Source: Minisyncoccia bacterium (GTDB lineage: Bacteria; Patescibacteriota; Minisyncoccia; UBA6257; GWB1-50-10). Taken from it: a DNA stretch of 64,000 nucleotides. Where the stretch lies: assembly GCA_049997815.1 (NCBI GenBank), contig JBEKVQ010000002.1, positions 10,483-74,482 on the forward strand. The letters run 5' to 3'. A program made the position numbers and the translations under genes. The notes below the pieces were generated by a model that saw nothing but the letters and a program-made list of their open reading frames with translations, had not been told where the DNA came from and ran no database searches. Each line of letters begins with the position of its first letter. Positions within the stretch are counted from its first letter, which is position 1. This document shows, one piece after another, positions 1 to 64,000 of this stretch.

Positions 1-164
1 ACTGCGAACGCAGCTGCCTGGGTAGTTTTTTGCCCACTACCGTTTGGGGCCGTTCTCATCGATGTTCTGAGAAGAACGGAATGAATATAGTATAAAATAT
101 GAAGAATGTCAAGATATGTTGTTTCTCCCTTGCCACTCCTCATCTCTTACCGGATACTTAGTTC

Positions 165-740
165 GTGGTAAGCATCTTCGGATATCTTTCGGGCGCGGCA
201 ATCCTCGCTTCATACATTCCCTATATCAGGGATATTTTTCTCAACAAAACCAAACCCGAAAGGATGTCCTGGCTCATCTGGGCCGTTCTTGGCTCAATCG
301 CCCTCTTCTCTCAACTCGCCAAGGGAGCGTCATGGTCTTTGATTTTGACCGGCGCTGAGACGGTTGGAGAATTATTTGTTTTCTTTCTCGCTATCAAATA
401 CGGCTTCGGCGGATTTCTTAAAAGAGACATTATCGCCCTTATCGGCGCCGGTCTTGGATTATTACTCTGGTACCTAACGAATGAGCCCGCGGTGGCGCTC
501 TTTATAGTTATCGCAATCGACTTGATGGGCTCGATTCTTACGGTTATGAAGTCCTATGAGAATCCCAGCACGGAAACCGCAAGCGGTTGGGCGCTCACTC
601 TTTTGGGTGGAATTTTTGGTTGTCTGGCCGTGGGGAATCTGAATTTCATCCTCCTGGCCTTCCCGCTCTATACCTGTGTTTCGAGTCTGGCGACTCTAGT
701 AGCGATGGAATTGGGAGAGCGAGCCCGCACTAATCCATAA
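165..740 (+). CDS. hypothetical polytopic membrane protein (about 6 predicted TM helices)
   Basis: ORF translation is highly hydrophobic with repeated helix-length segments. I recognise no family motif. The start may lie upstream. Confidence 0.4.
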   Translation: MVSIFGYLSGAAILASYIPYIRDIFLNKTKPERMSWLIWAVLGSIALFSQLAKGASWSLILTGAETVGELFVFFLAIKYGFGGFLKRDIIALIGAGLGLLLWYLTNEPAVALFIVIAIDLMGSILTVMKSYENPSTETASGWALTLLGGIFGCLAVGNLNFILLAFPLYTCVSSLATLVAMELGERARTNP

Positions 741-785
741 CTTTACGCGTAGGAGGGGGAGGGGTAGGATGAAAATAAGAAAACA

Positions 786-1550
786 ATGAAACAGATAGAC
801 ATTTTTAAAAAAATAAATAGGAACGCATTTAACGAAAAACTCATTCATCGTTACCTTTTCGAGCGTTATTATTTTGGTTCTTCTCAACAAAGAAAGGGTC
901 TATTACCCGATAAGTTCCATAGAAGCAAAGTAAATCTTATCGTTCCCGAGGGTTCGAAAGTAGAGGCGAAATATAGAGCTGACTTAGAAATATTTTTCAG
1001 GGGTAGAGAAAAAGGCGTGCCGGTGGAGGTGAAATGGCATCTAAATGATTTCAAAAAGGACAATCAGAAGAACTATATAAAAGAACATAACGGCTTCGTC
1101 GTTGTATTAGGCGAGACCGAAGAAAAAACACATGAAGGCATAGACGTTGTACAAATAAATCATGAAGATTTTGCTGATTGGGTTTCAGAAAATATATCTC
1201 GACTATCGCGCGAGTCGCTAATATATCAAGCAGGTAGCAGTAAATTATCTGACAGAACCCAATACTGGGTTGCGTTTCTTTTGGGTGGAAATAATGGGTC
1301 TGCTGTAAAGCATTTTAGAAAGATGCTTACCACTAGGGCAAAAAATTATCCATTCTGGGCCTTTAAGCAAGACCGTAAGGCTCTCCAACACATATTTGAC
1401 ATGCAAAGAGGTGACAAGATTTTATTTATTTTCGCAAAAGCGCCAGGTGGTAACCAAGCCCTGTCGAACGATAAGAGGAAAGAAATTCTAATCTGTAGAT
1501 ATTATTTCTGCGAGATTATTGAACCATATTATATGGCTCTCGATAGCTAG
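786..1550 (+). CDS. hypothetical protein in an AT-rich islet; possible PD-(D/E)xK nuclease-like N-terminus (ADLEI...VPVEVKW); ends at a TAG that is followed in the same frame by ORF 1575-1817
   Basis: Local GC is visibly lower than the flanks. A D-x(n)-E-V-K motif resembles the restriction-endonuclease fold. The C-terminal region looks truncated mid-domain. Confidence 0.35.
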   Translation: MKQIDIFKKINRNAFNEKLIHRYLFERYYFGSSQQRKGLLPDKFHRSKVNLIVPEGSKVEAKYRADLEIFFRGREKGVPVEVKWHLNDFKKDNQKNYIKEHNGFVVVLGETEEKTHEGIDVVQINHEDFADWVSENISRLSRESLIYQAGSSKLSDRTQYWVAFLLGGNNGSAVKHFRKMLTTRAKNYPFWAFKQDRKALQHIFDMQRGDKILFIFAKAPGGNQALSNDKRKEILICRYYFCEIIEPYYMALDS

Positions 1551-1574
1551 AGGGGTCTATTTTTCGAGAAAGAT

Positions 1575-1817
1575 ATGGCCAATAGAGATTATGTTGAGAT
1601 AGGAGATAGAAAGTGGCCGCACTTTATTGATTTCAAGATTGGTACAGGTAGAAGAAAATATGAGAAGGATTTATACCTAAATTTTGGAAAGATGGGCGTG
1701 TTTGCTGAGCCATTTTCGGGTTCTTTCAATCACGGTGGTGGGACACCATACCCCCTATCTAGGGCGCAATTTGAAGTGTTAAAAGACAGGCTCTATAAAA
1801 TTGTTGAAGGAAAATAA
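1575..1817 (+). pseudogene. co-framed continuation of 786-1550 after a single TAG; likely the downstream part of an interrupted (pseudo)gene or a readthrough candidate
   Basis: Both ORFs are in the same reading frame (786 and 1575 are both divisible by 3), separated by TAG at 1548-1550 plus 24 nt. Elsewhere in the window TAG clearly terminates ileS and argS. Confidence 0.3.
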
Positions 1818-1854
1818 CTTTATGAAGTTCTCGTTAGGGTGCTAAAATTAAGTT

Positions 1855-2175
1855 ATGGCTCTAATAAAATGTAGCGAATGTGGTAAAGATGTTTCTGACA
1901 AGGCGCATTCTTGCCCGAATTGTGGTCATCCGATAAATCCGGCCAACAACCCCCTTAAAATTGAGCCAGAACTGACGAGTAAAAGATGGAAGAGGGTGAA
2001 ATTAATTGCTTGGGGAATGATTTTGGTGGGTTTCCTTATTTTAGGGGCGAGTGGCGGTTCTTGGGGTTCAATGAATGCGGGCTTCTCGCTTGGCCTTAGT
2101 TTGGTGCTTATCGGCATCATAGTTTTAATTATTGGGAGAATAGGGGCTTGGTACGCAGATAAAAGGACAAGATAG
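1855..2175 (+). CDS. zinc-ribbon domain membrane protein
   Basis: N-terminal CSECGK...CPNCGH (two CxxC pairs) followed by two hydrophobic helices. Confidence 0.5.
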   Translation: MALIKCSECGKDVSDKAHSCPNCGHPINPANNPLKIEPELTSKRWKRVKLIAWGMILVGFLILGASGGSWGSMNAGFSLGLSLVLIGIIVLIIGRIGAWYADKRTR

Positions 2176-2178
2176 TTT

Positions 2179-2511
2179 ATGGATTTAACAGTATTCAGCG
2201 AACAAAACTTTCTTATATTTATCCTGCCTGGGTTTATTACCGTTTGGACGTTTCGGTATTTCACCAATTCTAAGAAATCCGGTGACTTAGAATTTTTAAT
2301 TCTCTCTTTCATTTGGGGTTTTCTGATTCTATTGTTTAACGAGTGGACATCAGCGAAAGTAGAACTTGATAAACTCTTACAAAATCCATATGCCGTCGCT
2401 CTTACGTTCGGGATTTTTGGTTTTGTTTTTGGATTGTTTGGAGCTCAGGTTGTTCAATGGAAATGGTTTAGAAATATGACTAATTGGTTGAAATCAAGCT
2501 GGCTTTTTTAA
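2179..2511 (+). CDS. hypothetical small membrane protein
   Basis: Hydrophobic ORF starting 4 nt after the preceding gene. Confidence 0.35.
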   Translation: MDLTVFSEQNFLIFILPGFITVWTFRYFTNSKKSGDLEFLILSFIWGFLILLFNEWTSAKVELDKLLQNPYAVALTFGIFGFVFGLFGAQVVQWKWFRNMTNWLKSSWLF

Positions 2512-2704
2512 TCCCCTTAAAATTTTTGAACCGGAGTTTTGAAAATGCAGATTTTTTGTTTTGGAGTATAATTAGAACATTATGACTATAGAAAAAAAGA
2601 CTTGCAGGCGCGGGCACGAATACAAGGCCACCCTTTCTTATTGCCCAATCTGTTGGCCGGCAAAGAAGGCGAAGAAAAAAAAGCGGAAAAAACAATAAAC
2701 AACA

Positions 2705-3147
2705 TGAAAAAACCATACATCATTGTCGCAGTCGTAATCGTCGTCATCATCGCGATTTATTTCATAGTTTCGGGCGGGAGTTCCAATCCGTCTCCGAGCG
2801 CTCCGGCAGCCGCCAATCCGGCGCCCGCCGCAACGGCCCCGTCATCGCCGATCCCCGGCAAGGTCTATCCGACCGCCAATCCGACTCTCTCCAAAGTTAC
2901 CATCAGCATAAAGAACTTCGCGTTCAACCCGTCGTCGCTGAAGATAAAACCGAAGACGGAAGTAACGTGGGTCAATAACGATACCACCACCCATACGGTT
3001 ACATACGATTCCGGCAATCTCTTCGATTCTGGGCCCATCCCTCCGGGCAAATCATTCAGTTTCACTTTCCAGGACATCGGTCTCATCAGCTACCATTGCA
3101 GTATTCACCCGTCGATGAAGGGGACCATCAACGTTTCGAACTTCTAA
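2705..3147 (+). CDS. membrane-anchored cupredoxin-like (plastocyanin/azurin family) copper protein
   Basis: Start chosen at MKKPYIIV (TM helix), then a Pro/Ala-rich linker. C-terminal HCSIHPSMKG matches the type-1 copper ligand pattern H...C..H....M. Confidence 0.6.
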
Positions 3148-3623
3148 TGATATTGAAAATAGGAGAACCTGCCCCCAGTTTCGAATTGCCGGATCAGAAC
3201 GGTCAGGTCCGCCGTTTAAAGGACTATCGTGGAAGTTGGGTGCTTTTGTACTTCTATCCGAAGGACGACACGCCGGGGTGCACGAAAGAAGCCTGTGCCA
3301 TTCGCGACAACTTCCCGGATTTTCAGGAACTGGAACTCAAGGTTCTGGGCGTAAGCATCGACTCGGTGGAGAGCCACGAGAAGTTCGCCGAAAAATACGA
3401 CCTGCCCTTCACGCTTTTATCCGACGAGAAGAAAGAAGTGGTCGGGAAGTACGGCGTTTGGGGCAAGAAGATGTTTCTGGGCCGGGAGTTCGAGGGCACG
3501 CTTCGGACCTCGTTCCTCATCGACCCGGAGGGGAAGATAGCCAAGATTTACGAGGACGTTAAGCCCGAGATTCACGCGAAAGAAGTTTTGAATTTCTTCC
3601 AACAAGGTCAAGCCGAGCGATAG
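3147..3623 (+). CDS. bcp: thiol peroxidase / peroxiredoxin (Bcp-type)
   Basis: YFYPKDDTPGCTKEA peroxidatic-Cys motif with overall Bcp-like length. ATG overlaps the TAA of the upstream gene (3145-3149). Confidence 0.8.
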   Translation: MILKIGEPAPSFELPDQNGQVRRLKDYRGSWVLLYFYPKDDTPGCTKEACAIRDNFPDFQELELKVLGVSIDSVESHEKFAEKYDLPFTLLSDEKKEVVGKYGVWGKKMFLGREFEGTLRTSFLIDPEGKIAKIYEDVKPEIHAKEVLNFFQQGQAER

Positions 3624-3629
3624 AATTCG

Positions 3630-4451
3630 TCAGTTTATACTCTCCGCGCTGTAACGGGCGATGAGACCGGTGCGGATGGCTTTTCGATAGACCAAGAGGA
3701 AAACCCCATAGGCGAGAACGATATAAACGAGAGCCAGAAGAATTCCCCAAATGAGCGTGACAGCGGAAAATCCCTGTCCGCTCACGATGCCGCGGATACC
3801 CTCGAAAACGTACGAAGACGGAAGAATTTTTCCTATGAATTGCATCCACTGGGGCAGGGTCGAGAGCGGGTAGAATACCCCCACGAAAGGAGAAAGCAGG
3901 GCGGGAATGGGCCACACGAACCATTCGGCCGGCGGTCCGAGTCGGAGCACGATACTGATACCGAAAATACCCAGAGCGATGCCGAAAAGGAAAAGGATAA
4001 CAATGAACAACGCGAGCGAGGCGCCATAGATGAAGACGGAAAGCCCGAAGGCGAGAGCCGCGAGAACGAGCATCGCGATCAAGGCAAACACGCTCCGGCC
4101 GATGCTCGTGATAACGAGGCCCGTGATATATTCGAATATTCGGAGCGGCGAGGCGAACATGTTCAGAAAGTTCCGGGACCAGACATCTTCGAAGAACGAC
4201 ATGGTAACGCCCTGCATGACCTGGCCCTGGAAGTCCCACAGGAGCACGGCGCCCAGAAAGAGCGGAATGAAGTTCAGGCCGGAGCCGGAAATTCCGTTCA
4301 GATACTTGCTGATGAATCCCCAAGTCGCGATGTCGACGGTAAGCCAGATGAATATTTGGAAGAAGCGGATCGGGCTGCCCTTAATGAGATAGATCTGGCG
4401 GAGAAAAATTGCGTAGATTCTTTTTAGGCTCATGTTTTTATACGGATTCAA
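3630..4451 (-). CDS. ABC-2 family transporter permease
   Basis: Six-TM ABC-2 type pattern. Overlaps the upstream ATPase gene by 14 nt, which suggests an operon. Confidence 0.7.
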   Translation of the reverse strand: MNPYKNMSLKRIYAIFLRQIYLIKGSPIRFFQIFIWLTVDIATWGFISKYLNGISGSGLNFIPLFLGAVLLWDFQGQVMQGVTMSFFEDVWSRNFLNMFASPLRIFEYITGLVITSIGRSVFALIAMLVLAALAFGLSVFIYGASLALFIVILFLFGIALGIFGISIVLRLGPPAEWFVWPIPALLSPFVGVFYPLSTLPQWMQFIGKILPSSYVFEGIRGIVSGQGFSAVTLIWGILLALVYIVLAYGVFLLVYRKAIRTGLIARYSAESIN

Positions 4452-5187
4452 GTATCAGCGGTTCGCGGGCGATTGCGATGAAAAGCTCTTCGAGATTCTT
4501 TTTACCGTGCTCCCGCGGGAGCGTCTTCGGGTCTCCCTCGAGAAGGATCTTGCCGTGCGAGAGGAAGAGAATTCGGTCGCAGACGTCGGACACCTCGTAC
4601 ATATTGTGGGATGTCCAAAGGATTCCTCCCGCCCCTTGAGTGGCGTAGTCCCTGATCTTTTGCCGCATGATCTGGGCCGTTGACGGATCAAGCGAGGCGG
4701 TCGGCTCATCGAGGAGGAGAAGATACGGCTTATTGAGCATCGCCTTCGCCAAACCAACCCTCGTCTGTTCGCCCGAGGAGAGCACGCCGCACCTAACATC
4801 CCTGAAATTTTCCAAGTCAAACTCCGTGATGATTTCATCTATGCGCTGGCGTAAGTTCGGCACATTATAGATCAGTCCGAATATGTAGAGATTCTGGAGT
4901 ACGGTGAGGTTACCGGGGACTTGGGTATAGACCGCCGCAAAGTTCGTTCGTGAGAGTGTCTTACTCCGATGCTTGGAAATATCGTCTCCCCCGATGCGGA
5001 TCGAACCATCCGTCGGTTTCAAAACGCTGAGAATCGTGTTGATGGTCGTCGTTTTGCCCGCCCCGTTCGGTCCCAAGAGGCCGACTATCTCATTGGGGCG
5101 CACTATAAAAGAAATCCCGTCCACCGCAACGGTTTTTCCGTAAACTTTCTTGAGATTATCCACCCTGAGAACGGGGGTCGTTTCCAT
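4438..5187 (-). CDS. ABC transporter ATP-binding protein
   Basis: Walker A GPNGAGKTTT, signature LSSGEQ, Walker B LLLLDEPT. Start taken at the internal Met (METTPVLRV); the upstream Met at 5226 is also possible. Confidence 0.8.
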   Translation of the reverse strand: METTPVLRVDNLKKVYGKTVAVDGISFIVRPNEIVGLLGPNGAGKTTTINTILSVLKPTDGSIRIGGDDISKHRSKTLSRTNFAAVYTQVPGNLTVLQNLYIFGLIYNVPNLRQRIDEIITEFDLENFRDVRCGVLSSGEQTRVGLAKAMLNKPYLLLLDEPTASLDPSTAQIMRQKIRDYATQGAGGILWTSHNMYEVSDVCDRILFLSHGKILLEGDPKTLPREHGKKNLEELFIAIAREPLILESV

Positions 5188-5237
5188 GGTTCCAGTATAC
5201 CAGTTAAGACCCGGCGTTTGCATCACGGAATGCTAGA

Positions 5238-5474
5238 ATGATAAAAACCCAAATGAGGAATTTTGGACCCGATAATCCGAATCCGCCGAAGCGGGGGGAG
5301 ATAAAGCCCGGGGACGCGGTTTGGGTCATCGAAAAGAAGAACTACGGCACCAAAAACTACACCCAGGGAATCGTGAAGGATGTTCTCTCGCCCGGGAGTT
5401 CCCATCCGCGGGGGATAAAAGTGCGCCTGACGGATGGGACTGTGGGCCGAGTCCAGTGGAAGATGTCCGACTAA
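5238..5474 (+). CDS. small conserved protein, YwbE/DUF2196-like
   Basis: About 78 aa with KPGD..V.......G.V......HP.GIKV.L.DG..GRV, a pattern I recall for the YwbE family. Confidence 0.45.
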   Translation: MIKTQMRNFGPDNPNPPKRGEIKPGDAVWVIEKKNYGTKNYTQGIVKDVLSPGSSHPRGIKVRLTDGTVGRVQWKMSD

Positions 5475-5500
5475 GCAGGTTTCCGTGTTAGAATGATTTC

Positions 5501-6334
5501 ATGAAAGCCAAGGGGAACGGCAGGGAATTCATCGGCGTCTTCGATTCCGGATTCGGCGGGATAGACGTGCTCCGGGGAATAGTAGAGGAACTGCCCGCCT
5601 ACGACTACGTATATTTGGGAGACACGGCGCGGACGCCCTACGGAACGCGCTCCAAAGAAGTGGTCTATGAATTCACAAAACAGGCCGTGGATTTTCTTTT
5701 TGAAAACAATTGCCGGCTCATCGTGTTTGCCTGCAATACCGCATCGAGCGACGCGCTTCGGAAAATTCAGAAGGAATATTTGCCGAAGCGCTATCCCGGA
5801 AAAAGAGTGCTGGGCGTTCTCATCCCCGCCGCGGAAGAGGCCGTTTCCGAGACGAAGAACAAAAAGATCGGCGTCATCGCGACCGAGGGGACCGTCGCTT
5901 CCGGCGCCTTCGTGCGTGAGCTTTTGAAGCTGGACCCGACGATAAAGATATTCCAGAACGCCTGCCCCCTTCTAGTCCCGATAGTGGAATCGGGCGAGGA
6001 GAATTCCAGGGCTGCGGAACTGATGATTGGGAATTATTTGAAGCCCCTGAAAAGGAAAGGAATAGACACGCTTATTTTGGGATGCACCCATTACGGGATT
6101 TTGGAGAAAAAGATAAGGCGCGCGGTCGGCCCGAAGATGCGGATCGTGTCGGAATCGAAAGTCGTGCCCGAGAAACTTGAGGGATATCTCACGAGGCATC
6201 CGGAGATAGAAAGGGACTTGGGAAAAAATGGAACGGTCCGCTTCTATTCCACCGACCTGACGGACAAGTTTACCCGGCTGGGAAGCCGATTCTTCGGCCG
6301 GAAGATGGAGGCGCAAAAGGTAAAACTGGGATGA
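5501..6334 (+). CDS. murI: glutamate racemase
   Basis: VFDSGFGGIDVL, IVFACNTAS and LGCTHY motifs. Confidence 0.85.
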   Translation: MKAKGNGREFIGVFDSGFGGIDVLRGIVEELPAYDYVYLGDTARTPYGTRSKEVVYEFTKQAVDFLFENNCRLIVFACNTASSDALRKIQKEYLPKRYPGKRVLGVLIPAAEEAVSETKNKKIGVIATEGTVASGAFVRELLKLDPTIKIFQNACPLLVPIVESGEENSRAAELMIGNYLKPLKRKGIDTLILGCTHYGILEKKIRRAVGPKMRIVSESKVVPEKLEGYLTRHPEIERDLGKNGTVRFYSTDLTDKFTRLGSRFFGRKMEAQKVKLG

Positions 6335-6714
6335 CTGCCGGCATGAATCAAAGGGACTTCGAAAAACTCGTGGAGGAGGGAATAGACCAGATTCCCGAAC
6401 GGTTCTTGGAAAAACTCAAGAATGTGGCAGTCATGGTAGAAGACGAGCCGTCGGATGAACAGCTTCGGGATTTGGGAATGAATAAGGAGGAAGATACGCT
6501 TCTGGGCCTATATGAGGGCGTTTCGAACCTCGAGGGCGGTCATACCCACCGCGATTTTCCGGATCGCATTACCATCTTCCGTTTGCCGATACTGGAGATT
6601 GCCGAGCGGGACGGGGATATCCCAACTATCGTTGCCGATACCGTTCGCCACGAAATCGCCCATCATTTCGGCATGGACGATTACGACATAGAACAAGCCG
6701 AAAAATCCTCATGA
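6331..6714 (+). CDS. zincin-like metallopeptidase family protein (HExxH)
   Basis: VRHEIAHHFG motif. Overlaps murI by 4 nt and murB by 4 nt. Confidence 0.5.
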   Translation: MTAGMNQRDFEKLVEEGIDQIPERFLEKLKNVAVMVEDEPSDEQLRDLGMNKEEDTLLGLYEGVSNLEGGHTHRDFPDRITIFRLPILEIAERDGDIPTIVADTVRHEIAHHFGMDDYDIEQAEKSS

Positions 6715-7637
6715 TAAAATTCCGGAAAAACGTTAAACTCGCGCCGCTTTCCACATTCGGAATAGGCGGGTGGGCCGAATATTTTTACGAGGCGGAAACG
6801 CCGGATGAACTGATCGAAACGATAACTCTCGCGAAAAAGCTCAAAATGCCGTTTCGGGTCTTTGCCGGCGGGAGTAATGTGGTTTTCCCCGACGGAAAGC
6901 TTAAAGGACTGCTCATCCGGTTTAAGGGAGGGAAAATATTAGTCAAGAAAAATACGATGATTGCGGATGCGGGCGTGGGTTTGGCGGATGTAATCAGAAT
7001 ATCAATGGGTTCGGGTCTAAGCGGATTGGAAACGCTTTCGGGAATTCCGGGAACCCTGGGCGGGGCCATTGTGGGGAATGCCGGCGCCTACGGTCACTCC
7101 ATCTCCGAGATTGTGAGACGAGTGGAAATTTGGGACCCATTCGACACGGCTCAAGGCAAGCGGCGGTGGCTCAAAAATCCGGAGTGCCGATTCGCGTACC
7201 GGGAAAGTGCGCTGAAGCACGAGCACTGGTTCGTTCTCCGCGCTGAACTAGCTTTTAAGAGGGGAAATAAAACGGAACTTAAAAAGATTTCCCGGGATAT
7301 CATCGGGGTCCGGGAGAGGAAGTATAAGCCAGGACTTAGATGTCCCGGAAGTTTTTTCAAGAATATCCTCGTAAAAGACGTTTCGAAGAGATCTCTGGGC
7401 TTGATAGACAAGGGGAAGATCGTGGAAGGGAAGATACCGGCCGGTTACGTATTGGAAGAGGTCGGCGCAAAGGGAATGCGCCTGGGCGGCATAAGAATAG
7501 CGGATTTTCACGGGAATCTGCTCATAAATACCGGAAAAGCCAAGGCGAAGGACGCGAAAAAACTGGCCAAGCTCTTGAAGGAGCGGGTGAAGCGGAAATT
7601 TGGCATAAAACTGGAGGAAGAAGTGAGATATTTCTAG
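6711..7637 (+). CDS. murB: UDP-N-acetylenolpyruvoylglucosamine reductase
   Basis: FAD-binding N-terminus (LAPLSTFGIGG...FAGGSNVVF) with MurB-like length and C-terminal domain. Confidence 0.85.
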   Translation: MIKFRKNVKLAPLSTFGIGGWAEYFYEAETPDELIETITLAKKLKMPFRVFAGGSNVVFPDGKLKGLLIRFKGGKILVKKNTMIADAGVGLADVIRISMGSGLSGLETLSGIPGTLGGAIVGNAGAYGHSISEIVRRVEIWDPFDTAQGKRRWLKNPECRFAYRESALKHEHWFVLRAELAFKRGNKTELKKISRDIIGVRERKYKPGLRCPGSFFKNILVKDVSKRSLGLIDKGKIVEGKIPAGYVLEEVGAKGMRLGGIRIADFHGNLLINTGKAKAKDAKKLAKLLKERVKRKFGIKLEEEVRYF

Positions 7638-7723
7638 ATATTGACATTTTGGCTAAAAGTGTGGTATAATTTAGCTGGATATTTGGTTAGATTCATATCG
7701 CCCACAACTTATGGAGGTTCCCA

Positions 7724-8065
7724 GTGAGAACCGCAAAACTTGTGATGAGCTTCCTTCTGGCGGTAATCATAGTGTTATTCGCCGCCAACTCGATATTTCG
7801 CGTCGTCAACATTGGCGTGAGCCCACCAAAGAGGGTGAGTCTCGGTAAGATGCTGGTCAATGGACATAACGGCACCCAGTACTGGGTTCTTTATAAAAAA
7901 CCCAATCTGGAGATAAAACTCGGGAGCGAACTCGAGGAAATTATCGGTAACAGCAGGGTTGAGGAGGTTCACTTCGTTCAGGGGCTCGGCTGGATGGGTC
8001 AGCCCATGAAGTTCGAGGCGGTTACCTGGAAGCGGGACAGTGGATTTTCCAGGGTGGGGGTTTAA
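7724..8065 (+). CDS. hypothetical membrane-anchored protein (GTG start after a GGAGG ribosome-binding site)
   Basis: Single N-terminal TM helix; no recognised motif. Confidence 0.35.
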   Translation: MRTAKLVMSFLLAVIIVLFAANSIFRVVNIGVSPPKRVSLGKMLVNGHNGTQYWVLYKKPNLEIKLGSELEEIIGNSRVEEVHFVQGLGWMGQPMKFEAVTWKRDSGFSRVGV

Positions 8066-8120
8066 GCCCCAAGCAAGATTTTGGCGCTCGTGCATTTATT
8101 TGTACGAGCGCTAGCCATTT

Positions 8121-8501
8121 TTGTTCAGCTCTCTTCCGAAATGGGCTATAATGGAACCAATGGCTTTAGCCTATTTGGTCAGGCGATTTTTCTATCGCAT
8201 CATCGATTTTTTGCGCCATTGGTACATCCGGAGCGCGAAGATGTATTCCAACTTCGTTCTGGACCGACTGGCCCGGATCGACCGGGTGCTTGCTTGGCGC
8301 GTGAACCTGAAATATCTTTTTCAGCCGCTCTATCGGGATTACTCCGTCATCGGTTACGTGATGGGTTTCCTTTTGAGGTCATTGAGATTGGCCGGAATTA
8401 GCGTTATCTACCTTTTTATCTTCGCCATAGCCATCTTTGTTTACGTGGTTTGGCTTCTGGCGCCCATTTTCATATTATCCAAGGTTCTGACTGCCAATTA
8501 A
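8121..8501 (+). CDS. hypothetical membrane protein; its stop lies 2 nt before the Clp-like ATPase start
   Basis: C-terminal TM helices; translationally coupled to 8503-11001. Confidence 0.35.
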   Translation: MFSSLPKWAIMEPMALAYLVRRFFYRIIDFLRHWYIRSAKMYSNFVLDRLARIDRVLAWRVNLKYLFQPLYRDYSVIGYVMGFLLRSLRLAGISVIYLFIFAIAIFVYVVWLLAPIFILSKVLTAN

Positions 8502-8502
8502 C

Positions 8503-11001
8503 ATGAACGATCTTTACTTCAAGGAACCGAAATTATCGCTTACCGCCGCCGGAGAATTTTTGGTGCGGCTCGTGACCTACTCCATTTATGCCCTGCTCGT
8601 CGCCTCGGTCGTCGTGCTCTTTCTTTCCGGTGCGGGCCCGCTCCAGTATCTTGCCCTTCTACTCTCGCTTTTCCTCATAGACCGGCTGCTTCACGTTAAC
8701 GATGGAGAGAGGAATCTTTCCGAGATTGGCGGCCGCAACAAAAATCTTTCCGAAGCGGTCGCGCCGGCCGCCTACCGCGCCCTAAGCCGGGCTTTTCGAA
8801 AGTCGTATATCGTCGGCCAGAATCTTCGCCTCCTCTTCTTGGTTGAATTGGCCGACAGAAAGGACGTCCGGGAGATATTGAAGCGGTTGGATGTGAAAGC
8901 GGATGAGTTTCAGAATAAGGCCCTGGAGTTTTTGGAAAGGGAGGGCAATGTTCCGAGTTCAAGCAAGACCGATAACCTGGCGGATGTCGCAAATCTGACC
9001 ATTGCGGCTTACGGAAGCGCCCTAAAGGCGAACGAGAGATTCATCGAGCCGAGAAATTTCCTTTCGGCGCTCGCCTCCACCGATGATCCGATCCTGAAAA
9101 CCTTCTTCAATCTTTTCAACCTGGAAGAAAAAGACATCCAAGCCGCGAGCGTTTTTGGCCGTTTTCGCCGTCTCTTCGGCCACCTCCGATTTTTGCCGGC
9201 GGTTCTCGGGGGGTTCGCTCAACAACCGAGATTCCTTCGGCATCGGGTGATGAACCGCGCCTGGACGGCCCGGCCAACCCCGACCTTGGACCAATTCAGC
9301 CGGGATCTCACCGATCTGGCGAGAGAAGAAAGGATAGGATTTTTGGTGGGACACGAGGATGAATTCAACGAACTGATCCAGGTTATCTCCCGTCCCGGCA
9401 AGCCCAATGTAATCCTGGTCGGCGAACCGGGAGCCGGCAAATCGTCCATCGTCGCTCATCTCGCCTTCCGAATGGTTAAAGACGAAGTCCCGCCGGTTCT
9501 TTTTGATAAGCGCTTGGTATCCCTGGAAATAAACCGGCTCGTCTCGAACGCCACGGGCGACGTTCTCTCCGGACGCCTTCAAAAAATAACCGAAGAAATT
9601 TTGAAAGCGGGGAACATCGTTCTTTTCATTCCCAATATGCACGACCTCTTCCGGACCGCCGAAGAGCAATCCTTAAATGCGATAGACATCATATTCCCCG
9701 TGGTGAAGGAAAACGCCATACCGGTCATAGGCGAAACCTATCCCAAGGAATTCAAAGAATTCATCGAACCGCGCTCGGATTTCATGGAACAGTTCGAGGT
9801 GGTGAACGTGAACGAGGTCTCGGAGGAAGATGCCGTGAAGTTTCTTACTTACGAGGGCCTGATACTGGAGCAGGAGTTCGGGGTGTTCATCACTTATCGC
9901 GCCATTCGGGAGGCGGTCGTTTTGGCTCACCGCTATCTTCGCACGAGGCCGCTGCCGGGAAGCGCCACCAATCTTTTGAAGATGGCCCTGACCGAGATGA
10001 AGGAAAACAAGGATAAGATCTTGAACGCCGATGACGTCGCCGCCGTGGCCGAGAAGCTCACTAAGATACCCATCCAAAAAGCCGGAAAACCGGAGGTCAA
10101 AAAATTACTGAATCTCGAGCAGGACATCCACGAGAAGTTCGTAGATCAAGACGTAGCGGTGCGTTCGGTTTCGCAGGCCCTTCGGGAATACCGGAGCGGA
10201 CTTACGCGGCAGGGCGGACCCATCGCCTCATTCCTCTTTGTCGGTCCCACGGGCGTCGGTAAAACGGAGTTGGCCAAAATTTTGGCCCAGATCCAGTTTG
10301 GTTCAAAGGATGCGATGGAGCGCTTCGATATGTCGGAGTACCAGGATAAGACCAGCGTCTTTCGGCTCATCGGCAATCCGGACGGTTCGAGAACCGGTTC
10401 CTTGACCGACGCGGTCATCGCGAAGCCGTTCTCTCTGGTATTGCTGGACGAGTTTGAAAAAGCCCATCCGGATATCCTGAATATCTTCCTTCAGGTTTTG
10501 GATGATGGGCGGCTTACCGACAGCCTGAATCGGACCGTGAACTTCGAGAATACCATTATTATTGCCACCTCGAACGCCCACTCCGAGTTCATAAAAGTGG
10601 AGACGGAAAAGGGACGGCCCGGCGAGGAAATAGCGGACGATCTCAAGAAGAAACTAACCGATTACTTCAAGCCGGAGCTTCTGAACCGCTTCTCGGATGT
10701 TATCGTCTTTCGGAATTTGAAGCCGGAAGAGATCGCCTCGGTGACGGTCTTTATGATGAAGGAGCTGGCGGGACTGCTCTCCGAAACCAACGGCATAGAA
10801 TTCTCCTGGGACGAGGCGGTTGTGGGCGAACTGGTCCGACTCGGCTACAGTCCGGTCTTCGGAGCGCGCCCGCTCCGGCAGACCATATCCGATGCGATTC
10901 GCAGCGTTCTTGCGGAAAAGATACTGAAGGAAGAGATAAAAAGAGGGGATAAGGTTCGCGCGGTTTTTGAAGGCGGAAAATTCGGGTTCAAGACCGGATA
11001 A
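8503..11001 (+). CDS. membrane-anchored Hsp100/Clp-family AAA+ ATPase (ClpC/ClpB-like paralogue; D1 Walker B degenerate)
   Basis: N-terminal two hydrophobic helices, then Clp_N-like repeats. D1 Walker A GEPGAGKS, but D1 Walker B reads FIPNMH instead of FIDE(L/I)H. D2 has [10 protein letters not shown] and LVLLDEFEKAH. No IGF/LGF ClpP-docking tripeptide seen. Confidence 0.75.
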   Translation: MNDLYFKEPKLSLTAAGEFLVRLVTYSIYALLVASVVVLFLSGAGPLQYLALLLSLFLIDRLLHVNDGERNLSEIGGRNKNLSEAVAPAAYRALSRAFRKSYIVGQNLRLLFLVELADRKDVREILKRLDVKADEFQNKALEFLEREGNVPSSSKTDNLADVANLTIAAYGSALKANERFIEPRNFLSALASTDDPILKTFFNLFNLEEKDIQAASVFGRFRRLFGHLRFLPAVLGGFAQQPRFLRHRVMNRAWTARPTPTLDQFSRDLTDLAREERIGFLVGHEDEFNELIQVISRPGKPNVILVGEPGAGKSSIVAHLAFRMVKDEVPPVLFDKRLVSLEINRLVSNATGDVLSGRLQKITEEILKAGNIVLFIPNMHDLFRTAEEQSLNAIDIIFPVVKENAIPVIGETYPKEFKEFIEPRSDFMEQFEVVNVNEVSEEDAVKFLTYEGLILEQEFGVFITYRAIREAVVLAHRYLRTRPLPGSATNLLKMALTEMKENKDKILNADDVAAVAEKLTKIPIQKAGKPEVKKLLNLEQDIHEKFVDQDVAVRSVSQALREYRSGLTRQGGPIASFLFVGPTGVGKTELAKILAQIQFGSKDAMERFDMSEYQDKTSVFRLIGNPDGSRTGSLTDAVIAKPFSLVLLDEFEKAHPDILNIFLQVLDDGRLTDSLNRTVNFENTIIIATSNAHSEFIKVETEKGRPGEEIADDLKKKLTDYFKPELLNRFSDVIVFRNLKPEEIASVTVFMMKELAGLLSETNGIEFSWDEAVVGELVRLGYSPVFGARPLRQTISDAIRSVLAEKILKEEIKRGDKVRAVFEGGKFGFKTG

Positions 11002-11019
11002 GAGCGCATAATTTTCAAA

Positions 11020-11691
11020 ATGAGATTCAGCGTCAATGTAAATTTTAATCTCAGGGACCTTAAGGTGAACCGGCTCATTCGGTTCTTTGTGATATCCGAC
11101 CTTTTCTTCTGGAGCGGGTGGGGACTCTTAACGCCCATCTTCGCCATCTTCATAATCGACCGCATCCCGGGGGCCTCGGTACTTACGGTCGGTATCGCCT
11201 CGGCCGTTTACTGGGTGGTCAAGGCGTTATTCCAGATGCCGGTAGCCCTCTATTTGGACAAGCATGAGGGGGAGCGGGATGATTTCCATGCGCTCGTCTC
11301 CGGCTTGATTTTGGGCGGAATAACGGCCTTCTCGTTCTTGCTTGTGGATAGCGCGGCCGGTTTGTACTTCGTCGTATTTCTCCAGGCCCTGGCTTTCGGT
11401 TTGTACACGCCGGCCTGGTCAGCGATTTTTTCCCGACATCTGGACAAGAAGAACTATGCCTTCGATTGGTCGCTCGACAACACCGTAATAGGCCTGGCCT
11501 TGGGCATAACCGCATTTCTCGGCGCCGCCCTGGCCGACGTCTTCGGCTTTGAGGCCATATTCGTCGTTACCGGAGTACTGTCCTTCATAAGCGCGCTGAT
11601 ACTCATCTTTGTTCCCGATCTGATACTGCCGGAAGTTAAGAGCGAGTCGGCGATAATCCAAGACCATAAACCGGCCAATATTGGAAAATGA
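11020..11691 (+). CDS. half-size MFS-like membrane transporter
   Basis: Six hydrophobic helices resembling a single MFS repeat; overlaps the next gene. Confidence 0.4.
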   Translation: MRFSVNVNFNLRDLKVNRLIRFFVISDLFFWSGWGLLTPIFAIFIIDRIPGASVLTVGIASAVYWVVKALFQMPVALYLDKHEGERDDFHALVSGLILGGITAFSFLLVDSAAGLYFVVFLQALAFGLYTPAWSAIFSRHLDKKNYAFDWSLDNTVIGLALGITAFLGAALADVFGFEAIFVVTGVLSFISALILIFVPDLILPEVKSESAIIQDHKPANIGK

Positions 11692-12173
11692 ATCCGTCAC
11701 CGAACAGGGAGATATCCGCGGGCGTCATAATCTACCGCCGTACGGGCGAGGGACCCAAGTTCCTGATACTTTACAACGGAGGCCCGTACTGGAACTTTCC
11801 GAAGGGAAAGCTGGCCGAAGGAGAACGGAGTTTCCGGGCGGCGCTTCGGGAGGTCTGGGAAGAGACCGGCTTGAGTTTCCGCGACCTCAAGTTTTCCGAA
11901 AGATTCAAGGTTGAAGACAACTTCGTTTATGTGAGGAACAAGCAAAAGATATACAAGACCGTCACTTACTATCTGGCCGAAACTGGGAATCCCTACGTCC
12001 GGCTGAAGATAAAGCCAGAGAGCGTTCCCGGGGAGAAGCATCAGGGCTATGGCTGGTTCCTGTACCGGGATGCCATGCGGATTTTGAAGGCCCCAAATCT
12101 GAGGAATAGTTTGAAAAAGGCCCACGACCTCGTCTCCAACAGGAAAAGTTTCCCGCCTAGCCAGAAAAAATAA
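11688..12173 (+). CDS. NUDIX hydrolase
   Basis: Nudix box GKLAEGERSFRAALREVWEETGL. Confidence 0.75.
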   Translation: MNPSPNREISAGVIIYRRTGEGPKFLILYNGGPYWNFPKGKLAEGERSFRAALREVWEETGLSFRDLKFSERFKVEDNFVYVRNKQKIYKTVTYYLAETGNPYVRLKIKPESVPGEKHQGYGWFLYRDAMRILKAPNLRNSLKKAHDLVSNRKSFPPSQKK

Positions 12174-12204
12174 AACCCCAAATCCTTGTTACTTGGATTT
12201 GGGG
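12160..12204 (-). terminator. rho-independent terminator (10-bp stem CCCCAAATCC/GGATTTGGGG followed by a U-run on the minus strand)
   Basis: Perfect inverted repeat 12176-12204. The minus-strand downstream sequence is UUUUAUUUUUUCUGG. Confidence 0.5.
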
Positions 12205-12373
12205 CACGGGACCACATCGGGATTCTCTTCGTCTCGCAAGTCGGCTGATCAGAAGACGAAACCTCCGATAATGGTTAATGATTGTTTCATGGTATACACT
12301 CCTTTCGAGCGAGTTTCCCCATGAAAGCGCGTGGTCATCGACTGACGGCCACATGAAGATCTTAGCAAACCCG

Positions 12374-12404
12374 GGTAAAGAAACAACCCCACGGAAAGGG
12401 GTTG
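12374..12404 (-). terminator. hairpin immediately 3' of rplT (9-bp stem AACAACCCC/GGGGTTGTT); weak or bidirectional terminator
   Basis: Inverted repeat directly after the rplT stop; followed by UUUCUUUACC on the minus strand and UUUUCAUUUC on the plus strand. Confidence 0.45.
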
Positions 12405-12408
12405 TTTT

Positions 12409-12753
12409 TCATTTCACGAAGTCAACGATTTTCTTAAAAATTTTCGGTTCGTTCTGGGCTAGGTCGGCGAGAATTTTTCTGTCCAACCCGACGTTCTTTT
12501 TCTTCAGGGCATTTATGAACTGGTTATAGTTCATTCCCTCTTGCCTGACGGCCGCATTTATCTGGACTTGCCAGAGCCGGCGGTAGTCGCGTTTCTTTTC
12601 TTTTCTTCCCTTGAACATGCGCGAGAGGCCGTGAAGCAACGCTTCCGAAGCCGCTCGTTCTTTGGATTTGCGGTCCCAGCGGTAGCCCTTCGTGAGCTTC
12701 AGTAATCTCTCTCTTTTTTTGTGGGAAGAAACTCCCCGTTTTACTCTCGGCAT
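12409..12753 (-). CDS. rplT: 50S ribosomal protein L20
   Basis: MPRVKRGVSSHKKRERLLKLTKGY... is a very characteristic L20 sequence. Confidence 0.95.
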   Translation of the reverse strand: MPRVKRGVSSHKKRERLLKLTKGYRWDRKSKERAASEALLHGLSRMFKGRKEKKRDYRRLWQVQINAAVRQEGMNYNQFINALKKKNVGLDRKILADLAQNEPKIFKKIVDFVK

Positions 12754-12759
12754 TCGTGT

Positions 12760-12930
12760 TTAAAAATAGGTTTTTACTTTTTTGACATGGATGTCCAAAT
12801 CGCGCTGAATCTTCTTGCGCTGCATCTGGATGGAATTCTTGTTGGCGCGGGAGTGGCCTAGGGTCGTGGCCCGATGCAGGATTTTTCCCGATTTCTTCAC
12901 TTTTATTCTCTTTGAGACGCTCTTGTGCAT
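12760..12930 (-). CDS. rpmI: 50S ribosomal protein L35
   Basis: Not in the ORF track (56 aa). Hand translation of the minus strand gives MHKSVSKRIKVKKSGKILHRATTLGHSRANKNSIQMQRKKIQRDLDIHVKKVKTYF. It lies between infC and rplT as in the canonical operon. Confidence 0.75.
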   Translation of the reverse strand: MHKSVSKRIKVKKSGKILHRATTLGHSRANKNSIQMQRKKIQRDLDIHVKKVKTYF

Positions 12931-12932
12931 TT

Positions 12933-13433
12933 TTATTTCTTCACTATCTGGGCCAGAAATCCCCGGCCGCCCTGTTTCGGTTCCATCGTTATCTCGTGCG
13001 AAACGGTAATCATATTAATGAACTCCCTCATTTTTTTCAAGGCCCACTCCTTGTTCGCCTTCTCGCGTCCCCGCAGGAACAAGCTGATGGTCACCTTATG
13101 CCCGTCGTTAAGGAAGTCCTCGGCCTTCCTGGCCTTTATCTGAAGGTCGTTCAGGGCCGAGCGGGGAGTTATCTGGACCTGCTTCAACTCCTTCTGTTTC
13201 TGGGCATTCCGCTGTTTTCTTTCCTCCTTTCCCTGCTGGTAGCGGAACTTGTCGAAACTCATTATTCGCGCGACCGGCGGCTGGGCCATGGGCGCGATTT
13301 CGATAAGGTCTAAGGACTTTTCTTTGGCTAAAGCCAAGGCATCTTCCCTTTTCATTACCCCCAGGTTATCTCCCGTTTCGCCGATAACCCTGAGCTCCTT
13401 GGCGATTATTTGATTGTTGATTCGGTTTTGTAT
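12933..13433 (-). CDS. infC: translation initiation factor IF-3 (probable non-AUG start, ATA/ATC as in many infC genes)
   Basis: NRINNQIIAKELRVIGETGDNLGV...DLIEIAPMAQPPVARIMSFDKFRYQ closely matches the IF-3 N-domain. Residues upstream of NRIN in the ORF track are unlikely to be real, and no in-frame ATG is appropriately placed. Confidence 0.85.
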   Translation of the reverse strand: MQNRINNQIIAKELRVIGETGDNLGVMKREDALALAKEKSLDLIEIAPMAQPPVARIMSFDKFRYQQGKEERKQRNAQKQKELKQVQITPRSALNDLQIKARKAEDFLNDGHKVTISLFLRGREKANKEWALKKMREFINMITVSHEITMEPKQGGRGFLAQIVKK

Positions 13434-13475
13434 GAAAAAATGATAACAGGTATGGTCCGGGAATTCAAACGCAAC

Positions 13476-13509
13476 AAAAAAGACCTCTTGTGCAAAGCAA
13501 CAAGAGGTC
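13476..13509 (-). promoter_or_regulatory. intrinsic-terminator-like hairpin in the infC 5' leader (candidate L20-responsive attenuator)
   Basis: On the minus strand: GACCUCUUG-UUGCUUUGCA-CAAGAGGUC followed by UUUUUU, 40-75 nt upstream of the infC start. Confidence 0.45.
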
Positions 13510-13716
13510 GATGTAAATAAACTTTCGATTGGCACTACCAATTTTATGCGAGACCTTTTTGGGGGTCAGGTTTACTCTGTATTTGCAGTGCCAAGGAGCT
13601 TACTTTAAGTATAGCACTCCTCCTAGGAATACAAGTGCCCGACTGTGGATAACTGAAATCCAGGCCAATAATCGCGGAAACAAGCGGGTAAAACAGCTAT
13701 TTGTTATATTTATATT

Positions 13717-14184
13717 ATGAGATGGAAACTGCCGCCGAAGATAAAAATATACGAAGCGCTGGGAACGCTCGGGGATGGGCGGCTCGAAATTTCCGGAAAT
13801 TCTGCGAAAGTTCGTTCATCGAGCGGAAATAAATTCTATTCGGTCGCCTACGACCCGAAGGCGAATGCCATCACTTCGAACGATAACAGCTCATACTGGG
13901 TTGGCTACTTGGGCTATCCGGCCATAGCATTCCTCTTATCTAAAGGGGTTATTGATTATAAACCAAAATTTGCCGAAGCACTCGGGGGAATTCCGTGGAA
14001 GGAAGTGAACACTAAATTCAAGAACGATTTTGAAAAGACGGAGGGGTACATTAAAGATGTTTTGAAGAAGAAAGACATAGATGTGGGAAGATTTTCCGAA
14101 GAGATAGAAAAGATTTATGGTGAAATTAAAAAGCTTAAGCTGAATAAACTAGGAATAACCCCAAAACCTCCGGCGGGATACTAA
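13717..14184 (+). CDS. hypothetical protein
   Basis: ORF with reasonable length and a Lys-rich C-terminus; no recognised motif. Confidence 0.35.
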   Translation: MRWKLPPKIKIYEALGTLGDGRLEISGNSAKVRSSSGNKFYSVAYDPKANAITSNDNSSYWVGYLGYPAIAFLLSKGVIDYKPKFAEALGGIPWKEVNTKFKNDFEKTEGYIKDVLKKKDIDVGRFSEEIEKIYGEIKKLKLNKLGITPKPPAGY

Positions 14185-14214
14185 AAACCTCGGCCATGAC
14201 CGTGTTTTTGGTTC

Positions 14215-14616
14215 CTATTCACTCGTTTTCCCGTTGAAATGGTCTCTATTTTCGTCCGCTTCCGCCTGGGCCTTAGTGATGTGAATGACGCCGTCTATGT
14301 GGTTCGGCGGGGAGTAGACCGTGTAGAGCTTCATTTTTCTGTCGGCCGAAGTGTTTATGACGTTATGCAGCGTGCCGGCCGGCACTACGATGGCCGAACC
14401 GTCCTCGATCACGTGTTCCACGCCATCCAGAACCGCCTTGCCCGTTCCCTCCTCGATTCTCAAAAATTGGTCTAGGCCATGCACCTCCGCGCCGATCTCC
14501 TCGCCGGGCTGAAGGGCCATCAGAACCAGCTGGCTGTAGCGGGCGGTGTAAATGACCTTTCTGAAATTTTCATTCTCCTTCGCCAGTTTCTCAATATTTT
14601 CTACGTATCCTTTCAT
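14215..14616 (-). CDS. cupin-domain protein
   Basis: G.E...H.H...E....EG motif pair (EIGAEVHGLDQFLRIEEGTG ... AIVVPAGTLHNV) typical of cupin_2 barrels. Confidence 0.65.
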   Translation of the reverse strand: MKGYVENIEKLAKENENFRKVIYTARYSQLVLMALQPGEEIGAEVHGLDQFLRIEEGTGKAVLDGVEHVIEDGSAIVVPAGTLHNVINTSADRKMKLYTVYSPPNHIDGVIHITKAQAEADENRDHFNGKTSE

Positions 14617-14846
14617 ATTTTTGCTTTGTTATCGGCCTTTAAAACATTATAGCCCAAAACATATTTAAACTCGATTCGTCGGCGACAAAACCGCCGATTA
14701 GGCGGCATTTTATTTTGTGGAAATGAGTACCTAAAAATGGAACTAGGGGAATATCTAATGAAACTGCCAAAATTAATCAATAAAGAATCTCTCTGGGTAA
14801 TAAAATAGCCAAGAACCTCACGGTCCCTGGCTAGTACTTGAAATCG

Positions 14847-16010
14847 CTAATATGTCCGGCTGAAAGCTCTTTTCTGTTTGCCGGACTTATGGGTATACCC
14901 GATTACGGTGAAGCGCTTCTTTGAAAATGGCGACCTCTTGATCTTGTACCCGAAAATATCGGAATTTTCGCAATGTACTAGGCCGATTACGCTGTCGTCG
15001 ACCGCCACTCCCTGTCTCGACTCGAAGTATCTTCTGTCCTGACCTTCCGGCGGAAGAATAATCTCTGCTGCTACGCGGCCATCTGGTAGGAACTTAACAT
15101 GTGTGACGGTATCGAACCTGTTTTCCCATAGCTTACCATCAACTGCGACGGTTTCAGTTCTAGAACCAAGTTTCTCGACAGAAACGGGGATTGCGACCCT
15201 GCCATTCTCATCAAACGCCATCCAGAATCCATCGACGGTAACGAAATCCGTTCCCCATGCCTTGCCATCAACAGCGATCGTCCATCGCGGCTTCAATCCT
15301 CGCTGCTGGATACTCAGACTTGTCGTGAGCGGAACCACGCATTTGCCGTTCGGGGTAAAATGCGGCTGGAATATTTGCTGATTGTTTATGTATGCGTGAT
15401 TAGCACACAGCATAAATGAGTCTGACGCACTGTCGCCGCTATAACGTTCCGGCACCAGGCAAGCCAATGAATCCCATGGTTTATCATCAGCGACAACCAC
15501 CACTTTTCTGTCTCGGATCACGGTGACTGCCAGTCTTCGGCTGTCTGGACTGAATTTGGGAGTTCTCCAATAAAACTCCTCATCGAATGAGGTTCCCCAC
15601 AATTCGTCGTTGACGGCGATCCTAAACTTGCCATTCTCCTTGACAACAGCAGCTAAGCGATTGCCATCGGGGCTTAGTGTAAGAATGTACACCTTGTCGA
15701 ACCAATGGCTCCATGGTCGGGCACCCTCCATAACAATCGTTTCTTTAATCATTCCATCGTTCTCGATCGCTCCATCATGCTCATCAAACTTCGCCTTAAT
15801 GACAGCGACCAATCTTCTTGTCAGTTGATTTGGACATATGCCGTAGTATTGTGCGTCTACCATTTGATATCTTACTCCCTCAAAAAGGTGGCCGCTGCAC
15901 ATATCCTCAAGACAAATTCCTCCTATGGCGATCGATCGATGCAATACCACCTCGGGATTAGATTTCCGGTAAAGATGGTAATCAACCGTATCCTGCCGTT
16001 TCGATTTCAC
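14847..16010 (-). CDS. WG-repeat-containing protein (in an AT-rich islet)
   Basis: Repeated AVDGKAWGT / AVNDELWGT / AVDGKLWEN units spaced about 40-60 aa apart. The gene and both flanks are visibly AT-rich. Confidence 0.55.
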   Translation of the reverse strand: MKSKRQDTVDYHLYRKSNPEVVLHRSIAIGGICLEDMCSGHLFEGVRYQMVDAQYYGICPNQLTRRLVAVIKAKFDEHDGAIENDGMIKETIVMEGARPWSHWFDKVYILTLSPDGNRLAAVVKENGKFRIAVNDELWGTSFDEEFYWRTPKFSPDSRRLAVTVIRDRKVVVVADDKPWDSLACLVPERYSGDSASDSFMLCANHAYINNQQIFQPHFTPNGKCVVPLTTSLSIQQRGLKPRWTIAVDGKAWGTDFVTVDGFWMAFDENGRVAIPVSVEKLGSRTETVAVDGKLWENRFDTVTHVKFLPDGRVAAEIILPPEGQDRRYFESRQGVAVDDSVIGLVHCENSDIFGYKIKRSPFSKKRFTVIGYTHKSGKQKRAFSRTY

Positions 16011-16198
16011 CTCAGCCTCCTATTGGTTTGTTAAACTAAGTGATTTATAAAATTCTTTTGGAATCAAAAATCACGGTTCCATTCTGTCTGCATTATACAA
16101 CTAAATATGTAAGATGTCAAATCATGTTCAACCCCCATTAATCAAGAAACTAACGCAAAACAACCCTTATTTATCAGGGTCAGACGCAGTTTTTAACC

Positions 16199-16327
16199 GT
16201 GGAGATGGCGAGAATTGGCCTCGCCTCTCGCTCTGCTCGGGCTGGCCACCGCCTCGCGTGCCTTCGGCACATGCTCCGGCGTTCAATTCCGCCCGCAAGA
16301 CAAGCAGTTGTCTTGCTCATCTCCCCA
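16199..16327 (-). repeat. ssrA-derived mini element: 19-bp direct copy of the tmRNA 3' end plus inverted/5'-like copy, bracketing about 95 bp with a perfect 9-bp hairpin
   Basis: gtggagatggcgagaattg occurs at 16199-16217 and again at the ssrA 3' end (16372-16390). catctcccca at 16318-16327 matches the reverse complement of the same acceptor strand (tmRNA 5'-end-like GGGGAGAUG on the minus strand). Internal hairpin GCAAGACAA-CUGC-UUGUCUUGC. Confidence 0.5.
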
Positions 16328-16372
16328 TGAAACCAAAATATCCATAGGCAAGCTATGGACATTTTGATTTGT

Positions 16373-16683
16373 GGAGATGGCGAGAATTGAACTCGCGTAC
16401 GGAACGATTCGGCAAACGTTTCTACAAGTTTATTCCCTCGGTTGCCCTTGGGACGGTTTTGCTTTCCTGTTTTAGCGAAGGATACGGAAAGCGGATCTCC
16501 TCCGCGAACTCACGATATGACACCGGTTGATCCCTAGTGAGTATCAGGGCCGATGCGGCATTACGCGAAGGCGAATGCCGGAGCTACCGTTTTGTTGGCA
16601 GTTATCTTAGAGGCCGTTTTAGTGAGCGGCCGCCTCAGCTTGCTGCGCCTGCGTCGTCTATCCCGTCGAAGCCGATCATCCCC
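16373..16683 (-). ncRNA. ssrA: tmRNA (ssrA), one-piece, about 311 nt, CCA not encoded
   Basis: Minus-strand 5' end GGGGAUGAUCGGCUUCGACGGGAUAGACG closely matches the tmRNA consensus (GGGGCUGAUUCUGGAUUCGACGGGAU in E. coli). 3' end GCGAG-UUCAAUU-CUCGC-CAUCUCC-A has a T-arm and an acceptor strand pairing with G3.U70. Internal reading frame GCC AAC AAA ACG GUA GCU CCG GCA UUC GCC UUC GCG UAA gives tag (A)NKTVAPAFAFA. Lies immediately downstream of smpB. Confidence 0.85.
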
Positions 16684-16699
16684 ATATTTTGTTTTTAAC

Positions 16700-17143
16700 T
16701 TACTCTCGGAGGGCGCGTTCGATCTCCTTCTTGGTCTCTCTCTTCCTGATGATTTCACGCTTATCCGATTTCTTGAGGGGTTTGCCCAATCCTAGTTTGA
16801 TTTTGATAAGGCCGCGCTTAGTGTAGACCTCGAGCGGCAGGAGCGTCAAACCCTTCTCATGAAGCTTGCCCGAAAGGTAGCTCGTCTCTTTTTTGGTGAG
16901 CAAAAGCCGCCGGGAGCGCGCCGGGTCATATTCTTTTGGGGTGTTCTTGGGTTGATAGGGCGGGATGTGGGAATTCAAAAGCCACACCTCGTTATGGCGG
17001 ATGACCGCGTAGCTGCCCGCTATCTGCATGTGGCCGTTTTTGACGGCTTTTACCTCGTAGCCCTTCAGTTCTATGCCCGCCTCGAACTTCTCCTCTATCT
17101 CGTAATCGAAGTTCGCGCGCTTGTTGAATGCCAAAGACGACAT
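16700..17143 (-). CDS. smpB: SsrA-binding protein
   Basis: FNKRANFDYEIEEKFEAGIELKGYEVK...IAGSYAVI...LLLTKKE is a characteristic SmpB sequence. Confidence 0.9.
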   Translation of the reverse strand: MSSLAFNKRANFDYEIEEKFEAGIELKGYEVKAVKNGHMQIAGSYAVIRHNEVWLLNSHIPPYQPKNTPKEYDPARSRRLLLTKKETSYLSGKLHEKGLTLLPLEVYTKRGLIKIKLGLGKPLKKSDKREIIRKRETKKEIERALRE

Positions 17144-17188
17144 GTTTATATTCTAGCGATTTTTTATACAAAAAGGTAAATTTACACT

Positions 17189-18229
17189 ATGAGCATAGAA
17201 GGGAAAACGCATTTTGAGCGGGTCATTGGTGGAACTCAGGAAGATAGGGATAAAGCGTTGCAAGAGCTTCAGGAAATGTTTGAGAACAAGTCCGAGGTAT
17301 TGATGAAACACGAACTTGAGAAGACCGAGGAAGATATAGATATAATCAATAGGACCGCTTCGATTGTGGATGAAATCGTGTCCGAATACGGCGGGGAACC
17401 TAAAGCCATACCCATCGACAAGATCCACATTCTGAAACCGAACAGCGTTTATGAAATGACTGGTGGGAAACTTGCCTCTGGTATCCATAAGGCCCTTAGT
17501 CAGAATATCGGGGTTGAAAAAAGAGAATCTAACCTCCTGTTTTCCGGTTCTATCGCCCACGAACTTTTTCACTCAAAATCCTACAAATCCGCCAGAATCG
17601 ATAACCCAAGCGAGGGCGCACGGCTGTATCGTTTTGGCATTTCCATGACGGGTAAGAGGAATGCAGATACGGAAGCCGAAGAAGAAAGGTGGTATTTCAG
17701 CGTACTAGAAGAAGCAATCGTTTCGGAGTGTACGAATAAGTTTTTTGATCGGGTAAGGCCCGATTCGTTGTTTGCCGACGAAATAAAAGCATCCGACATG
17801 ATACGGGCATGGATCACGGATTTTTATCGCAAATCCGGGATGCCGGAAGAAAGGATAAAGTTAATCAGCGACGAATTAAAAAGTGTGCCGGGCGCTCAAG
17901 AGATCGTAGAGCGGACCCTGTCTTATTCTGAAAGAGAGGAACAAAGATCTGCTTTTGCCGCCGGGATAATAGGTCGGCTGGTTGAAGATAAAAAAATTGA
18001 GGGATTGGGTAGATATGAAGAAAGGACAAAATTATACAAGTTGCTTGATGAGATCATAGAGAAGTCGGGTGGGGAGTTTAAGGAAAGAGAGGAAATTTTC
18101 GCCGAGTTCGCAAAAGCAAATTTCAGCGGCAAATACTTTAAAATAGCTCGCATTATCGAGGGAGTGTTGGGAGAGGGCTCATTCAGGCGCCTAGCGGAAG
18201 AGTTTTCTACTAAACCCAAGAGGGTTTAA
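17189..18229 (+). CDS. hypothetical protein with an HExxH motif (IAHELFH)
   Basis: Possible metalloprotease-like motif; the rest is Glu/Lys-rich helical sequence. No family recognised. Confidence 0.35.
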   Translation: MSIEGKTHFERVIGGTQEDRDKALQELQEMFENKSEVLMKHELEKTEEDIDIINRTASIVDEIVSEYGGEPKAIPIDKIHILKPNSVYEMTGGKLASGIHKALSQNIGVEKRESNLLFSGSIAHELFHSKSYKSARIDNPSEGARLYRFGISMTGKRNADTEAEEERWYFSVLEEAIVSECTNKFFDRVRPDSLFADEIKASDMIRAWITDFYRKSGMPEERIKLISDELKSVPGAQEIVERTLSYSEREEQRSAFAAGIIGRLVEDKKIEGLGRYEERTKLYKLLDEIIEKSGGEFKEREEIFAEFAKANFSGKYFKIARIIEGVLGEGSFRRLAEEFSTKPKRV

Positions 18230-18320
18230 GTCTGTTTTTATGCATTCTGGATTTATTCGCCTTTCTGGGGTTAGAATCTAAATAGGTCATCACAATCCAC
18301 CGGAAAGGAGAAAACGGGTT

Positions 18321-18494
18321 ATGAGACCGCAAAAATCCTTACCCACACAACGGCTGGCATCAGATCCGGGCACCGTTAAAAAGCTGAATGCGATAATCAG
18401 CAGAACCGATCGAATGCTCACGTCGAAAAAATTCCGCAAGTCCAAGAGGGCGACGGAAGGAATATGTGTGGATCTCAGAACAGAAAGGAGGTAG
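18321..18494 (+). CDS. small basic ORF (57 aa), below the ORF-track cutoff, with a strong ribosome-binding site
   Basis: GGAAAGGAGAAAA lies 7 nt upstream of the ATG. Translation MRPQKSLPTQRLASDPGTVKKLNAIISRTDRMLTSKKFRKSKRATEGICVDLRTERR is Lys/Arg-rich. Uncertain whether it is real. Confidence 0.25.
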   Translation: MRPQKSLPTQRLASDPGTVKKLNAIISRTDRMLTSKKFRKSKRATEGICVDLRTERR

Positions 18495-18597
18495 CGATGT
18501 CTCAGCGTTATCCCACCATATAGGAACCGCACGTTCTATGAATGTATGCGGTTTTCTGTTTCTGGCGATTTTTTTCATAAAGGATTAAATTTAAATC

Positions 18598-20190
18598 ATG
18601 AGCGTTCGCGATGCCATCGCTTCCCATCTCGTTAAAGTCGTACCGAAAGGAACGGTGATAGACCTGCGCGTGCCGGACGAAAACCAAACGGCGCACTATG
18701 CGACCAGCGTTGCTTTCAAGCTCGCGAAGGGAGAAGGAAAGAATCCCCGCGAGGTCGGGGAGAAAATAGTACTCGCCCTTTTGGAATCGGCCCCGGCGGA
18801 ATTCTTCGACCGGGTGGAGGTGACCGGCCCCGGTTTCATCAACTTCTGGCTCAGCCAAGAAACGTTGAATGCGGAGCTAGAGAAGATAATCAAGGAAGGT
18901 AAAAAGTACGGCACGAGCAGAATTCTTAAGGATAAAATTCAGCTGGAATTCATCTCGGCCAATCCCACGGGGCCGCTTACGCTCGCGAACGGCCGGGGAG
19001 GGTTTTTGGGCGACGTGCTGGGAAACGTTTTGAAGGCCGCGGGCGCGGATGTGGAAAAGGAGTACTACGTAAACGATACCGGCAATCAGGTTTTAACATT
19101 CGGCAAATCAATCCTCGCTGCGCGGGGAATCATCAAAGACGAGCAAGATTTTTACAAAGGTGGCTATGTTAACGACTGGGCGAAGAAGAATTCCAAAATC
19201 GTCGCCAAGCTGAAAGACAAACCCCTGGAATTAGGCGAGCGGGCGGCCAAGGACATTTTGAAGAAGATAAAGACCGACATTGAGAAAAAAGCGAAGATAA
19301 AATTCGACCGCTATACGTCCGAAAAGAAAATCCATCAATTGAAATTGCCGGGCAAGATTCTCCAAATCTTCGAAAAAGGTGGGTGGGCGTATGAACAAGA
19401 TGGCGCCGTATGGCTCAAGACGACAGCGTTCGGGGACGATAAGGATAGGGTTCTAATAACAAGCAAGGATAAGTTCCCCACTTATCTTCTGGCCGATGCC
19501 GGCCACTATCTGGAGACCAAGAAGCGCGGCTTCGATACGAAGATAAACATCTTGGGGCCGGATCACTATGGCTATGTGAAAAGAATTCAGGCCGTGGCCC
19601 GAATTCTGAAGTTCAAGAAATCCGAAGTACTTATCACACAGGCCATTCGCCTGATGCGCGACGGGCAGGAATTCAAGATGTCCAAACGGAAAGGAGAGTT
19701 CGTCACATTTGAGGACCTGGTTAGCGAGGTCGGAATGGATTCGGCGCGCTTCTTTTTCCTGATGATTGCGCCCGAGACGCATATGGATTTCGATATGAAT
19801 CTGGCGAAGGAGCGCTCTAACAAAAATCCCGTTTTCTATTTGCAGTACGCCTATGTGCGGGCGAATAACATTTTGAAGAAAGCCAAAGCGCTGGCGGCCC
19901 AAAAGGCCGACCTGAAATTGTTGAATACCGAAGCCGACGTGAAGCTCATCCGGACGCTCGCTCAACTGCCAGAAGTTATCGCGGATACGGCTAATGATTA
20001 TCAGGTTCACCGGCTTACCCGCTATGCACTTGGATTGGCCGGAGATTTCCATAATTTTTATGAGAAGGAAAGGGTGCTCGACGAACCGAAAGACATCGCC
20101 GCCGCGCGCTACAAACTGGTGAAAGCGACGGCGATCATTCTTGAAGATCTTTTCGGCATTTTAGGCATCACGAAATTGAAGAAGATGTAG
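18598..20190 (+). CDS. argS: arginyl-tRNA synthetase
   Basis: SANPTGPL..., the MSKRKG (KMSKS-like) motif of ArgRS, and a DALR anticodon-binding C-terminus. The HIGH motif is degenerate (LTLANGRGG). Confidence 0.9.
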   Translation: MSVRDAIASHLVKVVPKGTVIDLRVPDENQTAHYATSVAFKLAKGEGKNPREVGEKIVLALLESAPAEFFDRVEVTGPGFINFWLSQETLNAELEKIIKEGKKYGTSRILKDKIQLEFISANPTGPLTLANGRGGFLGDVLGNVLKAAGADVEKEYYVNDTGNQVLTFGKSILAARGIIKDEQDFYKGGYVNDWAKKNSKIVAKLKDKPLELGERAAKDILKKIKTDIEKKAKIKFDRYTSEKKIHQLKLPGKILQIFEKGGWAYEQDGAVWLKTTAFGDDKDRVLITSKDKFPTYLLADAGHYLETKKRGFDTKINILGPDHYGYVKRIQAVARILKFKKSEVLITQAIRLMRDGQEFKMSKRKGEFVTFEDLVSEVGMDSARFFFLMIAPETHMDFDMNLAKERSNKNPVFYLQYAYVRANNILKKAKALAAQKADLKLLNTEADVKLIRTLAQLPEVIADTANDYQVHRLTRYALGLAGDFHNFYEKERVLDEPKDIAAARYKLVKATAIILEDLFGILGITKLKKM

Positions 20191-20275
20191 TCATTGACTT
20201 CTTTTCGGAATTAGTCCATACTATTTGCAAGTTCGCTCGTTCACATTTTTCATACACCAACTTAGGGGAGGTCCA

Positions 20276-20614
20276 ATGCACGACACTGGAAACGAAGAAT
20301 ACACATCCATAATGTTCTCGCCTATAGGTGGGGAATTTGGGAAAAACGCATGCAAAACCTGTTTTCGCTCTCTAGATGATGTTCTAGAGGGTGGGATGAG
20401 AGCAGGAATGGCTGGCGGAAGGGAAGACAAACAAGAGCTTCTGATTTCGCTGATGAGCGTGGATGGTCCGGATGAGGAATCGAAAAAGAAACAGAAGTTG
20501 TCGCTGCTGCTTTCCTGGTTAAATAAAGGCAAGAAGCACGATGAAATCGTGAGATGCCCGGAGTGTCACGGAATCCTCCAACTTGACGAAGAGGTCGGAG
20601 AACCAGAAGAGTGA
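20276..20614 (+). CDS. hypothetical protein with a C-terminal zinc-ribbon (CKTC ... CPECHG)
   Basis: Start moved to the ATG 12 nt after AGGGGAGG. Two CxxC pairs. Confidence 0.4.
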   Translation: MHDTGNEEYTSIMFSPIGGEFGKNACKTCFRSLDDVLEGGMRAGMAGGREDKQELLISLMSVDGPDEESKKKQKLSLLLSWLNKGKKHDEIVRCPECHGILQLDEEVGEPEE

Positions 20615-20636
20615 CCGTGCGCGTCGAATTTTAAAG

Positions 20637-20671
20637 GCCGTTCCCGTTTGGTTGGGAACGGCTGGTTTTTT
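20637..20671 (+). terminator. rho-independent terminator (GCCGTTCCC-guuugguu-GGGAACGGC followed by UGGUUUUUU)
   Basis: Perfect 9-bp stem followed by a U-run, between the 20276-20614 ORF and ileS. Confidence 0.6.
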
Positions 20672-20712
20672 GCCAATAACCCGCATTTTTAATAGAATAA
20701 CCATATCCTCAG

Positions 20713-23700
20713 ATGTTAAAGAAACTGGATAAATTTTCCCTTCCGGAGATAGAGGAAAAAGTTCTGGAATTTTGGAAAACCGACAAAATCTTCGAAAAAT
20801 CTTTGACCAAGCGGGCCAAGGGCAAGAAATTCGTCTTCTACGAGGGCCCGCCGTCGGCGAATGCCCGGCCGGGCTTTCATCATATTCTCGCCCGTGTTTT
20901 CAAGGACGCCATTCCGCGCTTCAAGACAATGCGGGGTTTCTACGTGGCGCGGAGGGCCGGGTGGGATACCCATGGGCTTCCGATCGAGGTGCAGACGGAG
21001 AAAACGCTTGGTTTTAAGAACAAGCAGGACATCGAGCATTACGGAATAGCCAAGTTTAACCAGAAGTGCCGGGAGCTCGTCTGGCTCTACAAGGACGAAT
21101 GGGAAAAATTGACCGAGCGGATGGGCTTTTGGATAGACCTCAAAAGTCCCTATATTACCTACGAAAATTCTTACATCGAATCCGTCTGGAACATCCTAAA
21201 ACACGTCTGGGACAAGAAACTTTTGTATGAGGGCCACAAGGTGGTGCCGTGGTGTCCGCGGTGCGGAACGGGGCTTTCTTCGCATGAGTTGGCGCTGGGA
21301 TATAAGGAGGTCACGGATACATCCGTTTACATAAAATTCAAACTGAAACCGGGACAGAAATTCGGCAAATACACGGCGAAGGACTCGGCTTACATTCTGT
21401 CTTGGACGACAACCCCGTGGACCCTGCCGGGGAATATCGCGCTCGCAGTGGGAGAAAAAATCCCCTACACCGCGCTTCGCGTGAGGGGGACGAAAGAGCT
21501 CTATATTCTTGCGAGTGAGCTTATAAAAACCGTTTTTAAAGACCAAGAAATTGAGATCGTGCATGAAGACATAAAAGGCAAGGATCTGATCGATCTTGAA
21601 TACGAACCGCTTTTCGACATTCCGGCGCTGAGATCAAAAACATCGTACAGGATTTATAATGCGAAGTTCGTGACGACGACTGATGGCACGGGCGTGGTGC
21701 ACACGGCCGTGATGTACGGCGAGGACGACTACAATCTCGGAAAGGAAGTCGGCTTGCCGCAAGTCCACACGGTGGATGAGCAGGGAAGGTTCACGAAAGA
21801 CGTGAAGGGATTTGCCGGAATGTTCGTGAAGGCGAAAGAGACGGAGGATAAGGTAATTGAATATTTGAAATCCAGAAATCTTCTCTTGAGAACCGAGCCC
21901 TATAAGCATGAGTATCCCTTTTGCTGGCGTTGCGGTACCCCGCTTTTGTACTATGCCCGCGATTCATGGTTCATTTCGATGTCGAAGCTCCGCGCGCAGC
22001 TTCTCGCGGCGAACAATAAGGTCAACTGGATACCGGAAAATATCAAGGACGGTCGCTTCGGCGAATGGCTGAAAGACGTGAAAGATTGGGCCATCTCCCG
22101 AGAGCGCTACTGGGGTACGCCGTTGCCCATCTGGGTCTGCGAAAAGTGCGGGCACAAGAAATGCATCGGAAGCATTGCGGAATTGGAGGAAGGCCGGAAG
22201 AAGAGCTCGAACCGCTATATATTAGTGCGTCACGGTGAAGCGGAGAACAACCTGGAAAATATCATTGACCACGTCTTCGAGAAATCCCGCTCCAATCTCA
22301 CGCTTAAGGGACATACCCAGATTGATAGGCTGGGCAAGAAGTTTTCAAAAGAGAAGATAGACGCTATTTTTGCCTCGGATTTTCCGCGCACTAAGCAGAC
22401 GGCCGACATTTTGGCCTCGGCCTTGGGGGTAAAAAAAGTAAATCTCGACAAGCGATTAAGAGAAGCCGATCTGGGAATTTTGGAAGGTCACCAGGCATAC
22501 GAATATCACAAGTTTTATCCGGACGACATGGAAAAATTTGCGAACCCGCCGGAGGGTGGAGAGAGCCTGAATCAATTGAGAGGACGCCTTAATGATTTTA
22601 TAGAAGAAAGAGAAAAAGAGTTTTCCGGAAAGACCATCTTAGTCGTGAGCCATGAATACCCAATTTGGATGTTTGCGAGCATTCTCGAGGGTTGGGGCAA
22701 CCGCGAGGCGGTCGAGGAAAAACATCGGCGCGGAGAGGATTTTATAGACAGAGGCGAGGCGCAGGAATACCGCTTTCATAATTTGCCGAGAAATGACAAC
22801 GGTGAGATGGATATTCACCGCCCCTATTTGGATGATATAAAATTCGTCTGTGGAAAGTGCGGCGGAAAGATGGAACGCGTGAAAGAGGTGATTGATGTAT
22901 GGTTCGACTCCGGCGCGATGCCGTTCGCGCAGGACCACTGGCCGTTCTCCAAAGACCGAAAGCTGGATTATCCGGCGGACTTTATCTCCGAGGCGATGGA
23001 CCAGACCCGCGGCTGGTTCTACACTCTCCTCGCCATAGGCGTTCTAATGGGTAAAAACAGCCCCTACAGGAACGTTATCTGCCTGGGACTCATATTGGAT
23101 AAGAACGGCCAAAAGATGTCCAAATCCAAGGGAAACGTCGTGGACCCGTGGGAGATGATGAAGAAGCATGGCGTAGACGCCATCCGCTGGTACTTTTATA
23201 CCGTTAATCCGCCGGGCGAACCGAAGAAGTTCGACGAACTCGAACTTACAAAAACCTCCCGTCAGCTCTTCTCTTTGCTTTATAACTCGTTCGTATTTTT
23301 CGAAACATACAAAAGTAAGAATTCAAAATTCAAAATTCAAAATTTGAAATTCACGAACGTGCTGGATAAATGGATTTTGAGTCGCCTGAACGAAACGATT
23401 GATGTAGCCACTAAGAGATTGAATGAATATGCAATCGGAGATGCGGGGCGGGTGATGGAGAATTTCATCGGCGACCTTTCACGGTGGTATATCCGCCGTT
23501 CCCGGAGGCGTTTTCAGAAGCCGGATGATGGGAAGGATTACGCGGCGGCCTCAAGCGTGCTGGGCTATGTGCTTTTGGAAACGAGCAAGCTCATGGCGCC
23601 TCTTGCCCCGTTCTTTGCCGAAGCGCTCTATAAGTCGCTCTCAGATGACGAGTCCGTCCATCTGGCCGATTGGCCGAAGGTGGATAAGAAACTCGTGGAG

Positions 23701-24207
23701 AGAAAGCTCTCCGCAGCGATGGAAGAAGTGAGGGGTATCGCAAGCGCGGTTCTCTCGAAGCGGGCCGAGGTTGGGATTAAGGTTCGCCAGCCGCTTCAGA
23801 CGCTAAAAATCAAGGATATTAAATTAAAAATACAGAAAGAATTGCTAGGTATCCTAAAGGACGAGGTAAACGTGAAAGATGTGAAGTTCGATGCCAAGCT
23901 AAAGACCGACTTCGAGCTGGATACCCGGATAACCCACGAACTCAAAGAGGAGGGAATTCTGCGGGAGCTTATCCGCACCATTCAAGACCTACGCCAGGAT
24001 GCGAAGATGAAACCGCAGGACATCGTTCTACTTTTTCTTGACGGTCCCGATGAATTGAAAATGATTGTCTCAAAGTTCGGCGAGCTCTTAAAGAAAGAGG
24101 TGAAAGCGAAGAGAATCGAATTAGGAAAGCCGCCCAGATTTGATGCGGAGATTGAAACTAGGATAGAAGAAATGCCGGTTTGGGTGGGGATTAAAAAGGC
24201 GAACTAG
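20713..24207 (+). CDS. ileS: isoleucyl-tRNA synthetase carrying an inserted histidine-phosphatase (PGAM-like) domain of about 205 aa
   Basis: WTTTPWTLPGN, KMSKSKGN and the zinc knuckles CEKCGH / CGKCGG are all present. Between them (aa 495-700 or so; nt 22195-22809) sits RYILVRHGEAENN...LKGHTQIDRLG...SDFPRTKQTA...ILVVSHEYPIWM, which looks like a complete RHG/His phosphatase fold. Total 1164 aa. Confidence 0.9.
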   Translation: MLKKLDKFSLPEIEEKVLEFWKTDKIFEKSLTKRAKGKKFVFYEGPPSANARPGFHHILARVFKDAIPRFKTMRGFYVARRAGWDTHGLPIEVQTEKTLGFKNKQDIEHYGIAKFNQKCRELVWLYKDEWEKLTERMGFWIDLKSPYITYENSYIESVWNILKHVWDKKLLYEGHKVVPWCPRCGTGLSSHELALGYKEVTDTSVYIKFKLKPGQKFGKYTAKDSAYILSWTTTPWTLPGNIALAVGEKIPYTALRVRGTKELYILASELIKTVFKDQEIEIVHEDIKGKDLIDLEYEPLFDIPALRSKTSYRIYNAKFVTTTDGTGVVHTAVMYGEDDYNLGKEVGLPQVHTVDEQGRFTKDVKGFAGMFVKAKETEDKVIEYLKSRNLLLRTEPYKHEYPFCWRCGTPLLYYARDSWFISMSKLRAQLLAANNKVNWIPENIKDGRFGEWLKDVKDWAISRERYWGTPLPIWVCEKCGHKKCIGSIAELEEGRKKSSNRYILVRHGEAENNLENIIDHVFEKSRSNLTLKGHTQIDRLGKKFSKEKIDAIFASDFPRTKQTADILASALGVKKVNLDKRLREADLGILEGHQAYEYHKFYPDDMEKFANPPEGGESLNQLRGRLNDFIEEREKEFSGKTILVVSHEYPIWMFASILEGWGNREAVEEKHRRGEDFIDRGEAQEYRFHNLPRNDNGEMDIHRPYLDDIKFVCGKCGGKMERVKEVIDVWFDSGAMPFAQDHWPFSKDRKLDYPADFISEAMDQTRGWFYTLLAIGVLMGKNSPYRNVICLGLILDKNGQKMSKSKGNVVDPWEMMKKHGVDAIRWYFYTVNPPGEPKKFDELELTKTSRQLFSLLYNSFVFFETYKSKNSKFKIQNLKFTNVLDKWILSRLNETIDVATKRLNEYAIGDAGRVMENFIGDLSRWYIRRSRRRFQKPDDGKDYAAASSVLGYVLLETSKLMAPLAPFFAEALYKSLSDDESVHLADWPKVDKKLVERKLSAAMEEVRGIASAVLSKRAEVGIKVRQPLQTLKIKDIKLKIQKELLGILKDEVNVKDVKFDAKLKTDFELDTRITHELKEEGILRELIRTIQDLRQDAKMKPQDIVLLFLDGPDELKMIVSKFGELLKKEVKAKRIELGKPPRFDAEIETRIEEMPVWVGIKKAN

Positions 24208-25061
24208 AACCTTCTCAATTGCGAGGCGATTCCGTAAAATACATTATCGCGCTCGTCCTTGTCTTCTCTGGTTAGGCCCCTTTCCTGCCTCTCTTTTAAT
24301 TTTTGTCCGTAGATTTTTTCTAGGATCCCGATATCGCGGTCGTATATCTCAACAATTTCTTTCTTACCGAGGTTTTCAGCGTGCCTTCTGAAGGTTTTTA
24401 GTTCGATCACCGCCTCCTCAAGGATTTGGAGTTGTATCCAGTGGTTGCCGAGAGCTTTTTTGTCTCCTGCCAGCCATAATTCGCCCAGCTCTCTTATGGT
24501 CTTTGCCTCAGCCCCGATTATGACTCGGGGGATGTGAGGAAGTTTCTGTGGTGGAGTATTTTTGGACACGAAGTACTTAACCTGGGTCAATTGGCCGCTT
24601 TCGATTTCTTGTTTTACCCTATTGAATTGCTGTTCCACTGTGTCGGTGCTAAGAGTCACGTCAATACCCAACGCTAGATAAGATGGGACTGTTTGGGGTT
24701 CTTTCTCAAATTCGACCACCGTATCAACGCCATTCTTGATTTTATCGAAGCGCGACGCATTAACGGCGGAAGCATCCCCGCCGAACAAGTTGCCCGCTTC
24801 ACTTTGTTGATTCACGATGACCTTAAAGAGCGTATTTAATCTATTCCCAACCGTCCCCTCCGCCCCGTTCCTCTCAGCGAACTCCTTTTCCTTTCTAACG
24901 ACGAAATCTTTATCGTTGGCAATCTCCTCCGTTGTGTAGTCCGGACTGCCGATAAATTCGTCGAGTTTGATCTCCTTCTCCTTCGATTTTAACTCAGCTC
25001 TATCGAGGGCTTTGTTCAGGTCGATTTCCTCGAGATTTCGTGCCTCGTAGTTTAATGTCAT
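24204..25061 (-). CDS. hypothetical protein
   Basis: 285-aa ORF convergent with ileS and overlapping it by 4 nt. No motif recognised. Confidence 0.4.
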   Translation of the reverse strand: MTLNYEARNLEEIDLNKALDRAELKSKEKEIKLDEFIGSPDYTTEEIANDKDFVVRKEKEFAERNGAEGTVGNRLNTLFKVIVNQQSEAGNLFGGDASAVNASRFDKIKNGVDTVVEFEKEPQTVPSYLALGIDVTLSTDTVEQQFNRVKQEIESGQLTQVKYFVSKNTPPQKLPHIPRVIIGAEAKTIRELGELWLAGDKKALGNHWIQLQILEEAVIELKTFRRHAENLGKKEIVEIYDRDIGILEKIYGQKLKERQERGLTREDKDERDNVFYGIASQLRRF

Positions 25062-25085
25062 ATTTTCGTGATACCACCAAATGAG

Positions 25086-26072
25086 TTATTTGTAAAGCCC
25101 AATCTTCTTTTTCACTTCCAAAAGCTTTTTTGAAGCCACGGTGTTGGCCTCTTTGTTTCCGGCCGCGACACTCTTATTTATAAGAGTGGTGTTTTTTGAG
25201 AGTTCCTCCTTTTTCTTTTGGAACGGCGTAAGGGTTTTTACTGCGACCTCCGCCAAGTCGCGTTTGAATTGGCCATAGCCCTTGCCGGCGTACTTCTTTT
25301 CGATTTTTGCGCTGGTCTCTCCCGATAGGGCGGAGTAGAGGAGAATCAAATTACCGATCCCTTCCTTACCCTCAATGTCGGCTTTTACCTCACTTCTGGA
25401 GTCCGTGACCGCGCTCATTATTTTTTTGCGGATTGTGTCCGGAGAATCGTCAATGAAAAGGCAGCCAGCCGGGCGGGATTTGGACATTTTCTTTTTTGGC
25501 TCATCCAAACTCATTATCCTTGAGGCCCTGGTCAGAATCGGCTGGGGTTCAATGAACGTTTCTCCGTACTTGTTGTTGAACTTTCTGGCGATGGTTCGGG
25601 TGAACTCCAGGTGCTGGAGCTGGTCGTCACCCACCGGTACGAATTTGGCGTCGTAGAGAATGATATCGGCGGCCATAAGGACGGGGTAGTCAAAAAGCCC
25701 CAGGTTTATGTTTTCCGAGGCGTGTTCGGATTTATCCTTGAATTGCGTCATCCGGCTAAGTTCTCCGAACGGCGTAATGGTATTCAGAATCCAAGCGAGT
25801 TCCGAGTGGGCCGGCACGGCGGATTGGATGAAGATAATAGATTTCTTTGGGTCAATGCCGGCAGCAAGCATATCCAAGACCACATTTTTAATCTGTGCCG
25901 GTTTGTCTTTGGGATTGAAATCCTCCGTGAGCGAATGTAAGTCCGCCACGAAAAAGTAGCACTGGTACTTGCCGGAGTTTTGGAGGTGAACGGCGTTCTT
26001 GAGCATCCCCAAGTAATTGCCGATATGAAGTTTTCCTGTCGGCTGAATGCCGGATACCAAGATTGGTTTCAT
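25086..26072 (-). CDS. trpS: tryptophanyl-tRNA synthetase
   Basis: GIQPTGKLHIGNYLG (HIGH region) and KMSKS. Confidence 0.85.
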   Translation of the reverse strand: MKPILVSGIQPTGKLHIGNYLGMLKNAVHLQNSGKYQCYFFVADLHSLTEDFNPKDKPAQIKNVVLDMLAAGIDPKKSIIFIQSAVPAHSELAWILNTITPFGELSRMTQFKDKSEHASENINLGLFDYPVLMAADIILYDAKFVPVGDDQLQHLEFTRTIARKFNNKYGETFIEPQPILTRASRIMSLDEPKKKMSKSRPAGCLFIDDSPDTIRKKIMSAVTDSRSEVKADIEGKEGIGNLILLYSALSGETSAKIEKKYAGKGYGQFKRDLAEVAVKTLTPFQKKKEELSKNTTLINKSVAAGNKEANTVASKKLLEVKKKIGLYK

Positions 26073-26090
26073 ATGGATTTAGTATAAATG

Positions 26091-26115
26091 AAAAAGCCGC
26101 CTTTTAGAAAGGCGG
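26091..26115 (-). terminator. rho-independent terminator after rnj (stem CCGCCUUU/AAAGGCGG followed by a U-run on the minus strand)
   Basis: Inverted repeat at 26097-26115; the A-run on the plus strand (26091-26095) gives a minus-strand U-tract. Confidence 0.5.
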
Positions 26116-26121
26116 ATTTCT

Positions 26122-27855
26122 TTAGACCTCGATTATAACCGGTAGTATCATCGGCCTCCGTTTCGTCTTCGTAAAGAGATACTGGCCGATTTGGTCGCGG
26201 ATGAGGGCCTTCAGATAGTCCGCGTCAACCTCCTGCCCGTGAGGTAATCGGCCGACGATACCGCGCACCTTGCGCCGAATCTCGTCCAACATGGTCTGGT
26301 TTTCCTTCAGGTATATGAAGCCGCGGGAAATGATGTCGGGATTTTTCAAGACCCGGCCGGTCTTCCGTTCCAGTGTCGTGATGATGACGAACATTCCTTC
26401 CTCGGCGAGCATCAGCCGGTCGCGGAGAACCACTTCGCCCACGTCGCCTACACCTAAGCCATCCACCATGACGTAGTTGGCCGGCACTTCCTCATTCGTG
26501 ACTCTAACGGAATCCTTGGCGATCTCGACAACTTGGCCGTTGTCCACCATTACCGTTTCCTCCGGTTTCAGCCCCAGCACCTCCTGGGCATGCTTGGCAT
26601 TCCTCATTCTCATGAAGTAGTAGCCGTGAATAGGCAGGAAGAATCTAGGATGAACCAGCTTCATTACGGCTTTCAGTTCTTCCATCGGCGCGTGGCCGGA
26701 GGAATGGATGTCGAGCATGGTGAAGTGGTAGATGGTCGGTCCCTGACGCGCCAGATTATCCTTCAAAACTTGAACGCTGTGTTCGTTCCCGGGGACTATC
26801 GAGGAAGAAAGAATGAGCGTATCCGAGGGTTTCAATCTGATGTAGCGGTGTTCCTTGTTCGCAATGCGCATCATGGTCGCGTTGGATTCTCCCTGGGCGC
26901 CGGTGCAGATCAGGAGCAATTTCTCGTCCCGATGTTTATTGATTTCCTCGAGCGGGATAATCGTTCCTTTCTGTATCTTCATATAGCCGAGATTCTGGGC
27001 GATTTGGATGTTACTCTTCATGGAGTAGCCGCTTAAGGCCACCTTCCGGCCCAGTTTCTCGGCGATCTTTATTATCTCGGCCAGCCGGTCGAGAAGTGAA
27101 GCGAACGTCGCTATCAAAATCCTTCCCTGCGCTGCCTTAAAGAGTTTTTCCAGCTCCCTTTCGACGACCCTCTCGGAGAGGGACCAGCCGGGTTTTTCGG
27201 CTCCGGTAGAGTCAAGCATCAGGGTGTGAATACCCTGATCGCCGACCCACTTCCATTGGTCCAGGCCGCGCGGCTTACCCTCATTGTCGTAGTCGAATTT
27301 GAACTCGCCGGGGTGAACAATCTTCCCAATCGGCGTGTGGAGAATTATTCCGACACCTTCGGGGATGTTGTGAACGACGTCAAAGAATTCGGCTTTGAAA
27401 TACTGGCCGAACGGATGGGTCTCCCCGCCTTTGACTATCACGAAGTTCGGTTTGGGCGAATTCGGAAAATCGTCCTGGCGCTTCATGATAATTTCTTTCG
27501 ATATCTCGGTCGTGTAGATGACCGGGTTGCCAAGTTTGTCCAAAATGTATGGTATGGCACCGATGTGGTCGTAGTGGCCGTGGGTGACAATGAGGCCCTT
27601 AATATTTTTCCTTCTTTCCTCAAGATAGGTGACGTTCGGGATGATGTAATCTATGCCCGGCGTCGCCGCTTCGGGGAATTGAAGGCCGGCATCGATGATG
27701 AGGATTTCGTCTTTGTACTCGAAGAACATCATGTTGCGGCCGATTTCCTCGAGACCTCCGAGTGCAGCAAAGCGGACGGAATCCGCCTTTGGACCCCTTT
27801 CTTTTTCTTCGGGCTTTCTGTAAGCCCTGACTTTTGTTGTTGGTTTTTGAACCAT
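26122..27855 (-). CDS. rnj: ribonuclease J (metallo-beta-lactamase / beta-CASP)
   Basis: HGHYDHIGA motif with beta-CASP region; typical RNase J length and N-terminus. Confidence 0.85.
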   Translation of the reverse strand: MVQKPTTKVRAYRKPEEKERGPKADSVRFAALGGLEEIGRNMMFFEYKDEILIIDAGLQFPEAATPGIDYIIPNVTYLEERRKNIKGLIVTHGHYDHIGAIPYILDKLGNPVIYTTEISKEIIMKRQDDFPNSPKPNFVIVKGGETHPFGQYFKAEFFDVVHNIPEGVGIILHTPIGKIVHPGEFKFDYDNEGKPRGLDQWKWVGDQGIHTLMLDSTGAEKPGWSLSERVVERELEKLFKAAQGRILIATFASLLDRLAEIIKIAEKLGRKVALSGYSMKSNIQIAQNLGYMKIQKGTIIPLEEINKHRDEKLLLICTGAQGESNATMMRIANKEHRYIRLKPSDTLILSSSIVPGNEHSVQVLKDNLARQGPTIYHFTMLDIHSSGHAPMEELKAVMKLVHPRFFLPIHGYYFMRMRNAKHAQEVLGLKPEETVMVDNGQVVEIAKDSVRVTNEEVPANYVMVDGLGVGDVGEVVLRDRLMLAEEGMFVIITTLERKTGRVLKNPDIISRGFIYLKENQTMLDEIRRKVRGIVGRLPHGQEVDADYLKALIRDQIGQYLFTKTKRRPMILPVIIEV

Positions 27856-27944
27856 TTGTTATTTAATTTTCTTATTATTTATTTTTCGACTTTACTAACC
27901 AAACCATGGGAGATTTCTCTCCATTTTTATTAATTTATTCCCTG

Positions 27945-28028
27945 TGGGCAGGGGGGGACTTGAACCCCCATAGGATTGCTCCCGCAGGCTCCTGAAGCCT
28001 GTGCGTCTGCCAATTTCGCCACCTGCCC
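27945..28028 (-). tRNA. tRNA-Leu (anticodon CAG), long variable arm, CCA not encoded
   Basis: Hand fold of 84 nt: acceptor GGGCAGG/CCUGCCC; D-arm UGGCGAAAUUGGCAGACGC; anticodon stem CAGGC/GCCUG with loop UUCAGGA; 15-nt variable arm; T-arm GGGGG-UUCAAGU-CCCCC. Confidence 0.8.
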
Positions 28029-28117
28029 CCACACCAATCGACGATCAGATCCGTCTGTAAAAATATTCAATCTTTTCGGAGACTTATAATCTTCAATTGG
28101 TGCGGAGGCCCGTCCGG

Positions 28118-29086
28118 CTAAACGGATCGATTTTTTAATTCATCGATGATGCGGGTTTCTCTGGGGTCAACTTTGTTTATCTTTGCGAGACTAAGGGCTA
28201 CCCAGTGCGAAAGAGCGACGCTGTTCCAGGTCTTTTCCGATTCTCTCTTCCCGGCCAGCAGGACATCAACGCTTTTTATATTCCTCCTTGAGAGAATATT
28301 TTCCAAAAGCATCATTCTTCGGTCCTTAACAAGCCGTTTATCCATGAGCCAGAAGATTATCCAGCGACCATTCGCTTTCTCAAAGCCGGCGATTTCGTTG
28401 TGGTTCAGTTCCGGGAAAATGCTTGAAAAAGCGGGAACCTTCGCCGTTTCGTTGAAATTGGTTTTCCAAATGTAGCCCAAATGGGAGAATCGGGAATCGG
28501 TATAAACCAAAATATTCCGGTTCTTCGCCGCTTCGGCCAGTTTTTTGCCAAGACCCTTCATTCGGTTCGGCTCGATTAATTTCTTGGAGGAGGGAATTTG
28601 AAGGGGGAAAACCAGCTTGAGAATCTTGAGAAGTCCGTAGACCATTGTACCCGAGTACTCCCTCGGTGTCAAGTCCTGATGGTCGAAGGTGACCATGGGT
28701 AGGCGTTTTTTCCGCGCCAGAGCCAAGAGTTTTCCGCCGGACGTTACGACTGCGATGCCCACCCGGTTCTTTCTTTTCAGGACCGACTTCAAAATTGCGA
28801 TGGTTTCCTCAGTGTTACCGGAGAAGGAGACGGCGATGAAGAAAGGTTTCTTGAAATAGAGGGGCGGTAACGTCCCATCCCTTACGGCAACGACTGGTAC
28901 CGGGAGCCCGATTTCAACCTCGAGTTTTTTGAGGATGATACCGGGGACGCCCGAGCCGCCCATGCCGAAAACGACTATGCCGTCTGGCTTGATACCGGCC
29001 AATTTTTCCAGGTTTTCGGACGAGAGAAGGCCGTTAAGCGAGAGCTGTCGCCCGAATTCCGATAGGTTTTTTTCGTATGAGATCAT
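28118..29086 (-). CDS. bifunctional phosphoglucose/phosphomannose isomerase (SIS domain)
   Basis: SIS-type VVFGMGGSGV motif; length and C-terminal region consistent with the archaeal-type PGI/PMI. Confidence 0.65.
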   Translation of the reverse strand: MISYEKNLSEFGRQLSLNGLLSSENLEKLAGIKPDGIVVFGMGGSGVPGIILKKLEVEIGLPVPVVAVRDGTLPPLYFKKPFFIAVSFSGNTEETIAILKSVLKRKNRVGIAVVTSGGKLLALARKKRLPMVTFDHQDLTPREYSGTMVYGLLKILKLVFPLQIPSSKKLIEPNRMKGLGKKLAEAAKNRNILVYTDSRFSHLGYIWKTNFNETAKVPAFSSIFPELNHNEIAGFEKANGRWIIFWLMDKRLVKDRRMMLLENILSRRNIKSVDVLLAGKRESEKTWNSVALSHWVALSLAKINKVDPRETRIIDELKNRSV

Positions 29087-29089
29087 GCG

Positions 29090-30703
29090 TTATTTAACGA
29101 CCAATACCTGGGCCACGTACCAACTGCTTACATTCTCGAATCTTTCGGCCGGGCTGGTCAGGAAGTTCTCGTTAAACCCCCCCAGGTCTTTCGTGTGAAT
29201 GTAGGTATAGGGCAGGGAAAAGAGAAAGACGGCTGGCTGATCGTTCAATATCATTGATTGAGCTTGCGTAAGGAGGTTGCTTTGCTTTGAGGAATCGCTG
29301 GTTTGCCGGACGGTTTCGATGAGATTGTCCACCTTCAGGTTTTGGTATAGGGCCAAATTGGAACCCGGATAGAGTTTTTGGGACGAGTGCCAGAATGGAA
29401 AGATGTCCACTGGATTTTCCAGAATGTTCCCGAAAAGTAGCATCTCGTAGTTCCGGGACTTTATCGTCGCATCCGTCGGGTCGCTCGGGTTGAAGGTTAC
29501 GATGTTCACCTGGTCCACGCCGACGTTCTGCCAACTGTCTTTGAGGATCCCGGCGATGTTCTTCAGGAAATCCACATCCGGAACGGAAAGTGAGATGATT
29601 ATCTGCTCGTTCTTGTTCTTGGTCTTGAATGTGTTTATGGATTGTTTGGCGGATTCCTGGTCGAAGCTGGAGTTGTCTCCGGCGATGGAACTGGTTGACG
29701 TAAGTCCGGGAGCGTTAATTTCCATTCCGTTCCCCCCAAGAACCTCTTTAATGAGCTGGTCCTTGTCCACGGCGGAAATCAGGGCATTCCGGACATTCTG
29801 GTCCTTAAGGAGAGGATTGCTGTTTTGGTTGAAAAAGACGGCGTAGTAGTCCGAAAGCGGGATTTTCTGAGCGGCCAGTCCCTTGAACTGGGTGGAGTCG
29901 AAATCAATCGGCGTTGCGCTCCCGAATCCGTTTATCTCGTGAAGTTTCAGTGCCTGGTAGACGTCATCGAGATTTTGAAAGAAGTTGAAGTAGAAGTCCT
30001 TTATGTAGGGTTTCTCGCCCACGTAATTTTCGTTGGGGACGAAGTGATACTGGGAGATAAAACCGTCCTTGCGTTTCGTGAAATCCTTGAATTTGTAGGG
30101 TCCGCTTCCGACCGGTTCCAAGTTGTAATCGGAGAGCCGGAAGTTCTCGGTCGGAATGTTCCCAAAAATGTGCTTGGGGATTATCGGAAGGCGCTCGACA
30201 TTATTTATGAAGAAGACGTAGGACAGGGGAAGGGTAAGTTTTATCTGCAATTCGCTCCCTCTTTCCGCCGCTACACCCTGCCAGCTCTTCAGGAGTGGAG
30301 AGCGGACATCCGGATTTTGGATGGTCTTTATGGTGAAGATAACGTCGTCCGACGTGAGCGGTTGGCCATCGTCCCATTTGAGATTCTCCTTGAGTTTCAG
30401 GCTGTAAGAACGGCCGTCGGGGCTCACTTCGTAGGCCGCAAGGAGATCAGAGAGCCGGCCGAAAACCATCTCGGATATCTCCTGGTCCACCGAGTTGCCG
30501 GACGTGACCGGATTTATCGCGATTGGCTGGCCGAGAAATCCTTCGCGGAACGAACCGCCCGTAATCGGCACGAAGACGCCGTCCTCCTCTATGGCGAATG
30601 CGGCGCTCGACGTAGCTGAGAGTATCAAAATCGCCAGGGCAGCGAAGAACCACTTTCTTTCGCTCGGAGAAAAGACAGAGAATATTTTTTTAAGCAGGTT
30701 CAT
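29090..30703 (-). CDS. ABC transporter substrate-binding protein, family 5 (peptide/nickel type)
   Basis: Signal peptide followed by an SBP_bac_5-like N-terminal region (AINPVTSGNSVDQEISEMVFGRL...). Confidence 0.7.
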   Translation of the reverse strand: MNLLKKIFSVFSPSERKWFFAALAILILSATSSAAFAIEEDGVFVPITGGSFREGFLGQPIAINPVTSGNSVDQEISEMVFGRLSDLLAAYEVSPDGRSYSLKLKENLKWDDGQPLTSDDVIFTIKTIQNPDVRSPLLKSWQGVAAERGSELQIKLTLPLSYVFFINNVERLPIIPKHIFGNIPTENFRLSDYNLEPVGSGPYKFKDFTKRKDGFISQYHFVPNENYVGEKPYIKDFYFNFFQNLDDVYQALKLHEINGFGSATPIDFDSTQFKGLAAQKIPLSDYYAVFFNQNSNPLLKDQNVRNALISAVDKDQLIKEVLGGNGMEINAPGLTSTSSIAGDNSSFDQESAKQSINTFKTKNKNEQIIISLSVPDVDFLKNIAGILKDSWQNVGVDQVNIVTFNPSDPTDATIKSRNYEMLLFGNILENPVDIFPFWHSSQKLYPGSNLALYQNLKVDNLIETVRQTSDSSKQSNLLTQAQSMILNDQPAVFLFSLPYTYIHTKDLGGFNENFLTSPAERFENVSSWYVAQVLVVK

Positions 30704-30759
30704 AAACGGTTCGAGGATCCGCCCATTGGAACGAACGAGATTGCGTTTGCGGCCGGTGC

Positions 30760-30969
30760 CTACTGGATGAGGTTCAGTATCGCGAGGACCACAAAGATAA
30801 TTGCGGCTCCGATGGTTCCCCAGTAAACGAATTTCTCAATTCCCCTTCTGGTCTGATAAGGTGTCGCCCCCTGGCCGCCAAAAACCCCCGAAAGACCGCT
30901 CGAACGTTCCTGAATAAGAATAAGGCCGATCAAAATCATTGATATTACTATTTGTCCCCAGATCAACAT
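30760..30969 (-). CDS. secG: preprotein translocase subunit SecG
   Basis: 69 aa with two TM helices and a central LIQERSSGLSGVFGG loop typical of SecG. Confidence 0.7.
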   Translation of the reverse strand: MLIWGQIVISMILIGLILIQERSSGLSGVFGGQGATPYQTRRGIEKFVYWGTIGAAIIFVVLAILNLIQ

Positions 30970-30981
30970 TGTTCTTATTTC

Positions 30982-31362
30982 TTACTTATATCCCATTTTC
31001 GCCGAGAGGCCGAAAACCAGATTCACGGCACTGATTATAATGGTAGCCAGAAGCAAAGGCAAATATCCCGCTATCGTTATCGGTGAACCCGTTCCGAAGA
31101 AAGCCAGAAGATAGGGGACGAGGAAGAGGCAGACGGCGTTTATGAGGATGGTGATCAGGCCGAAGGTCAGGACTAGAAGCGGCCCCAGGAGCAGTTTTAC
31201 GACCGGCCTGATGAACGTGTTGATGATGGTGAGCGCCAAGGCGGCGATGGCGAGCGCCAGGATGTCGCCGCTGAACGAAAAGCCCGCCACCAAATTGGCC
31301 GCTATGACTATGGCGACGGCGTTAGAAAATACATGGAAGATGAAGCGCCCGATGAACTTCAT
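30982..31362 (-). CDS. 4-TM membrane protein of the holin-superfamily-IV / YvlD-like family
   Basis: 126 aa with four hydrophobic helices. N-terminal F..HV.SNA..I..A pattern resembles DUF360/Phage_holin_4_2. Confidence 0.45.
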   Translation of the reverse strand: MKFIGRFIFHVFSNAVAIVIAANLVAGFSFSGDILALAIAALALTIINTFIRPVVKLLLGPLLVLTFGLITILINAVCLFLVPYLLAFFGTGSPITIAGYLPLLLATIIISAVNLVFGLSAKMGYK

Positions 31363-31377
31363 GTTCTTAATTATAGT

Positions 31378-31971
31378 TTATTTCGCCTGGTCGAAGGCCG
31401 TCATCTTGTCCTGAAAATTCTTGTTGAGGGTATTTATAAAGTCGGCCTTCTGATTCACGCTCTTTAAGGAATCCTCGGCCATTTTCCGGCTCACCGGGTT
31501 CTGGTCTATAACGGCGTTCGAGAGATTATTGAGGAAATCGTTCAGGGTGCCGGTGTAGGAGATGAACTCGCTTACGAGAGAAAGCTCCAATGCCACGGCT
31601 TCGTAGCCGAGTTGTTGGCGAGGCTGTTGAACGGTGTTCAGCGACTCGGCCATTTGCTGAAGCGTATGGGAAAGATCGAAGGCCTTCTGGTATGCGGTCG
31701 CGTTCGTGGCCTTGGCCCCGTTGATAAGGTTCAGAAGTTCGTTCACGTTGCCGCCATTTTGTATCAGGTTGGCTTGGGAAATTTTTTGGCCCGTCTCGCC
31801 TGTTAGTGTAACAATATCCTCACTCACCGCGGCGGCTTTCTGCCGGGCGGCCGTGAAATCGGCCGGAACCGCATTGGTCTGCATCGAACTGAAGAAATAA
31901 ATAAAGAGGCCGATGATTACCAAGAGCGGTACCAGTATCAAGGCCAGTCTTTCCAGTGTTGTTTTATCCAT
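31378..31971 (-). CDS. hypothetical membrane-anchored protein
   Basis: N-terminal TM helix followed by a Gln/Asn-rich helical domain. Confidence 0.4.
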   Translation of the reverse strand: MDKTTLERLALILVPLLVIIGLFIYFFSSMQTNAVPADFTAARQKAAAVSEDIVTLTGETGQKISQANLIQNGGNVNELLNLINGAKATNATAYQKAFDLSHTLQQMAESLNTVQQPRQQLGYEAVALELSLVSEFISYTGTLNDFLNNLSNAVIDQNPVSRKMAEDSLKSVNQKADFINTLNKNFQDKMTAFDQAK

Positions 31972-32090
31972 ATATGCTTATCGTAGAATAATAACATACG
32001 GTTTTGTTCTTATCCAAATGCGCACTTGGAACATCGCTTTTTTTGTGTAATTATATTCTGGTAGAAACAGGGAGGTTCACAAGGTAATCT

Positions 32091-32161
32091 GCGGGATTAG
32101 TTTAATGGTAGAACGTCAGTTTTCCAAACTGAGAGCAGGAGTTCGATTCTCCTATCCCGCA
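32091..32161 (+). tRNA. tRNA-Gly (anticodon UCC)
   Basis: Acceptor GCGGGAU/AUCCCGC; D-arm GUUU-AAUGGUA-GAAC; anticodon stem UCAGU/ACUGA with loop UUUCCAA; T-arm AGGAG-UUCGAUU-CUCCU; discriminator A. Confidence 0.85.
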
Positions 32162-32168
32162 CAATGAT

Positions 32169-32729
32169 ATGGTAACTAATGACTTCGAAAGGAAAATCAT
32201 AGAAGTTGCGAAGCCGTATTTTGAATTTTGTCGCAGTGGAGACTGGAAGCATGCGGAAAGAGTAGTGAACTGGGTTAAGGAGTTAGGAGAAGGCAGGAAA
32301 GATTTGGATGTTATTATAACTGCCGCTTATCTGCACGATGTCGGTTGGTATAAGGTTTTACCGAAAGGGAAAATAGATCTGGATGAAATGCTGAGGCACG
32401 AAATCGAGGCCAATCGAAATTCTTCCAGATATGTGCAGGAGGTGCTGGACAGGCTTGATTATTCCGAATCCGACGTTAAGAAGGTTCTGCGTTTAGTGGG
32501 AGCTGCCGATGATCACGAAGCCAGTCTCGAAGACGAAGAAATAATTGTTGATGCCGACAATTTAAGCAAGTTGTGTGTTGAGCATCTTCGGGAGAAGTAT
32601 CAGAAAGAAAGTTACAAAAAACTGATAAAACTCTGGGAAGATGAATTAGCCGATCAGATTAGGACGCCAAGAGGAAGGGCAATCTATCCCGGATTATTGG
32701 CAGATCTCAAGAGAACTGTCCTGGGGTGA
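32169..32729 (+). CDS. HD-domain phosphohydrolase
   Basis: H...HD motif (HAERVVNW...YLHDVGW). Confidence 0.65.
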   Translation: MVTNDFERKIIEVAKPYFEFCRSGDWKHAERVVNWVKELGEGRKDLDVIITAAYLHDVGWYKVLPKGKIDLDEMLRHEIEANRNSSRYVQEVLDRLDYSESDVKKVLRLVGAADDHEASLEDEEIIVDADNLSKLCVEHLREKYQKESYKKLIKLWEDELADQIRTPRGRAIYPGLLADLKRTVLG

Positions 32730-32879
32730 TTTTTATCAAGAATTATTGGCCCATCCTTGAAAAGGGCGGTTTTTCTGCTATCATAGCGTTTACGGAGGGC
32801 ATTCTCATGTAACGTTACACCCCGTTACACTTGGTCAAAAAAAACATAGAAACAAATCACTAAAACCATCGTTCTACAT

Positions 32880-33452
32880 ATGGAAGACGAAAGGAAGCTC
32901 ATTTCTAAGGCAAGAGAAGGCGAGGAAGAAGCCTTTGGCCAGCTTTACGACAAGTATATGCCGGCCATTTACCGTTTCGTCTTTTTGAAGGTGGGTGGGC
33001 ATAAGGCCCAAGCCGAAGATATCTGCCATGAGGTTTTCCTCTCCGCTTGGCAGAATGTCGGAAATTTCAAATTTCAGGGACATCCCTTTTCGAGCTGGCT
33101 TTACCGGATAGCGGGAAACGCGGTCATCGATTACTACCGCACCCGGAAGGTGAACGTGGACATCGAAAATATTCCCGAGGAGCCGGTGGTCGAAACGACG
33201 TCGCTTGCCGAACGGATGGACGACCGGCTGGATTTGGAAAATATTCACGAGTGCCTGAAGAGGCTTGAACCGAACTATCAGGACGTTCTGATAATGAAGT
33301 TCGTGGAAGAGCTTTCGAACAAAGAGATCGCGGTGGCGCTCCAAAAAAGCGAGGGTGCCGTGAGAGTCATCCAGCACCGGGCGATAAAACAGTTAAAGAA
33401 ATACGTAGAAGAAAATGGAAGACCGGATAATCACACAATTAAAGAAGCTTAG
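32880..33452 (+). CDS. RNA polymerase ECF-type sigma factor
   Basis: Region 2 (FGQLYDKYMPAIYRFV...DICHEVFLSAW) and region 4 HTH (LSNKEIAVALQKSEGAVRVIQHRAIKQLK). Confidence 0.85.
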   Translation: MEDERKLISKAREGEEEAFGQLYDKYMPAIYRFVFLKVGGHKAQAEDICHEVFLSAWQNVGNFKFQGHPFSSWLYRIAGNAVIDYYRTRKVNVDIENIPEEPVVETTSLAERMDDRLDLENIHECLKRLEPNYQDVLIMKFVEELSNKEIAVALQKSEGAVRVIQHRAIKQLKKYVEENGRPDNHTIKEA

Positions 33453-33870
33453 AACGATCGAGCCGAGCCCGAATTTTGCGGCCTCGAGTCGGCGGACCAT
33501 TTTAGCCCTAAAGAAGGAGCCGGCTTTCGCTTGGTATCGTCTAAGATTAGCCGGAGTAATGGCGGGTCTCTTGGCGATTGTTGCCGCTGGAACGTTCCTG
33601 TTTTCGGGCAATAATGCTCCTACGGCATTCGCCAGTCCGGAGGTTTTGAACCAAGAGTTCGCCAATATGAAAATCAACATAGAACTCAACGATATAGACT
33701 ACAGTCAGAACGTGAGTCAAACCATTACCTCGGCGATTTCGGAAATTTCCAATAACAAAGGCAATCATTTGAACCAGGGCATTTTGCAGTCCGAGAACAA
33801 TGATATGAGCTTGGACGTAACGAACAGCAGTTCGGAGATTGACCAGCTTTTGGATAAAGTCATTCAGTAA
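33415..33870 (+). CDS. putative anti-sigma factor (single-pass membrane protein)
   Basis: Overlaps the 3' end of the sigma factor gene by 38 nt. Has a central TM helix. Functional pairing is inferred from gene context only. Confidence 0.45.
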   Translation: MEDRIITQLKKLRTIEPSPNFAASSRRTILALKKEPAFAWYRLRLAGVMAGLLAIVAAGTFLFSGNNAPTAFASPEVLNQEFANMKINIELNDIDYSQNVSQTITSAISEISNNKGNHLNQGILQSENNDMSLDVTNSSSEIDQLLDKVIQ

Positions 33871-33873
33871 AAA

Positions 33874-34782
33874 ATGAAGAAATTTTTAATCTCGTCGTTC
33901 ACAGTCTTTTTCGGCCTCTCGCTTTTTTTTGCGAGGCCGGTTTTCGCCGATAACGGTACCTCAACGGTTCAGAAGGCGCTTCAAAACGCTAAACAGTTTT
34001 TGGATGATCTGGTTACGGCCAAGGATGAAAATTCCGGAGATGATGTCGGGCTAAGGATCCAAACCTTCAGCCAGGTACTGAATCTTTCGGAGGCCGAAGC
34101 CAAAGATTTCGAGTTTAAACTTTTGGCGGCGGATAAGGACGCGAAACTGGATGCCTGGAAGAAATTGACCCTCAATGAATTTGACGGAGCGATAACCTTC
34201 TTCGATTCGCAAAAGGATTTGGTTAGCAACGCCAAGACCATTAATCTGGCTAAGATAAAGCAAGTCGCCCAAGATTTTAAATCGTGGCGCGCCGCGAATT
34301 ATCTGCCACTCGTAAGCCAGGCCCAGAGCTTCCTCCTCATAAAACAAGAAGCCAAGGCGATAGAGACCGCCCAAACAAGGCTTGAAAAGATAACGGGAGA
34401 TTTGGAGAATCTGAACCAGACCAGAATCAGTGGATCCGGCGATATAAACAATTCATTGATGAGATCCCGGCAAAACATTTCGGATGCAGTCGATTTGAAT
34501 AATCAGGCCTACGATCTTTTCAGCCAAAATTATGGCGTGGAGAATGCGCCCATGGTCTCCTCAACCGATCTCGTCGCTACGTCCTCCGATTCGACCGATG
34601 CAACAAGCACTGACGGTGCGGCATATTCAACTTTCACCGCATCTTCTTCCTTGACGGCTGATGCCGTTCCCAATCCCATCGTATCAATTAAGGATTTGGT
34701 AGGATCCTCCTTAAGTAAAATTAAGGACGCCTATCAAAACTTTATTGATATAAGCAACTTAGTGAGGAAGTTGCTTGGTTGA
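33874..34782 (+). CDS. secreted hypothetical protein (signal peptide; helical; Ser/Thr-rich tail)
   Basis: MKKFLISSFTVFFGLSLFFARPVFA signal peptide. Follows the sigma/anti-sigma pair. Confidence 0.4.
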   Translation: MKKFLISSFTVFFGLSLFFARPVFADNGTSTVQKALQNAKQFLDDLVTAKDENSGDDVGLRIQTFSQVLNLSEAEAKDFEFKLLAADKDAKLDAWKKLTLNEFDGAITFFDSQKDLVSNAKTINLAKIKQVAQDFKSWRAANYLPLVSQAQSFLLIKQEAKAIETAQTRLEKITGDLENLNQTRISGSGDINNSLMRSRQNISDAVDLNNQAYDLFSQNYGVENAPMVSSTDLVATSSDSTDATSTDGAAYSTFTASSSLTADAVPNPIVSIKDLVGSSLSKIKDAYQNFIDISNLVRKLLG

Positions 34783-34803
34783 TTCCGCCTAACGGCGGGA
34801 ATC

Positions 34804-34832
34804 AAAAAACTCCCCGAGAAGGGGAGTTTTTT
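34804..34832. terminator. bidirectional rho-independent terminator (AAAAAA-CUCCCC-gagaa-GGGGAG-UUUUUU)
   Basis: Perfect 6-bp GC stem flanked by an A-run and a U-run, between convergent genes 33874-34782 (+) and hup (-). Confidence 0.65.
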
Positions 34833-34844
34833 GCTGTTACGAAG

Positions 34845-35120
34845 TTATTTTACCGCTTCTTTCAAGAGCTTGCCGGCGCGGAATTTCGGTTTGGTTGCAG
34901 CTGCGATTTGGATCTTTTCGCCGGTCTTCGGGTTCACGCCCATTCGGGCTGCCCGCTTTGCCACCCGGAAGGTGCCGAAACCGGTAATGGCGACTTCTTC
35001 GCCGTGGGATAACGTCTTCACGATCGTATCGAAGAGCGCATCAACCGCCTGCTCAGACTGCTTTTTGGTGTCGATTCCCGCTGATTTCATTACCGCCTCT
35101 ACGAGGTCTGATTTCTTCAT
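34845..35120 (-). CDS. hup: DNA-binding protein HU
   Basis: MKKSDLVEAV...GFGTFRV..R.AR.GVNPKTGEKI.I.A...P.F..GK is a canonical HU/IHF fold sequence. Confidence 0.9.
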   Translation of the reverse strand: MKKSDLVEAVMKSAGIDTKKQSEQAVDALFDTIVKTLSHGEEVAITGFGTFRVAKRAARMGVNPKTGEKIQIAAATKPKFRAGKLLKEAVK

Positions 35121-35247
35121 TGTTATTTTAGGACATCCTAATTTCTCCGACCTTTTTTGATTGGCTTTATTATAGCAGATTTAATGTGATTTTAAGAGGG
35201 TTTTCCGCATTTCCCGCCTGCCTGTTAGTAGACAGGGTAGCCGGAGA

Positions 35248-36771
35248 TTATCTCGCGTACTCTACCGCCTTGACCTCGCGGATGACCGTAACTTTTATCT
35301 CACCGGGATATTTAACGTCTGACTGTATCTTATTCGCTATCTTTTTGGCCAGCTCCAGGGCACCGAAGTCATCTATCTTTTCGGGAACAACGAAGACCCT
35401 GACCTCCCGGCCGGCCGAGACCGCGTAGGATTGCTTTACTCCGTCAAAAGCGTTCACCACCTTCTCGATCTCTTCCAAGCGTTTCACGTATTTCTCGAGC
35501 GTGTCCCTTCTCGCACCGGGTCTTGCTGCCGATATCGCGTCCGCGGCGCCCACAATGTACGATTCCGGAGTTGCGTAGGGGTATTCATCATGGTGGGATT
35601 CCATCGCGTGGATGACCGCCTCGGAAATGTTGTATTTCTTAAGGAGCTTGCGGCCGATCTCTACGTGCGTTCCTTCCACCTCGTGATCTATCGCCTTACC
35701 GATATCGTGAAGCAGCGCGCCTTTTTTGGTGACCTCCACGTTCAGATGCAGTTCACTGGCTATCATTCCGGCAATGTGTGTCATCTCGATGGAGTGCAAG
35801 AGGACATTCTGGCCATAGCTGGTGCGGAAGTTCAACCGTCCCAGAAGATAAATGATTTCTTTTGGCAGGTCCAGGATGCCTACCTCGTAAGCCGCCTCTT
35901 CGCCGATCTTATGGATTCTGTCTTCCAGTTCCTGGCGGGCTTCTTCCACCTTTTCTTCTATTTTTGCCGGCTGGATGCGCCCATCCTTCAGAAGCTTTTC
36001 GAGCGAGATTTTCGCGAGTTCGCGGCGCATCGGGTCGAATGAGGAGAGGATGACGCTTTCGGGTGTTTCGTCCACGATAAGCTCAACGCCCGTGAGCCGT
36101 TCGAACGTGCGGATATTGCGGCCCTCGCGGCCGATTATCTTCGCCTTAAGCTCCTCGTTGGGCAGGGTCACCACGCTCGTCGTCACGTCCGCAATGGAAT
36201 TTCGGGCATAGCGCTGGATGGCGCCCGTGATTATTTCCATTCCCTTCTTTTCTATTTCATCGCGGCGTTCCCGTTCCAGTTTTGAAATCGCATCGGCAAT
36301 CTCTTGCCGGTGGCCCGTTTCGAACTCGCTGAAGATGGCTTTTTTCGCCTCTTCGCGCGAGAGCCCGGCTACGCGCTCTATTTCAAGAACCGCTTTTTCG
36401 TGGAGTCCCCTTACCTCCTCGTCTTTTTTCTTGAGCTCAATTTCTTTCTCGGCAATGCGGCGGTTTTGGCTCTCCAGTTCTTTGACGGTTCCTTCGAGCG
36501 AATCCTCTTTCTTTATCAGCCGTTCTTCAAGCCGGCGCAACTCCTGTTTGCGCTCTTTCTCTTCCTTTTGCCCCTCGGCTAAAAGGGAAGCCGCCTTGGT
36601 TTGGGCCTCAAGAACTATTTCCTTCGACTGCGTTCTGGCTGTTTCAAACTCTTTCTCCGCCTTCTGCTCCAGCGATGAATGAAGACGCTTGGCCACTCCC
36701 AAACGGATGAAGTAGCCGATTACGATGCCTAAAACCGCCAAACCGCCCGCTAACAGGGGGTCTTGAATCAT
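35248..36771 (-). CDS. rny: ribonuclease Y
   Basis: N-terminal TM helix, long coiled-coil, KH domain, then an HD domain (LLHDIGKA). Confidence 0.85.
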   Translation of the reverse strand: MIQDPLLAGGLAVLGIVIGYFIRLGVAKRLHSSLEQKAEKEFETARTQSKEIVLEAQTKAASLLAEGQKEEKERKQELRRLEERLIKKEDSLEGTVKELESQNRRIAEKEIELKKKDEEVRGLHEKAVLEIERVAGLSREEAKKAIFSEFETGHRQEIADAISKLERERRDEIEKKGMEIITGAIQRYARNSIADVTTSVVTLPNEELKAKIIGREGRNIRTFERLTGVELIVDETPESVILSSFDPMRRELAKISLEKLLKDGRIQPAKIEEKVEEARQELEDRIHKIGEEAAYEVGILDLPKEIIYLLGRLNFRTSYGQNVLLHSIEMTHIAGMIASELHLNVEVTKKGALLHDIGKAIDHEVEGTHVEIGRKLLKKYNISEAVIHAMESHHDEYPYATPESYIVGAADAISAARPGARRDTLEKYVKRLEEIEKVVNAFDGVKQSYAVSAGREVRVFVVPEKIDDFGALELAKKIANKIQSDVKYPGEIKVTVIREVKAVEYAR

Positions 36772-36847
36772 GATTGAAAATATTGGTTAAATTGGTTTTC
36801 ATCGACTTTTACCGGTTTAATTATATCGCTTACAATAAAGACAATCA

Positions 36848-38395
36848 ATGAGAAAGACGGTAATTTTGGCGATTCTGGACGGCTGGGGAATCGGGGCCTT
36901 GGACGAAAGCAATCCGATCTATCGGGCGGAACCGGCAACGATGAATTTCATCCGGAGCAATTTTCCGGCCGGAGCGCTTCAGGCATCGGGCATCGCCGTC
37001 GGGCTGCCGTGGGATGAAGAGGGGAACAGCGAAGTCGGGCACCTCACAATCGGCGCGGGTAAGGTCTTGTACCAGCACTTTCCGAGGATCTCGCTCTCGA
37101 TTAAGGACGGAAGTTTCTTCAAGAATGAAGTTTTGGTTGCGGCAATCGAGCACGCCAAGAAAAATAATTCCGCCGTTCACCTGCTTGGACTTCTCACGGA
37201 AGCGAACATTCATGCTTCGCTTGAACACCTTGAAGCACTCATAAAGATGATGCGGGACAACGGCGTGAAATTTTATCTACATGCTTTTGCGGACGGGCGG
37301 GACAGCGAACCGCACTCGATTCTCAAGATCCTAAAACGGCTCTCGGATGATTTGGGATTCGACATCCGTTCCGTACTCGTAAGCGTGAGCGGCCGTTATT
37401 ATGCCATGGACCGGGACAAGCATTGGGACAGGACCGAAAGGACATACGGCGTTTTGACGGGAATGAGTCCGAACCCAGTTCACTTGGAAGACGCGGTCAA
37501 GAAAACATACGACCGTAGTTTGGACGACGAATATATAGAACCCTCGACCGTAGGCGAACCGCATTTCATAAGCGAGAACGATGCGGTGGTTTGTTTTAAC
37601 TTCCGGGAGGACCGGATGCGTCAGCTTACGGCCTCATTCATTGACCCGGGATTCAAAGAGTTCCCGGTCAAAAATTTCAAGAATTTGTACTTTGCGACTT
37701 TCACGAGCTACGACCCGAAATTCAAGGCGCCCGTCGCCTTTCCCGAGGAGGTGGTGGAAAATCCCCTGGGGAAAATTCTGTCGGACCATGGTTTGCGCCA
37801 ACTGCGCATTGCCGAAACGGAAAAATACGCCCATGTCACTTATTTCTTCAATGGCCTTAAGGAACAGCCGTTCCCGAACGAGTTTCGGGTTCTCGTGCCA
37901 TCCGAGAATGCCGTCCGGTATAACAGTTATCCGGAGATGAAGGCCGTGCCCATAACCGACCGGGTGCTCGCGGCGCTTTCCGAAGGGACGTTCGATTTTA
38001 TTCTAGTGAATTACGCCAATCCCGACATGGTAGCTCACACGGGAGATTACGAAGCCACCCTGAAAGCGGTGAAGATTGTAGATAGGGAGGTGAGTCGGCT
38101 TATGGAGAGCGTTCTCGGCGGGGACCATATTCTCATGATCACGTCTGACCACGGGAATGCCGAATCGCTTTTGGATTTGAAGACCGGCGAACCGGAGACG
38201 AAGCATGACCCAAACCCTGTACCGTTCTATCTGGTGGGAAAGAAATATCGCCGAAGTTCTTCCGAAAATCCGCTTACGGCGCTTCCGGTGATGGGCATCC
38301 TTTCGGATATCGCGCCGACCGTTTTGGAATTGATGAATATACCGAAGCCACCCGAAATGACCGGCCAGAGTTTGTTGCCGCAGCTTTTGATCTAG
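36848..38395 (+). CDS. gpmI: 2,3-bisphosphoglycerate-independent phosphoglycerate mutase
   Basis: ILDGWGIG N-terminus and the metal-binding SDHGN / TSDHGNAE motifs. Confidence 0.9.
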   Translation: MRKTVILAILDGWGIGALDESNPIYRAEPATMNFIRSNFPAGALQASGIAVGLPWDEEGNSEVGHLTIGAGKVLYQHFPRISLSIKDGSFFKNEVLVAAIEHAKKNNSAVHLLGLLTEANIHASLEHLEALIKMMRDNGVKFYLHAFADGRDSEPHSILKILKRLSDDLGFDIRSVLVSVSGRYYAMDRDKHWDRTERTYGVLTGMSPNPVHLEDAVKKTYDRSLDDEYIEPSTVGEPHFISENDAVVCFNFREDRMRQLTASFIDPGFKEFPVKNFKNLYFATFTSYDPKFKAPVAFPEEVVENPLGKILSDHGLRQLRIAETEKYAHVTYFFNGLKEQPFPNEFRVLVPSENAVRYNSYPEMKAVPITDRVLAALSEGTFDFILVNYANPDMVAHTGDYEATLKAVKIVDREVSRLMESVLGGDHILMITSDHGNAESLLDLKTGEPETKHDPNPVPFYLVGKKYRRSSSENPLTALPVMGILSDIAPTVLELMNIPKPPEMTGQSLLPQLLI

Positions 38396-38403
38396 ATCTA
38401 ATT

Positions 38404-38520
38404 TGTCGGGCCGCCGGGAATTGAACGTCGCTTCGCTCCCTAACACCCAGCGGTTTTAGTATTTCCGCCACGGGGAAACTTCCGTTTCCCCGACCCCTTT
38501 CCCGTTCAAATCCCGGCCCG
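38404..38520 (-). repeat. tRNA-Pro-derived element: a direct copy (16/16 + 6/7) and an inverted copy (17 nt) of the tRNA-Pro 3' end bracketing about 75 bp with a perfect 8-bp hairpin
   Basis: tgtcgggccgccggga at 38404-38419 repeats the 3' end of tRNA-Pro at 38546-38561. cccgttcaaatcccggcccg at 38501-38520 is its near-reverse complement. Internal hairpin CGGGGAAAC-uucc-GUUUCCCCG. Confidence 0.5.
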
Positions 38521-38545
38521 AAAAACGATTCTCGATTTTATGTTG

Positions 38546-38616
38546 TCGGGCCGCCGGGATTTGAACCCGAACTAAATCCTCCCAAAGGACTCGTGCTACC
38601 GTTACACTACGGCCCG
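38546..38616 (-). tRNA. tRNA-Pro (anticodon UGG)
   Basis: Acceptor CGGGCCG/CGGCCCG; D-arm GUGU-AACGGUA-GCAC; anticodon stem AGUCC/GGAUU with loop UUUGGGA (G37); T-arm UCGGG-UUCAAAU-CCCGG; discriminator A. Confidence 0.85.
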
Positions 38617-38654
38617 CCTCTCCCTTTAAACTATCCGATTTTTACTATAGAATC

Positions 38655-38726
38655 AACGAAATCGCCCCTTGTAGCTCAATGGATAGAGCAGCGCTCTTCT
38701 AAGGCGTTGATGCGGGTTCGATTCCT
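38655..38726 (+). tRNA. tRNA-Arg (anticodon UCU)
   Basis: Acceptor CCCCUUG/CGAGGGG (one U.G pair); U8; D-arm GCUC-AAUGGAUA-GAGC; anticodon stem GCGCU/GGCGU with loop CUUCUAA; T-arm GCGGG-UUCGAUU-CCUGC. Confidence 0.75.
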
Positions 38727-38743
38727 GCCGAGGGGGCTTTTTA

Positions 38744-39832
38744 ATGAAGAAATCCACCATAGTTTTCGTAATAATATTGGCCGTTCTGGCCGGAATCGCG
38801 ATCCGGGGTTTTGAGAACGGATCTCGTTTGATCTCCGAGGCGGATAACGCCGGAGAGAAAAAAGCGGAAGTGTCCGCCGATTTTCCGCCGGTTTCGGTTT
38901 CTCCAGAGAATGTGAGGGCGGTTTATCTCACGGCCGCGGCCGCTTCCGTTCCGTCGTGGGTGGAGAGGACGATAAAACTCATTAAATCCACGCGCCTGAA
39001 CGCGGTCGTCATAAACGTGAAGGATAGCGACGGAACGTATCTCGGGGAGGGAATGAAAAACACCGTGAAGAAATTCAGAGAGCAGGGAATCTACCCCATC
39101 GCTCGGGTTGTGGTTTTCCAGGACAATAAGCTGGCTGAATCGGAGCCGGCACTCGCTCTTCACGATTCCGCAGGCAATTTGTGGTCCGGAAACGGGGGCT
39201 ATCTTTGGGTGGACCCAGCAAGCAAGGAAGTTTGGGATAAAACTGTTGCGGTTTCCGAACGGGCGCTCGATGTCGGATTCATGGAAGTTAACTTCGATTA
39301 CATCCGTTTCCCGGATGGGGATGTGGACTCGATCACTTTTCCGGCCTATGACAACGTGACGCCGGCGGTGGAAGTTCTAAAGAATTTTTTCAAATATCTA
39401 ACCGGTAAGGTCCGCGAGGCACGGCCAAAAGCGGTTCTCTCGGCGGACCTGTTTGCCTACACACTTTTGAGAGATAATGGCCTGGGGGTCGGCCAGCGGG
39501 CCGGAGATGCCGGACAGTTTTTTGACGTGATATCCCCGATGATATATCCATCCCACTATGCGGCGGGAAATTTCAATTTCCCCAATCCGGCAACGGAGCC
39601 GTATCAGGTGGTGTTTCGAACGCTCGAAAGCGGGAAACCCATTTTGGCCAGAGCGAGTTCGACCGCCATCATCCGCCCGTGGATACAGGATTTCGACATG
39701 GGGGCGGTTTACGACAAGCAGATGGTGGGGGAAGAAATGCGGGCAATCAAGGATGCCGGCTACGGCGACACGTGGATGGCGTGGAATCCGACAAATATTT
39801 ACGAAGCGGACAAATTCTCTTCGGGGAATTAA
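38744..39832 (+). CDS. secreted putative glycoside-hydrolase-like TIM-barrel protein (DUF4015/GHL-type)
   Basis: N-terminal signal/anchor. The NFDYIRFP motif and overall pattern resemble uncharacterised GH-like families. Family assignment is from memory and uncertain. Confidence 0.4.
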   Translation: MKKSTIVFVIILAVLAGIAIRGFENGSRLISEADNAGEKKAEVSADFPPVSVSPENVRAVYLTAAAASVPSWVERTIKLIKSTRLNAVVINVKDSDGTYLGEGMKNTVKKFREQGIYPIARVVVFQDNKLAESEPALALHDSAGNLWSGNGGYLWVDPASKEVWDKTVAVSERALDVGFMEVNFDYIRFPDGDVDSITFPAYDNVTPAVEVLKNFFKYLTGKVREARPKAVLSADLFAYTLLRDNGLGVGQRAGDAGQFFDVISPMIYPSHYAAGNFNFPNPATEPYQVVFRTLESGKPILARASSTAIIRPWIQDFDMGAVYDKQMVGEEMRAIKDAGYGDTWMAWNPTNIYEADKFSSGN

Positions 39833-39833
39833 C

Positions 39834-40655
39834 CTATCCTTTTTTGAATAGGCTCAATCCGAATAAAACGGCGCTCAAAAGAACCGTTGCGATGCCGGGA
39901 TTCATTCCGTAAAATCGCCCCACAAGAAGGCCGCCCGACAGGGAAATCACGGAGAGGACGATGGATGTCAAGATGAAAGAATTAAAACCTTTCGCGAGAT
40001 TTCGGGCGGTGGCGGCCGGAATAATGGAAAGGGCGCTGATTAAAAGTACGCCCACGAAACTAATGCCGATGGAAATCGTGAGCGCTATAAGCACCAGTAT
40101 TAAAAGTTGCATCGCGAGCGGAGATATCTTCACGGAAGTGCCCAATTCCGGAGCGATCGAGAAAAGCGTGAGCGGTTTCAAATACTTCATTATCAAGCCG
40201 ATTATCGCTATGGCGACCACGGTCTGAAATACTATCTGATTGAATGTTATTTTTTCTACGCTGCCGAAGAATGCCTCGAGAAGGTCCTGTTCCGGAATAA
40301 TGAGCGCGCCTATCGCGAGTGCGGTCACGAACATAACGCCCGTCACGGATTCGGTGGCCAGTTTGGTCTTGTTCTCAATAAGCCAGATAAGTAAGATGCC
40401 GGCGAAGAGTGCTGCGAGACCGCCCCAAATGGGAGCGAATTTGAAGATTATGCCTAAAGCGATGCCGGGAAGCGCCACATGGGAAAGCGCATCCGACATA
40501 AGTGACATCTTCCGGACGATGAGGAATGACCCCACAATGCCGCTCGCCGCTGCGACGAAGATGCCGGAAACCAACGTGTAGAAGAATAGGTCACTCATGG
40601 TGGTGGTCGTGGCGTTCGTCGAAGTGATGATGATGGAAAAAAGCGTGGTCGCCAT
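39834..40655 (-). CDS. metal (Zn/Mn-type, ABC-3 family) ABC transporter permease
   Basis: Eight to nine TM helices with the ABC-3 (ZnuB/MntB-like) pattern. Overlaps the ATPase gene. Confidence 0.7.
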   Translation of the reverse strand: MATTLFSIIITSTNATTTTMSDLFFYTLVSGIFVAAASGIVGSFLIVRKMSLMSDALSHVALPGIALGIIFKFAPIWGGLAALFAGILLIWLIENKTKLATESVTGVMFVTALAIGALIIPEQDLLEAFFGSVEKITFNQIVFQTVVAIAIIGLIMKYLKPLTLFSIAPELGTSVKISPLAMQLLILVLIALTISIGISFVGVLLISALSIIPAATARNLAKGFNSFILTSIVLSVISLSGGLLVGRFYGMNPGIATVLLSAVLFGLSLFKKG

Positions 40656-41310
40656 AGAGCTCCGAAAGCGTAGCCGTCGTGAGCACTTCTTGCGGTTCGC
40701 CGTAACAGACCATCGCGTGGTTCAGACAAAGTACTTGATTAGCGTAGTGATAGACGATGCTTAAGTCGTGCGATATCAGAACTATGGCGATGCCCAATGT
40801 ATCCTGAAGATGGTGAAGCAGGTCGTAAATGGATTCCTGGGCAACTACATCCACGTTCTCGGTTGGTTCGTCGAACAGGAGCACCTGCGGCTGGTCAATA
40901 ATGGCCCAGGCCAGGAGGATTTTCTGGAGTTGGCCGCTCGAAAAGGTCGCGAGATTCTTATTGAGCCAGTGCCCGTTTATTTCTACGAGCTCCAAGACCC
41001 TCTCCAAGGCGTATTTCGGATTCGGTTTCAATTTGAGGAATTCTTTGACGGTCATCGGCAGATAATGGTCGATGTGGAAGCGCTGGGGAAGATATCCGCA
41101 GGTAACATCCTTACCCCATTCTATTTTTCCGCCTGCGGTCGGAAAAAGGCCAAGCAGGGTTTTGAGGAGCACCGATTTTCCGGCACCGTTGGGGCCCACG
41201 ATGGCCAGTACCTCCTCTTTTTTTAATTCAAAGGAAACATCCTTGATGATTCTCTGGCCATCAAGGATAACGGAGAGGTTTTCTACTTTAAGCAAAGTTT
41301 TTTCCGGCAT
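40591..41310 (-). CDS. metal ABC transporter ATP-binding protein (ZnuC-like) with a His-rich C-terminal tail
   Basis: Walker A GPNGAGKS, LSSGQLQ signature, LLLFDEPT Walker B. The tail HAFFHHHHFDERHDHHHE suggests metal sensing. Confidence 0.8.
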   Translation of the reverse strand: MPEKTLLKVENLSVILDGQRIIKDVSFELKKEEVLAIVGPNGAGKSVLLKTLLGLFPTAGGKIEWGKDVTCGYLPQRFHIDHYLPMTVKEFLKLKPNPKYALERVLELVEINGHWLNKNLATFSSGQLQKILLAWAIIDQPQVLLFDEPTENVDVVAQESIYDLLHHLQDTLGIAIVLISHDLSIVYHYANQVLCLNHAMVCYGEPQEVLTTATLSELYGDHAFFHHHHFDERHDHHHE

Positions 41311-41355
41311 TTTTAATATTTAAATATAGTAATTCATTTCCTTTTGTTGTGGTAG

Positions 41356-41730
41356 TTATAATTCAAATTTTCTTCCCTGATAATTCATCGCTTCTTGAAC
41401 AAGTAGTGCATCGTTTTTTGTGCTGTGCTTTATGGTGTGGCAGTTGGCACAGAGGAGCTCGCATTTTTTCAGTTCACTTTTTATCACTTCCCATTTTTTA
41501 TTCGCAACATTTCCTATTATAAAATCTTTCTTTTTAGGATTCGTATGGTGGAATTGAAGTGCAGCTTGATTACCGCGCCAACCACAATTCACACATTTCC
41601 CTCCAAGGTACTTTATGGCTGCCGCTTTGGTCCGAAATCTCCTTACCTTCGTGTTGCAAGAGCCGCATCTAGCCCTGCATCTGCTTTGGTAGTCTTTAAA
41701 CGCGTTGCCACACAATTTACATATCCTCAT
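41356..41730 (-). CDS. free-standing HNH endonuclease (Cys-rich, zinc-finger flanked)
   Basis: Multiple CxxC pairs and a C-terminal LLCANCHTIKH HNH core. AT-rich gene lying 90 bp from the intron-containing tRNA. Confidence 0.65.
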   Translation of the reverse strand: MRICKLCGNAFKDYQSRCRARCGSCNTKVRRFRTKAAAIKYLGGKCVNCGWRGNQAALQFHHTNPKKKDFIIGNVANKKWEVIKSELKKCELLCANCHTIKHSTKNDALLVQEAMNYQGRKFEL

Positions 41731-41818
41731 TGAATATAATTATAGCATTGCTCGCTCTACCGGGGAAGCGATTGAAAAATAAGGTCTTCCTTGATATATT
41801 TTGAGTACAACTTAATAA

Positions 41819-42112
41819 GCCGCGGTAGCTCAGTGGTAGAGCGCTACCCTAAACTCTTTGGGGCCTTCCGCAGTAATGTGGATTGAATAATTGGGTGAAT
41901 TCGGGGGAAACTTCTTAAAAGAAATAATCCCGAGCCAAGCTCTGATGGGATCCGTCAGTTGGCGGAGGTATCGGAGAAGGTGTAGAGACTAGTAGGTGAG
42001 TCCCAACGATAATCCTACGCAAGCGCCCAACTTCCTTTTAGAAGGAAGATGATATAGTCCAAGCAAACCTTGGAAGAGGTAGGCGTCGGGTGTTCGATTC
42101 ACCCCCGCGGCA
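41819..42112 (+). tRNA. tRNA-Phe (anticodon GAA) interrupted by a 222-nt group I intron in the anticodon loop
   Basis: 5' exon GCCGCGGUAGCUCAGUGGUAGAGCGCUACCCU (41819-41850). 3' exon GAAGAGGUAGGCGUCGGGUGUUCGAUUCACCCCCGCGGCA (42073-42112). The joined exons fold as a canonical tRNA that is very similar to E. coli tRNA-Phe. Confidence 0.75.
41851..42072 (+). ncRNA. group I (IC3-like) self-splicing intron
   Basis: Exon U33 precedes the 5' splice site, which can pair CCCU.GGGG with intron nt 10-13 (P1). The intron ends in G. Contains GAGCCAAGCU and AAGGUGUAGAGACUAGUAGG segments that closely match the P7/P3 cores of bacterial tRNA introns (for example Azoarcus/Anabaena). Confidence 0.7.
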
Positions 42113-42116
42113 CAAA

Positions 42117-42587
42117 ATGATAAAGATAAAGTCGTTCCGTCAAACGCGGGGTTATTGCGGTCCCGCATCGCTCAAGATGGTGTTGGGATATTACGGCGCG
42201 AATAAAAGCGAGGCCGCTTTGGCAAAGCTATCTGGCGCCACGCGCTCTCGCGGCATAGACGCTAAGGGCATGCTCCGCGCCGCCGGAAAACTTGGTTTTG
42301 AGGGATTGATAAAAGATTATGCGAGCATCAGCGATATCAAGCGATACATTAAGCAAAACATTCCGGTGATAGTGGACTGGTTCTCGCAGGATGATGGCCA
42401 TTACTCGGTCGCAGTTGGTTTGGATGAACGATTCATTTATCTTCAGGACCCGGAGATCGGAAAAGTCCGCAAGTTGGGCTTGGAAACCTTCAGGCGTGTC
42501 TGGTTCGACTTTCCGGGGTTGTCTCCGTATCCTCGAAAAAATCCGATTATTCGAAGGATTATCGTAATAAAGAAAAGGGGTAGATAA
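42117..42587 (+). CDS. C39-like (papain-fold) cysteine peptidase domain protein
   Basis: GYCGPASLKMVLGYYG catalytic-Cys region typical of the peptidase_C39-like family. The ATG lies 4 nt after the tRNA-Phe 3' end. Confidence 0.5.
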   Translation: MIKIKSFRQTRGYCGPASLKMVLGYYGANKSEAALAKLSGATRSRGIDAKGMLRAAGKLGFEGLIKDYASISDIKRYIKQNIPVIVDWFSQDDGHYSVAVGLDERFIYLQDPEIGKVRKLGLETFRRVWFDFPGLSPYPRKNPIIRRIIVIKKRGR

Positions 42588-42594
42588 TTAACTT

Positions 42595-42924
42595 ATGGAC
42601 CTAAAAACAAAAAAATGCGTGGCCTGTGAAGGAGCTGAAACCCCGCTCACAAGACCGGAAGCGGAAATTTTATTGAAGCAGACGCCGGGCTGGGCTATTT
42701 CAGAGGACGGCAAGAAAATAAGCCGCGATTTCGAGTTCAAAGATTTTAAGGAATCGATGGCGTTCATAAACAAGGTGGCCGCCATCGCCGAAAGCGAGGG
42801 CCATCATCCGGATATACACGTTTTCTACAGTAAAGTGAGATTGGAACTCTGGACACACGCGATAAACGGACTCTTCGAGAACGACTTCATAGTGGCGGCC
42901 AAAGTCAACGAGTTACTGAGATAG
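42595..42924 (+). CDS. pterin-4a-carbinolamine dehydratase (PCD/DCoH)
   Basis: EGHHPD...W.THA...L..D motif set; about 109 aa. Confidence 0.8.
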   Translation: MDLKTKKCVACEGAETPLTRPEAEILLKQTPGWAISEDGKKISRDFEFKDFKESMAFINKVAAIAESEGHHPDIHVFYSKVRLELWTHAINGLFENDFIVAAKVNELLR

Positions 42925-43593
42925 TTTTTCCTTTTCTTCCTCTTCGAAGCTTTCATCGAGGGCGTTCCCGATACCCCTGGCTCTGCCTTCGACGGAGAAT
43001 CTCTTGCTTAAAATTTTCCGCAAGAAGTGTTCGCCCACGAACATTAGGACCATCACGACGGCCAGGCCTATTTCTATCTGTTTGAAAACCTTTTCGGATT
43101 TCAGGTAGGTAAAGCCGGAGGCGAAAAAGTAGGCGACGGCGGTGGCCGAGAAGAACCAAAGCAAGACGCTCGTAAGCTGGGATTTCATGAACCTGGCGAA
43201 TGAGACCTTCGACCAGCTCACGGCGAAGACCGCGAAGATGTTCGCGGCCACCAGGAATTTGGAGATTATCATCAATTTATTGATATTTTCCCGCACGTAG
43301 AAAAGATAAAATTGGGTGCGTTTGGAGTGTTTTATCTTCCGGTATAGCTTCCAGCCAAAGCGGGTATTCCGCATGGCCCGCCCCAAAAAGAAGAGAAACA
43401 TGTCACCTACTATGAGGGACGAAATAGCTGGGATGATGAAACCGCCCCAGGTCAAGTTTCCGGCCGCTATCAAAAATACCGAGACCAGAACAACCACCTC
43501 GCCTTGGATAAGGATGGCGACGGCGATTATCCAATGGCTCCAGTCTGGATAATGGACTACGAGAGCGCCCAAACTGTCTAAAAGACTTCCCAT
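42913..43593 (-). CDS. DedA/VTT-family membrane protein
   Basis: Polytopic membrane protein with a Gly-rich re-entrant-like G.F....G motif region. The family call is tentative. Confidence 0.5.
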   Translation of the reverse strand: MGSLLDSLGALVVHYPDWSHWIIAVAILIQGEVVVLVSVFLIAAGNLTWGGFIIPAISSLIVGDMFLFFLGRAMRNTRFGWKLYRKIKHSKRTQFYLFYVRENINKLMIISKFLVAANIFAVFAVSWSKVSFARFMKSQLTSVLLWFFSATAVAYFFASGFTYLKSEKVFKQIEIGLAVVMVLMFVGEHFLRKILSKRFSVEGRARGIGNALDESFEEEEKEKLSQ

Positions 43594-43683
43594 AAGGGGT
43601 TACTCTTAGATATTAGCATACATTCCGGCCGGACTTTCAAATTAGCGGCGGCGGGTATAGAATTTCCTTAGGTTTTTACCTAT

Positions 43684-43758
43684 GGTGCCTATGGTGTAAC
43701 GGTTAACACAGAAGTTTGTGGAACTTCTGATACGGGTTCGATTCCCGTTAGGCACCCA
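43684..43758 (+). tRNA. tRNA-His (anticodon GUG) with encoded G-1
   Basis: G-1 pairs with C73. Acceptor GUGCCUA/UAGGCAC; D-arm GUGU-AACGGUUA-ACAC; anticodon stem GAAGU/ACUUC with loop UUGUGGA; T-arm ACGGG-UUCGAUU-CCCGU. Confidence 0.85.
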
Positions 43759-43760
43759 GA

Positions 43761-43800
43761 TTGACAAATAGCACGAGGTGTGCTATTTTGTTTTCAGACA
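43761..43800 (+). promoter_or_regulatory. sigma-70-like promoter (TTGACA-17 nt-TATTTT) overlapped by a perfect 10-bp palindrome (CAAATAGCAC...GTGCTATTTG); candidate operator
   Basis: A near-identical 40-bp element recurs at 50250-50287 upstream of a second gene. Lies about 100 bp upstream of the REC-domain gene. Confidence 0.45.
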
Positions 43801-43897
43801 GGAACATTGTGTTTCCCTATGACAATTTTATAAGTACAAGTTAAACGAAAATTCTGATAGTCGAGAATAACCCTATAAACCAAAATGGAGGTTTTGT

Positions 43898-44674
43898 ATG
43901 CGTATTCTGATTGTTGATGATAGTGCTCTATGGATCAAGCATGGTAAGACCCTTCTCGAGCAAGCTGGCTATGAGGTGACGGGGTTGGTTGTCTCTGATC
44001 CCAAGCAGTTCACTTCGAAATCTCTGTCCGAGTCGGTGGCCGACGCGATCAAGGGGGTCGATGTGCTGATGATCGACAAGGATTTTGGTGAGGCCGTTAC
44101 CTCAACCCGTCTAATCTGTGTCGTTCGGCACAACTTCCCGAAACTTCCGATCGTCCGCTGGACCGGTGGGTACGATGACAAGCCGTACATGAATTATCTC
44201 GGTGTTACAAATATCGAGAAGCCCACCAAAAAGGATGAGGCCAAGTTCGTCGAGATCTTCAACGAGGCACTCGATAAGCAGAAGCTCATTCTCTCCGGCG
44301 CGATGGGGATATTCGCAGTGCTCGACGAGACGGTAGAACCCGACAAGTACGCGGCCGAAAACAAGGCAAGGCAGCTTAAGCAGATTGCCCAAATCGCCCA
44401 GTTGGCCAACAAAGATACCGTGGATTCGGACGATTGGAGGTATCCGTGGACGATCACTGGGGAACGCGCCGATATGACCAAGCACGAGTTTGGTCACTGT
44501 ATCTGCGACGGTATTCTCACAGCCGAAGATATTCGCCCCCATCTCTCTGCCTTGCAGAAGGTAATCGGAAAGTTTGAAGGCGCGGGTAAGATTGACGAGC
44601 GCTTCAAGATTTGTGCTGAGTTCATTAAGACTGGAAATCTGGACGAGCTCGAGCTAGTCCGGCGCTGTTACTGA
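43898..44674 (+). CDS. response-regulator receiver (REC) domain protein with an uncharacterised C-terminal domain
   Basis: MRILIVDDS...D.L..D phospho-acceptor pattern at the N-terminus. The C-terminal 130 aa have no recognisable HTH. No adjacent histidine kinase. Confidence 0.55.
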   Translation: MRILIVDDSALWIKHGKTLLEQAGYEVTGLVVSDPKQFTSKSLSESVADAIKGVDVLMIDKDFGEAVTSTRLICVVRHNFPKLPIVRWTGGYDDKPYMNYLGVTNIEKPTKKDEAKFVEIFNEALDKQKLILSGAMGIFAVLDETVEPDKYAAENKARQLKQIAQIAQLANKDTVDSDDWRYPWTITGERADMTKHEFGHCICDGILTAEDIRPHLSALQKVIGKFEGAGKIDERFKICAEFIKTGNLDELELVRRCY

Positions 44675-44885
44675 GATCGTTTTTAACGATGCAATAATCC
44701 TACCAGAGGGGAAAAATGAAACTCGATTACGGTTGAATACCTAACCGAACACTACGTGGAGCCCACTGCGTAGAAAGCAAAGACGAAAGTCATGAGCAAA
44801 AAGCCCGACAACAATGTTGGGCTTTGCTATTTCTGGTTATAACCAGATGAGATTTAACCTAGGTCCGGCGCACAGACCCGCTCTT

Positions 44886-44926
44886 TCTGCTGTATAATGG
44901 TTCTAACGTCCTCTACTACGCGACCC
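44886..44926 (+). repeat. array repeat copy R1 (TGTATAAT extended -10-like + core GGTTCTAACGTCCTCTACTACGCGACCC)
   Basis: One of 7 same-strand copies of the core found by eye (see findings). Confidence 0.6.
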
Positions 44927-44976
44927 AGCGATAAATCCAAGTATCTTTCAGGCATGGTCTGGTGTACCTTTAACGT

Positions 44977-45471
44977 ATGGGTGCAGATAAAAAAATTTTT
45001 CCAAACGTATGGTATGCCTCTGAGAAAAAGGTAAAAAGTGCCTCCAAATTTCTTGTCTTTAACGACAAGGGTTCGTTGGATTTCTCCGGAGAAAATATCC
45101 TATTTACAGGCAAGAAGAATACGATTCAAATCGGTAAATCAACCGTTAGGGGTATTTCCATGGTAAGCCAAGACATCAATTGGGTAACCTATATTATGAC
45201 GAACATTTTAGCCATAGCCGTATATTATTTTGTATTTACCTCCATATCTCATTTTGTATTCACTGGGGAAGACGTTGTCCTTTTAATTGTTTATTTTCTA
45301 ATCGCCAATGGATTTGGTTTATTGGTCGGTAAAAGCACTAAATGGATACTTGTCGAATATCTTGATAAGAACGGGAATCCGGGAAAGGCTTATTTTGCGG
45401 ATGGCTCAATGCGGGGATGGTCGGGTATATTCGGGGGGACGCGAAAAATCTACGATCTTATTAGGTCTTAA
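44977..45471 (+). CDS. hypothetical membrane protein
   Basis: Two central TM helices; no motif. Confidence 0.35.
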   Translation: MGADKKIFPNVWYASEKKVKSASKFLVFNDKGSLDFSGENILFTGKKNTIQIGKSTVRGISMVSQDINWVTYIMTNILAIAVYYFVFTSISHFVFTGEDVVLLIVYFLIANGFGLLVGKSTKWILVEYLDKNGNPGKAYFADGSMRGWSGIFGGTRKIYDLIRS

Positions 45472-45482
45472 AATACACCTTC

Positions 45483-45520
45483 GCTGTATAACAGTTCTAA
45501 CGTCCCCCACTACGCGACCC
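45483..45520 (+). repeat. array repeat copy R2 (GCTGTATAAC + core)
   Basis: Core GTTCTAACGTCCCCCACTACGCGACCC, located between convergent gene ends. Confidence 0.6.
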
Positions 45521-45562
45521 GGACAAAAAAACAATTTTCAATCAGCCAAAGAAACCTCTTCT

Positions 45563-46759
45563 CTACTTAGTGGTGTTATAGATGGCTTGGATCTCGGCGG
45601 CGGAGAGAGCGCGGTTGTAGATGCGGACGTCGTCGATAACTCCACTACCAAAGTCATCCCCTTTCCCAAAAAGAAGAGAACTTGTACTTGTATCAGTGAC
45701 ATATACCTGGGTACCGCTCGCTTTGAGCATTCCATTTAAATACCACGACCATATTGATCCTGAATAAGTAATGGTAAGAAAATTCCAAGATGTGGTGACT
45801 AAATTTGCCGCAGATGGACTAATATTATCTCTTTTATAGAGTATAGTACCGTTACTTATATAAAAAATTAAATATCCTTGCCCAGCAACACCCGAGTTCC
45901 CTTTGACAAGAATACCTGGATAACTGCCGATCAGTGTTATTTCCTTATACCAAAGCGAGATTGTAAAATCGGAATTTAATCGAAGGGTCAAGTTATCGGG
46001 AACGGACACATAATCATCCGTCCCATCGAAATTCCCCGCCTGTCCAATCTTGCCTCCCGTATAGTAGGAACCGTTGGTCAGAGAGCCATACCACGTCCCA
46101 TTGTTTCCGTTCCCAGATGAGTCATTGGGAGAGCCATCCAAAGGCCAGTAACCCACAAGTCCAGAGGTATTGAATAATGGTGATAAGGAAAGATTAGAAC
46201 CATAGGCTATGACTCCAGGCATATTCTGTATGGGAGGGTTGATCTGGAGGGCGGCCCGCTGTTTCTGTGATTCAGGAATAGCCGTCAGTTCCCAAGAGCC
46301 TCCTGATGTGTAGGTGTAGTACTGTCCGCTTGAGGTGGTATTTATGGGATCAATGGGAAGCCTGGAGAGAGGACTTCCGGATGAGATGAGGGTGAAGTTC
46401 ACAGGGATCCATCCTGTGCCGTCGACTCTCGAGGAGGAGGCGGTGGAAACGCAGGCGTATGCCCAGCCTGAAGGCAATGCGGGAAGGCCTAAGTTCGCAC
46501 AGGTAGGTGACGTGTCCGGAACTGACACATAGGTCGTTGAGGCGGTTCCGAGGGATTGGTTGTACTGGTCGACCTGGAAGAGATTGAGGGCACTGTTCAA
46601 GGACGCCAGATCGGAGAGACGAGTGGAGTCTCTAGCTTCTTTGAGGAGCTCAGCAGGATTGATGACGAGGATGACGGCGGTAGCCAAGACTCCGAGGATG
46701 GCTATCACTACCAGGAGCTCTATGAGGGTGAAGGAGGACTCGTTACGCCAGCTTGTCAT
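45563..46759 (-). CDS. type IV pilin-like protein with a C-terminal LamG/concanavalin-like domain
   Basis: N-terminal prepilin motif FTLIELLVVIAILGVLA. The C-terminal about 200 aa have a LamG-like pattern (...WYLNGML...DDVRIYNRALSAAEI). Confidence 0.7.
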   Translation of the reverse strand: MTSWRNESSFTLIELLVVIAILGVLATAVILVINPAELLKEARDSTRLSDLASLNSALNLFQVDQYNQSLGTASTTYVSVPDTSPTCANLGLPALPSGWAYACVSTASSSRVDGTGWIPVNFTLISSGSPLSRLPIDPINTTSSGQYYTYTSGGSWELTAIPESQKQRAALQINPPIQNMPGVIAYGSNLSLSPLFNTSGLVGYWPLDGSPNDSSGNGNNGTWYGSLTNGSYYTGGKIGQAGNFDGTDDYVSVPDNLTLRLNSDFTISLWYKEITLIGSYPGILVKGNSGVAGQGYLIFYISNGTILYKRDNISPSAANLVTTSWNFLTITYSGSIWSWYLNGMLKASGTQVYVTDTSTSSLLFGKGDDFGSGVIDDVRIYNRALSAAEIQAIYNTTK

Positions 46760-46819
46760 ATCTTGTTATTCTACATTGTCCTGATTCTGAACGTATACGC
46801 TCACGTTCGGTACGCAAAT

Positions 46820-46909
46820 CCTTCCCTCCAACCTTCTAACCACAGTTCTAACGTCCTCTACTACGCGACCTACCCAAAATTATCCCGATAGAATTAGGAC
46901 GGTTTTTTG
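46820..46909 (+). repeat. array repeat copy R3 (long form: CTCCCTCCAACC box + core + CCAAAATTATCC + degraded hairpin + T-run)
   Basis: Shares about 110 bp of collinear similarity with R4. Confidence 0.6.
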
Positions 46910-47008
46910 TCTCCGAGTGGGACGATGCCGGAACGAAAATTGAGGTGGGGAAATAAAAAACCGCCCTGCGATTTCGTAGGGCGATTCTGGTTAATTGATA
47001 AAGATAAA

Positions 47009-47470
47009 TCAATGACGGAATGAATTGAATTCGGCAACATGTTTAATGTATGCATCCCTGTCAAAAAACTTTACAATCGCATCGCGAAGTTTTTGAGAGG
47101 TCATACCGAATTGCTTCAACGTTTCAGGTGAAGATGTAATCTCCTTACTCTTCCCTTCATAATCATTGAAGTCATACACATATAATCCTTGAGGTCCAAC
47201 GCAGAGATTCGTCCCAAAACCTCCAAATGGGGTTTTTTCGCCTTCCCTAAGTGTAGCAATCGCCCCACCATTTGAAAGCTGTGCAAACTCTTGAATTTCG
47301 CGATCAGTATTAACCGACCGAAGAAATTCTTGAAACGATTCGTCATCTTTTGCGTCAAACCGTACTGCAGAATATCGCGTCTTTATAGCGTCAATGAGCT
47401 CATAAATCCTCATGGGTATTCTCCGTGCCGCGCTCCTCAATTCAAAACGATGTTTCAATTTGCTAATCAT
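47009..47470 (-). CDS. hypothetical protein
   Basis: Start taken at the internal Met (MISKLKHRF). No motif. Confidence 0.35.
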   Translation of the reverse strand: MISKLKHRFELRSAARRIPMRIYELIDAIKTRYSAVRFDAKDDESFQEFLRSVNTDREIQEFAQLSNGGAIATLREGEKTPFGGFGTNLCVGPQGLYVYDFNDYEGKSKEITSSPETLKQFGMTSQKLRDAIVKFFDRDAYIKHVAEFNSFRH

Positions 47471-47632
47471 ATGTGTCTCCTTCCCTTTTAGTTTGAAATG
47501 TACAGCTATTCTCAGTTTTCTAAATGTCAAAACTATAGCATGTGATTAGGCCAATGTCAAGGAACTATTTTCTGAGAGTTCACCTGAGATAGTTCTTTAT
47601 CTCGCCAAATATGGCACGCAAATCCTTCTAAA

Positions 47633-47992
47633 TCAAAATCCACCTAAGCCACCCAGATCGCTGCTTGTTGCCTGCTGGACCGCATTACTCAGCCATCGTT
47701 CCAAAATCACGAAACCTACCACTAGTGAGACTGCGGTGAGAACAATAATGATAATGCCGACTCGCCGTGCAGGCGGATATGAGCTGCGGACATACTTCAT
47801 GCCAGGCCAGAGACCAAGTGGTGGGAGGAAAATACTTAATAGATAAAGGCTGGTTTGCGCGAGCCAAGTCGTCGAGGGTGGTTTCTCTTTAAGATTCTTT
47901 CCGCAATTCGCACAGAAATACCATTCAGGAGAAATAGTTTGATGACACTGCGGGCAGAGAGATTGCATTTGCGGGAGATCCATAGAATCCAT
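47633..47992 (-). CDS. zinc-ribbon membrane protein
   Basis: CPQCHQ...CANCGK followed by two TM helices. Confidence 0.4.
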   Translation of the reverse strand: MDSMDLPQMQSLCPQCHQTISPEWYFCANCGKNLKEKPPSTTWLAQTSLYLLSIFLPPLGLWPGMKYVRSSYPPARRVGIIIIVLTAVSLVVGFVILERWLSNAVQQATSSDLGGLGGF

Positions 47993-48117
47993 TTTAACAT
48001 CAAGAGAGAGTCGAAAACAGTCTTATAGAGTGAAGTTGACTTCACTAGAAACCTCGGATATCGGGTGGTATATTGGCGTCAGTAAATCCACAATTTCACC
48101 AGAAAGGAGAATAGGGT

Positions 48118-48321
48118 ATGGCACAAAGGATAAGGAACACCGAAGAAAAGAAGAATGCAGAAATCATCAGAGCCGCGAATAAGGCGAGAAAGTCCTTTTT
48201 TGCCAATCAGGAGAAGACCGTTATAACCAAACTCAAAAAGGATGGTGCTTCCGAAGAAGTGATTCAAAAAATGAAAATCTTCATCGCACAGGGAATGACA
48301 ATCACCGGTGACGGCTGGTGA
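48118..48321 (+). CDS. small hypothetical protein (67 aa)
   Basis: AGGAGAAUAGGG ribosome-binding site 6 nt upstream; Lys-rich. Confidence 0.3.
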   Translation: MAQRIRNTEEKKNAEIIRAANKARKSFFANQEKTVITKLKKDGASEEVIQKMKIFIAQGMTITGDGW

Positions 48322-48357
48322 ACAATCCCTTTCCTAAGAAAAGCGAGAGGGAGCAAG

Positions 48358-48393
48358 AGCGGCCACGCGAGCAATCGGCGTGGCTCTTTATTT
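48358..48393 (+). terminator. terminator-like hairpin (GCCACGC-gagcaaucg-GCGUGGC followed by UCUUUAUUU)
   Basis: Inverted repeat after the small ORF. Confidence 0.4.
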
Positions 48394-48400
48394 CCCCAAA

Positions 48401-48490
48401 CCCCTCCCTCCAACCTCCCAATCTCAGTTCTAACGTCTTCCACTACGCGACCCATCCAAAATTATCCTGATAAAATCAGGATAATTTTTG
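48401..48490 (+). repeat. array repeat copy R4 (long form with perfect 10-bp hairpin AUUAUCCUGA-uaaaa-UCAGGAUAAU followed by UUUU)
   Basis: Core GTTCTAACGTCTTCCACTACGCGACCC. Confidence 0.6.
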
Positions 48491-48527
48491 TACTCCAGAT
48501 GGGGACATTTTGTTATACAATGAGTCC

Positions 48528-49154
48528 ATGAACCAAAAAGGATTCGCGCCAATTGTCGTCTTTCTCATCCTCTTGGGAATTCTCGTGGTTGGCGGGGGAG
48601 CGTGGTATTTATCCTCGAAAAACGTTCCGCCGCAGTCGGCTACTTCGGGACCTCAAACAGCAACCACTGCCAGCTCACAACCTCAGGACGCAACAGCTAA
48701 TTGGCCAGTACATACTGATGCAGCAAATGGATTTGAAATAAAATACCCAGCTGATTTTCCTGTCGAAGTGCTTGAAAGTAAGGATTTATCAGTCGATTTA
48801 CCCGGAACTTTTGGTGGTCGCTTCACTTATCAAGAGAACGCCCCCATCTCTTCGTCAACAACCGGAAGGGTCGCTTCCGAGACCGTGGGGGACTTCACAA
48901 TTGATTACTGGGCTCAATATGGAGGAATGGGATCCTGGGACACTGTAATTAACGCCTGGACAAAGCGGAATGGAAACTACTATATTATTTCTCTCAACCA
49001 CGAGTTTATATCCGGGGCCCCAGGTTTTACTCCCGACGTAACGGAAACTACATTGATTAGTAAGGCACTGAGTAATATGCATGACGGCACTAACACGTAT
49101 GTGAATATATTCCATCAAATCCTTTATACTTTCAGATTTGTTAATCCAAGCTAG
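48528..49154 (+). CDS. secreted/anchored hypothetical protein
   Basis: Start at MNQKGFAPIVVF (signal anchor), then a Ser/Thr/Gln-rich linker. Confidence 0.4.
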   Translation: MNQKGFAPIVVFLILLGILVVGGGAWYLSSKNVPPQSATSGPQTATTASSQPQDATANWPVHTDAANGFEIKYPADFPVEVLESKDLSVDLPGTFGGRFTYQENAPISSSTTGRVASETVGDFTIDYWAQYGGMGSWDTVINAWTKRNGNYYIISLNHEFISGAPGFTPDVTETTLISKALSNMHDGTNTYVNIFHQILYTFRFVNPS

Positions 49155-49162
49155 GCACACAA

Positions 49163-49267
49163 ACCTCCCCCCCCCGTATCACAGTTCTAACGTCCCTGCC
49201 TGCCGGCAGGCAGGCTTCACTACGCGACCCAAAGAAGATAACCCTGATTTATCAGGGTTGTTTTTAT
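49163..49267 (+). repeat. array repeat copy R5 (core split by a 20-bp perfect palindrome TGCCTGCCGGCAGGCAGGC; followed by hairpin AACCCUGA-uuua-UCAGGGUU and UUUUU)
   Basis: Core halves GTTCTAACGTCCC ... TCACTACGCGACCC. Confidence 0.6.
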
Positions 49268-49301
49268 ATCCTAAACGGAGTTCGATGTGCCTAACCTTGG
49301 G

Positions 49302-50066
49302 TTACCTGCTCTTCTTGTCTTCTTGAAGCATCTCAAGAGCCTCTTTTACGGTCGTCATAAACTGGGCGGGGAAAATGATCGTAGAATTCTTTTCCGTGGC
49401 AATTTCCGCCATTGTTTGGAGTGTACGAAGCTGGAGCGCGACTGGATGACTGGCAATGATATCAGCTGCTTGCCCTAATTTTTCAGCCGCCTGAAATTCA
49501 CCCTGCGCGGCAACGATCTTTGCCCGACGCTCACGTTCAGCTTCAGCCTCCTTTGCCATAGCGCGCTGCATGTTTTCCGGGAGCGTGACATCCTTAATCT
49601 CAACGGCGGTCACCTGAATGCCCCACGGCTCCGTGTGAACGTCGATCACGTTCTTTATTTTTTCGTTGATATCGATTGTCTGCGACAAGAATTGGTCGAG
49701 CATGAATTGACCCACGACGTTCCTGACCGTCGTTTGGCTAATCTGATTCACGGCATCGTGGACATTCTCAATCGCCACCACGGATTTCTGAGAGTCTACG
49801 ACGTGGTAGTAGGCGACTGCCGCTATATCTATCGAAACGTTGTCTTTCGTGATGATTTTCTGCGAAGGGATGTTCATGGTAACAGTCCGAAGTCCAACCC
49901 TTACCATTCTTTCAAAAATCGGGACGACGAAGATAAGTCCTGGACCACGTGTACCAACGAGACGGCCCAATCGGAAGATGACCCCGCGCTGATACTCTGT
50001 TATCACCTTTATTCCCAAAATCAGAAGGACGACGATGATGAGCACGATATACGTTAGGATATCCAT
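49302..50066 (-). CDS. SPFH/band-7 (stomatin/prohibitin-like) membrane protein
   Basis: N-terminal TM helix followed by an SPFH domain (...[24 protein letters not shown]...); C-terminal coiled coil [14 protein letters not shown]. Confidence 0.8.
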
Positions 50067-50195
50067 ACGTTCATAATATGCTACTAACGAATTTTAACAA
50101 TAGGGAAATCATTGACGCCTACTCCTTCTCTAAGATAGATCCCAACTTCGTCCCACTCGCAGAGGTGGTTTAGTCCATTCCAGGAACACAAACCA

Positions 50196-50243
50196 TTCTC
50201 TCCAACCCCCCAATCACATTTCTAACATCCCCCACTACGCGAC
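50196..50243 (+). repeat. array repeat copy R6 (CTCCAACCCCCCAATCACA + core variant TTTCTAACATCCCCCACTACGCGACCC)
   Basis: Followed immediately by the palindromic promoter element. Confidence 0.55.
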
Positions 50244-50249
50244 CCAATG

Positions 50250-50287
50250 TATTGACAAATAGTACAGAAATGTGCTATTCTGTTTTC
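50250..50287 (+). promoter_or_regulatory. second copy of the TTGACA-18 nt-TATTCT promoter with the CAAATAG...CTATTCTG palindrome
   Basis: Matches 43761-43800 over about 38 of 40 positions. Lies 45-80 bp upstream of gene 50331. Confidence 0.45.
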
Positions 50288-50330
50288 AGCTAATCAACCG
50301 GATTTTGACAACTAACGAGCGGAGGCAAAT

Positions 50331-51125
50331 ATGTTCCGACAATACAGAAAATGGTTGGTTGTTATTCTGGCAGTCACGCTGGGTGTATTACTTACCATTC
50401 ACCACAACAAGATTCTCGAAGAAAAGAGTTTGGTGAAGATGGCGGCTCTGTCGATCCCATCCAATGTAATCCTCGTTGAGACGGAGAACTTCATCCAACC
50501 GTTTCTAGGAAAGACCCTCATCGAGGTTCCTGTGAGCGAAGAATTCCTGCGGAATGCAAACGGTACGGTGTACTACAAGGTGTATACCCGTCAACCTGCG
50601 TTCAATGGTATTCATGATTGGATTCGCCTGTTCAGTATTCAGGGCGACGAGGTCACTTACAGCGACTGGGACAGCAGGGATGAAATTGTGGCGGTTATCC
50701 CGAATACGGCGGGTCTGCAGATCTACCGATACGAATTCCGTTACGAAAAGTATCTGTTTTGGTCCTGGCTGGCACCTATTCTTTGTTTCGGATTTGCTTG
50801 TGTCGCTCTATATTATTGCGTTCGCATAAGCAATCGGACGTCGAAAGGAAAGTCATTGCCATGCCCGACCCCAGGTTGTGGGGGTACGGCTTTTGATACC
50901 GGCAGAATCTATGACGAATCAATATTCTCGTTGGGTTTACCGATCTATCGGTGTCCAAAATGCCTTGGGAGAGGATTACTGCTCCACGATGGAGAAATAG
51001 ACAGATTCCTCTACGAATCGGGGGGTATCTACTTTTTCAACTTCCTTACGAGGATTTGGAGAAGATTCGTGAGGGCATGTTCTTTCGTTCTCAGATTTCC
51101 TTCTTTATCTAAATCAGGAACGTAG
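50331..51125 (+). CDS. hypothetical membrane protein with a C-terminal zinc-ribbon (CPTPGCGG ... CPKC)
   Basis: N-terminal TM helix, central TM helix, and a Cys cluster. Confidence 0.35.
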   Translation: MFRQYRKWLVVILAVTLGVLLTIHHNKILEEKSLVKMAALSIPSNVILVETENFIQPFLGKTLIEVPVSEEFLRNANGTVYYKVYTRQPAFNGIHDWIRLFSIQGDEVTYSDWDSRDEIVAVIPNTAGLQIYRYEFRYEKYLFWSWLAPILCFGFACVALYYCVRISNRTSKGKSLPCPTPGCGGTAFDTGRIYDESIFSLGLPIYRCPKCLGRGLLLHDGEIDRFLYESGGIYFFNFLTRIWRRFVRACSFVLRFPSLSKSGT

Positions 51126-51216
51126 TCAGGTGTCTACAAACATCAGGACCGAGCAGACCAACTGCTCCCGCATCGCCACCTCGGTATGGTGGCATTTTTA
51201 TTTCCCCAGATCCGGC

Positions 51217-51310
51217 ACACAACCCCCCCTTCAAATCCAGTATCATGGTTCTAACGCCTGCCTGCGCCATGCCTGCGTATGCAGGAGACAGGTCCTCTAC
51301 TACGCGACCC
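51217..51310 (+). repeat. array repeat copy R7 (core split by a 37-bp insertion containing the palindrome CCTGCGTATGCAGG)
   Basis: GGTTCTAACGCC ... TCTACTACGCGACCC. Confidence 0.55.
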
Positions 51311-51360
51311 AATTTATACAATACCCCCGCTAGCTGTGAGTTTTTTATTTTGTCGATGAT

Positions 51361-52104
51361 GTGGGGTTGTATTATGATGTTACTGGTAATTCAATTGAAT
51401 ACTGCCGTTTCATGCCAAATACAATCGATAAAATCTCCGTAGTAATCCCGGTTTTTAATGAAGCCGATACAATAGATGTTTTGCTTCGCAGGGTGAAAAA
51501 CGTTCCGGTTGTGGAAGAAATAATCGTCGTTGACGACTGTTCAACCGACGGGACGAGGGAGATCCTCGCGGAGCTCAAAGAGAAAATCGGTTTTAAACTT
51601 GCGTTTCACGATAAGAATCGGGGGAAGGGAGCATCAATAAGAACCGGTCTAAATCACGTTATGGGTGATTATGTCGTTATTCAGGATGCGGATTTTGAAT
51701 ATAATCCCGAAGAATATCGCATTTTGATCGATTCCATTGGGAAAAATGGAGCAGATATCGTGTTCGGTTCGCGGTTTCTCGGCCAAGCAATCAAGATACC
51801 GTTTTTATATAATGCAGGGAACAGATTCTTAACATCCATCACGAACTTATTTTTTGGTTCGGAGCTGACCGACATGGAGACGTGCTACAAGCTTCTGCCC
51901 GTTAGTTTTCTTAAAACAATCGAACTCGAATCCGACCGTTTTGATTTTGAACCGGAAATCACGGCCAAAATACTGAAATCCGGCCTCAAAATCAAGGAAG
52001 TCCCCATAAGTTATTCAAGCAGAAGCAAGAAGGAAGGTAAAAAACTGACCTGGAAAGACGGCCTTTCGGCGGTTAGAACTCTGTTTAAATGTCGATTTAA
52101 TTAA
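51361..52104 (+). CDS. family-2 glycosyltransferase (dolichyl/polyprenyl-phosphate sugar synthase-like)
   Basis: SVVIPVFNE...VVDDCSTDGT...DAD GT-A motifs; about 247 aa. Confidence 0.8.
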   Translation: MGLYYDVTGNSIEYCRFMPNTIDKISVVIPVFNEADTIDVLLRRVKNVPVVEEIIVVDDCSTDGTREILAELKEKIGFKLAFHDKNRGKGASIRTGLNHVMGDYVVIQDADFEYNPEEYRILIDSIGKNGADIVFGSRFLGQAIKIPFLYNAGNRFLTSITNLFFGSELTDMETCYKLLPVSFLKTIELESDRFDFEPEITAKILKSGLKIKEVPISYSSRSKKEGKKLTWKDGLSAVRTLFKCRFN

Positions 52105-52117
52105 TATCTAGCATCGC

Positions 52118-53794
52118 GTGGATAATAAGAAAATAAAAAGAAACTTATTACGCACTCTATTCATTGTCGGTCTATTGGCAATCGGCATTTTCATTTTCTT
52201 TCGGCCGATGATTTTGTCCGGCTTCCGATATTCCCAGCAGGATACCGGCGACTCCGTATTTAACAATCTCCTTCTCGAGCATTCTTTTCAGGTCGTTTTC
52301 AATCACTCGTATCTTGGTACCGCATGGTCCCCGATATTTTACTATCCCCAGGGAAATGTTTTGGCGTACTCCGATAATTTGTGGGGCAGTGCGCCGATTT
52401 ATTGGCTCGCCAGGGCTTTTTTCACTCCTGAGACGGCATTTCAAATCTGGATGATTGTTGTTGCCATCTTAAATTTTTTCGCCTTTTATCTTTTGGCACG
52501 GAGCTTGAAAATGAATACTTGGTTTTCCGGTTTTGGTTCGTTTCTTTTCGCTTTTTGCCTGCCCCGTTTGGGGCAAATAGGACATCAGCAGCTTTTGCCC
52601 CAATTCTATTCGGCACTCGCCCTGTTCTTTCTGTTCAAGTTCATTCAGGAGAAAAAGTTCAAACACTTTTTGTTTTTTGAGATCTGTGTTTATCTTCAGG
52701 TCCTGGCTGGTATATATTTGGGCTGGTTTCTCCTACTCTCCTTGCCCGTTTTAATTCTCGTCGGCAAACTTTTCTACAAAGATAAGTTCTCCCTTAGACC
52801 GTTTTTGGATTACAGAATATTGATATCGGTTCTAGTATTTTTTGCCGTTTTGGCGGTTACCCTTTCCCCTTATTATTCCGCGCAAAAAGAAATCGGCCCA
52901 CGTTCCTATAGCGAGGTGGAGACACTGATTCCCGGCGTTCGCTCTTACGTGAATATCGCTTCAACCAGCATTTTGTACAATCTCTATCCGCCACAATTGG
53001 AAACTGCGACACAGAACATTCCGGTGAGATACGAGAATTATTTATTTTTGGGATTCTTCGTTTACTTTTTACTTTTGGTCTCCATTGTCGGGTTCGTTCT
53101 TATCCGTAGAAAATATCCGGATAAAACTTTCTGGCCGCCATCTTTCGTCGTCGGCTTCACACTCTTCGCCATCATTACGCTCATATCCCTGCGAATACCT
53201 TTCACCGATTACAGCTTTTGGGTGAACGTTTATAAATTCGTTCCCGGCGCCGGAGCCATCCGCGCGGTGATTAGGGCTTGGACCATCTCTTATCTGTTTC
53301 TATTTCTGGCAATCATGGGTTTGGCTTCCTTGGTTTATTCGAGATCCTCATCAAGGATTTTCAAGGTGCTTCTGGTGGCAATCGGATTGATTGCCTGTCT
53401 TGAACAAATAGATATCAACCCCCGTTATTTTGATCTGGCTAAAGAGCGGGTAATCCAGACCCAGATAGAACAGGCGGTCTCCGCGGCGGTGCGGGAAAAC
53501 AAGATAGATGCCTTTTATCTGCGGTGGGGCGAGAATCAATGGTTCTTTGACTACGAATTGAAAGCGATGTGGGCTAGTATGGATCTGAACGTTCCCACCA
53601 TTGACGGTTATACCGGAAATCTTCCCATGGGATATAAGAGCCTGGTTGATACACTTAGCGACCGCGACATCAGCGACTGGCTGAGGTTTAAAGGTGTGAC
53701 CCCGCTGTCCCGGAAAATACTAATCCTTGATTCCTCGGTTAACGGAGAGGAATTTACGATAGATAAAGCAGAGATTTTGTCTCTGCCCTTTTAG
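52118..53794 (+). CDS. large polytopic membrane protein, possibly a GT-C-type glycosyltransferase partner of the preceding GT2
   Basis: More than 10 TM helices in the N-terminal 400 aa and a soluble C-terminal domain. The functional call is from gene context only. Confidence 0.35.
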   Translation: MDNKKIKRNLLRTLFIVGLLAIGIFIFFRPMILSGFRYSQQDTGDSVFNNLLLEHSFQVVFNHSYLGTAWSPIFYYPQGNVLAYSDNLWGSAPIYWLARAFFTPETAFQIWMIVVAILNFFAFYLLARSLKMNTWFSGFGSFLFAFCLPRLGQIGHQQLLPQFYSALALFFLFKFIQEKKFKHFLFFEICVYLQVLAGIYLGWFLLLSLPVLILVGKLFYKDKFSLRPFLDYRILISVLVFFAVLAVTLSPYYSAQKEIGPRSYSEVETLIPGVRSYVNIASTSILYNLYPPQLETATQNIPVRYENYLFLGFFVYFLLLVSIVGFVLIRRKYPDKTFWPPSFVVGFTLFAIITLISLRIPFTDYSFWVNVYKFVPGAGAIRAVIRAWTISYLFLFLAIMGLASLVYSRSSSRIFKVLLVAIGLIACLEQIDINPRYFDLAKERVIQTQIEQAVSAAVRENKIDAFYLRWGENQWFFDYELKAMWASMDLNVPTIDGYTGNLPMGYKSLVDTLSDRDISDWLRFKGVTPLSRKILILDSSVNGEEFTIDKAEILSLPF

Positions 53795-53819
53795 CGCGGG
53801 CGCTTTTGTTGGATAATAT

Positions 53820-54533
53820 TTGAATATGGCACTTTCGGATAAACAAATTTTGGAGGAGATGAAAGGGGGTGATATTTCCATTCACCCCTTCAACCGAGCC
53901 AATCTCAGTACTTCGAGTTACGATGTGACACTAGGTAAATACTACTTCCGGGAAAGAGGCTCGAAGTATCACATGCCTATCTACAACATTTGGAGCAAGG
54001 CCCACACGGACCATGTCTGGGGCACCAAGCCGTTCGTTGCGGAATCGGCGGAGAAAGTTTTCAAGAAACTTAATTTCTCATGGACGGGTCTTTCGCCGGA
54101 GGACAAGATAATTCTCCTCGATCCGGGAGAGACGATTCTCGCCCACACCAACGAATTCATCGGCGGCAGGAATCACGTTACCACTATGATGAAGGCGCGT
54201 TCCTCGATGGGAAGGAACTTCATCGAGGTGTGCAAATGCGCCGGCTGGGGAGACGTGGGGTACGTGAATCGCTGGACGATGGAGATAACGAACAATTCTT
54301 CGCACTATGCGATACCGCTCGTGGTGGGCAGGCGCATTGCGCAGATAATATTCTTCGAAACCGGGCCGATCTTGGGCAGCGATTACACGAAGAGCGGCAA
54401 GTACGGCAAGAGTGCCGATTTGAAAGAAACGATAAGGAATTGGAAGCCGAAGATGATGCTTCCGAAGTTGTATGAGGATAGAGACATAAAAACCGGGAAG
54501 GTTTCCGAGAAAAGAAATTCGCGGAGGGTATGA
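53820..54533 (+). CDS. dCTP deaminase / dUTPase-family protein
   Basis: NLSTSSYDVTLG and GYVNRWTMEITN motifs typical of the dCTP deaminase fold. Longer than usual at 237 aa. Confidence 0.65.
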   Translation: MNMALSDKQILEEMKGGDISIHPFNRANLSTSSYDVTLGKYYFRERGSKYHMPIYNIWSKAHTDHVWGTKPFVAESAEKVFKKLNFSWTGLSPEDKIILLDPGETILAHTNEFIGGRNHVTTMMKARSSMGRNFIEVCKCAGWGDVGYVNRWTMEITNNSSHYAIPLVVGRRIAQIIFFETGPILGSDYTKSGKYGKSADLKETIRNWKPKMMLPKLYEDRDIKTGKVSEKRNSRRV

Positions 54534-55078
54534 TGAAAACCAAGTTTTTCACCGGCCAGGGCGACAAGGGTCAAAGCGCATTCGGGAAGAAAAAGCTTCC
54601 TAAGGATAACGCGCTTTTCGATTTGCTCGGAGATTTGGATGAGTTGAACTCATGGATTGGATTTGCGCGCGTCGAGGCAAAGAAAGATATGGGTGAAATC
54701 TTGAAAATGGTTCAGCAGGACCTTTTCGTCATTCAAGCCGAGGCGGCGGTTACCGGATTCGGTTACGAGGCCAGGGGTTTCAGCAAGATCGATGCCGGAA
54801 GAACGAGAAACATCGAAAGAATAATTGAAGCGCTCGACAAAAAACTCCCGCCAATCCGCAAATTCATCCTGCCGGGTGGAAGTGAACTCTCGGCGCGTCT
54901 GGATATTGCGCGGGTGATCGCTCGGCGGGCGGAGAGAGCGGCGGTAAGGTTCAACCGAACCAAAAAACTTTCACCAGAATTGCTTCAATTCCTGAACCGG
55001 CTCTCCAGCCTGTTCTTCGCGCTCGCCCGGTACGCCAATCGCAAGAAGGGCGTAAAGGAGGAGAATCCGAAGTACTAA
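54530..55078 (+). CDS. PduO-type ATP:cob(I)alamin adenosyltransferase
   Basis: N-terminal TGQGDKGQS (TRTGD-G-T-like) motif and the PduO-type helical-bundle pattern. Confidence 0.7.
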   Translation: MMKTKFFTGQGDKGQSAFGKKKLPKDNALFDLLGDLDELNSWIGFARVEAKKDMGEILKMVQQDLFVIQAEAAVTGFGYEARGFSKIDAGRTRNIERIIEALDKKLPPIRKFILPGGSELSARLDIARVIARRAERAAVRFNRTKKLSPELLQFLNRLSSLFFALARYANRKKGVKEENPKY

Positions 55079-55095
55079 TGGTGTAAAATAATAAT

Positions 55096-55581
55096 ATGCT
55101 TACCTTAGAAGAAATGTTGTTGCGTTTGGGGCTCGCAATCCTCTTGGGTCTCATTGTGGGACTGGAGCGAGAGATTGCCGGAAAGGAGGCGGGCCTCCGG
55201 ACCGACATGATGGTTGCGGCCGGCTCGGCGATATTCGCTATCGTCGGCGTCACACTGCCGTACCTCGTGGCCGTATCACCCGAGAACCTGCCCGATGTCA
55301 TCGCCCGGAATAGCGGGTTCCTGACTGTGATAGCGAACGTGGTTGTAGGCGTGGGTTTTTTGGGAGCGGGAATCATCGTGAAACACGGCGTCCATGTGCG
55401 CGGGCTTACCACGGCGGCCACAATTTGGTTCGTATCCGCCATCGGAATTTTGTGCGGTATCGGCCTTACCAATTTTGCCATTATCTCGGCTATAGGTATC
55501 ACAGTCATTCTGGAGCTCCTGCGCCGGAGCAATCTTCATGGATTTTCCGGTAAAGGAGGGGAGAGTGACCCCGAAAGATAG
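55096..55581 (+). CDS. MgtC/SapB-family membrane protein
   Basis: LGLIVGLEREIAGKEAGLRTDMMVAAGSAIF is a very typical MgtC N-terminus. Confidence 0.75.
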   Translation: MLTLEEMLLRLGLAILLGLIVGLEREIAGKEAGLRTDMMVAAGSAIFAIVGVTLPYLVAVSPENLPDVIARNSGFLTVIANVVVGVGFLGAGIIVKHGVHVRGLTTAATIWFVSAIGILCGIGLTNFAIISAIGITVILELLRRSNLHGFSGKGGESDPER

Positions 55582-55587
55582 CGGAGC

Positions 55588-56175
55588 ATGAGTGGAGAGA
55601 AATTTATTCCGGAAGAGGGCGTCAGCTACTCGGCGGGCACGGCCTACATTTGGTTCAGGGACAAAGAGCCGCAGTTGCTTTTGGTTTTGCAGAAAGCCGG
55701 AGAGAAGAATACCCAGAAAACCGGAGAGGTTTTTATAGAGGAAAAAGTTTGGAAGATGCCGATGGGCCACTTTGACCCGCAAAAGGACGAGGACCTTGTC
55801 GCGACGGCGCTTCGGGAATTCGGAGAAGAATCCGGCCTGACTTTCGATAAAAAGCTCATTGACCCGGCGCTCTCGGTCGCGTTGCGCATTCCATCGGAGC
55901 GGCCTGGCGCCCAATTCCATGAGGACAGGTTTTTTCTCATCGTAACGGAAGAAGAATTGAAACCGGCCGACGGTACGGTTAGGGATGAAGCGATAGAAAG
56001 AGCGAAGTTCTTTTCTTTGAAGAAATTGCCGGACGGGAAAACGGAAGAATCCGAGGGCGCGATGCTTTCTTGGGGCCACCGGAAAAAGCTGATGAAATTG
56101 CTCGTGGCCTGCGAAGAAAATCCGAAAGGCAAAGAGATAGTGGAAAATTTATTGAAAAGCCTTTCGGAGAAATAA
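55588..56175 (+). CDS. NUDIX hydrolase
   Basis: GHFDPQKDEDLVATALREFGEESGL Nudix box. Confidence 0.7.
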   Translation: MSGEKFIPEEGVSYSAGTAYIWFRDKEPQLLLVLQKAGEKNTQKTGEVFIEEKVWKMPMGHFDPQKDEDLVATALREFGEESGLTFDKKLIDPALSVALRIPSERPGAQFHEDRFFLIVTEEELKPADGTVRDEAIERAKFFSLKKLPDGKTEESEGAMLSWGHRKKLMKLLVACEENPKGKEIVENLLKSLSEK

Positions 56176-56460
56176 AAAGCCCCCCGAGTGGTTATTCGGA
56201 GGGTTGGATCTTGGTTTTGTTTCTGCAATAGCAGAAACACTTGAGAGAACGGAATTCCCATTGATCTGTGGACCAGGTTGAAATGGTTTTGGGACCGTAT
56301 GCGCTGCAGCACATAAGTCGCCGAAACAGAACCCTAATTATATGGAATTAGTCCGGTGTCTCTCACCACTAGTTTTATTAATTCACTAATGTCATGTTAG
56401 CATTTAATTTAAATAAAGTCAATATCCAAAAACGCAGATAAAACCTATATAATTCAAGCT

Positions 56461-57618
56461 ATGAAGCCGAAAAGGATATATCTGGATTTTGCCGCTTCAA
56501 CACCAACGGACCCGGCGGTAGTGAAGGCGATGATGCCCTATTTTACGGAAGAGTTTGGAAACCCCGGTTCGTTGCATTCTTTCGGACAGGAAGCGCAGGG
56601 TGCGGTGGACAAAGCCCGCGAGTCGGTTGCGAAGGCGATTGGCGCAGATTTCCGGGAAGTGATTTTTACGGGGTCGGCGACGGAAGCAAACAACCTCGTT
56701 TTACGCGGGGTGACCGGGGCGGCACGACCCATCAGGCCAAAAATCATTATTAGTAGCATTGAACACGAATCGATTCTAGATACCGCGAGAGATTTGGAGA
56801 AAGACGCCTGCCTGCGCAGGCAGGGTGTGGAGATGGTTTATATCCCGGTGGACAAAAAGGGCATTGTCGACATTGAGAAAATAAAAGACGCATTGGACGG
56901 ACGAACCACTCTCGTTTCTGTAATGTACGTGAATAACGAGATCGGAAGCATCCAGCCCATTCAGGAAATTTCCAGACTAATCAAGAATTCCGGCGGGCAC
57001 GCGCTCCTACATACGGACGCCGCTCAGGCATTTAACTATTTTGATTGTAATGTTAAAAAACTCGGCGTGGATTTAATGACGCTTTCCGGGCAGAAAATTT
57101 ACGGTCCCAAGGGAATCGGGGCTCTGTATGTCGGTAAATCCGCGCAGGAAAAATTAAAACCCATCGTCACCGGGGGCGGACAGGAGTTCGGATTGCGTTC
57201 CGGCACCGAAAACGTTGCGGCTATCGTCGGTTTCGGGAAGGCAGTTGAACTGGCGGAAAAAAGCAGGAGTAAGAATACGAAAGAGGTCAAAGCACTCAAG
57301 GATTATTTCTGGCGCGGGCTCAAGAAATTCTATCCGCAGGCCGAGATGAATGGCGATTCAAAAGCACCCCATATCCTGAACGTTTATTTTCCCACGGAGT
57401 ATGCTGGCGACCTGCTCGTAAAGCTCGATATTGCCGGCGTGGCCGCTTCCGCCGGTTCGGCCTGCTCGGCCCGGTCTTATGCTCCGTCCCCGGTCCTCCA
57501 GGCACTCGGGCTTTCGCAAGAACGGGTGCGGGGAAGCTTGCGGTTCAGTTTCGGAAAAACCCTGAAAACTGAGGATATGAAAAGGGCGTTGAAACAAATT
57601 GAGGGAGTTATTCGTTAA
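56461..57618 (+). CDS. cysteine desulfurase (class V aminotransferase, IscS/NifS-like)
   Basis: YLDFAASTP N-terminus, PLP-lysine region SGQKIYGPKGIGALYV and the C-terminal SAGSACS active-site Cys loop. Confidence 0.85.
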   Translation: MKPKRIYLDFAASTPTDPAVVKAMMPYFTEEFGNPGSLHSFGQEAQGAVDKARESVAKAIGADFREVIFTGSATEANNLVLRGVTGAARPIRPKIIISSIEHESILDTARDLEKDACLRRQGVEMVYIPVDKKGIVDIEKIKDALDGRTTLVSVMYVNNEIGSIQPIQEISRLIKNSGGHALLHTDAAQAFNYFDCNVKKLGVDLMTLSGQKIYGPKGIGALYVGKSAQEKLKPIVTGGGQEFGLRSGTENVAAIVGFGKAVELAEKSRSKNTKEVKALKDYFWRGLKKFYPQAEMNGDSKAPHILNVYFPTEYAGDLLVKLDIAGVAASAGSACSARSYAPSPVLQALGLSQERVRGSLRFSFGKTLKTEDMKRALKQIEGVIR

Positions 57619-57708
57619 TATAATTACGGAATAGGTTGACCCAAATCCGGAATCTCCTAGAATTATTAAATAAGAACCCTTTTGTCCAAGGGGCAGTAAG
57701 TAAAAAAT

Positions 57709-58494
57709 ATGGAAAAAACAAAACAGTATTTAAATATCGCGATAATAATAGCGCTTTTGGTCGGAGCATATTCGGTGTGGTCCTACGCCTCAAGTTACGG
57801 GGAATCGATTCAGCCGTCGTCCTTCCGGAGTTTTTCGGTTTCGGGCGAAGGAAAAATTGTGGCGGTGCCGGACGTGGCCCAGTTTGATTTCAGTGTCGTT
57901 ACCGAGGGCGGTAAAGATCTCGGTTCTCTCCAGGCGGATAATACGAAGAAGGTGAACTCCGCGATAGATTTCGTGAAGACGAATGGCGTCGACAGTAAGG
58001 ATATCCAGACGCAGAACTACAGCATTTCTCCCCGCTATCAAACGTACAATTGTTATCGTCCCCTCGATTCTGTGAACGTCCAGCCGTGTCCGCCCGCCGA
58101 GATAGTGGGCTATTCAGTGAGCCAGGACGTGCAAGTGAAGATCCGCGACTTCTCGAAAATCGGCGATATATTGGGCGGTGTGGTGAAAGCCGGCGCGAAC
58201 ACTGTCTCCCAACTTCAGTTCACTATCGATGACCCCGATTCCGTAAAATCTCAAGCACGCGCCGAGGCGATAACGAAAGCCAGAGCAAAGGCGAAAGAAG
58301 TGGCGAAGGCCGGCGGTTTCAGCGTGGGGCGGTTGTTGGGTATAGACGAATCCGGTCCCTCGCCAATCTACTATAGTTACGATACGGGTGGCGCGGCCAT
58401 GGAAAAAAGCGTGGCGGCGGTTCCGGCCCCCTCGATCGAGCCCGGTTCCCAGGATGTGACGGTGGATGTAACGTTGCGCTACGAAATTCGTTAA
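57709..58494 (+). CDS. SIMPL/DUF541-domain periplasmic protein
   Basis: N-terminal anchor, then the SIMPL-like pattern (...VSGEGKIVAVPDVAQFDFSV...). Confidence 0.65.
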   Translation: MEKTKQYLNIAIIIALLVGAYSVWSYASSYGESIQPSSFRSFSVSGEGKIVAVPDVAQFDFSVVTEGGKDLGSLQADNTKKVNSAIDFVKTNGVDSKDIQTQNYSISPRYQTYNCYRPLDSVNVQPCPPAEIVGYSVSQDVQVKIRDFSKIGDILGGVVKAGANTVSQLQFTIDDPDSVKSQARAEAITKARAKAKEVAKAGGFSVGRLLGIDESGPSPIYYSYDTGGAAMEKSVAAVPAPSIEPGSQDVTVDVTLRYEIR

Positions 58495-58514
58495 TAAAAA
58501 TTAGGTAGGACAAC

Positions 58515-59738
58515 ATGAACAAGAAAATTATAGCCATAATCATCACGGCTGGGCTTATCGGCGGTTTTTTCGGCTCGCTTGCGGCCTCCGATCTAGCGAG
58601 AGCGAGCGTTTTGGATAATATTTGGAATTTCATCACCGGTTCGAACGCGACGTCGACCCCTTTAACTGCGCCGGCGAAGGCCGTAACGCCGTACGCGCCG
58701 ACCATCGATTACGAGCAGGCGATAATAAGCGCAGTAGAAAAGGCCTCGCCCTCGGTGGTTTCGGTCGTCATCTCAAAAGATCTTCCGGTTATAGAGCAGT
58801 GTCCTTACAGCCCCTGGAGCAATTTGCCTCCGGAGTTCCAGCAATTTTTCGGCGGCGATAATCCGCAATTCACCCAACCATGCGATACCGGGAAGACCCA
58901 GAGGCAGGAAGTAGGCGGCGGTAGCGGATTCATCATTTCTTCGGATGGAATGATTTTGACGAACAAGCACGTGGTCTCGGACACGAGCGCCGATTACACC
59001 GTGCTCACTAACGACGGCAAAAAGTACGATGCGAAAGTTCTGGCGCGCGACCCGGCCCAGGATCTGGCGGTCTTGAAGATAGATGCGAACGATTTGCCGG
59101 TCGTGTCCCTTGGTGATTCGGACTCGATAAAACTCGGCCAGACAGCAATTGCGATCGGGAATGCCTTAGGCGAGTTCCGGAACACGGTCTCGGTAGGCGC
59201 CATTTCCGGCCTATACCGCTCCATTACTGCTTCCGGCGGCTCATTCGGTTCAGAGTCGCTTCAGAACTTGATCCAGACGGATGCATTGAACCTTAAAGGT
59301 GAGGTTGTCGGCATCGATACGGCTGTTGCCTCGGACGCCCAGAACATCGGTTTTGCCATTCCCATCAATCAGGCCAAGCGGGATATTCAATCGGTGAAGG
59401 CGACCGGAAGCATAAAGATACCGTATCTGGGCGTGCGTTATATCGCGGTCACGTCCGATGTCGTGAAGAGCCAGAAGCTTTCGGTTGATCACGGCGCGCT
59501 CGTGCGCGGAAGTCAGGACGGTCCGGCGGTGATAAAGGGCTCTCCGGCCGATAAGGCGGGAGTTCAGGCGGAGGATATAATTTTGGAAGTGAACGGCGTG
59601 AAGGTGGATGAAAATAATGCTCTCACAAATCTGGTTCAGCGCTACAATATTGGCGACACCATCACCCTTAAAATCCAGAGGGGGGATAAAACGCTCGATA
59701 TTCCGGTGACTTTAACTGAACGGCCCGCGAATCAGTAG
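58515..59738 (+). CDS. htrA: HtrA/DegP-family serine protease with a PDZ domain
   Basis: Catalytic triad regions HVV, D and GGGSGFII (GNSGG-type), plus C-terminal PDZ. Confidence 0.85.
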   Translation: MNKKIIAIIITAGLIGGFFGSLAASDLARASVLDNIWNFITGSNATSTPLTAPAKAVTPYAPTIDYEQAIISAVEKASPSVVSVVISKDLPVIEQCPYSPWSNLPPEFQQFFGGDNPQFTQPCDTGKTQRQEVGGGSGFIISSDGMILTNKHVVSDTSADYTVLTNDGKKYDAKVLARDPAQDLAVLKIDANDLPVVSLGDSDSIKLGQTAIAIGNALGEFRNTVSVGAISGLYRSITASGGSFGSESLQNLIQTDALNLKGEVVGIDTAVASDAQNIGFAIPINQAKRDIQSVKATGSIKIPYLGVRYIAVTSDVVKSQKLSVDHGALVRGSQDGPAVIKGSPADKAGVQAEDIILEVNGVKVDENNALTNLVQRYNIGDTITLKIQRGDKTLDIPVTLTERPANQ

Positions 59739-59852
59739 GAAAAACACTCCCGCAAGGGAGTGTTTTTAATTGGTGGGATTTCGCTATAATTAAGGGAAGT
59801 TCAATAGTTCTTTTTTAGAACTCCAAAGGTCGAGAAAAATAACATTAAAAAT

Positions 59853-60485
59853 ATGAAGAAATTTATTATTGTTGCTTCTCTCACCGTTCTCGCTATACCG
59901 GTTCTTTCTTTCGCCCAAAGCAGCTCGTCTTGTGGGATGCCGGTTAATCCGGCAACCGCGGCTGATTGGATAAACACAATCTCTTGCTTACAAAGCCGTA
60001 TCAGTAATCTTGAAAGCCGCATAAGCGCTCTGGAGTCGCGGGGTATAAGTTATCCGACAACTCCGGGCGGACAGACCGTGCCGATACCAAGCTATCCAAC
60101 CACTCCGACAACTCCAATCGGTGTTCCCGCCACCCCAGTTATCCCTTCAAATGGTGGAGCCACCATTCCTGGCGGTCCTATCGGCACGCCAGCCACGCCG
60201 ATTTATGGCGGCGCGACAAGTGTCGGCACCGTTCAACAGGGTGTCACGAGCGATGCAGTGAAAGCGGTTCAGACCTTCCTCCGGTCAGCCGGAACGTTTA
60301 ATACGGCTCCAACCGGATATTTCGGAACGGTCACGAAGAGCGCGGTTCAGCAATTCCAGGCCGCTCAGGGACTGACCCAGACCGGCACGGTTGACCAGGC
60401 GACACTGAATAAGATTCAGACGTTAGCGCCTCAAGTTGCGCCGAGCACAGCGGCGACATTACAGCAGGTAAAAGTATCGCAGTAG
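59853..60485 (+). CDS. secreted protein with a Pro/Thr-rich linker and a C-terminal peptidoglycan-binding-like domain
   Basis: Signal peptide, a short coiled coil (LESRISALESRG), a PT-rich spacer, and an AVKAVQTFL...GYFG..T..AV..FQ..QGL pattern typical of PG_binding_1. Confidence 0.5.
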   Translation: MKKFIIVASLTVLAIPVLSFAQSSSSCGMPVNPATAADWINTISCLQSRISNLESRISALESRGISYPTTPGGQTVPIPSYPTTPTTPIGVPATPVIPSNGGATIPGGPIGTPATPIYGGATSVGTVQQGVTSDAVKAVQTFLRSAGTFNTAPTGYFGTVTKSAVQQFQAAQGLTQTGTVDQATLNKIQTLAPQVAPSTAATLQQVKVSQ

Positions 60486-60611
60486 AAGATATCCACGGTC
60501 TTCTTTAGTGGTTCGAAAGAGGGGAATATTCACCCCTCTTTTGAATTAGCACTCAATATTGACTCTTGCTAATCTTATAAAAATCGCCTATCATCGGGTA
60601 TAATAAAACAA

Positions 60612-63278
60612 ATGCCGAATTTCCAACGTTTCACCATTAAGGCCCAGGAGGCGCTCCAGAACGCCCAAGAGTCGGTGGCCCGGTACAATCACGGGGAATT
60701 GAAAGCCCTCCATCTTTTGTCCGCGCTTTTAAGCGACGAGCAGACGCTCGTGCGGCCCCTTCTCGTGCGCTCGAACGTTAACGTCTCCGAGTTGGAACGT
60801 GCGACATCGGAAGCGCTCCAGAATTTTCCCAAGATATTCGCGGCTGGCGGCGTCGGCCAACTTTATCTTTCCCAGGAACTGATGAAGATTTTGGATAAGG
60901 CAGGCGAGATAGCGCTCAAATTCAAAGATGAATTCATCTCATGCGAACATTTACTCATGGCGCTTCTGGATGTCCCATCGTCGGCTCAGGAGCTTTTGAA
61001 CCGCTTCGGAGCGCGGAGGGAGGTTTTGGGACGAACGCTTGCTCAGCTTCGCGGTTCGGTCCGGGTTACGGACGAGACTCCGGAGAGCAAGTTCCAAGTT
61101 CTTGAGAAGTATGCGGTGAATCTCACCCAAAAAGCGCGGGATGGGAAACTGGACCCGGTCATCGGCCGCGAGGATGAACTCCGGCGCCTGATGCAGATAC
61201 TCTCCAGGCGGACGAAAAATAATCCAGTTCTCATTGGTGAACCGGGCGTGGGAAAGACCGCTATTGTGGAGGGCCTAGCCCAGAAGATAATTGCGGGCGA
61301 TATTCCCGAAACGCTCAAGAACAAGGAGGTTGTAATGCTCGACATTGGCTCTCTCGTCGCCGGCACCAAGTTCCGCGGAGAGTTTGAGGACCGCTTCAAG
61401 GCGTTTCTGAAAGAAGTTCAAAATTCGGAGGGGAAGATAATCCTTTTCATTGACGAAATTCATATGATAGTCGGAGCGGGCCAAGCCGAGGGCGCAATTG
61501 ATGCGGCAAACATGCTGAAGCCGGCCCTGGCGCGCGGCGAGCTTCATGCGATTGGCGCAACCACGCTCAAGGAATATCAAAAATACATCGAGAAGGATGC
61601 GGCCTTGGAGCGCCGTTTCCAACCGATCTTGGTTGAAGAGCCGACGGTGGAGGACTCCATCTCCATTCTCCGCGGGCTCAAGGAAAAATACGAAATGCAT
61701 CACGGTTTGAAGATTACGGATAACGCGATAATCGCAGCCGTGAATTTGGGCGCGCGCTATATTACGGATAGATTCTTGCCGGACAAGGCCGTGGACCTGA
61801 TAGACGAGGCGGCCGCGGCGAGGCGATTGGAATCGGATAGCTTGCCGCGCGAGATAGAGAAGGTTAGGAAGGAAATTACCCAGCTTGAGGTGGAAAAATC
61901 CGCCCTGATGAAGGAATCAAAAGGACAGCCCGGTAAGAAGAGCGTGAAAAAATCTCCGCGACTCAAGGAGGTGGAAAAAGAATTGAAGGGTTTGAAAGAA
62001 AGGAATGATGAACTCTCCGCCCAGTGGCAGGGAGAAAAAATCGGAGTGGAGAATCTCCATGACCTGCGGCGGGAGATAGAGGACTTGAAGCGAGCGGCCG
62101 AAGTGGCCGAGCGAGAGGGGAACTTCGACCGCGTGGCACAGATCCGCTACGGCGAGCTTCCCAAATCCGAAAAACGTTATTCTGATCTGGAGAAGAAGTA
62201 CGAAAACAAAACGAAGGCCAAGAAAAGCGCCGGCGGACATTTCATAAAAGAAACGGTGGATGAGGAAGACATTGCGGCCGTAGTTTCCCGGTGGACCGGG
62301 ATTCCGATGTCGCGGATGCTTGAATCCGAAATGAATAAATTATCCCGCATTGAAGAGGCCCTGGAGGAGCGAGTGGTCGGCCAAAAAGAAGCGATTGAGG
62401 CAGTTGCCAGAGCTCTTAGGCGCTCGCGCGCTGGCCTGGCTGACGAAGACCGCCCATCGGGCTCGTTCATGTTCCTGGGTCCCACGGGCGTAGGCAAGAC
62501 CGAGCTCGCCAGGGCTTTGGCCGAGTTCATGTTCAACGACGAAAAAGCGCTCGTGCGGATAGACATGTCCGAATACATGGAACGGCATGCGGTTTCGCGC
62601 CTAATAGGGTCCCCGCCCGGCTACGTCGGCCACGAAGAAGGCGGCCAGCTCACCGAGATAATCCGCCACCGGCCTTACAGCCTGATACTTTTTGATGAAA
62701 TTGAAAAAGCCCACCCCGAAGTGTTCAATATCCTTCTTCAGATGCTCGACAACGGTCGGCTCACCGATTCCAAGGGCAAGGTGGTGAATTTCAAGAATGC
62801 GGTCATCATTCTCACGTCGAATGTCGGAAGTGATTACTTCCGCGAGATGTCCGGTTTGGGTTTCAATTCCGGAAAGAGTGAGGAAGAATTTCAGAATAAG
62901 GAGGAAAAGTTCCGCGACCAGGTGATGGGAGCACTCCGCGATACCTTCCGTCCGGAATTTTTGAACCGCTTGGACGAAACGATCATATTCAACTCGCTCA
63001 CTCCGGCGGTGGTGGAAAAGATAGTGGATATCCAGCTCGAGGAGGTGAAAAAACGTCTGGCCGAGAAGGGGATGACCCTGAATATCCGGGCTGAGGTCAA
63101 GAAGTATCTGGTTCAAAACGGCTTTGATCCGGATTTCGGCGCCCGACCGGTAAAACGCCTCATCCAAAAAGTGATTGTGGACGCTCTGGCCGATAAAATA
63201 GTCCGGGGTTCGCTCAAAGATGGTCAAAAAATTAACGTCGTTCTTACGAAAGACAACCGGGTGGAAATTGCCCGCTAA
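60612..63278 (+). CDS. clpB: chaperone ClpB (Hsp100 disaggregase)
   Basis: Clp_N repeats; D1 has [15 protein letters not shown] and FIDEIH; a long coiled-coil M-domain; D2 has [11 protein letters not shown] and LFDEIEKAH. No ClpP-docking loop. Confidence 0.9.
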
Positions 63279-63294
63279 GGCGGGAGCGGTCTCC

Positions 63295-64000
63295 TTGGCG
63301 TTCGGTCTCCTCGCCTGGACCGGTTTCTCTTTCTGGCCGGTGCTGATATTTATTGTGGCGACTTCGGCTGTCTACTTTTCGGAGTCGCCGGAGAGAAAAG
63401 CTCTGCGTTCCTCCTTTTGGCTTCTCGCTGTTTTCGGATTATTGGGAGCGGCCATCCCGCTCGGTTTTTCCGGTGCGCCGTTTCATGGATTGATATCGGT
63501 TTTTATGATGGTCGTCTTCGGCATTCTCGCCTTCGGATGGCTTGGCTTGGTGAGCTCGTCATTCAACGACCGGCTTCTGGTCCACAACCTCCTGAACGCG
63601 GCCCTGGCGGCATTCTTCTTCGTCTTGGCGTTCTATCTCACGCCGAGCCTTGAAAGTGAGAGTGCCTTCGCCCTTATCGCATGGTTTTTGGCCGTTTTCC
63701 TGGGCACGCTTCTTCTTCTCACCGAGTCGCTGTCCTTTGAAGTTTCTCTTCGGGGTCGGGGGTTAAAACTGACCACTTGGTCCTTTGCCCTGATATTGGC
63801 GGAGGTATCGGTTTTAGCCTCCTTTTTACCCGCCGGTTTCCTTGATGCCGCCGCCTTTCTTACCCTCTTCTACATACTCGGTCGGGATGCGATTTTGAGC
63901 CATTTTAGGGGTTTTTTGAGCTTCTCCCTGATCTTCACCGAGCTCACCATCTTTGCCGTGGTTTTGGGTCTGATATTCGCCACCGTAACCTGGGTGTTGC
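63295..64000 (+). CDS. polytopic membrane protein, 3'-truncated by the window end
   Basis: Hand translation of frame +1 from about 63295 is open to the window end and strongly hydrophobic. The start codon was not resolved (TTG/GTG candidates). Confidence 0.3.
   Translation, partial: MAFGLLAWTGFSFWPVLIFIVATSAVYFSESPERKALRSSFWLLAVFGLLGAAIPLGFSGAPFHGLISVFMMVVFGILAFGWLGLVSSSFNDRLLVHNLLNAALAAFFFVLAFYLTPSLESESAFALIAWFLAVFLGTLLLLTESLSFEVSLRGRGLKLTTWSFALILAEVSVLASFLPAGFLDAAAFLTLFYILGRDAILSHFRGFLSFSLIFTELTIFAVVLGLIFATVTWVL

Follow-up and report, generated by a model that had tools for sequence, protein, structure and literature searches.

The repeat array described here lies in an island of variable content beside a tRNA-His gene, within the window (the whole 64-kb stretch of DNA analysed). 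We propose that its units are att-like recombination joints of a tRNA-His-seeded additive island whose cassettes hold between one and three genes, the best explanation we have and one to which we would give about an even chance. The observations that we take to be established are the architecture of the unit, its linkage to and co-orientation with tRNA-His, the homology of the flanks, core breakpoints between near-identical strains, and the existence of syntenic relatives that lack units and have different island content. The island would thus represent an unusual variant of a known bacterial route for collecting foreign genes.

Architecture of the array and its units

The features of the island are as follows.

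43685-43757, + strand: tRNA-His(GTG) gene (ARAGORN and Rfam), the island anchor, in the same direction as all units
43758-54529, no strand: variable island from tRNA-His to the conserved Cob_adeno_trans gene; content absent from syntenic relatives
43761-43797, + strand: terminator-like flank directly 3′ of tRNA-His, ATTGACAAATAGCAC...GTGCTATTTTGTTTTCAG
43898-51125, either strand: cargo genes between units (ORF list, Pfam, and gene calls on identical contigs)
44731-44766, + strand: R0, an eighth, degenerate unit, GGTT[GAATAC]CTAAC CGAAC ACTACGTG[GA]GCCCA, read from the sequence; terminator hairpin downstream at 44800-44825
44886-44927, + strand: R1, core 44900-44925, spacer GTCCTCT (nhmmer E = 5.5e-10)
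45483-45521, + strand: R2, core 45494-45519, spacer GTCCCCC (nhmmer); convergent gene ends on either side
46806-46912, + strand: R3, C-rich upstream box, core 46845-46870, CCAAAATTATCC box and U-run; families D2 and D5
48387-48492, + strand: R4, TTTATTTCCCCA and C-rich box, core 48427-48452, terminator hairpin 48458-48488 (z = -4.6)
49150-49265, + strand: R5, core 49184-49229 split by a perfect palindrome, CCTGCCTGCC/GGCAGGCAGG (49195-49214); terminator 49240-49259
50183-50289, + strand: R6, core 50219-50244 (TTTCTAACATCC variant); downstream flank homologous to the tRNA-His flank
51197-51345, + strand: R7, core 51248-51309 interrupted by a ~34-nt hairpin insert (about 51259-51292); last unit of the array

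The seven same-strand copies that a sequence-only reading of this DNA had reported (R1-R7) were all found on the + strand, with R0 in addition. A 26-nt core pattern allowing up to 3 mismatches matched 5 copies, against 0.00 expected from 100 shuffles, and with the core halves ACTACGCGACC and GTTCTAACGYC as queries 7/7 were recovered, R6 at 2 mismatches. No further copies were present on either strand of the other 57 kb of the window. The positions given in the sequence-only reading are not those of the cores; they mark where the longer upstream portion of each unit begins.

Rather than the 27-nt core previously described, the units contain a variable 7-mer with an invariant half on each side, (G)TTCTAAC on one and ACTACGCGACC on the other. 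The core can be written as (A/G)GTTCTAAC - 7 variable nt - ACTACGYGACCC(CA), with arms of 9 and 11 nt around a 7-nt spacer, and the inserts in the 7-mer region of R5 and R7 are G+C-rich hairpins. The complete unit is modular DNA of about 70-110 bp, consisting of a loosely conserved upstream part, the core and usually a terminator-like flank, and R1-R7 are mosaic, with upstream and downstream classes in varying combinations. The boxes noted earlier do exist, each in a subset of units: the upstream box CTCCCTCCAACC in R3, R4 and R6 only, the TATAAT-like -10 hexamer in R1, R2, R5 and R7 only, and the CCAAAATTATCC box in R3 and R4 only, R5 having a related form. The sequence-only reading was right that the repeat is non-palindromic and modular, that it matches no described family (in Rfam, at E up to 10) and that R2 and R5 lie between convergent gene ends; indeed, all copies are intergenic.

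The array takes up the 7.6 kb of the island closest to tRNA-His and is divided into segments that measure 0.6-1.6 kb and contain one, two or three genes. As had been noted, these genes are small and unrelated, including small membrane proteins. The first part of the cargo encodes proteins of 258 aa (+) and 164 aa (+), a LamG pilin of 398 aa (-), a 173 aa protein (-) and a zinc-ribbon protein of 119 aa (-); the remainder encodes proteins of 67 aa (+) and 214 aa (+), an SPFH (stomatin) protein of 254 aa (-) and a 264 aa protein (+). By the tests run, no recombinase gene occurs in the array or the 64-kb window, in agreement with the earlier suggestion that any recombinase lies outside.

Linkage and kinship to tRNA-His

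The unit family comprises 41 distinct units at 27 loci, in Patescibacteria contigs only. Strand bias, which had been put forward as a check, was complete: copies on a given contig are always co-oriented, as seen for all 26-28 units on eight multi-copy contigs (chance about 2^-18). At every locus with both a unit and tRNA-His, the tRNA gene is upstream and co-oriented (8/8: the window, L075/L110, L109, L043/L070, L085, L087, L082 and L071). An upstream tRNA-His is missing from L008, where the 3.6 kb ahead of the unit hold no tRNA at all, and from L074, which has tRNA-Glu. Three loci (L071, L078 and L083) have in common a unit of 68-74 nt that is ~95% identical between them, whereas the DNA to its left and right is unrelated; the unit is in this sense a discrete module. 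A Pfam census of 125 neighbouring ORFs, examined for a linked recombinase, showed no enriched family. At the same tRNA-His position elsewhere, a large serine recombinase is encoded in L087 (L071 retains a remnant of one), whereas L043 and L085 encode a Xer-like tyrosine recombinase beside tRNA-Arg/tRNA-His.

The kinship to tRNA-His extends to the sequence of the flanks. In local alignment over 39 columns, the tRNA-His flank is ~87% identical to the R6 flank (50251-50289) and to the flank of L080-C, the latter two being 84% identical to each other. In L043 the unit aligns with the tRNA-His region over 66 nt, a stretch that begins at CAAC, includes ...ACCCCA and finishes where the terminator does, and the terminator after tRNA-His in L085 is ~95% identical to that following unit 1 of L089, a different genome. 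A hybrid copy in L088 passes from unit-like GTTCTGAAC to tRNA-His-like CCCATATGCCACCC. For the core itself, tRNA-His gave the best match among the tRNA 3′ ends tested, but a modest one, requiring two indels against the resident tRNA-His and scoring just above other tRNAs. The core is not copied from the 3′ end of the resident tRNA-His, which it resembles weakly. Classical att repeats are near-exact partial tRNAs. We nonetheless group the array with tRNA-seeded att-repeat islands because the unit plus terminator is related to the tRNA-His 3′ end plus terminator.

Breakpoints at the core and a proposed recombination model

Contigs that are 99-100% identical change to unrelated DNA precisely at the core. 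For L075 and L110, 2407 nt of 100% identity end at ...ACTACGCGACCC, past which the two share nothing, while L075 and L080 are identical rightward of the core and different leftward. Between L088 and L089, homology (91.5%) begins at ...ACC| of the core, the preceding cassette being unrelated even by tblastx. It should be noted that assembly chimeras at repeats are conceivable in principle as a source of such breakpoints; this concern is countered by the shared sequence being only 15-26 nt, far below the final k of the assemblies.

The syntenic relatives (L100-L109) keep Cob_adeno_trans, MgtC, NUDIX and DedA and differ in what lies between tRNA-His and the conserved gene; in L104, tRNA-His is directly adjoined by Cob_adeno_trans. 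No units were found in L100-L108 (DedA 62-79% identical), and no island protein has a homologue among L100-L109. Within the sampled population, on the other hand, the array is stable: it is identical across about ten contigs from several samples, apart from one indel. This is the absence from L095 of a 2806-bp segment, with its left end exactly at R0 and its other end at a non-unit position with no homology. This stability tempers the sequence-only reading, and the one indel is not bounded by two cores.

We propose that segments of one to three genes plus one unit would be gained, lost or exchanged by recombination, with the crossover inside the core at the 15-nt TCTACTACGCGACCC and with either another unit or a related tRNA-His 3′ end (...CACCC(CA) + terminator) as partner. 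Each event would leave a complete hybrid unit on either side. Recombination of this kind would lead to units that all follow the orientation of the tRNA, to cargo in either direction and to shuffled upstream and downstream unit parts. Through the terminator after its core, an incoming segment landing beside tRNA-His could provide the tRNA with a terminator. The exchange would be enzyme-catalysed and site-specific, candidate enzymes being a large serine recombinase of the L087 type or a Xer-like tyrosine recombinase of the L043/L085 type, both outside the window, and cassettes may go through a circular intermediate. The cassette hypothesis of the sequence-only reading therefore holds in outline, given the core breakpoints in strain-level variants and the mosaic units, but it missed the tRNA-His anchor. 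Against att-like joints, the core lacks dyad symmetry, which a site for a tyrosine or serine recombinase would be expected to show, and its halves are perfect in R5 and R7 although a recombination site should not survive inserts like theirs in working order. The weak tRNA match, the missing linked recombinase, the population stability and the non-universal tRNA-His linkage are further counterpoints.

Alternative explanations and related systems

The units might instead be multi-copy small-RNA genes, which we consider unlikely. In each, a promoter would be followed by a 5′ segment (UUCUAAC...ACUACGYGACCCCA) that is conserved, unstructured, rich in C and U and about 25-30 nt long, with an intrinsic terminator at the end. 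An RNA of about 55-70 nt would act in trans, for example by base-pairing or by mimicry of the tRNA-His 3′ end and trailer, and the genes, located in a variable region, could incidentally be used as recombination homology. In keeping with a promoter, 37/41 units have an A at position -7, a -10-like hexamer occupies -8..-3, and 17 nt ahead of this comes TAAACA, an A-rich box. However, sigma-70-like scores upstream scarcely exceeded those of random sequence (6.85 vs 6.0 of 12), with only 2/39 reaching 9 and R3, R4 and R6 just 5-6, and a promoter scan found none at the units. A hairpin and U-run follow within 70 nt in at least 17/41 units (17 by the strict definition of a terminator), even in those with otherwise unrelated flanks (L071, L078, L083) and even where an upstream terminator already precedes the unit (R4, R7). 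Saccharibacteria-type copies, in contrast, have no terminators nearby, and since the terminators are homologous to those of tRNA-His, they do not require an independent transcription unit. A bipartite single-stranded RNA would tolerate the hairpin inserts of R5 and R7, and the units are co-oriented with the leading strand, as judged by GC skew; yet small RNAs leave the tRNA-His linkage, the strict polarity, the patchiness among close relatives and the core breakpoints unexplained, and the lack of an Rfam match also counts against them. The ~60-nt small RNA of the sequence-only reading is therefore weaker than recombination joints as an explanation.

It is improbable, in our estimation, that the units are passive repeats without a dedicated enzyme. 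They would then have arisen by duplication of the tRNA-His 3′ end with its terminator and have diverged since, held uniform through gene conversion and offering only short homology for RecA-dependent or microhomology-mediated exchange, e.g. after natural transformation. The mosaic units, the crossovers inside conserved 15-26 nt, the failure to find a linked recombinase and the decayed copies (R0, L088 copy 2 and L109) are consistent with this. Homology of 15-26 nt, however, at best just reaches the length that homologous recombination usually requires to be efficient. Moreover, the core halves are near-invariant across lineages of 29 to 49% G+C with differing tRNA-His 3′ ends, while the flanks diverge freely, which favours sequence-specific selection over drift and conversion.

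A third idea, that the units are nick sites of an HUH (rolling-circle) enzyme, draws on the published pMV158-family nick sequence TACTACG/AC (dso GGGGCTACTACGACC; PMC1851628, PMC9569500); if the enzyme initiated at one direct repeat and terminated at the following one, cassettes would be set free as single-stranded circles. We hold this to be very improbable: the 3′ half, CTACTACG(YG)ACC(CC), shares ACTACG...ACC(CC) and strand polarity with that family, the units are non-palindromic and strictly single-stranded in polarity, and hairpins stand immediately 5′ of ACTACG in R5 and R7, but the two sequences match only if 2 nt are inserted at the nick, most units lack a hairpin to present the site in a loop, IR-I and bind-locus repeats are absent, no Rep/HUH family was among the commonest families of the 125 neighbouring ORFs or in the window array, the pattern had no match in viral contigs, BLAST of the unit against phage and plasmid collections gave nothing meaningful, and the tRNA-His linkage is left unexplained.

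To return to att-like joints, the closest known systems include tRNA-seeded additive islands with repeated partial-tRNA att sites: tycheposon-type Prochlorococcus islands, tandem integrative-element accretion and CIME-like remnants without an integrase. There is a published precedent for islands of this type in which successive integrations have left several partial-tRNA att copies (bioRxiv 10.1101/2020.12.28.424599), and the array belongs with them rather than with the undescribed class that the sequence-only reading had suspected. As in those islands, a full-length tRNA gene adjoins the island, growth is away from the tRNA, several direct, co-oriented att-type repeats separate unrelated cargo in either direction, most segments lack an integrase and content varies among relatives. 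Unlike them, the repeat has its own consensus, kept across distant Patescibacteria, rather than a near-exact copy of the resident tRNA 3′ end; the segments are very small, the island and window lack an integrase, and each repeat has its own terminator-like flank.

Integron arrays (attI, attC, IntI) likewise have short, mostly single-gene cassettes between co-oriented repeats that resemble recombination sites; the array is headed by a single primary site (here the tRNA-His 3′ end), and swaps occur exactly at the site boundary. Here, however, there is no imperfect-palindrome attC structure, adjacent IntI or Pc, genes point in both directions, and the repeats are conserved by sequence, not structure. 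Xer-dependent dif elements (IMEX arrays, pdif modules) differ in that the arms of our core are unrelated to dif and not partially palindromic, with their 7-nt spacer and lengths of 9 and 11 nt, and in that the locus does not lie at a GC-skew switch. They are alike in missing a recombinase of their own and in being separated by short sites with two conserved arms around a variable spacer, and a Xer-like gene does adjoin tRNA-Arg/tRNA-His in L043 and L085.

Repeat units and their distribution in Patescibacteria

A 26-nt pattern identified five copies in the window with at most 3 mismatches, compared to 0.00 expected (100 shuffles), and a search with the two halves of the core, GTTCTAACGYC and ACTACGCGACC, recovered all seven units, 2 mismatches being required for R6. 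The pattern search and nhmmer detected no additional copy in the other 57 kb of the window. These searches confirm the seven same-strand repeats described in the sequence-only reading; a degenerate copy joins them:

44900-51309, + strand: the cores of R1 to R7, every one on this strand
44731-44766, + strand: R0, a degenerate eighth copy, detected later

All copies occupy intergenic positions. Between them lie small genes of both orientations that are not related to one another (encoding a LamG pilin, a zinc-ribbon protein, an SPFH protein and membrane proteins). The core is bipartite, with a variable 7-mer flanked by two invariant halves; in R5 and R7 its middle holds G+C-rich hairpin inserts. 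The units as a whole are mosaic: R3 and R4 are alike in both their upstream and downstream parts, R6 combines an R3/R4-type upstream part with a flank of the tRNA-His type, and R5 and R7 have one upstream type in common, with different flanks. We looked for dyad symmetry in the units and found none. The cores are unpaired in minimum-free-energy folds, without structure of their own, and z-scores are unremarkable except for the terminators (a hairpin plus U-run is present in four of the seven window units).

The Rfam 15 covariance models gave no match at the units, either at gathering thresholds or at E up to 10. With no Rfam match and no conserved fold, a CRISPR, riboswitch, ribozyme or known sRNA was ruled out. 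A small ORF was also rejected from the sequence, since a start codon is absent and the indels are out of frame, as was, by reasoning only, an ECF-sigma or T7-like promoter, whose spacing would be wrong and whose pattern would be disrupted by the R5 and R7 inserts. A literature search with the core sequence returned nothing but unrelated primers.

The R5 and R7 inserts are G+C-rich palindromes, CCTGCCTGC..GCAGGCAGG, in mid-core (49195-49214 and 51259-51277, respectively). A similar palindrome lies within the Aminotran_5 gene (56804-56827), and the unit of another contig, L109, carries a different insert, of 27 nt, after GTTCT; the core seems to be prone to insertion at its centre. A second motif, TTTATTTCCCCA(A/G)A, occurs directly after intrinsic terminators, in L109 as well. 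It opens the extended units R4 (48387-48398, +) and R7 (51197-51208, +) and is found once on the minus strand (46946-46962), after the terminator of a gene for a 173-aa protein.

When public genomes and metagenomes were scanned with the pattern, chance matches were numerous; among the matches, a set of Patescibacteria and Saccharibacteria contigs clearly carries the same unit, often more than once per contig. One DedA protein of the window has 100% identity to a protein that NCBI assigns to a 'Minisyncoccia bacterium' (Patescibacteria); relatives include Candidatus Brennerbacteria. In total, 41 distinct units were identified, from lineages of 29 to 49% G+C, and all 26-28 copies on the eight multi-copy contigs are co-oriented. 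Conserved across lineages are an A at position -7 (37 of 41 units) and the string (A/G)G TTCTAAC, seven pyrimidine-rich variable nucleotides, ACTACGYGACC and C(C)A, followed by an A-rich stretch. At three loci of one lineage (L071, L078 and L083), 68-74 nt are conserved at about 95% identity between flanks that are unrelated on both sides, indicating that the unit is a discrete module. Several classes of the phylum contain this module, and GTTCTAAC-N7-ACTACGYGACC can serve as a sequence marker for finding such islands. A viral, phage or plasmid origin was ruled out: viral contigs gave 0 matches to the pattern, and BLAST of a unit gave only chance-level matches in a phage collection and none in a plasmid collection.

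Breakpoints at the core and the link to tRNA-His

Three pairs of contigs place a change of sequence at the core. L075 and L110, from different data sets, match at 100% identity for 2407 nt, as far as ...ACTACGCGACCC, beyond which they are unrelated. L075 and L080 are identical rightwards from the core and different leftwards, the last difference falling inside the 7-mer. Lastly, the 91.5% identity between L088 and L089 begins at ...ACC| of a core, the preceding cassettes having no similarity, even by tblastx.

The units are also tied to tRNA-His. In the window, the tRNA-His gene lies at 43685-43757 (+) and the units follow on the same strand from 44731; tRNA-His is upstream and co-oriented in 8 of 8 loci holding both (the window, L075/L110, L109, L043/L070, L085, L087, L082 and L071). 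The flank after the window's tRNA-His (43761-43797) matches the sequence directly after the R6 core (50251-50289). In L043, the 3′ part of tRNA-His and its terminator align with the unit and its terminator over 66 nt, and the terminator 3′ of the L085 tRNA-His is about 95% identical to that after unit 1 of L089, a different genome. On these alignments, the sequence downstream of the core is clearly homologous to that downstream of tRNA-His. The core itself resembles a T-loop, acceptor 3′ strand and C73-CCA. Its best match among the available tRNAs is tRNA-His, by a small margin and with two indels required; one copy in L088 is a hybrid, its 5′ half like a unit and its 3′ half like tRNA-His. 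A tRNA 5′ half on the minus strand, raised by a genome scan that matched Planctomycete tRNA-Val genes, was rejected for want of D-stem pairing, a 3′ partner or an ARAGORN call; the reverse complement resembles tRNA-Val because the plus strand resembles an acceptor 3′ strand. The 3′ end of tmRNA, considered as a model for the unit, has no similarity to it. The window's own tmRNA gene lies at 16369-16683 (-) and encodes the tag peptide ANKTVAPAFAFA.

Syntenic relatives share a conserved order (HtrA, SIMPL, Aminotran_5, NUDIX, MgtC, Cob_adeno_trans ... tRNA-His, DedA, Pterin_4a). No unit was found in nine such loci (L100-L108, DedA 62-79% identical), and the content between Cob_adeno_trans/MgtC and tRNA-His is different in each; in L104 tRNA-His and Cob_adeno_trans are adjacent. 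The proteins of window positions 43758-54529 have no homologue in these loci, so the array makes up the part of a variable island of 10.8 kb that lies closest to the tRNA.

The reading with the best support, to which we give an even chance, is that the units are attachment-type recombination joints of an additive island seeded at tRNA-His. Small gene segments would be added or swapped via a crossover inside the core, the partner being another unit or the related tRNA-His 3′ end. This would explain the polarity of the units and their anchoring at tRNA-His, the flank exchange and mosaic units, and the patchy distribution among relatives and lack of gene-orientation bias. A terminator would follow each core because any segment may end up beside tRNA-His. 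The cassette or recombination idea of the sequence-only reading holds in outline, through the core breakpoints, the mosaics and an array that encodes no recombinase. The accompanying claim that the architecture matches nothing described is softened by the tRNA-His link.

The alternative that the units are multi-copy small-RNA genes, also put forward from the sequence, is secondary, and we consider it unlikely. A -10-like hexamer accompanies the conserved A at -7, and terminators lie no more than 70 nt away in at least 17 of 41 units by strict criteria, including units with unrelated flanks. However, these terminators may be accounted for by tRNA-His ancestry, and copies of the Saccharibacteria type have none. 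Sigma-70 scores are barely above random (6.85 vs. 6.0 of 12 at random positions, for a consensus that may not be that of the phylum) and are poor for R3, R4 and R6. Passive short-homology repeats, quite unlikely in our view, would fit the crossovers but leave the near-invariance of both halves across distant lineages unexplained. A role as HUH nick sites is very improbable: the core resembles the pMV158 nick sequence TACTACG/AC (PMC1851628, PMC9569500), but the match requires a 2-nt insertion, ACTACG(YG)ACC, no hairpin encloses it, neither the array nor the commonest families of neighbouring ORFs include a Rep, the pMV158 rolling-circle origin differs in having its nick in the IR-I hairpin loop and a Rep_2 gene, and the tRNA link would go unexplained.

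Among known systems, the joints proposed here come closest to tRNA-seeded islands with several partial-tRNA att copies, which have already been published (bioRxiv 10.1101/2020.12.28.424599). In both, the island adjoins a full-length tRNA gene and the repeats share its orientation; relatives of varying content with breakpoints at the att core, a criterion for such islands, are found here too. Unlike in those islands, the repeat follows a consensus of its own that distant lineages have kept and does not appear to copy the end of the resident tRNA. The segments here are also very small, dyad symmetry is absent and no integrase lies nearby. Integrons differ in that attC sites are imperfect inverted repeats (R''-L''...L'-R') folding as hairpins, which the units are not, and in having IntI, attI and Pc beside the array, an arrangement not found here by Pfam on the array and tblastn for a tyrosine recombinase over 64 kb. 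REP, MITE and BIME elements are palindromic or have terminal inverted repeats and occur genome-wide on both strands, whereas all units are non-palindromic and lie on one strand within 6.6 kb of the 64-kb window. A Xer/dif site has an 11-6-11 layout with partially palindromic arms and is located at the replication terminus; the unit has two unrelated arms, GTTCTAAC and ACTACGYGACC, and GC skew is positive throughout the window.

Candidate recombinases

A recombinase was sought near the array, as suggested in the sequence-only reading, and none was found: Pfam identified no tyrosine or serine recombinase and no Phage_integrase among the array proteins, and tblastn searches of the 64-kb window for the serine recombinase of L087 and the Xer-like enzyme of L043 detected nothing. 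A Pfam census of 125 neighbouring ORFs showed no enriched family. All-against-all clustering of neighbouring proteins yielded only DedA (synteny), Peptidase_S51 and SPFH; the latter two are just 29-45% identical between lineages, and thus give no sign of recent transfer.

Other loci provide two possible enzymes. In L087, a large serine recombinase (11127-12740; Resolvase, Recombinase and Zn_ribbon_recom domains) abuts tRNA-His, its ORF reading through the terminator into the tRNA gene, and L071 retains only a C-terminal remnant of such an enzyme (16-504). At the nucleotide level, the two elements are homologous from precisely GGTTCTAACC onwards, about 55 nt past tRNA-His. This 10-mer has the unit's 5′ half in common, and within the recombinase gene it codes for the conserved KRLEP. 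The large serine recombinase is a lead to the enzyme that may act on the units. The other candidate is a 305-aa Xer-like tyrosine recombinase encoded immediately upstream of tRNA-Arg/tRNA-His in L043 (1633-2547) and L085 (1531-2445), a lineage with a single unit about 470 nt after tRNA-His.

A further, doubtful extension is a Patescibacteria-specific, integron-like cassette system. It would comprise a primary insertion site at the tRNA-His 3′ end, a sequence-conserved, non-palindromic cassette-borne site (the unit of about 70 nt), a recombinase encoded elsewhere in the genome, and a unit-borne terminator and possibly a short transcript that would keep tRNA-His expression intact after each insertion. 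If true, such a system would offer reduced genomes of this kind a general way of acquiring genes, and a recombinase acting in trans on a sequence-defined, non-palindromic site would be distinct from integrons and from classical tRNA-targeting integrative elements. Patescibacteria (CPR bacteria) have tiny genomes; to our knowledge, few mobile elements have been described in them, and how they gain or exchange accessory genes such as those for pilins and membrane proteins is poorly understood. A conserved, tRNA-His-tied module that brackets cassettes of one to three genes offers a concrete, testable mechanism for their genome plasticity.

Variation within the population

The array is unchanged in ten contigs, drawn from several samples, whose identity to the window is at least 99.97%. 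One variant, L095, from an otherwise 99.97% identical population, lacks 44732-47537 (a presence/absence polymorphism of 2806 bp that spans R0-R3 and three genes). On the left, the absent segment begins precisely where R0 does. On the right, it ends (...AAAACTATAG|) in sequence resembling the region just upstream of a core, at a point between the -35 and -10 elements of the minus-strand promoter for the gene of the 173-aa protein; neither a unit nor homology is present at the junction. Cassette excision within the population was rejected, as this sole variant is not bounded by two cores, and we take the polymorphism as no more than suggestive.

Further differences lie outside the array. All same-population contigs spanning 59285/59286 (L090-L093) have 33 extra bases there relative to the window. 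At 41820-42113, the window encodes a tRNA-Phe(GAA), missed by ARAGORN, whose anticodon loop is interrupted by a group I intron (Rfam Intron_gpI, 41841-42082, 69 bits); the gene is intron-less in all syntenic relatives examined. In L090 (ENA ERZ27250144), an insertion of 2318 bp (q 490-2807) is located at window positions 42109-42114, the 3′ end of this intron-containing tRNA-Phe, with genes for an HNH_5 protein (344 aa), a 225-aa protein and an HTH_3 protein. Thus a tRNA 3′ end is the target of a second small mobile element in this genome.
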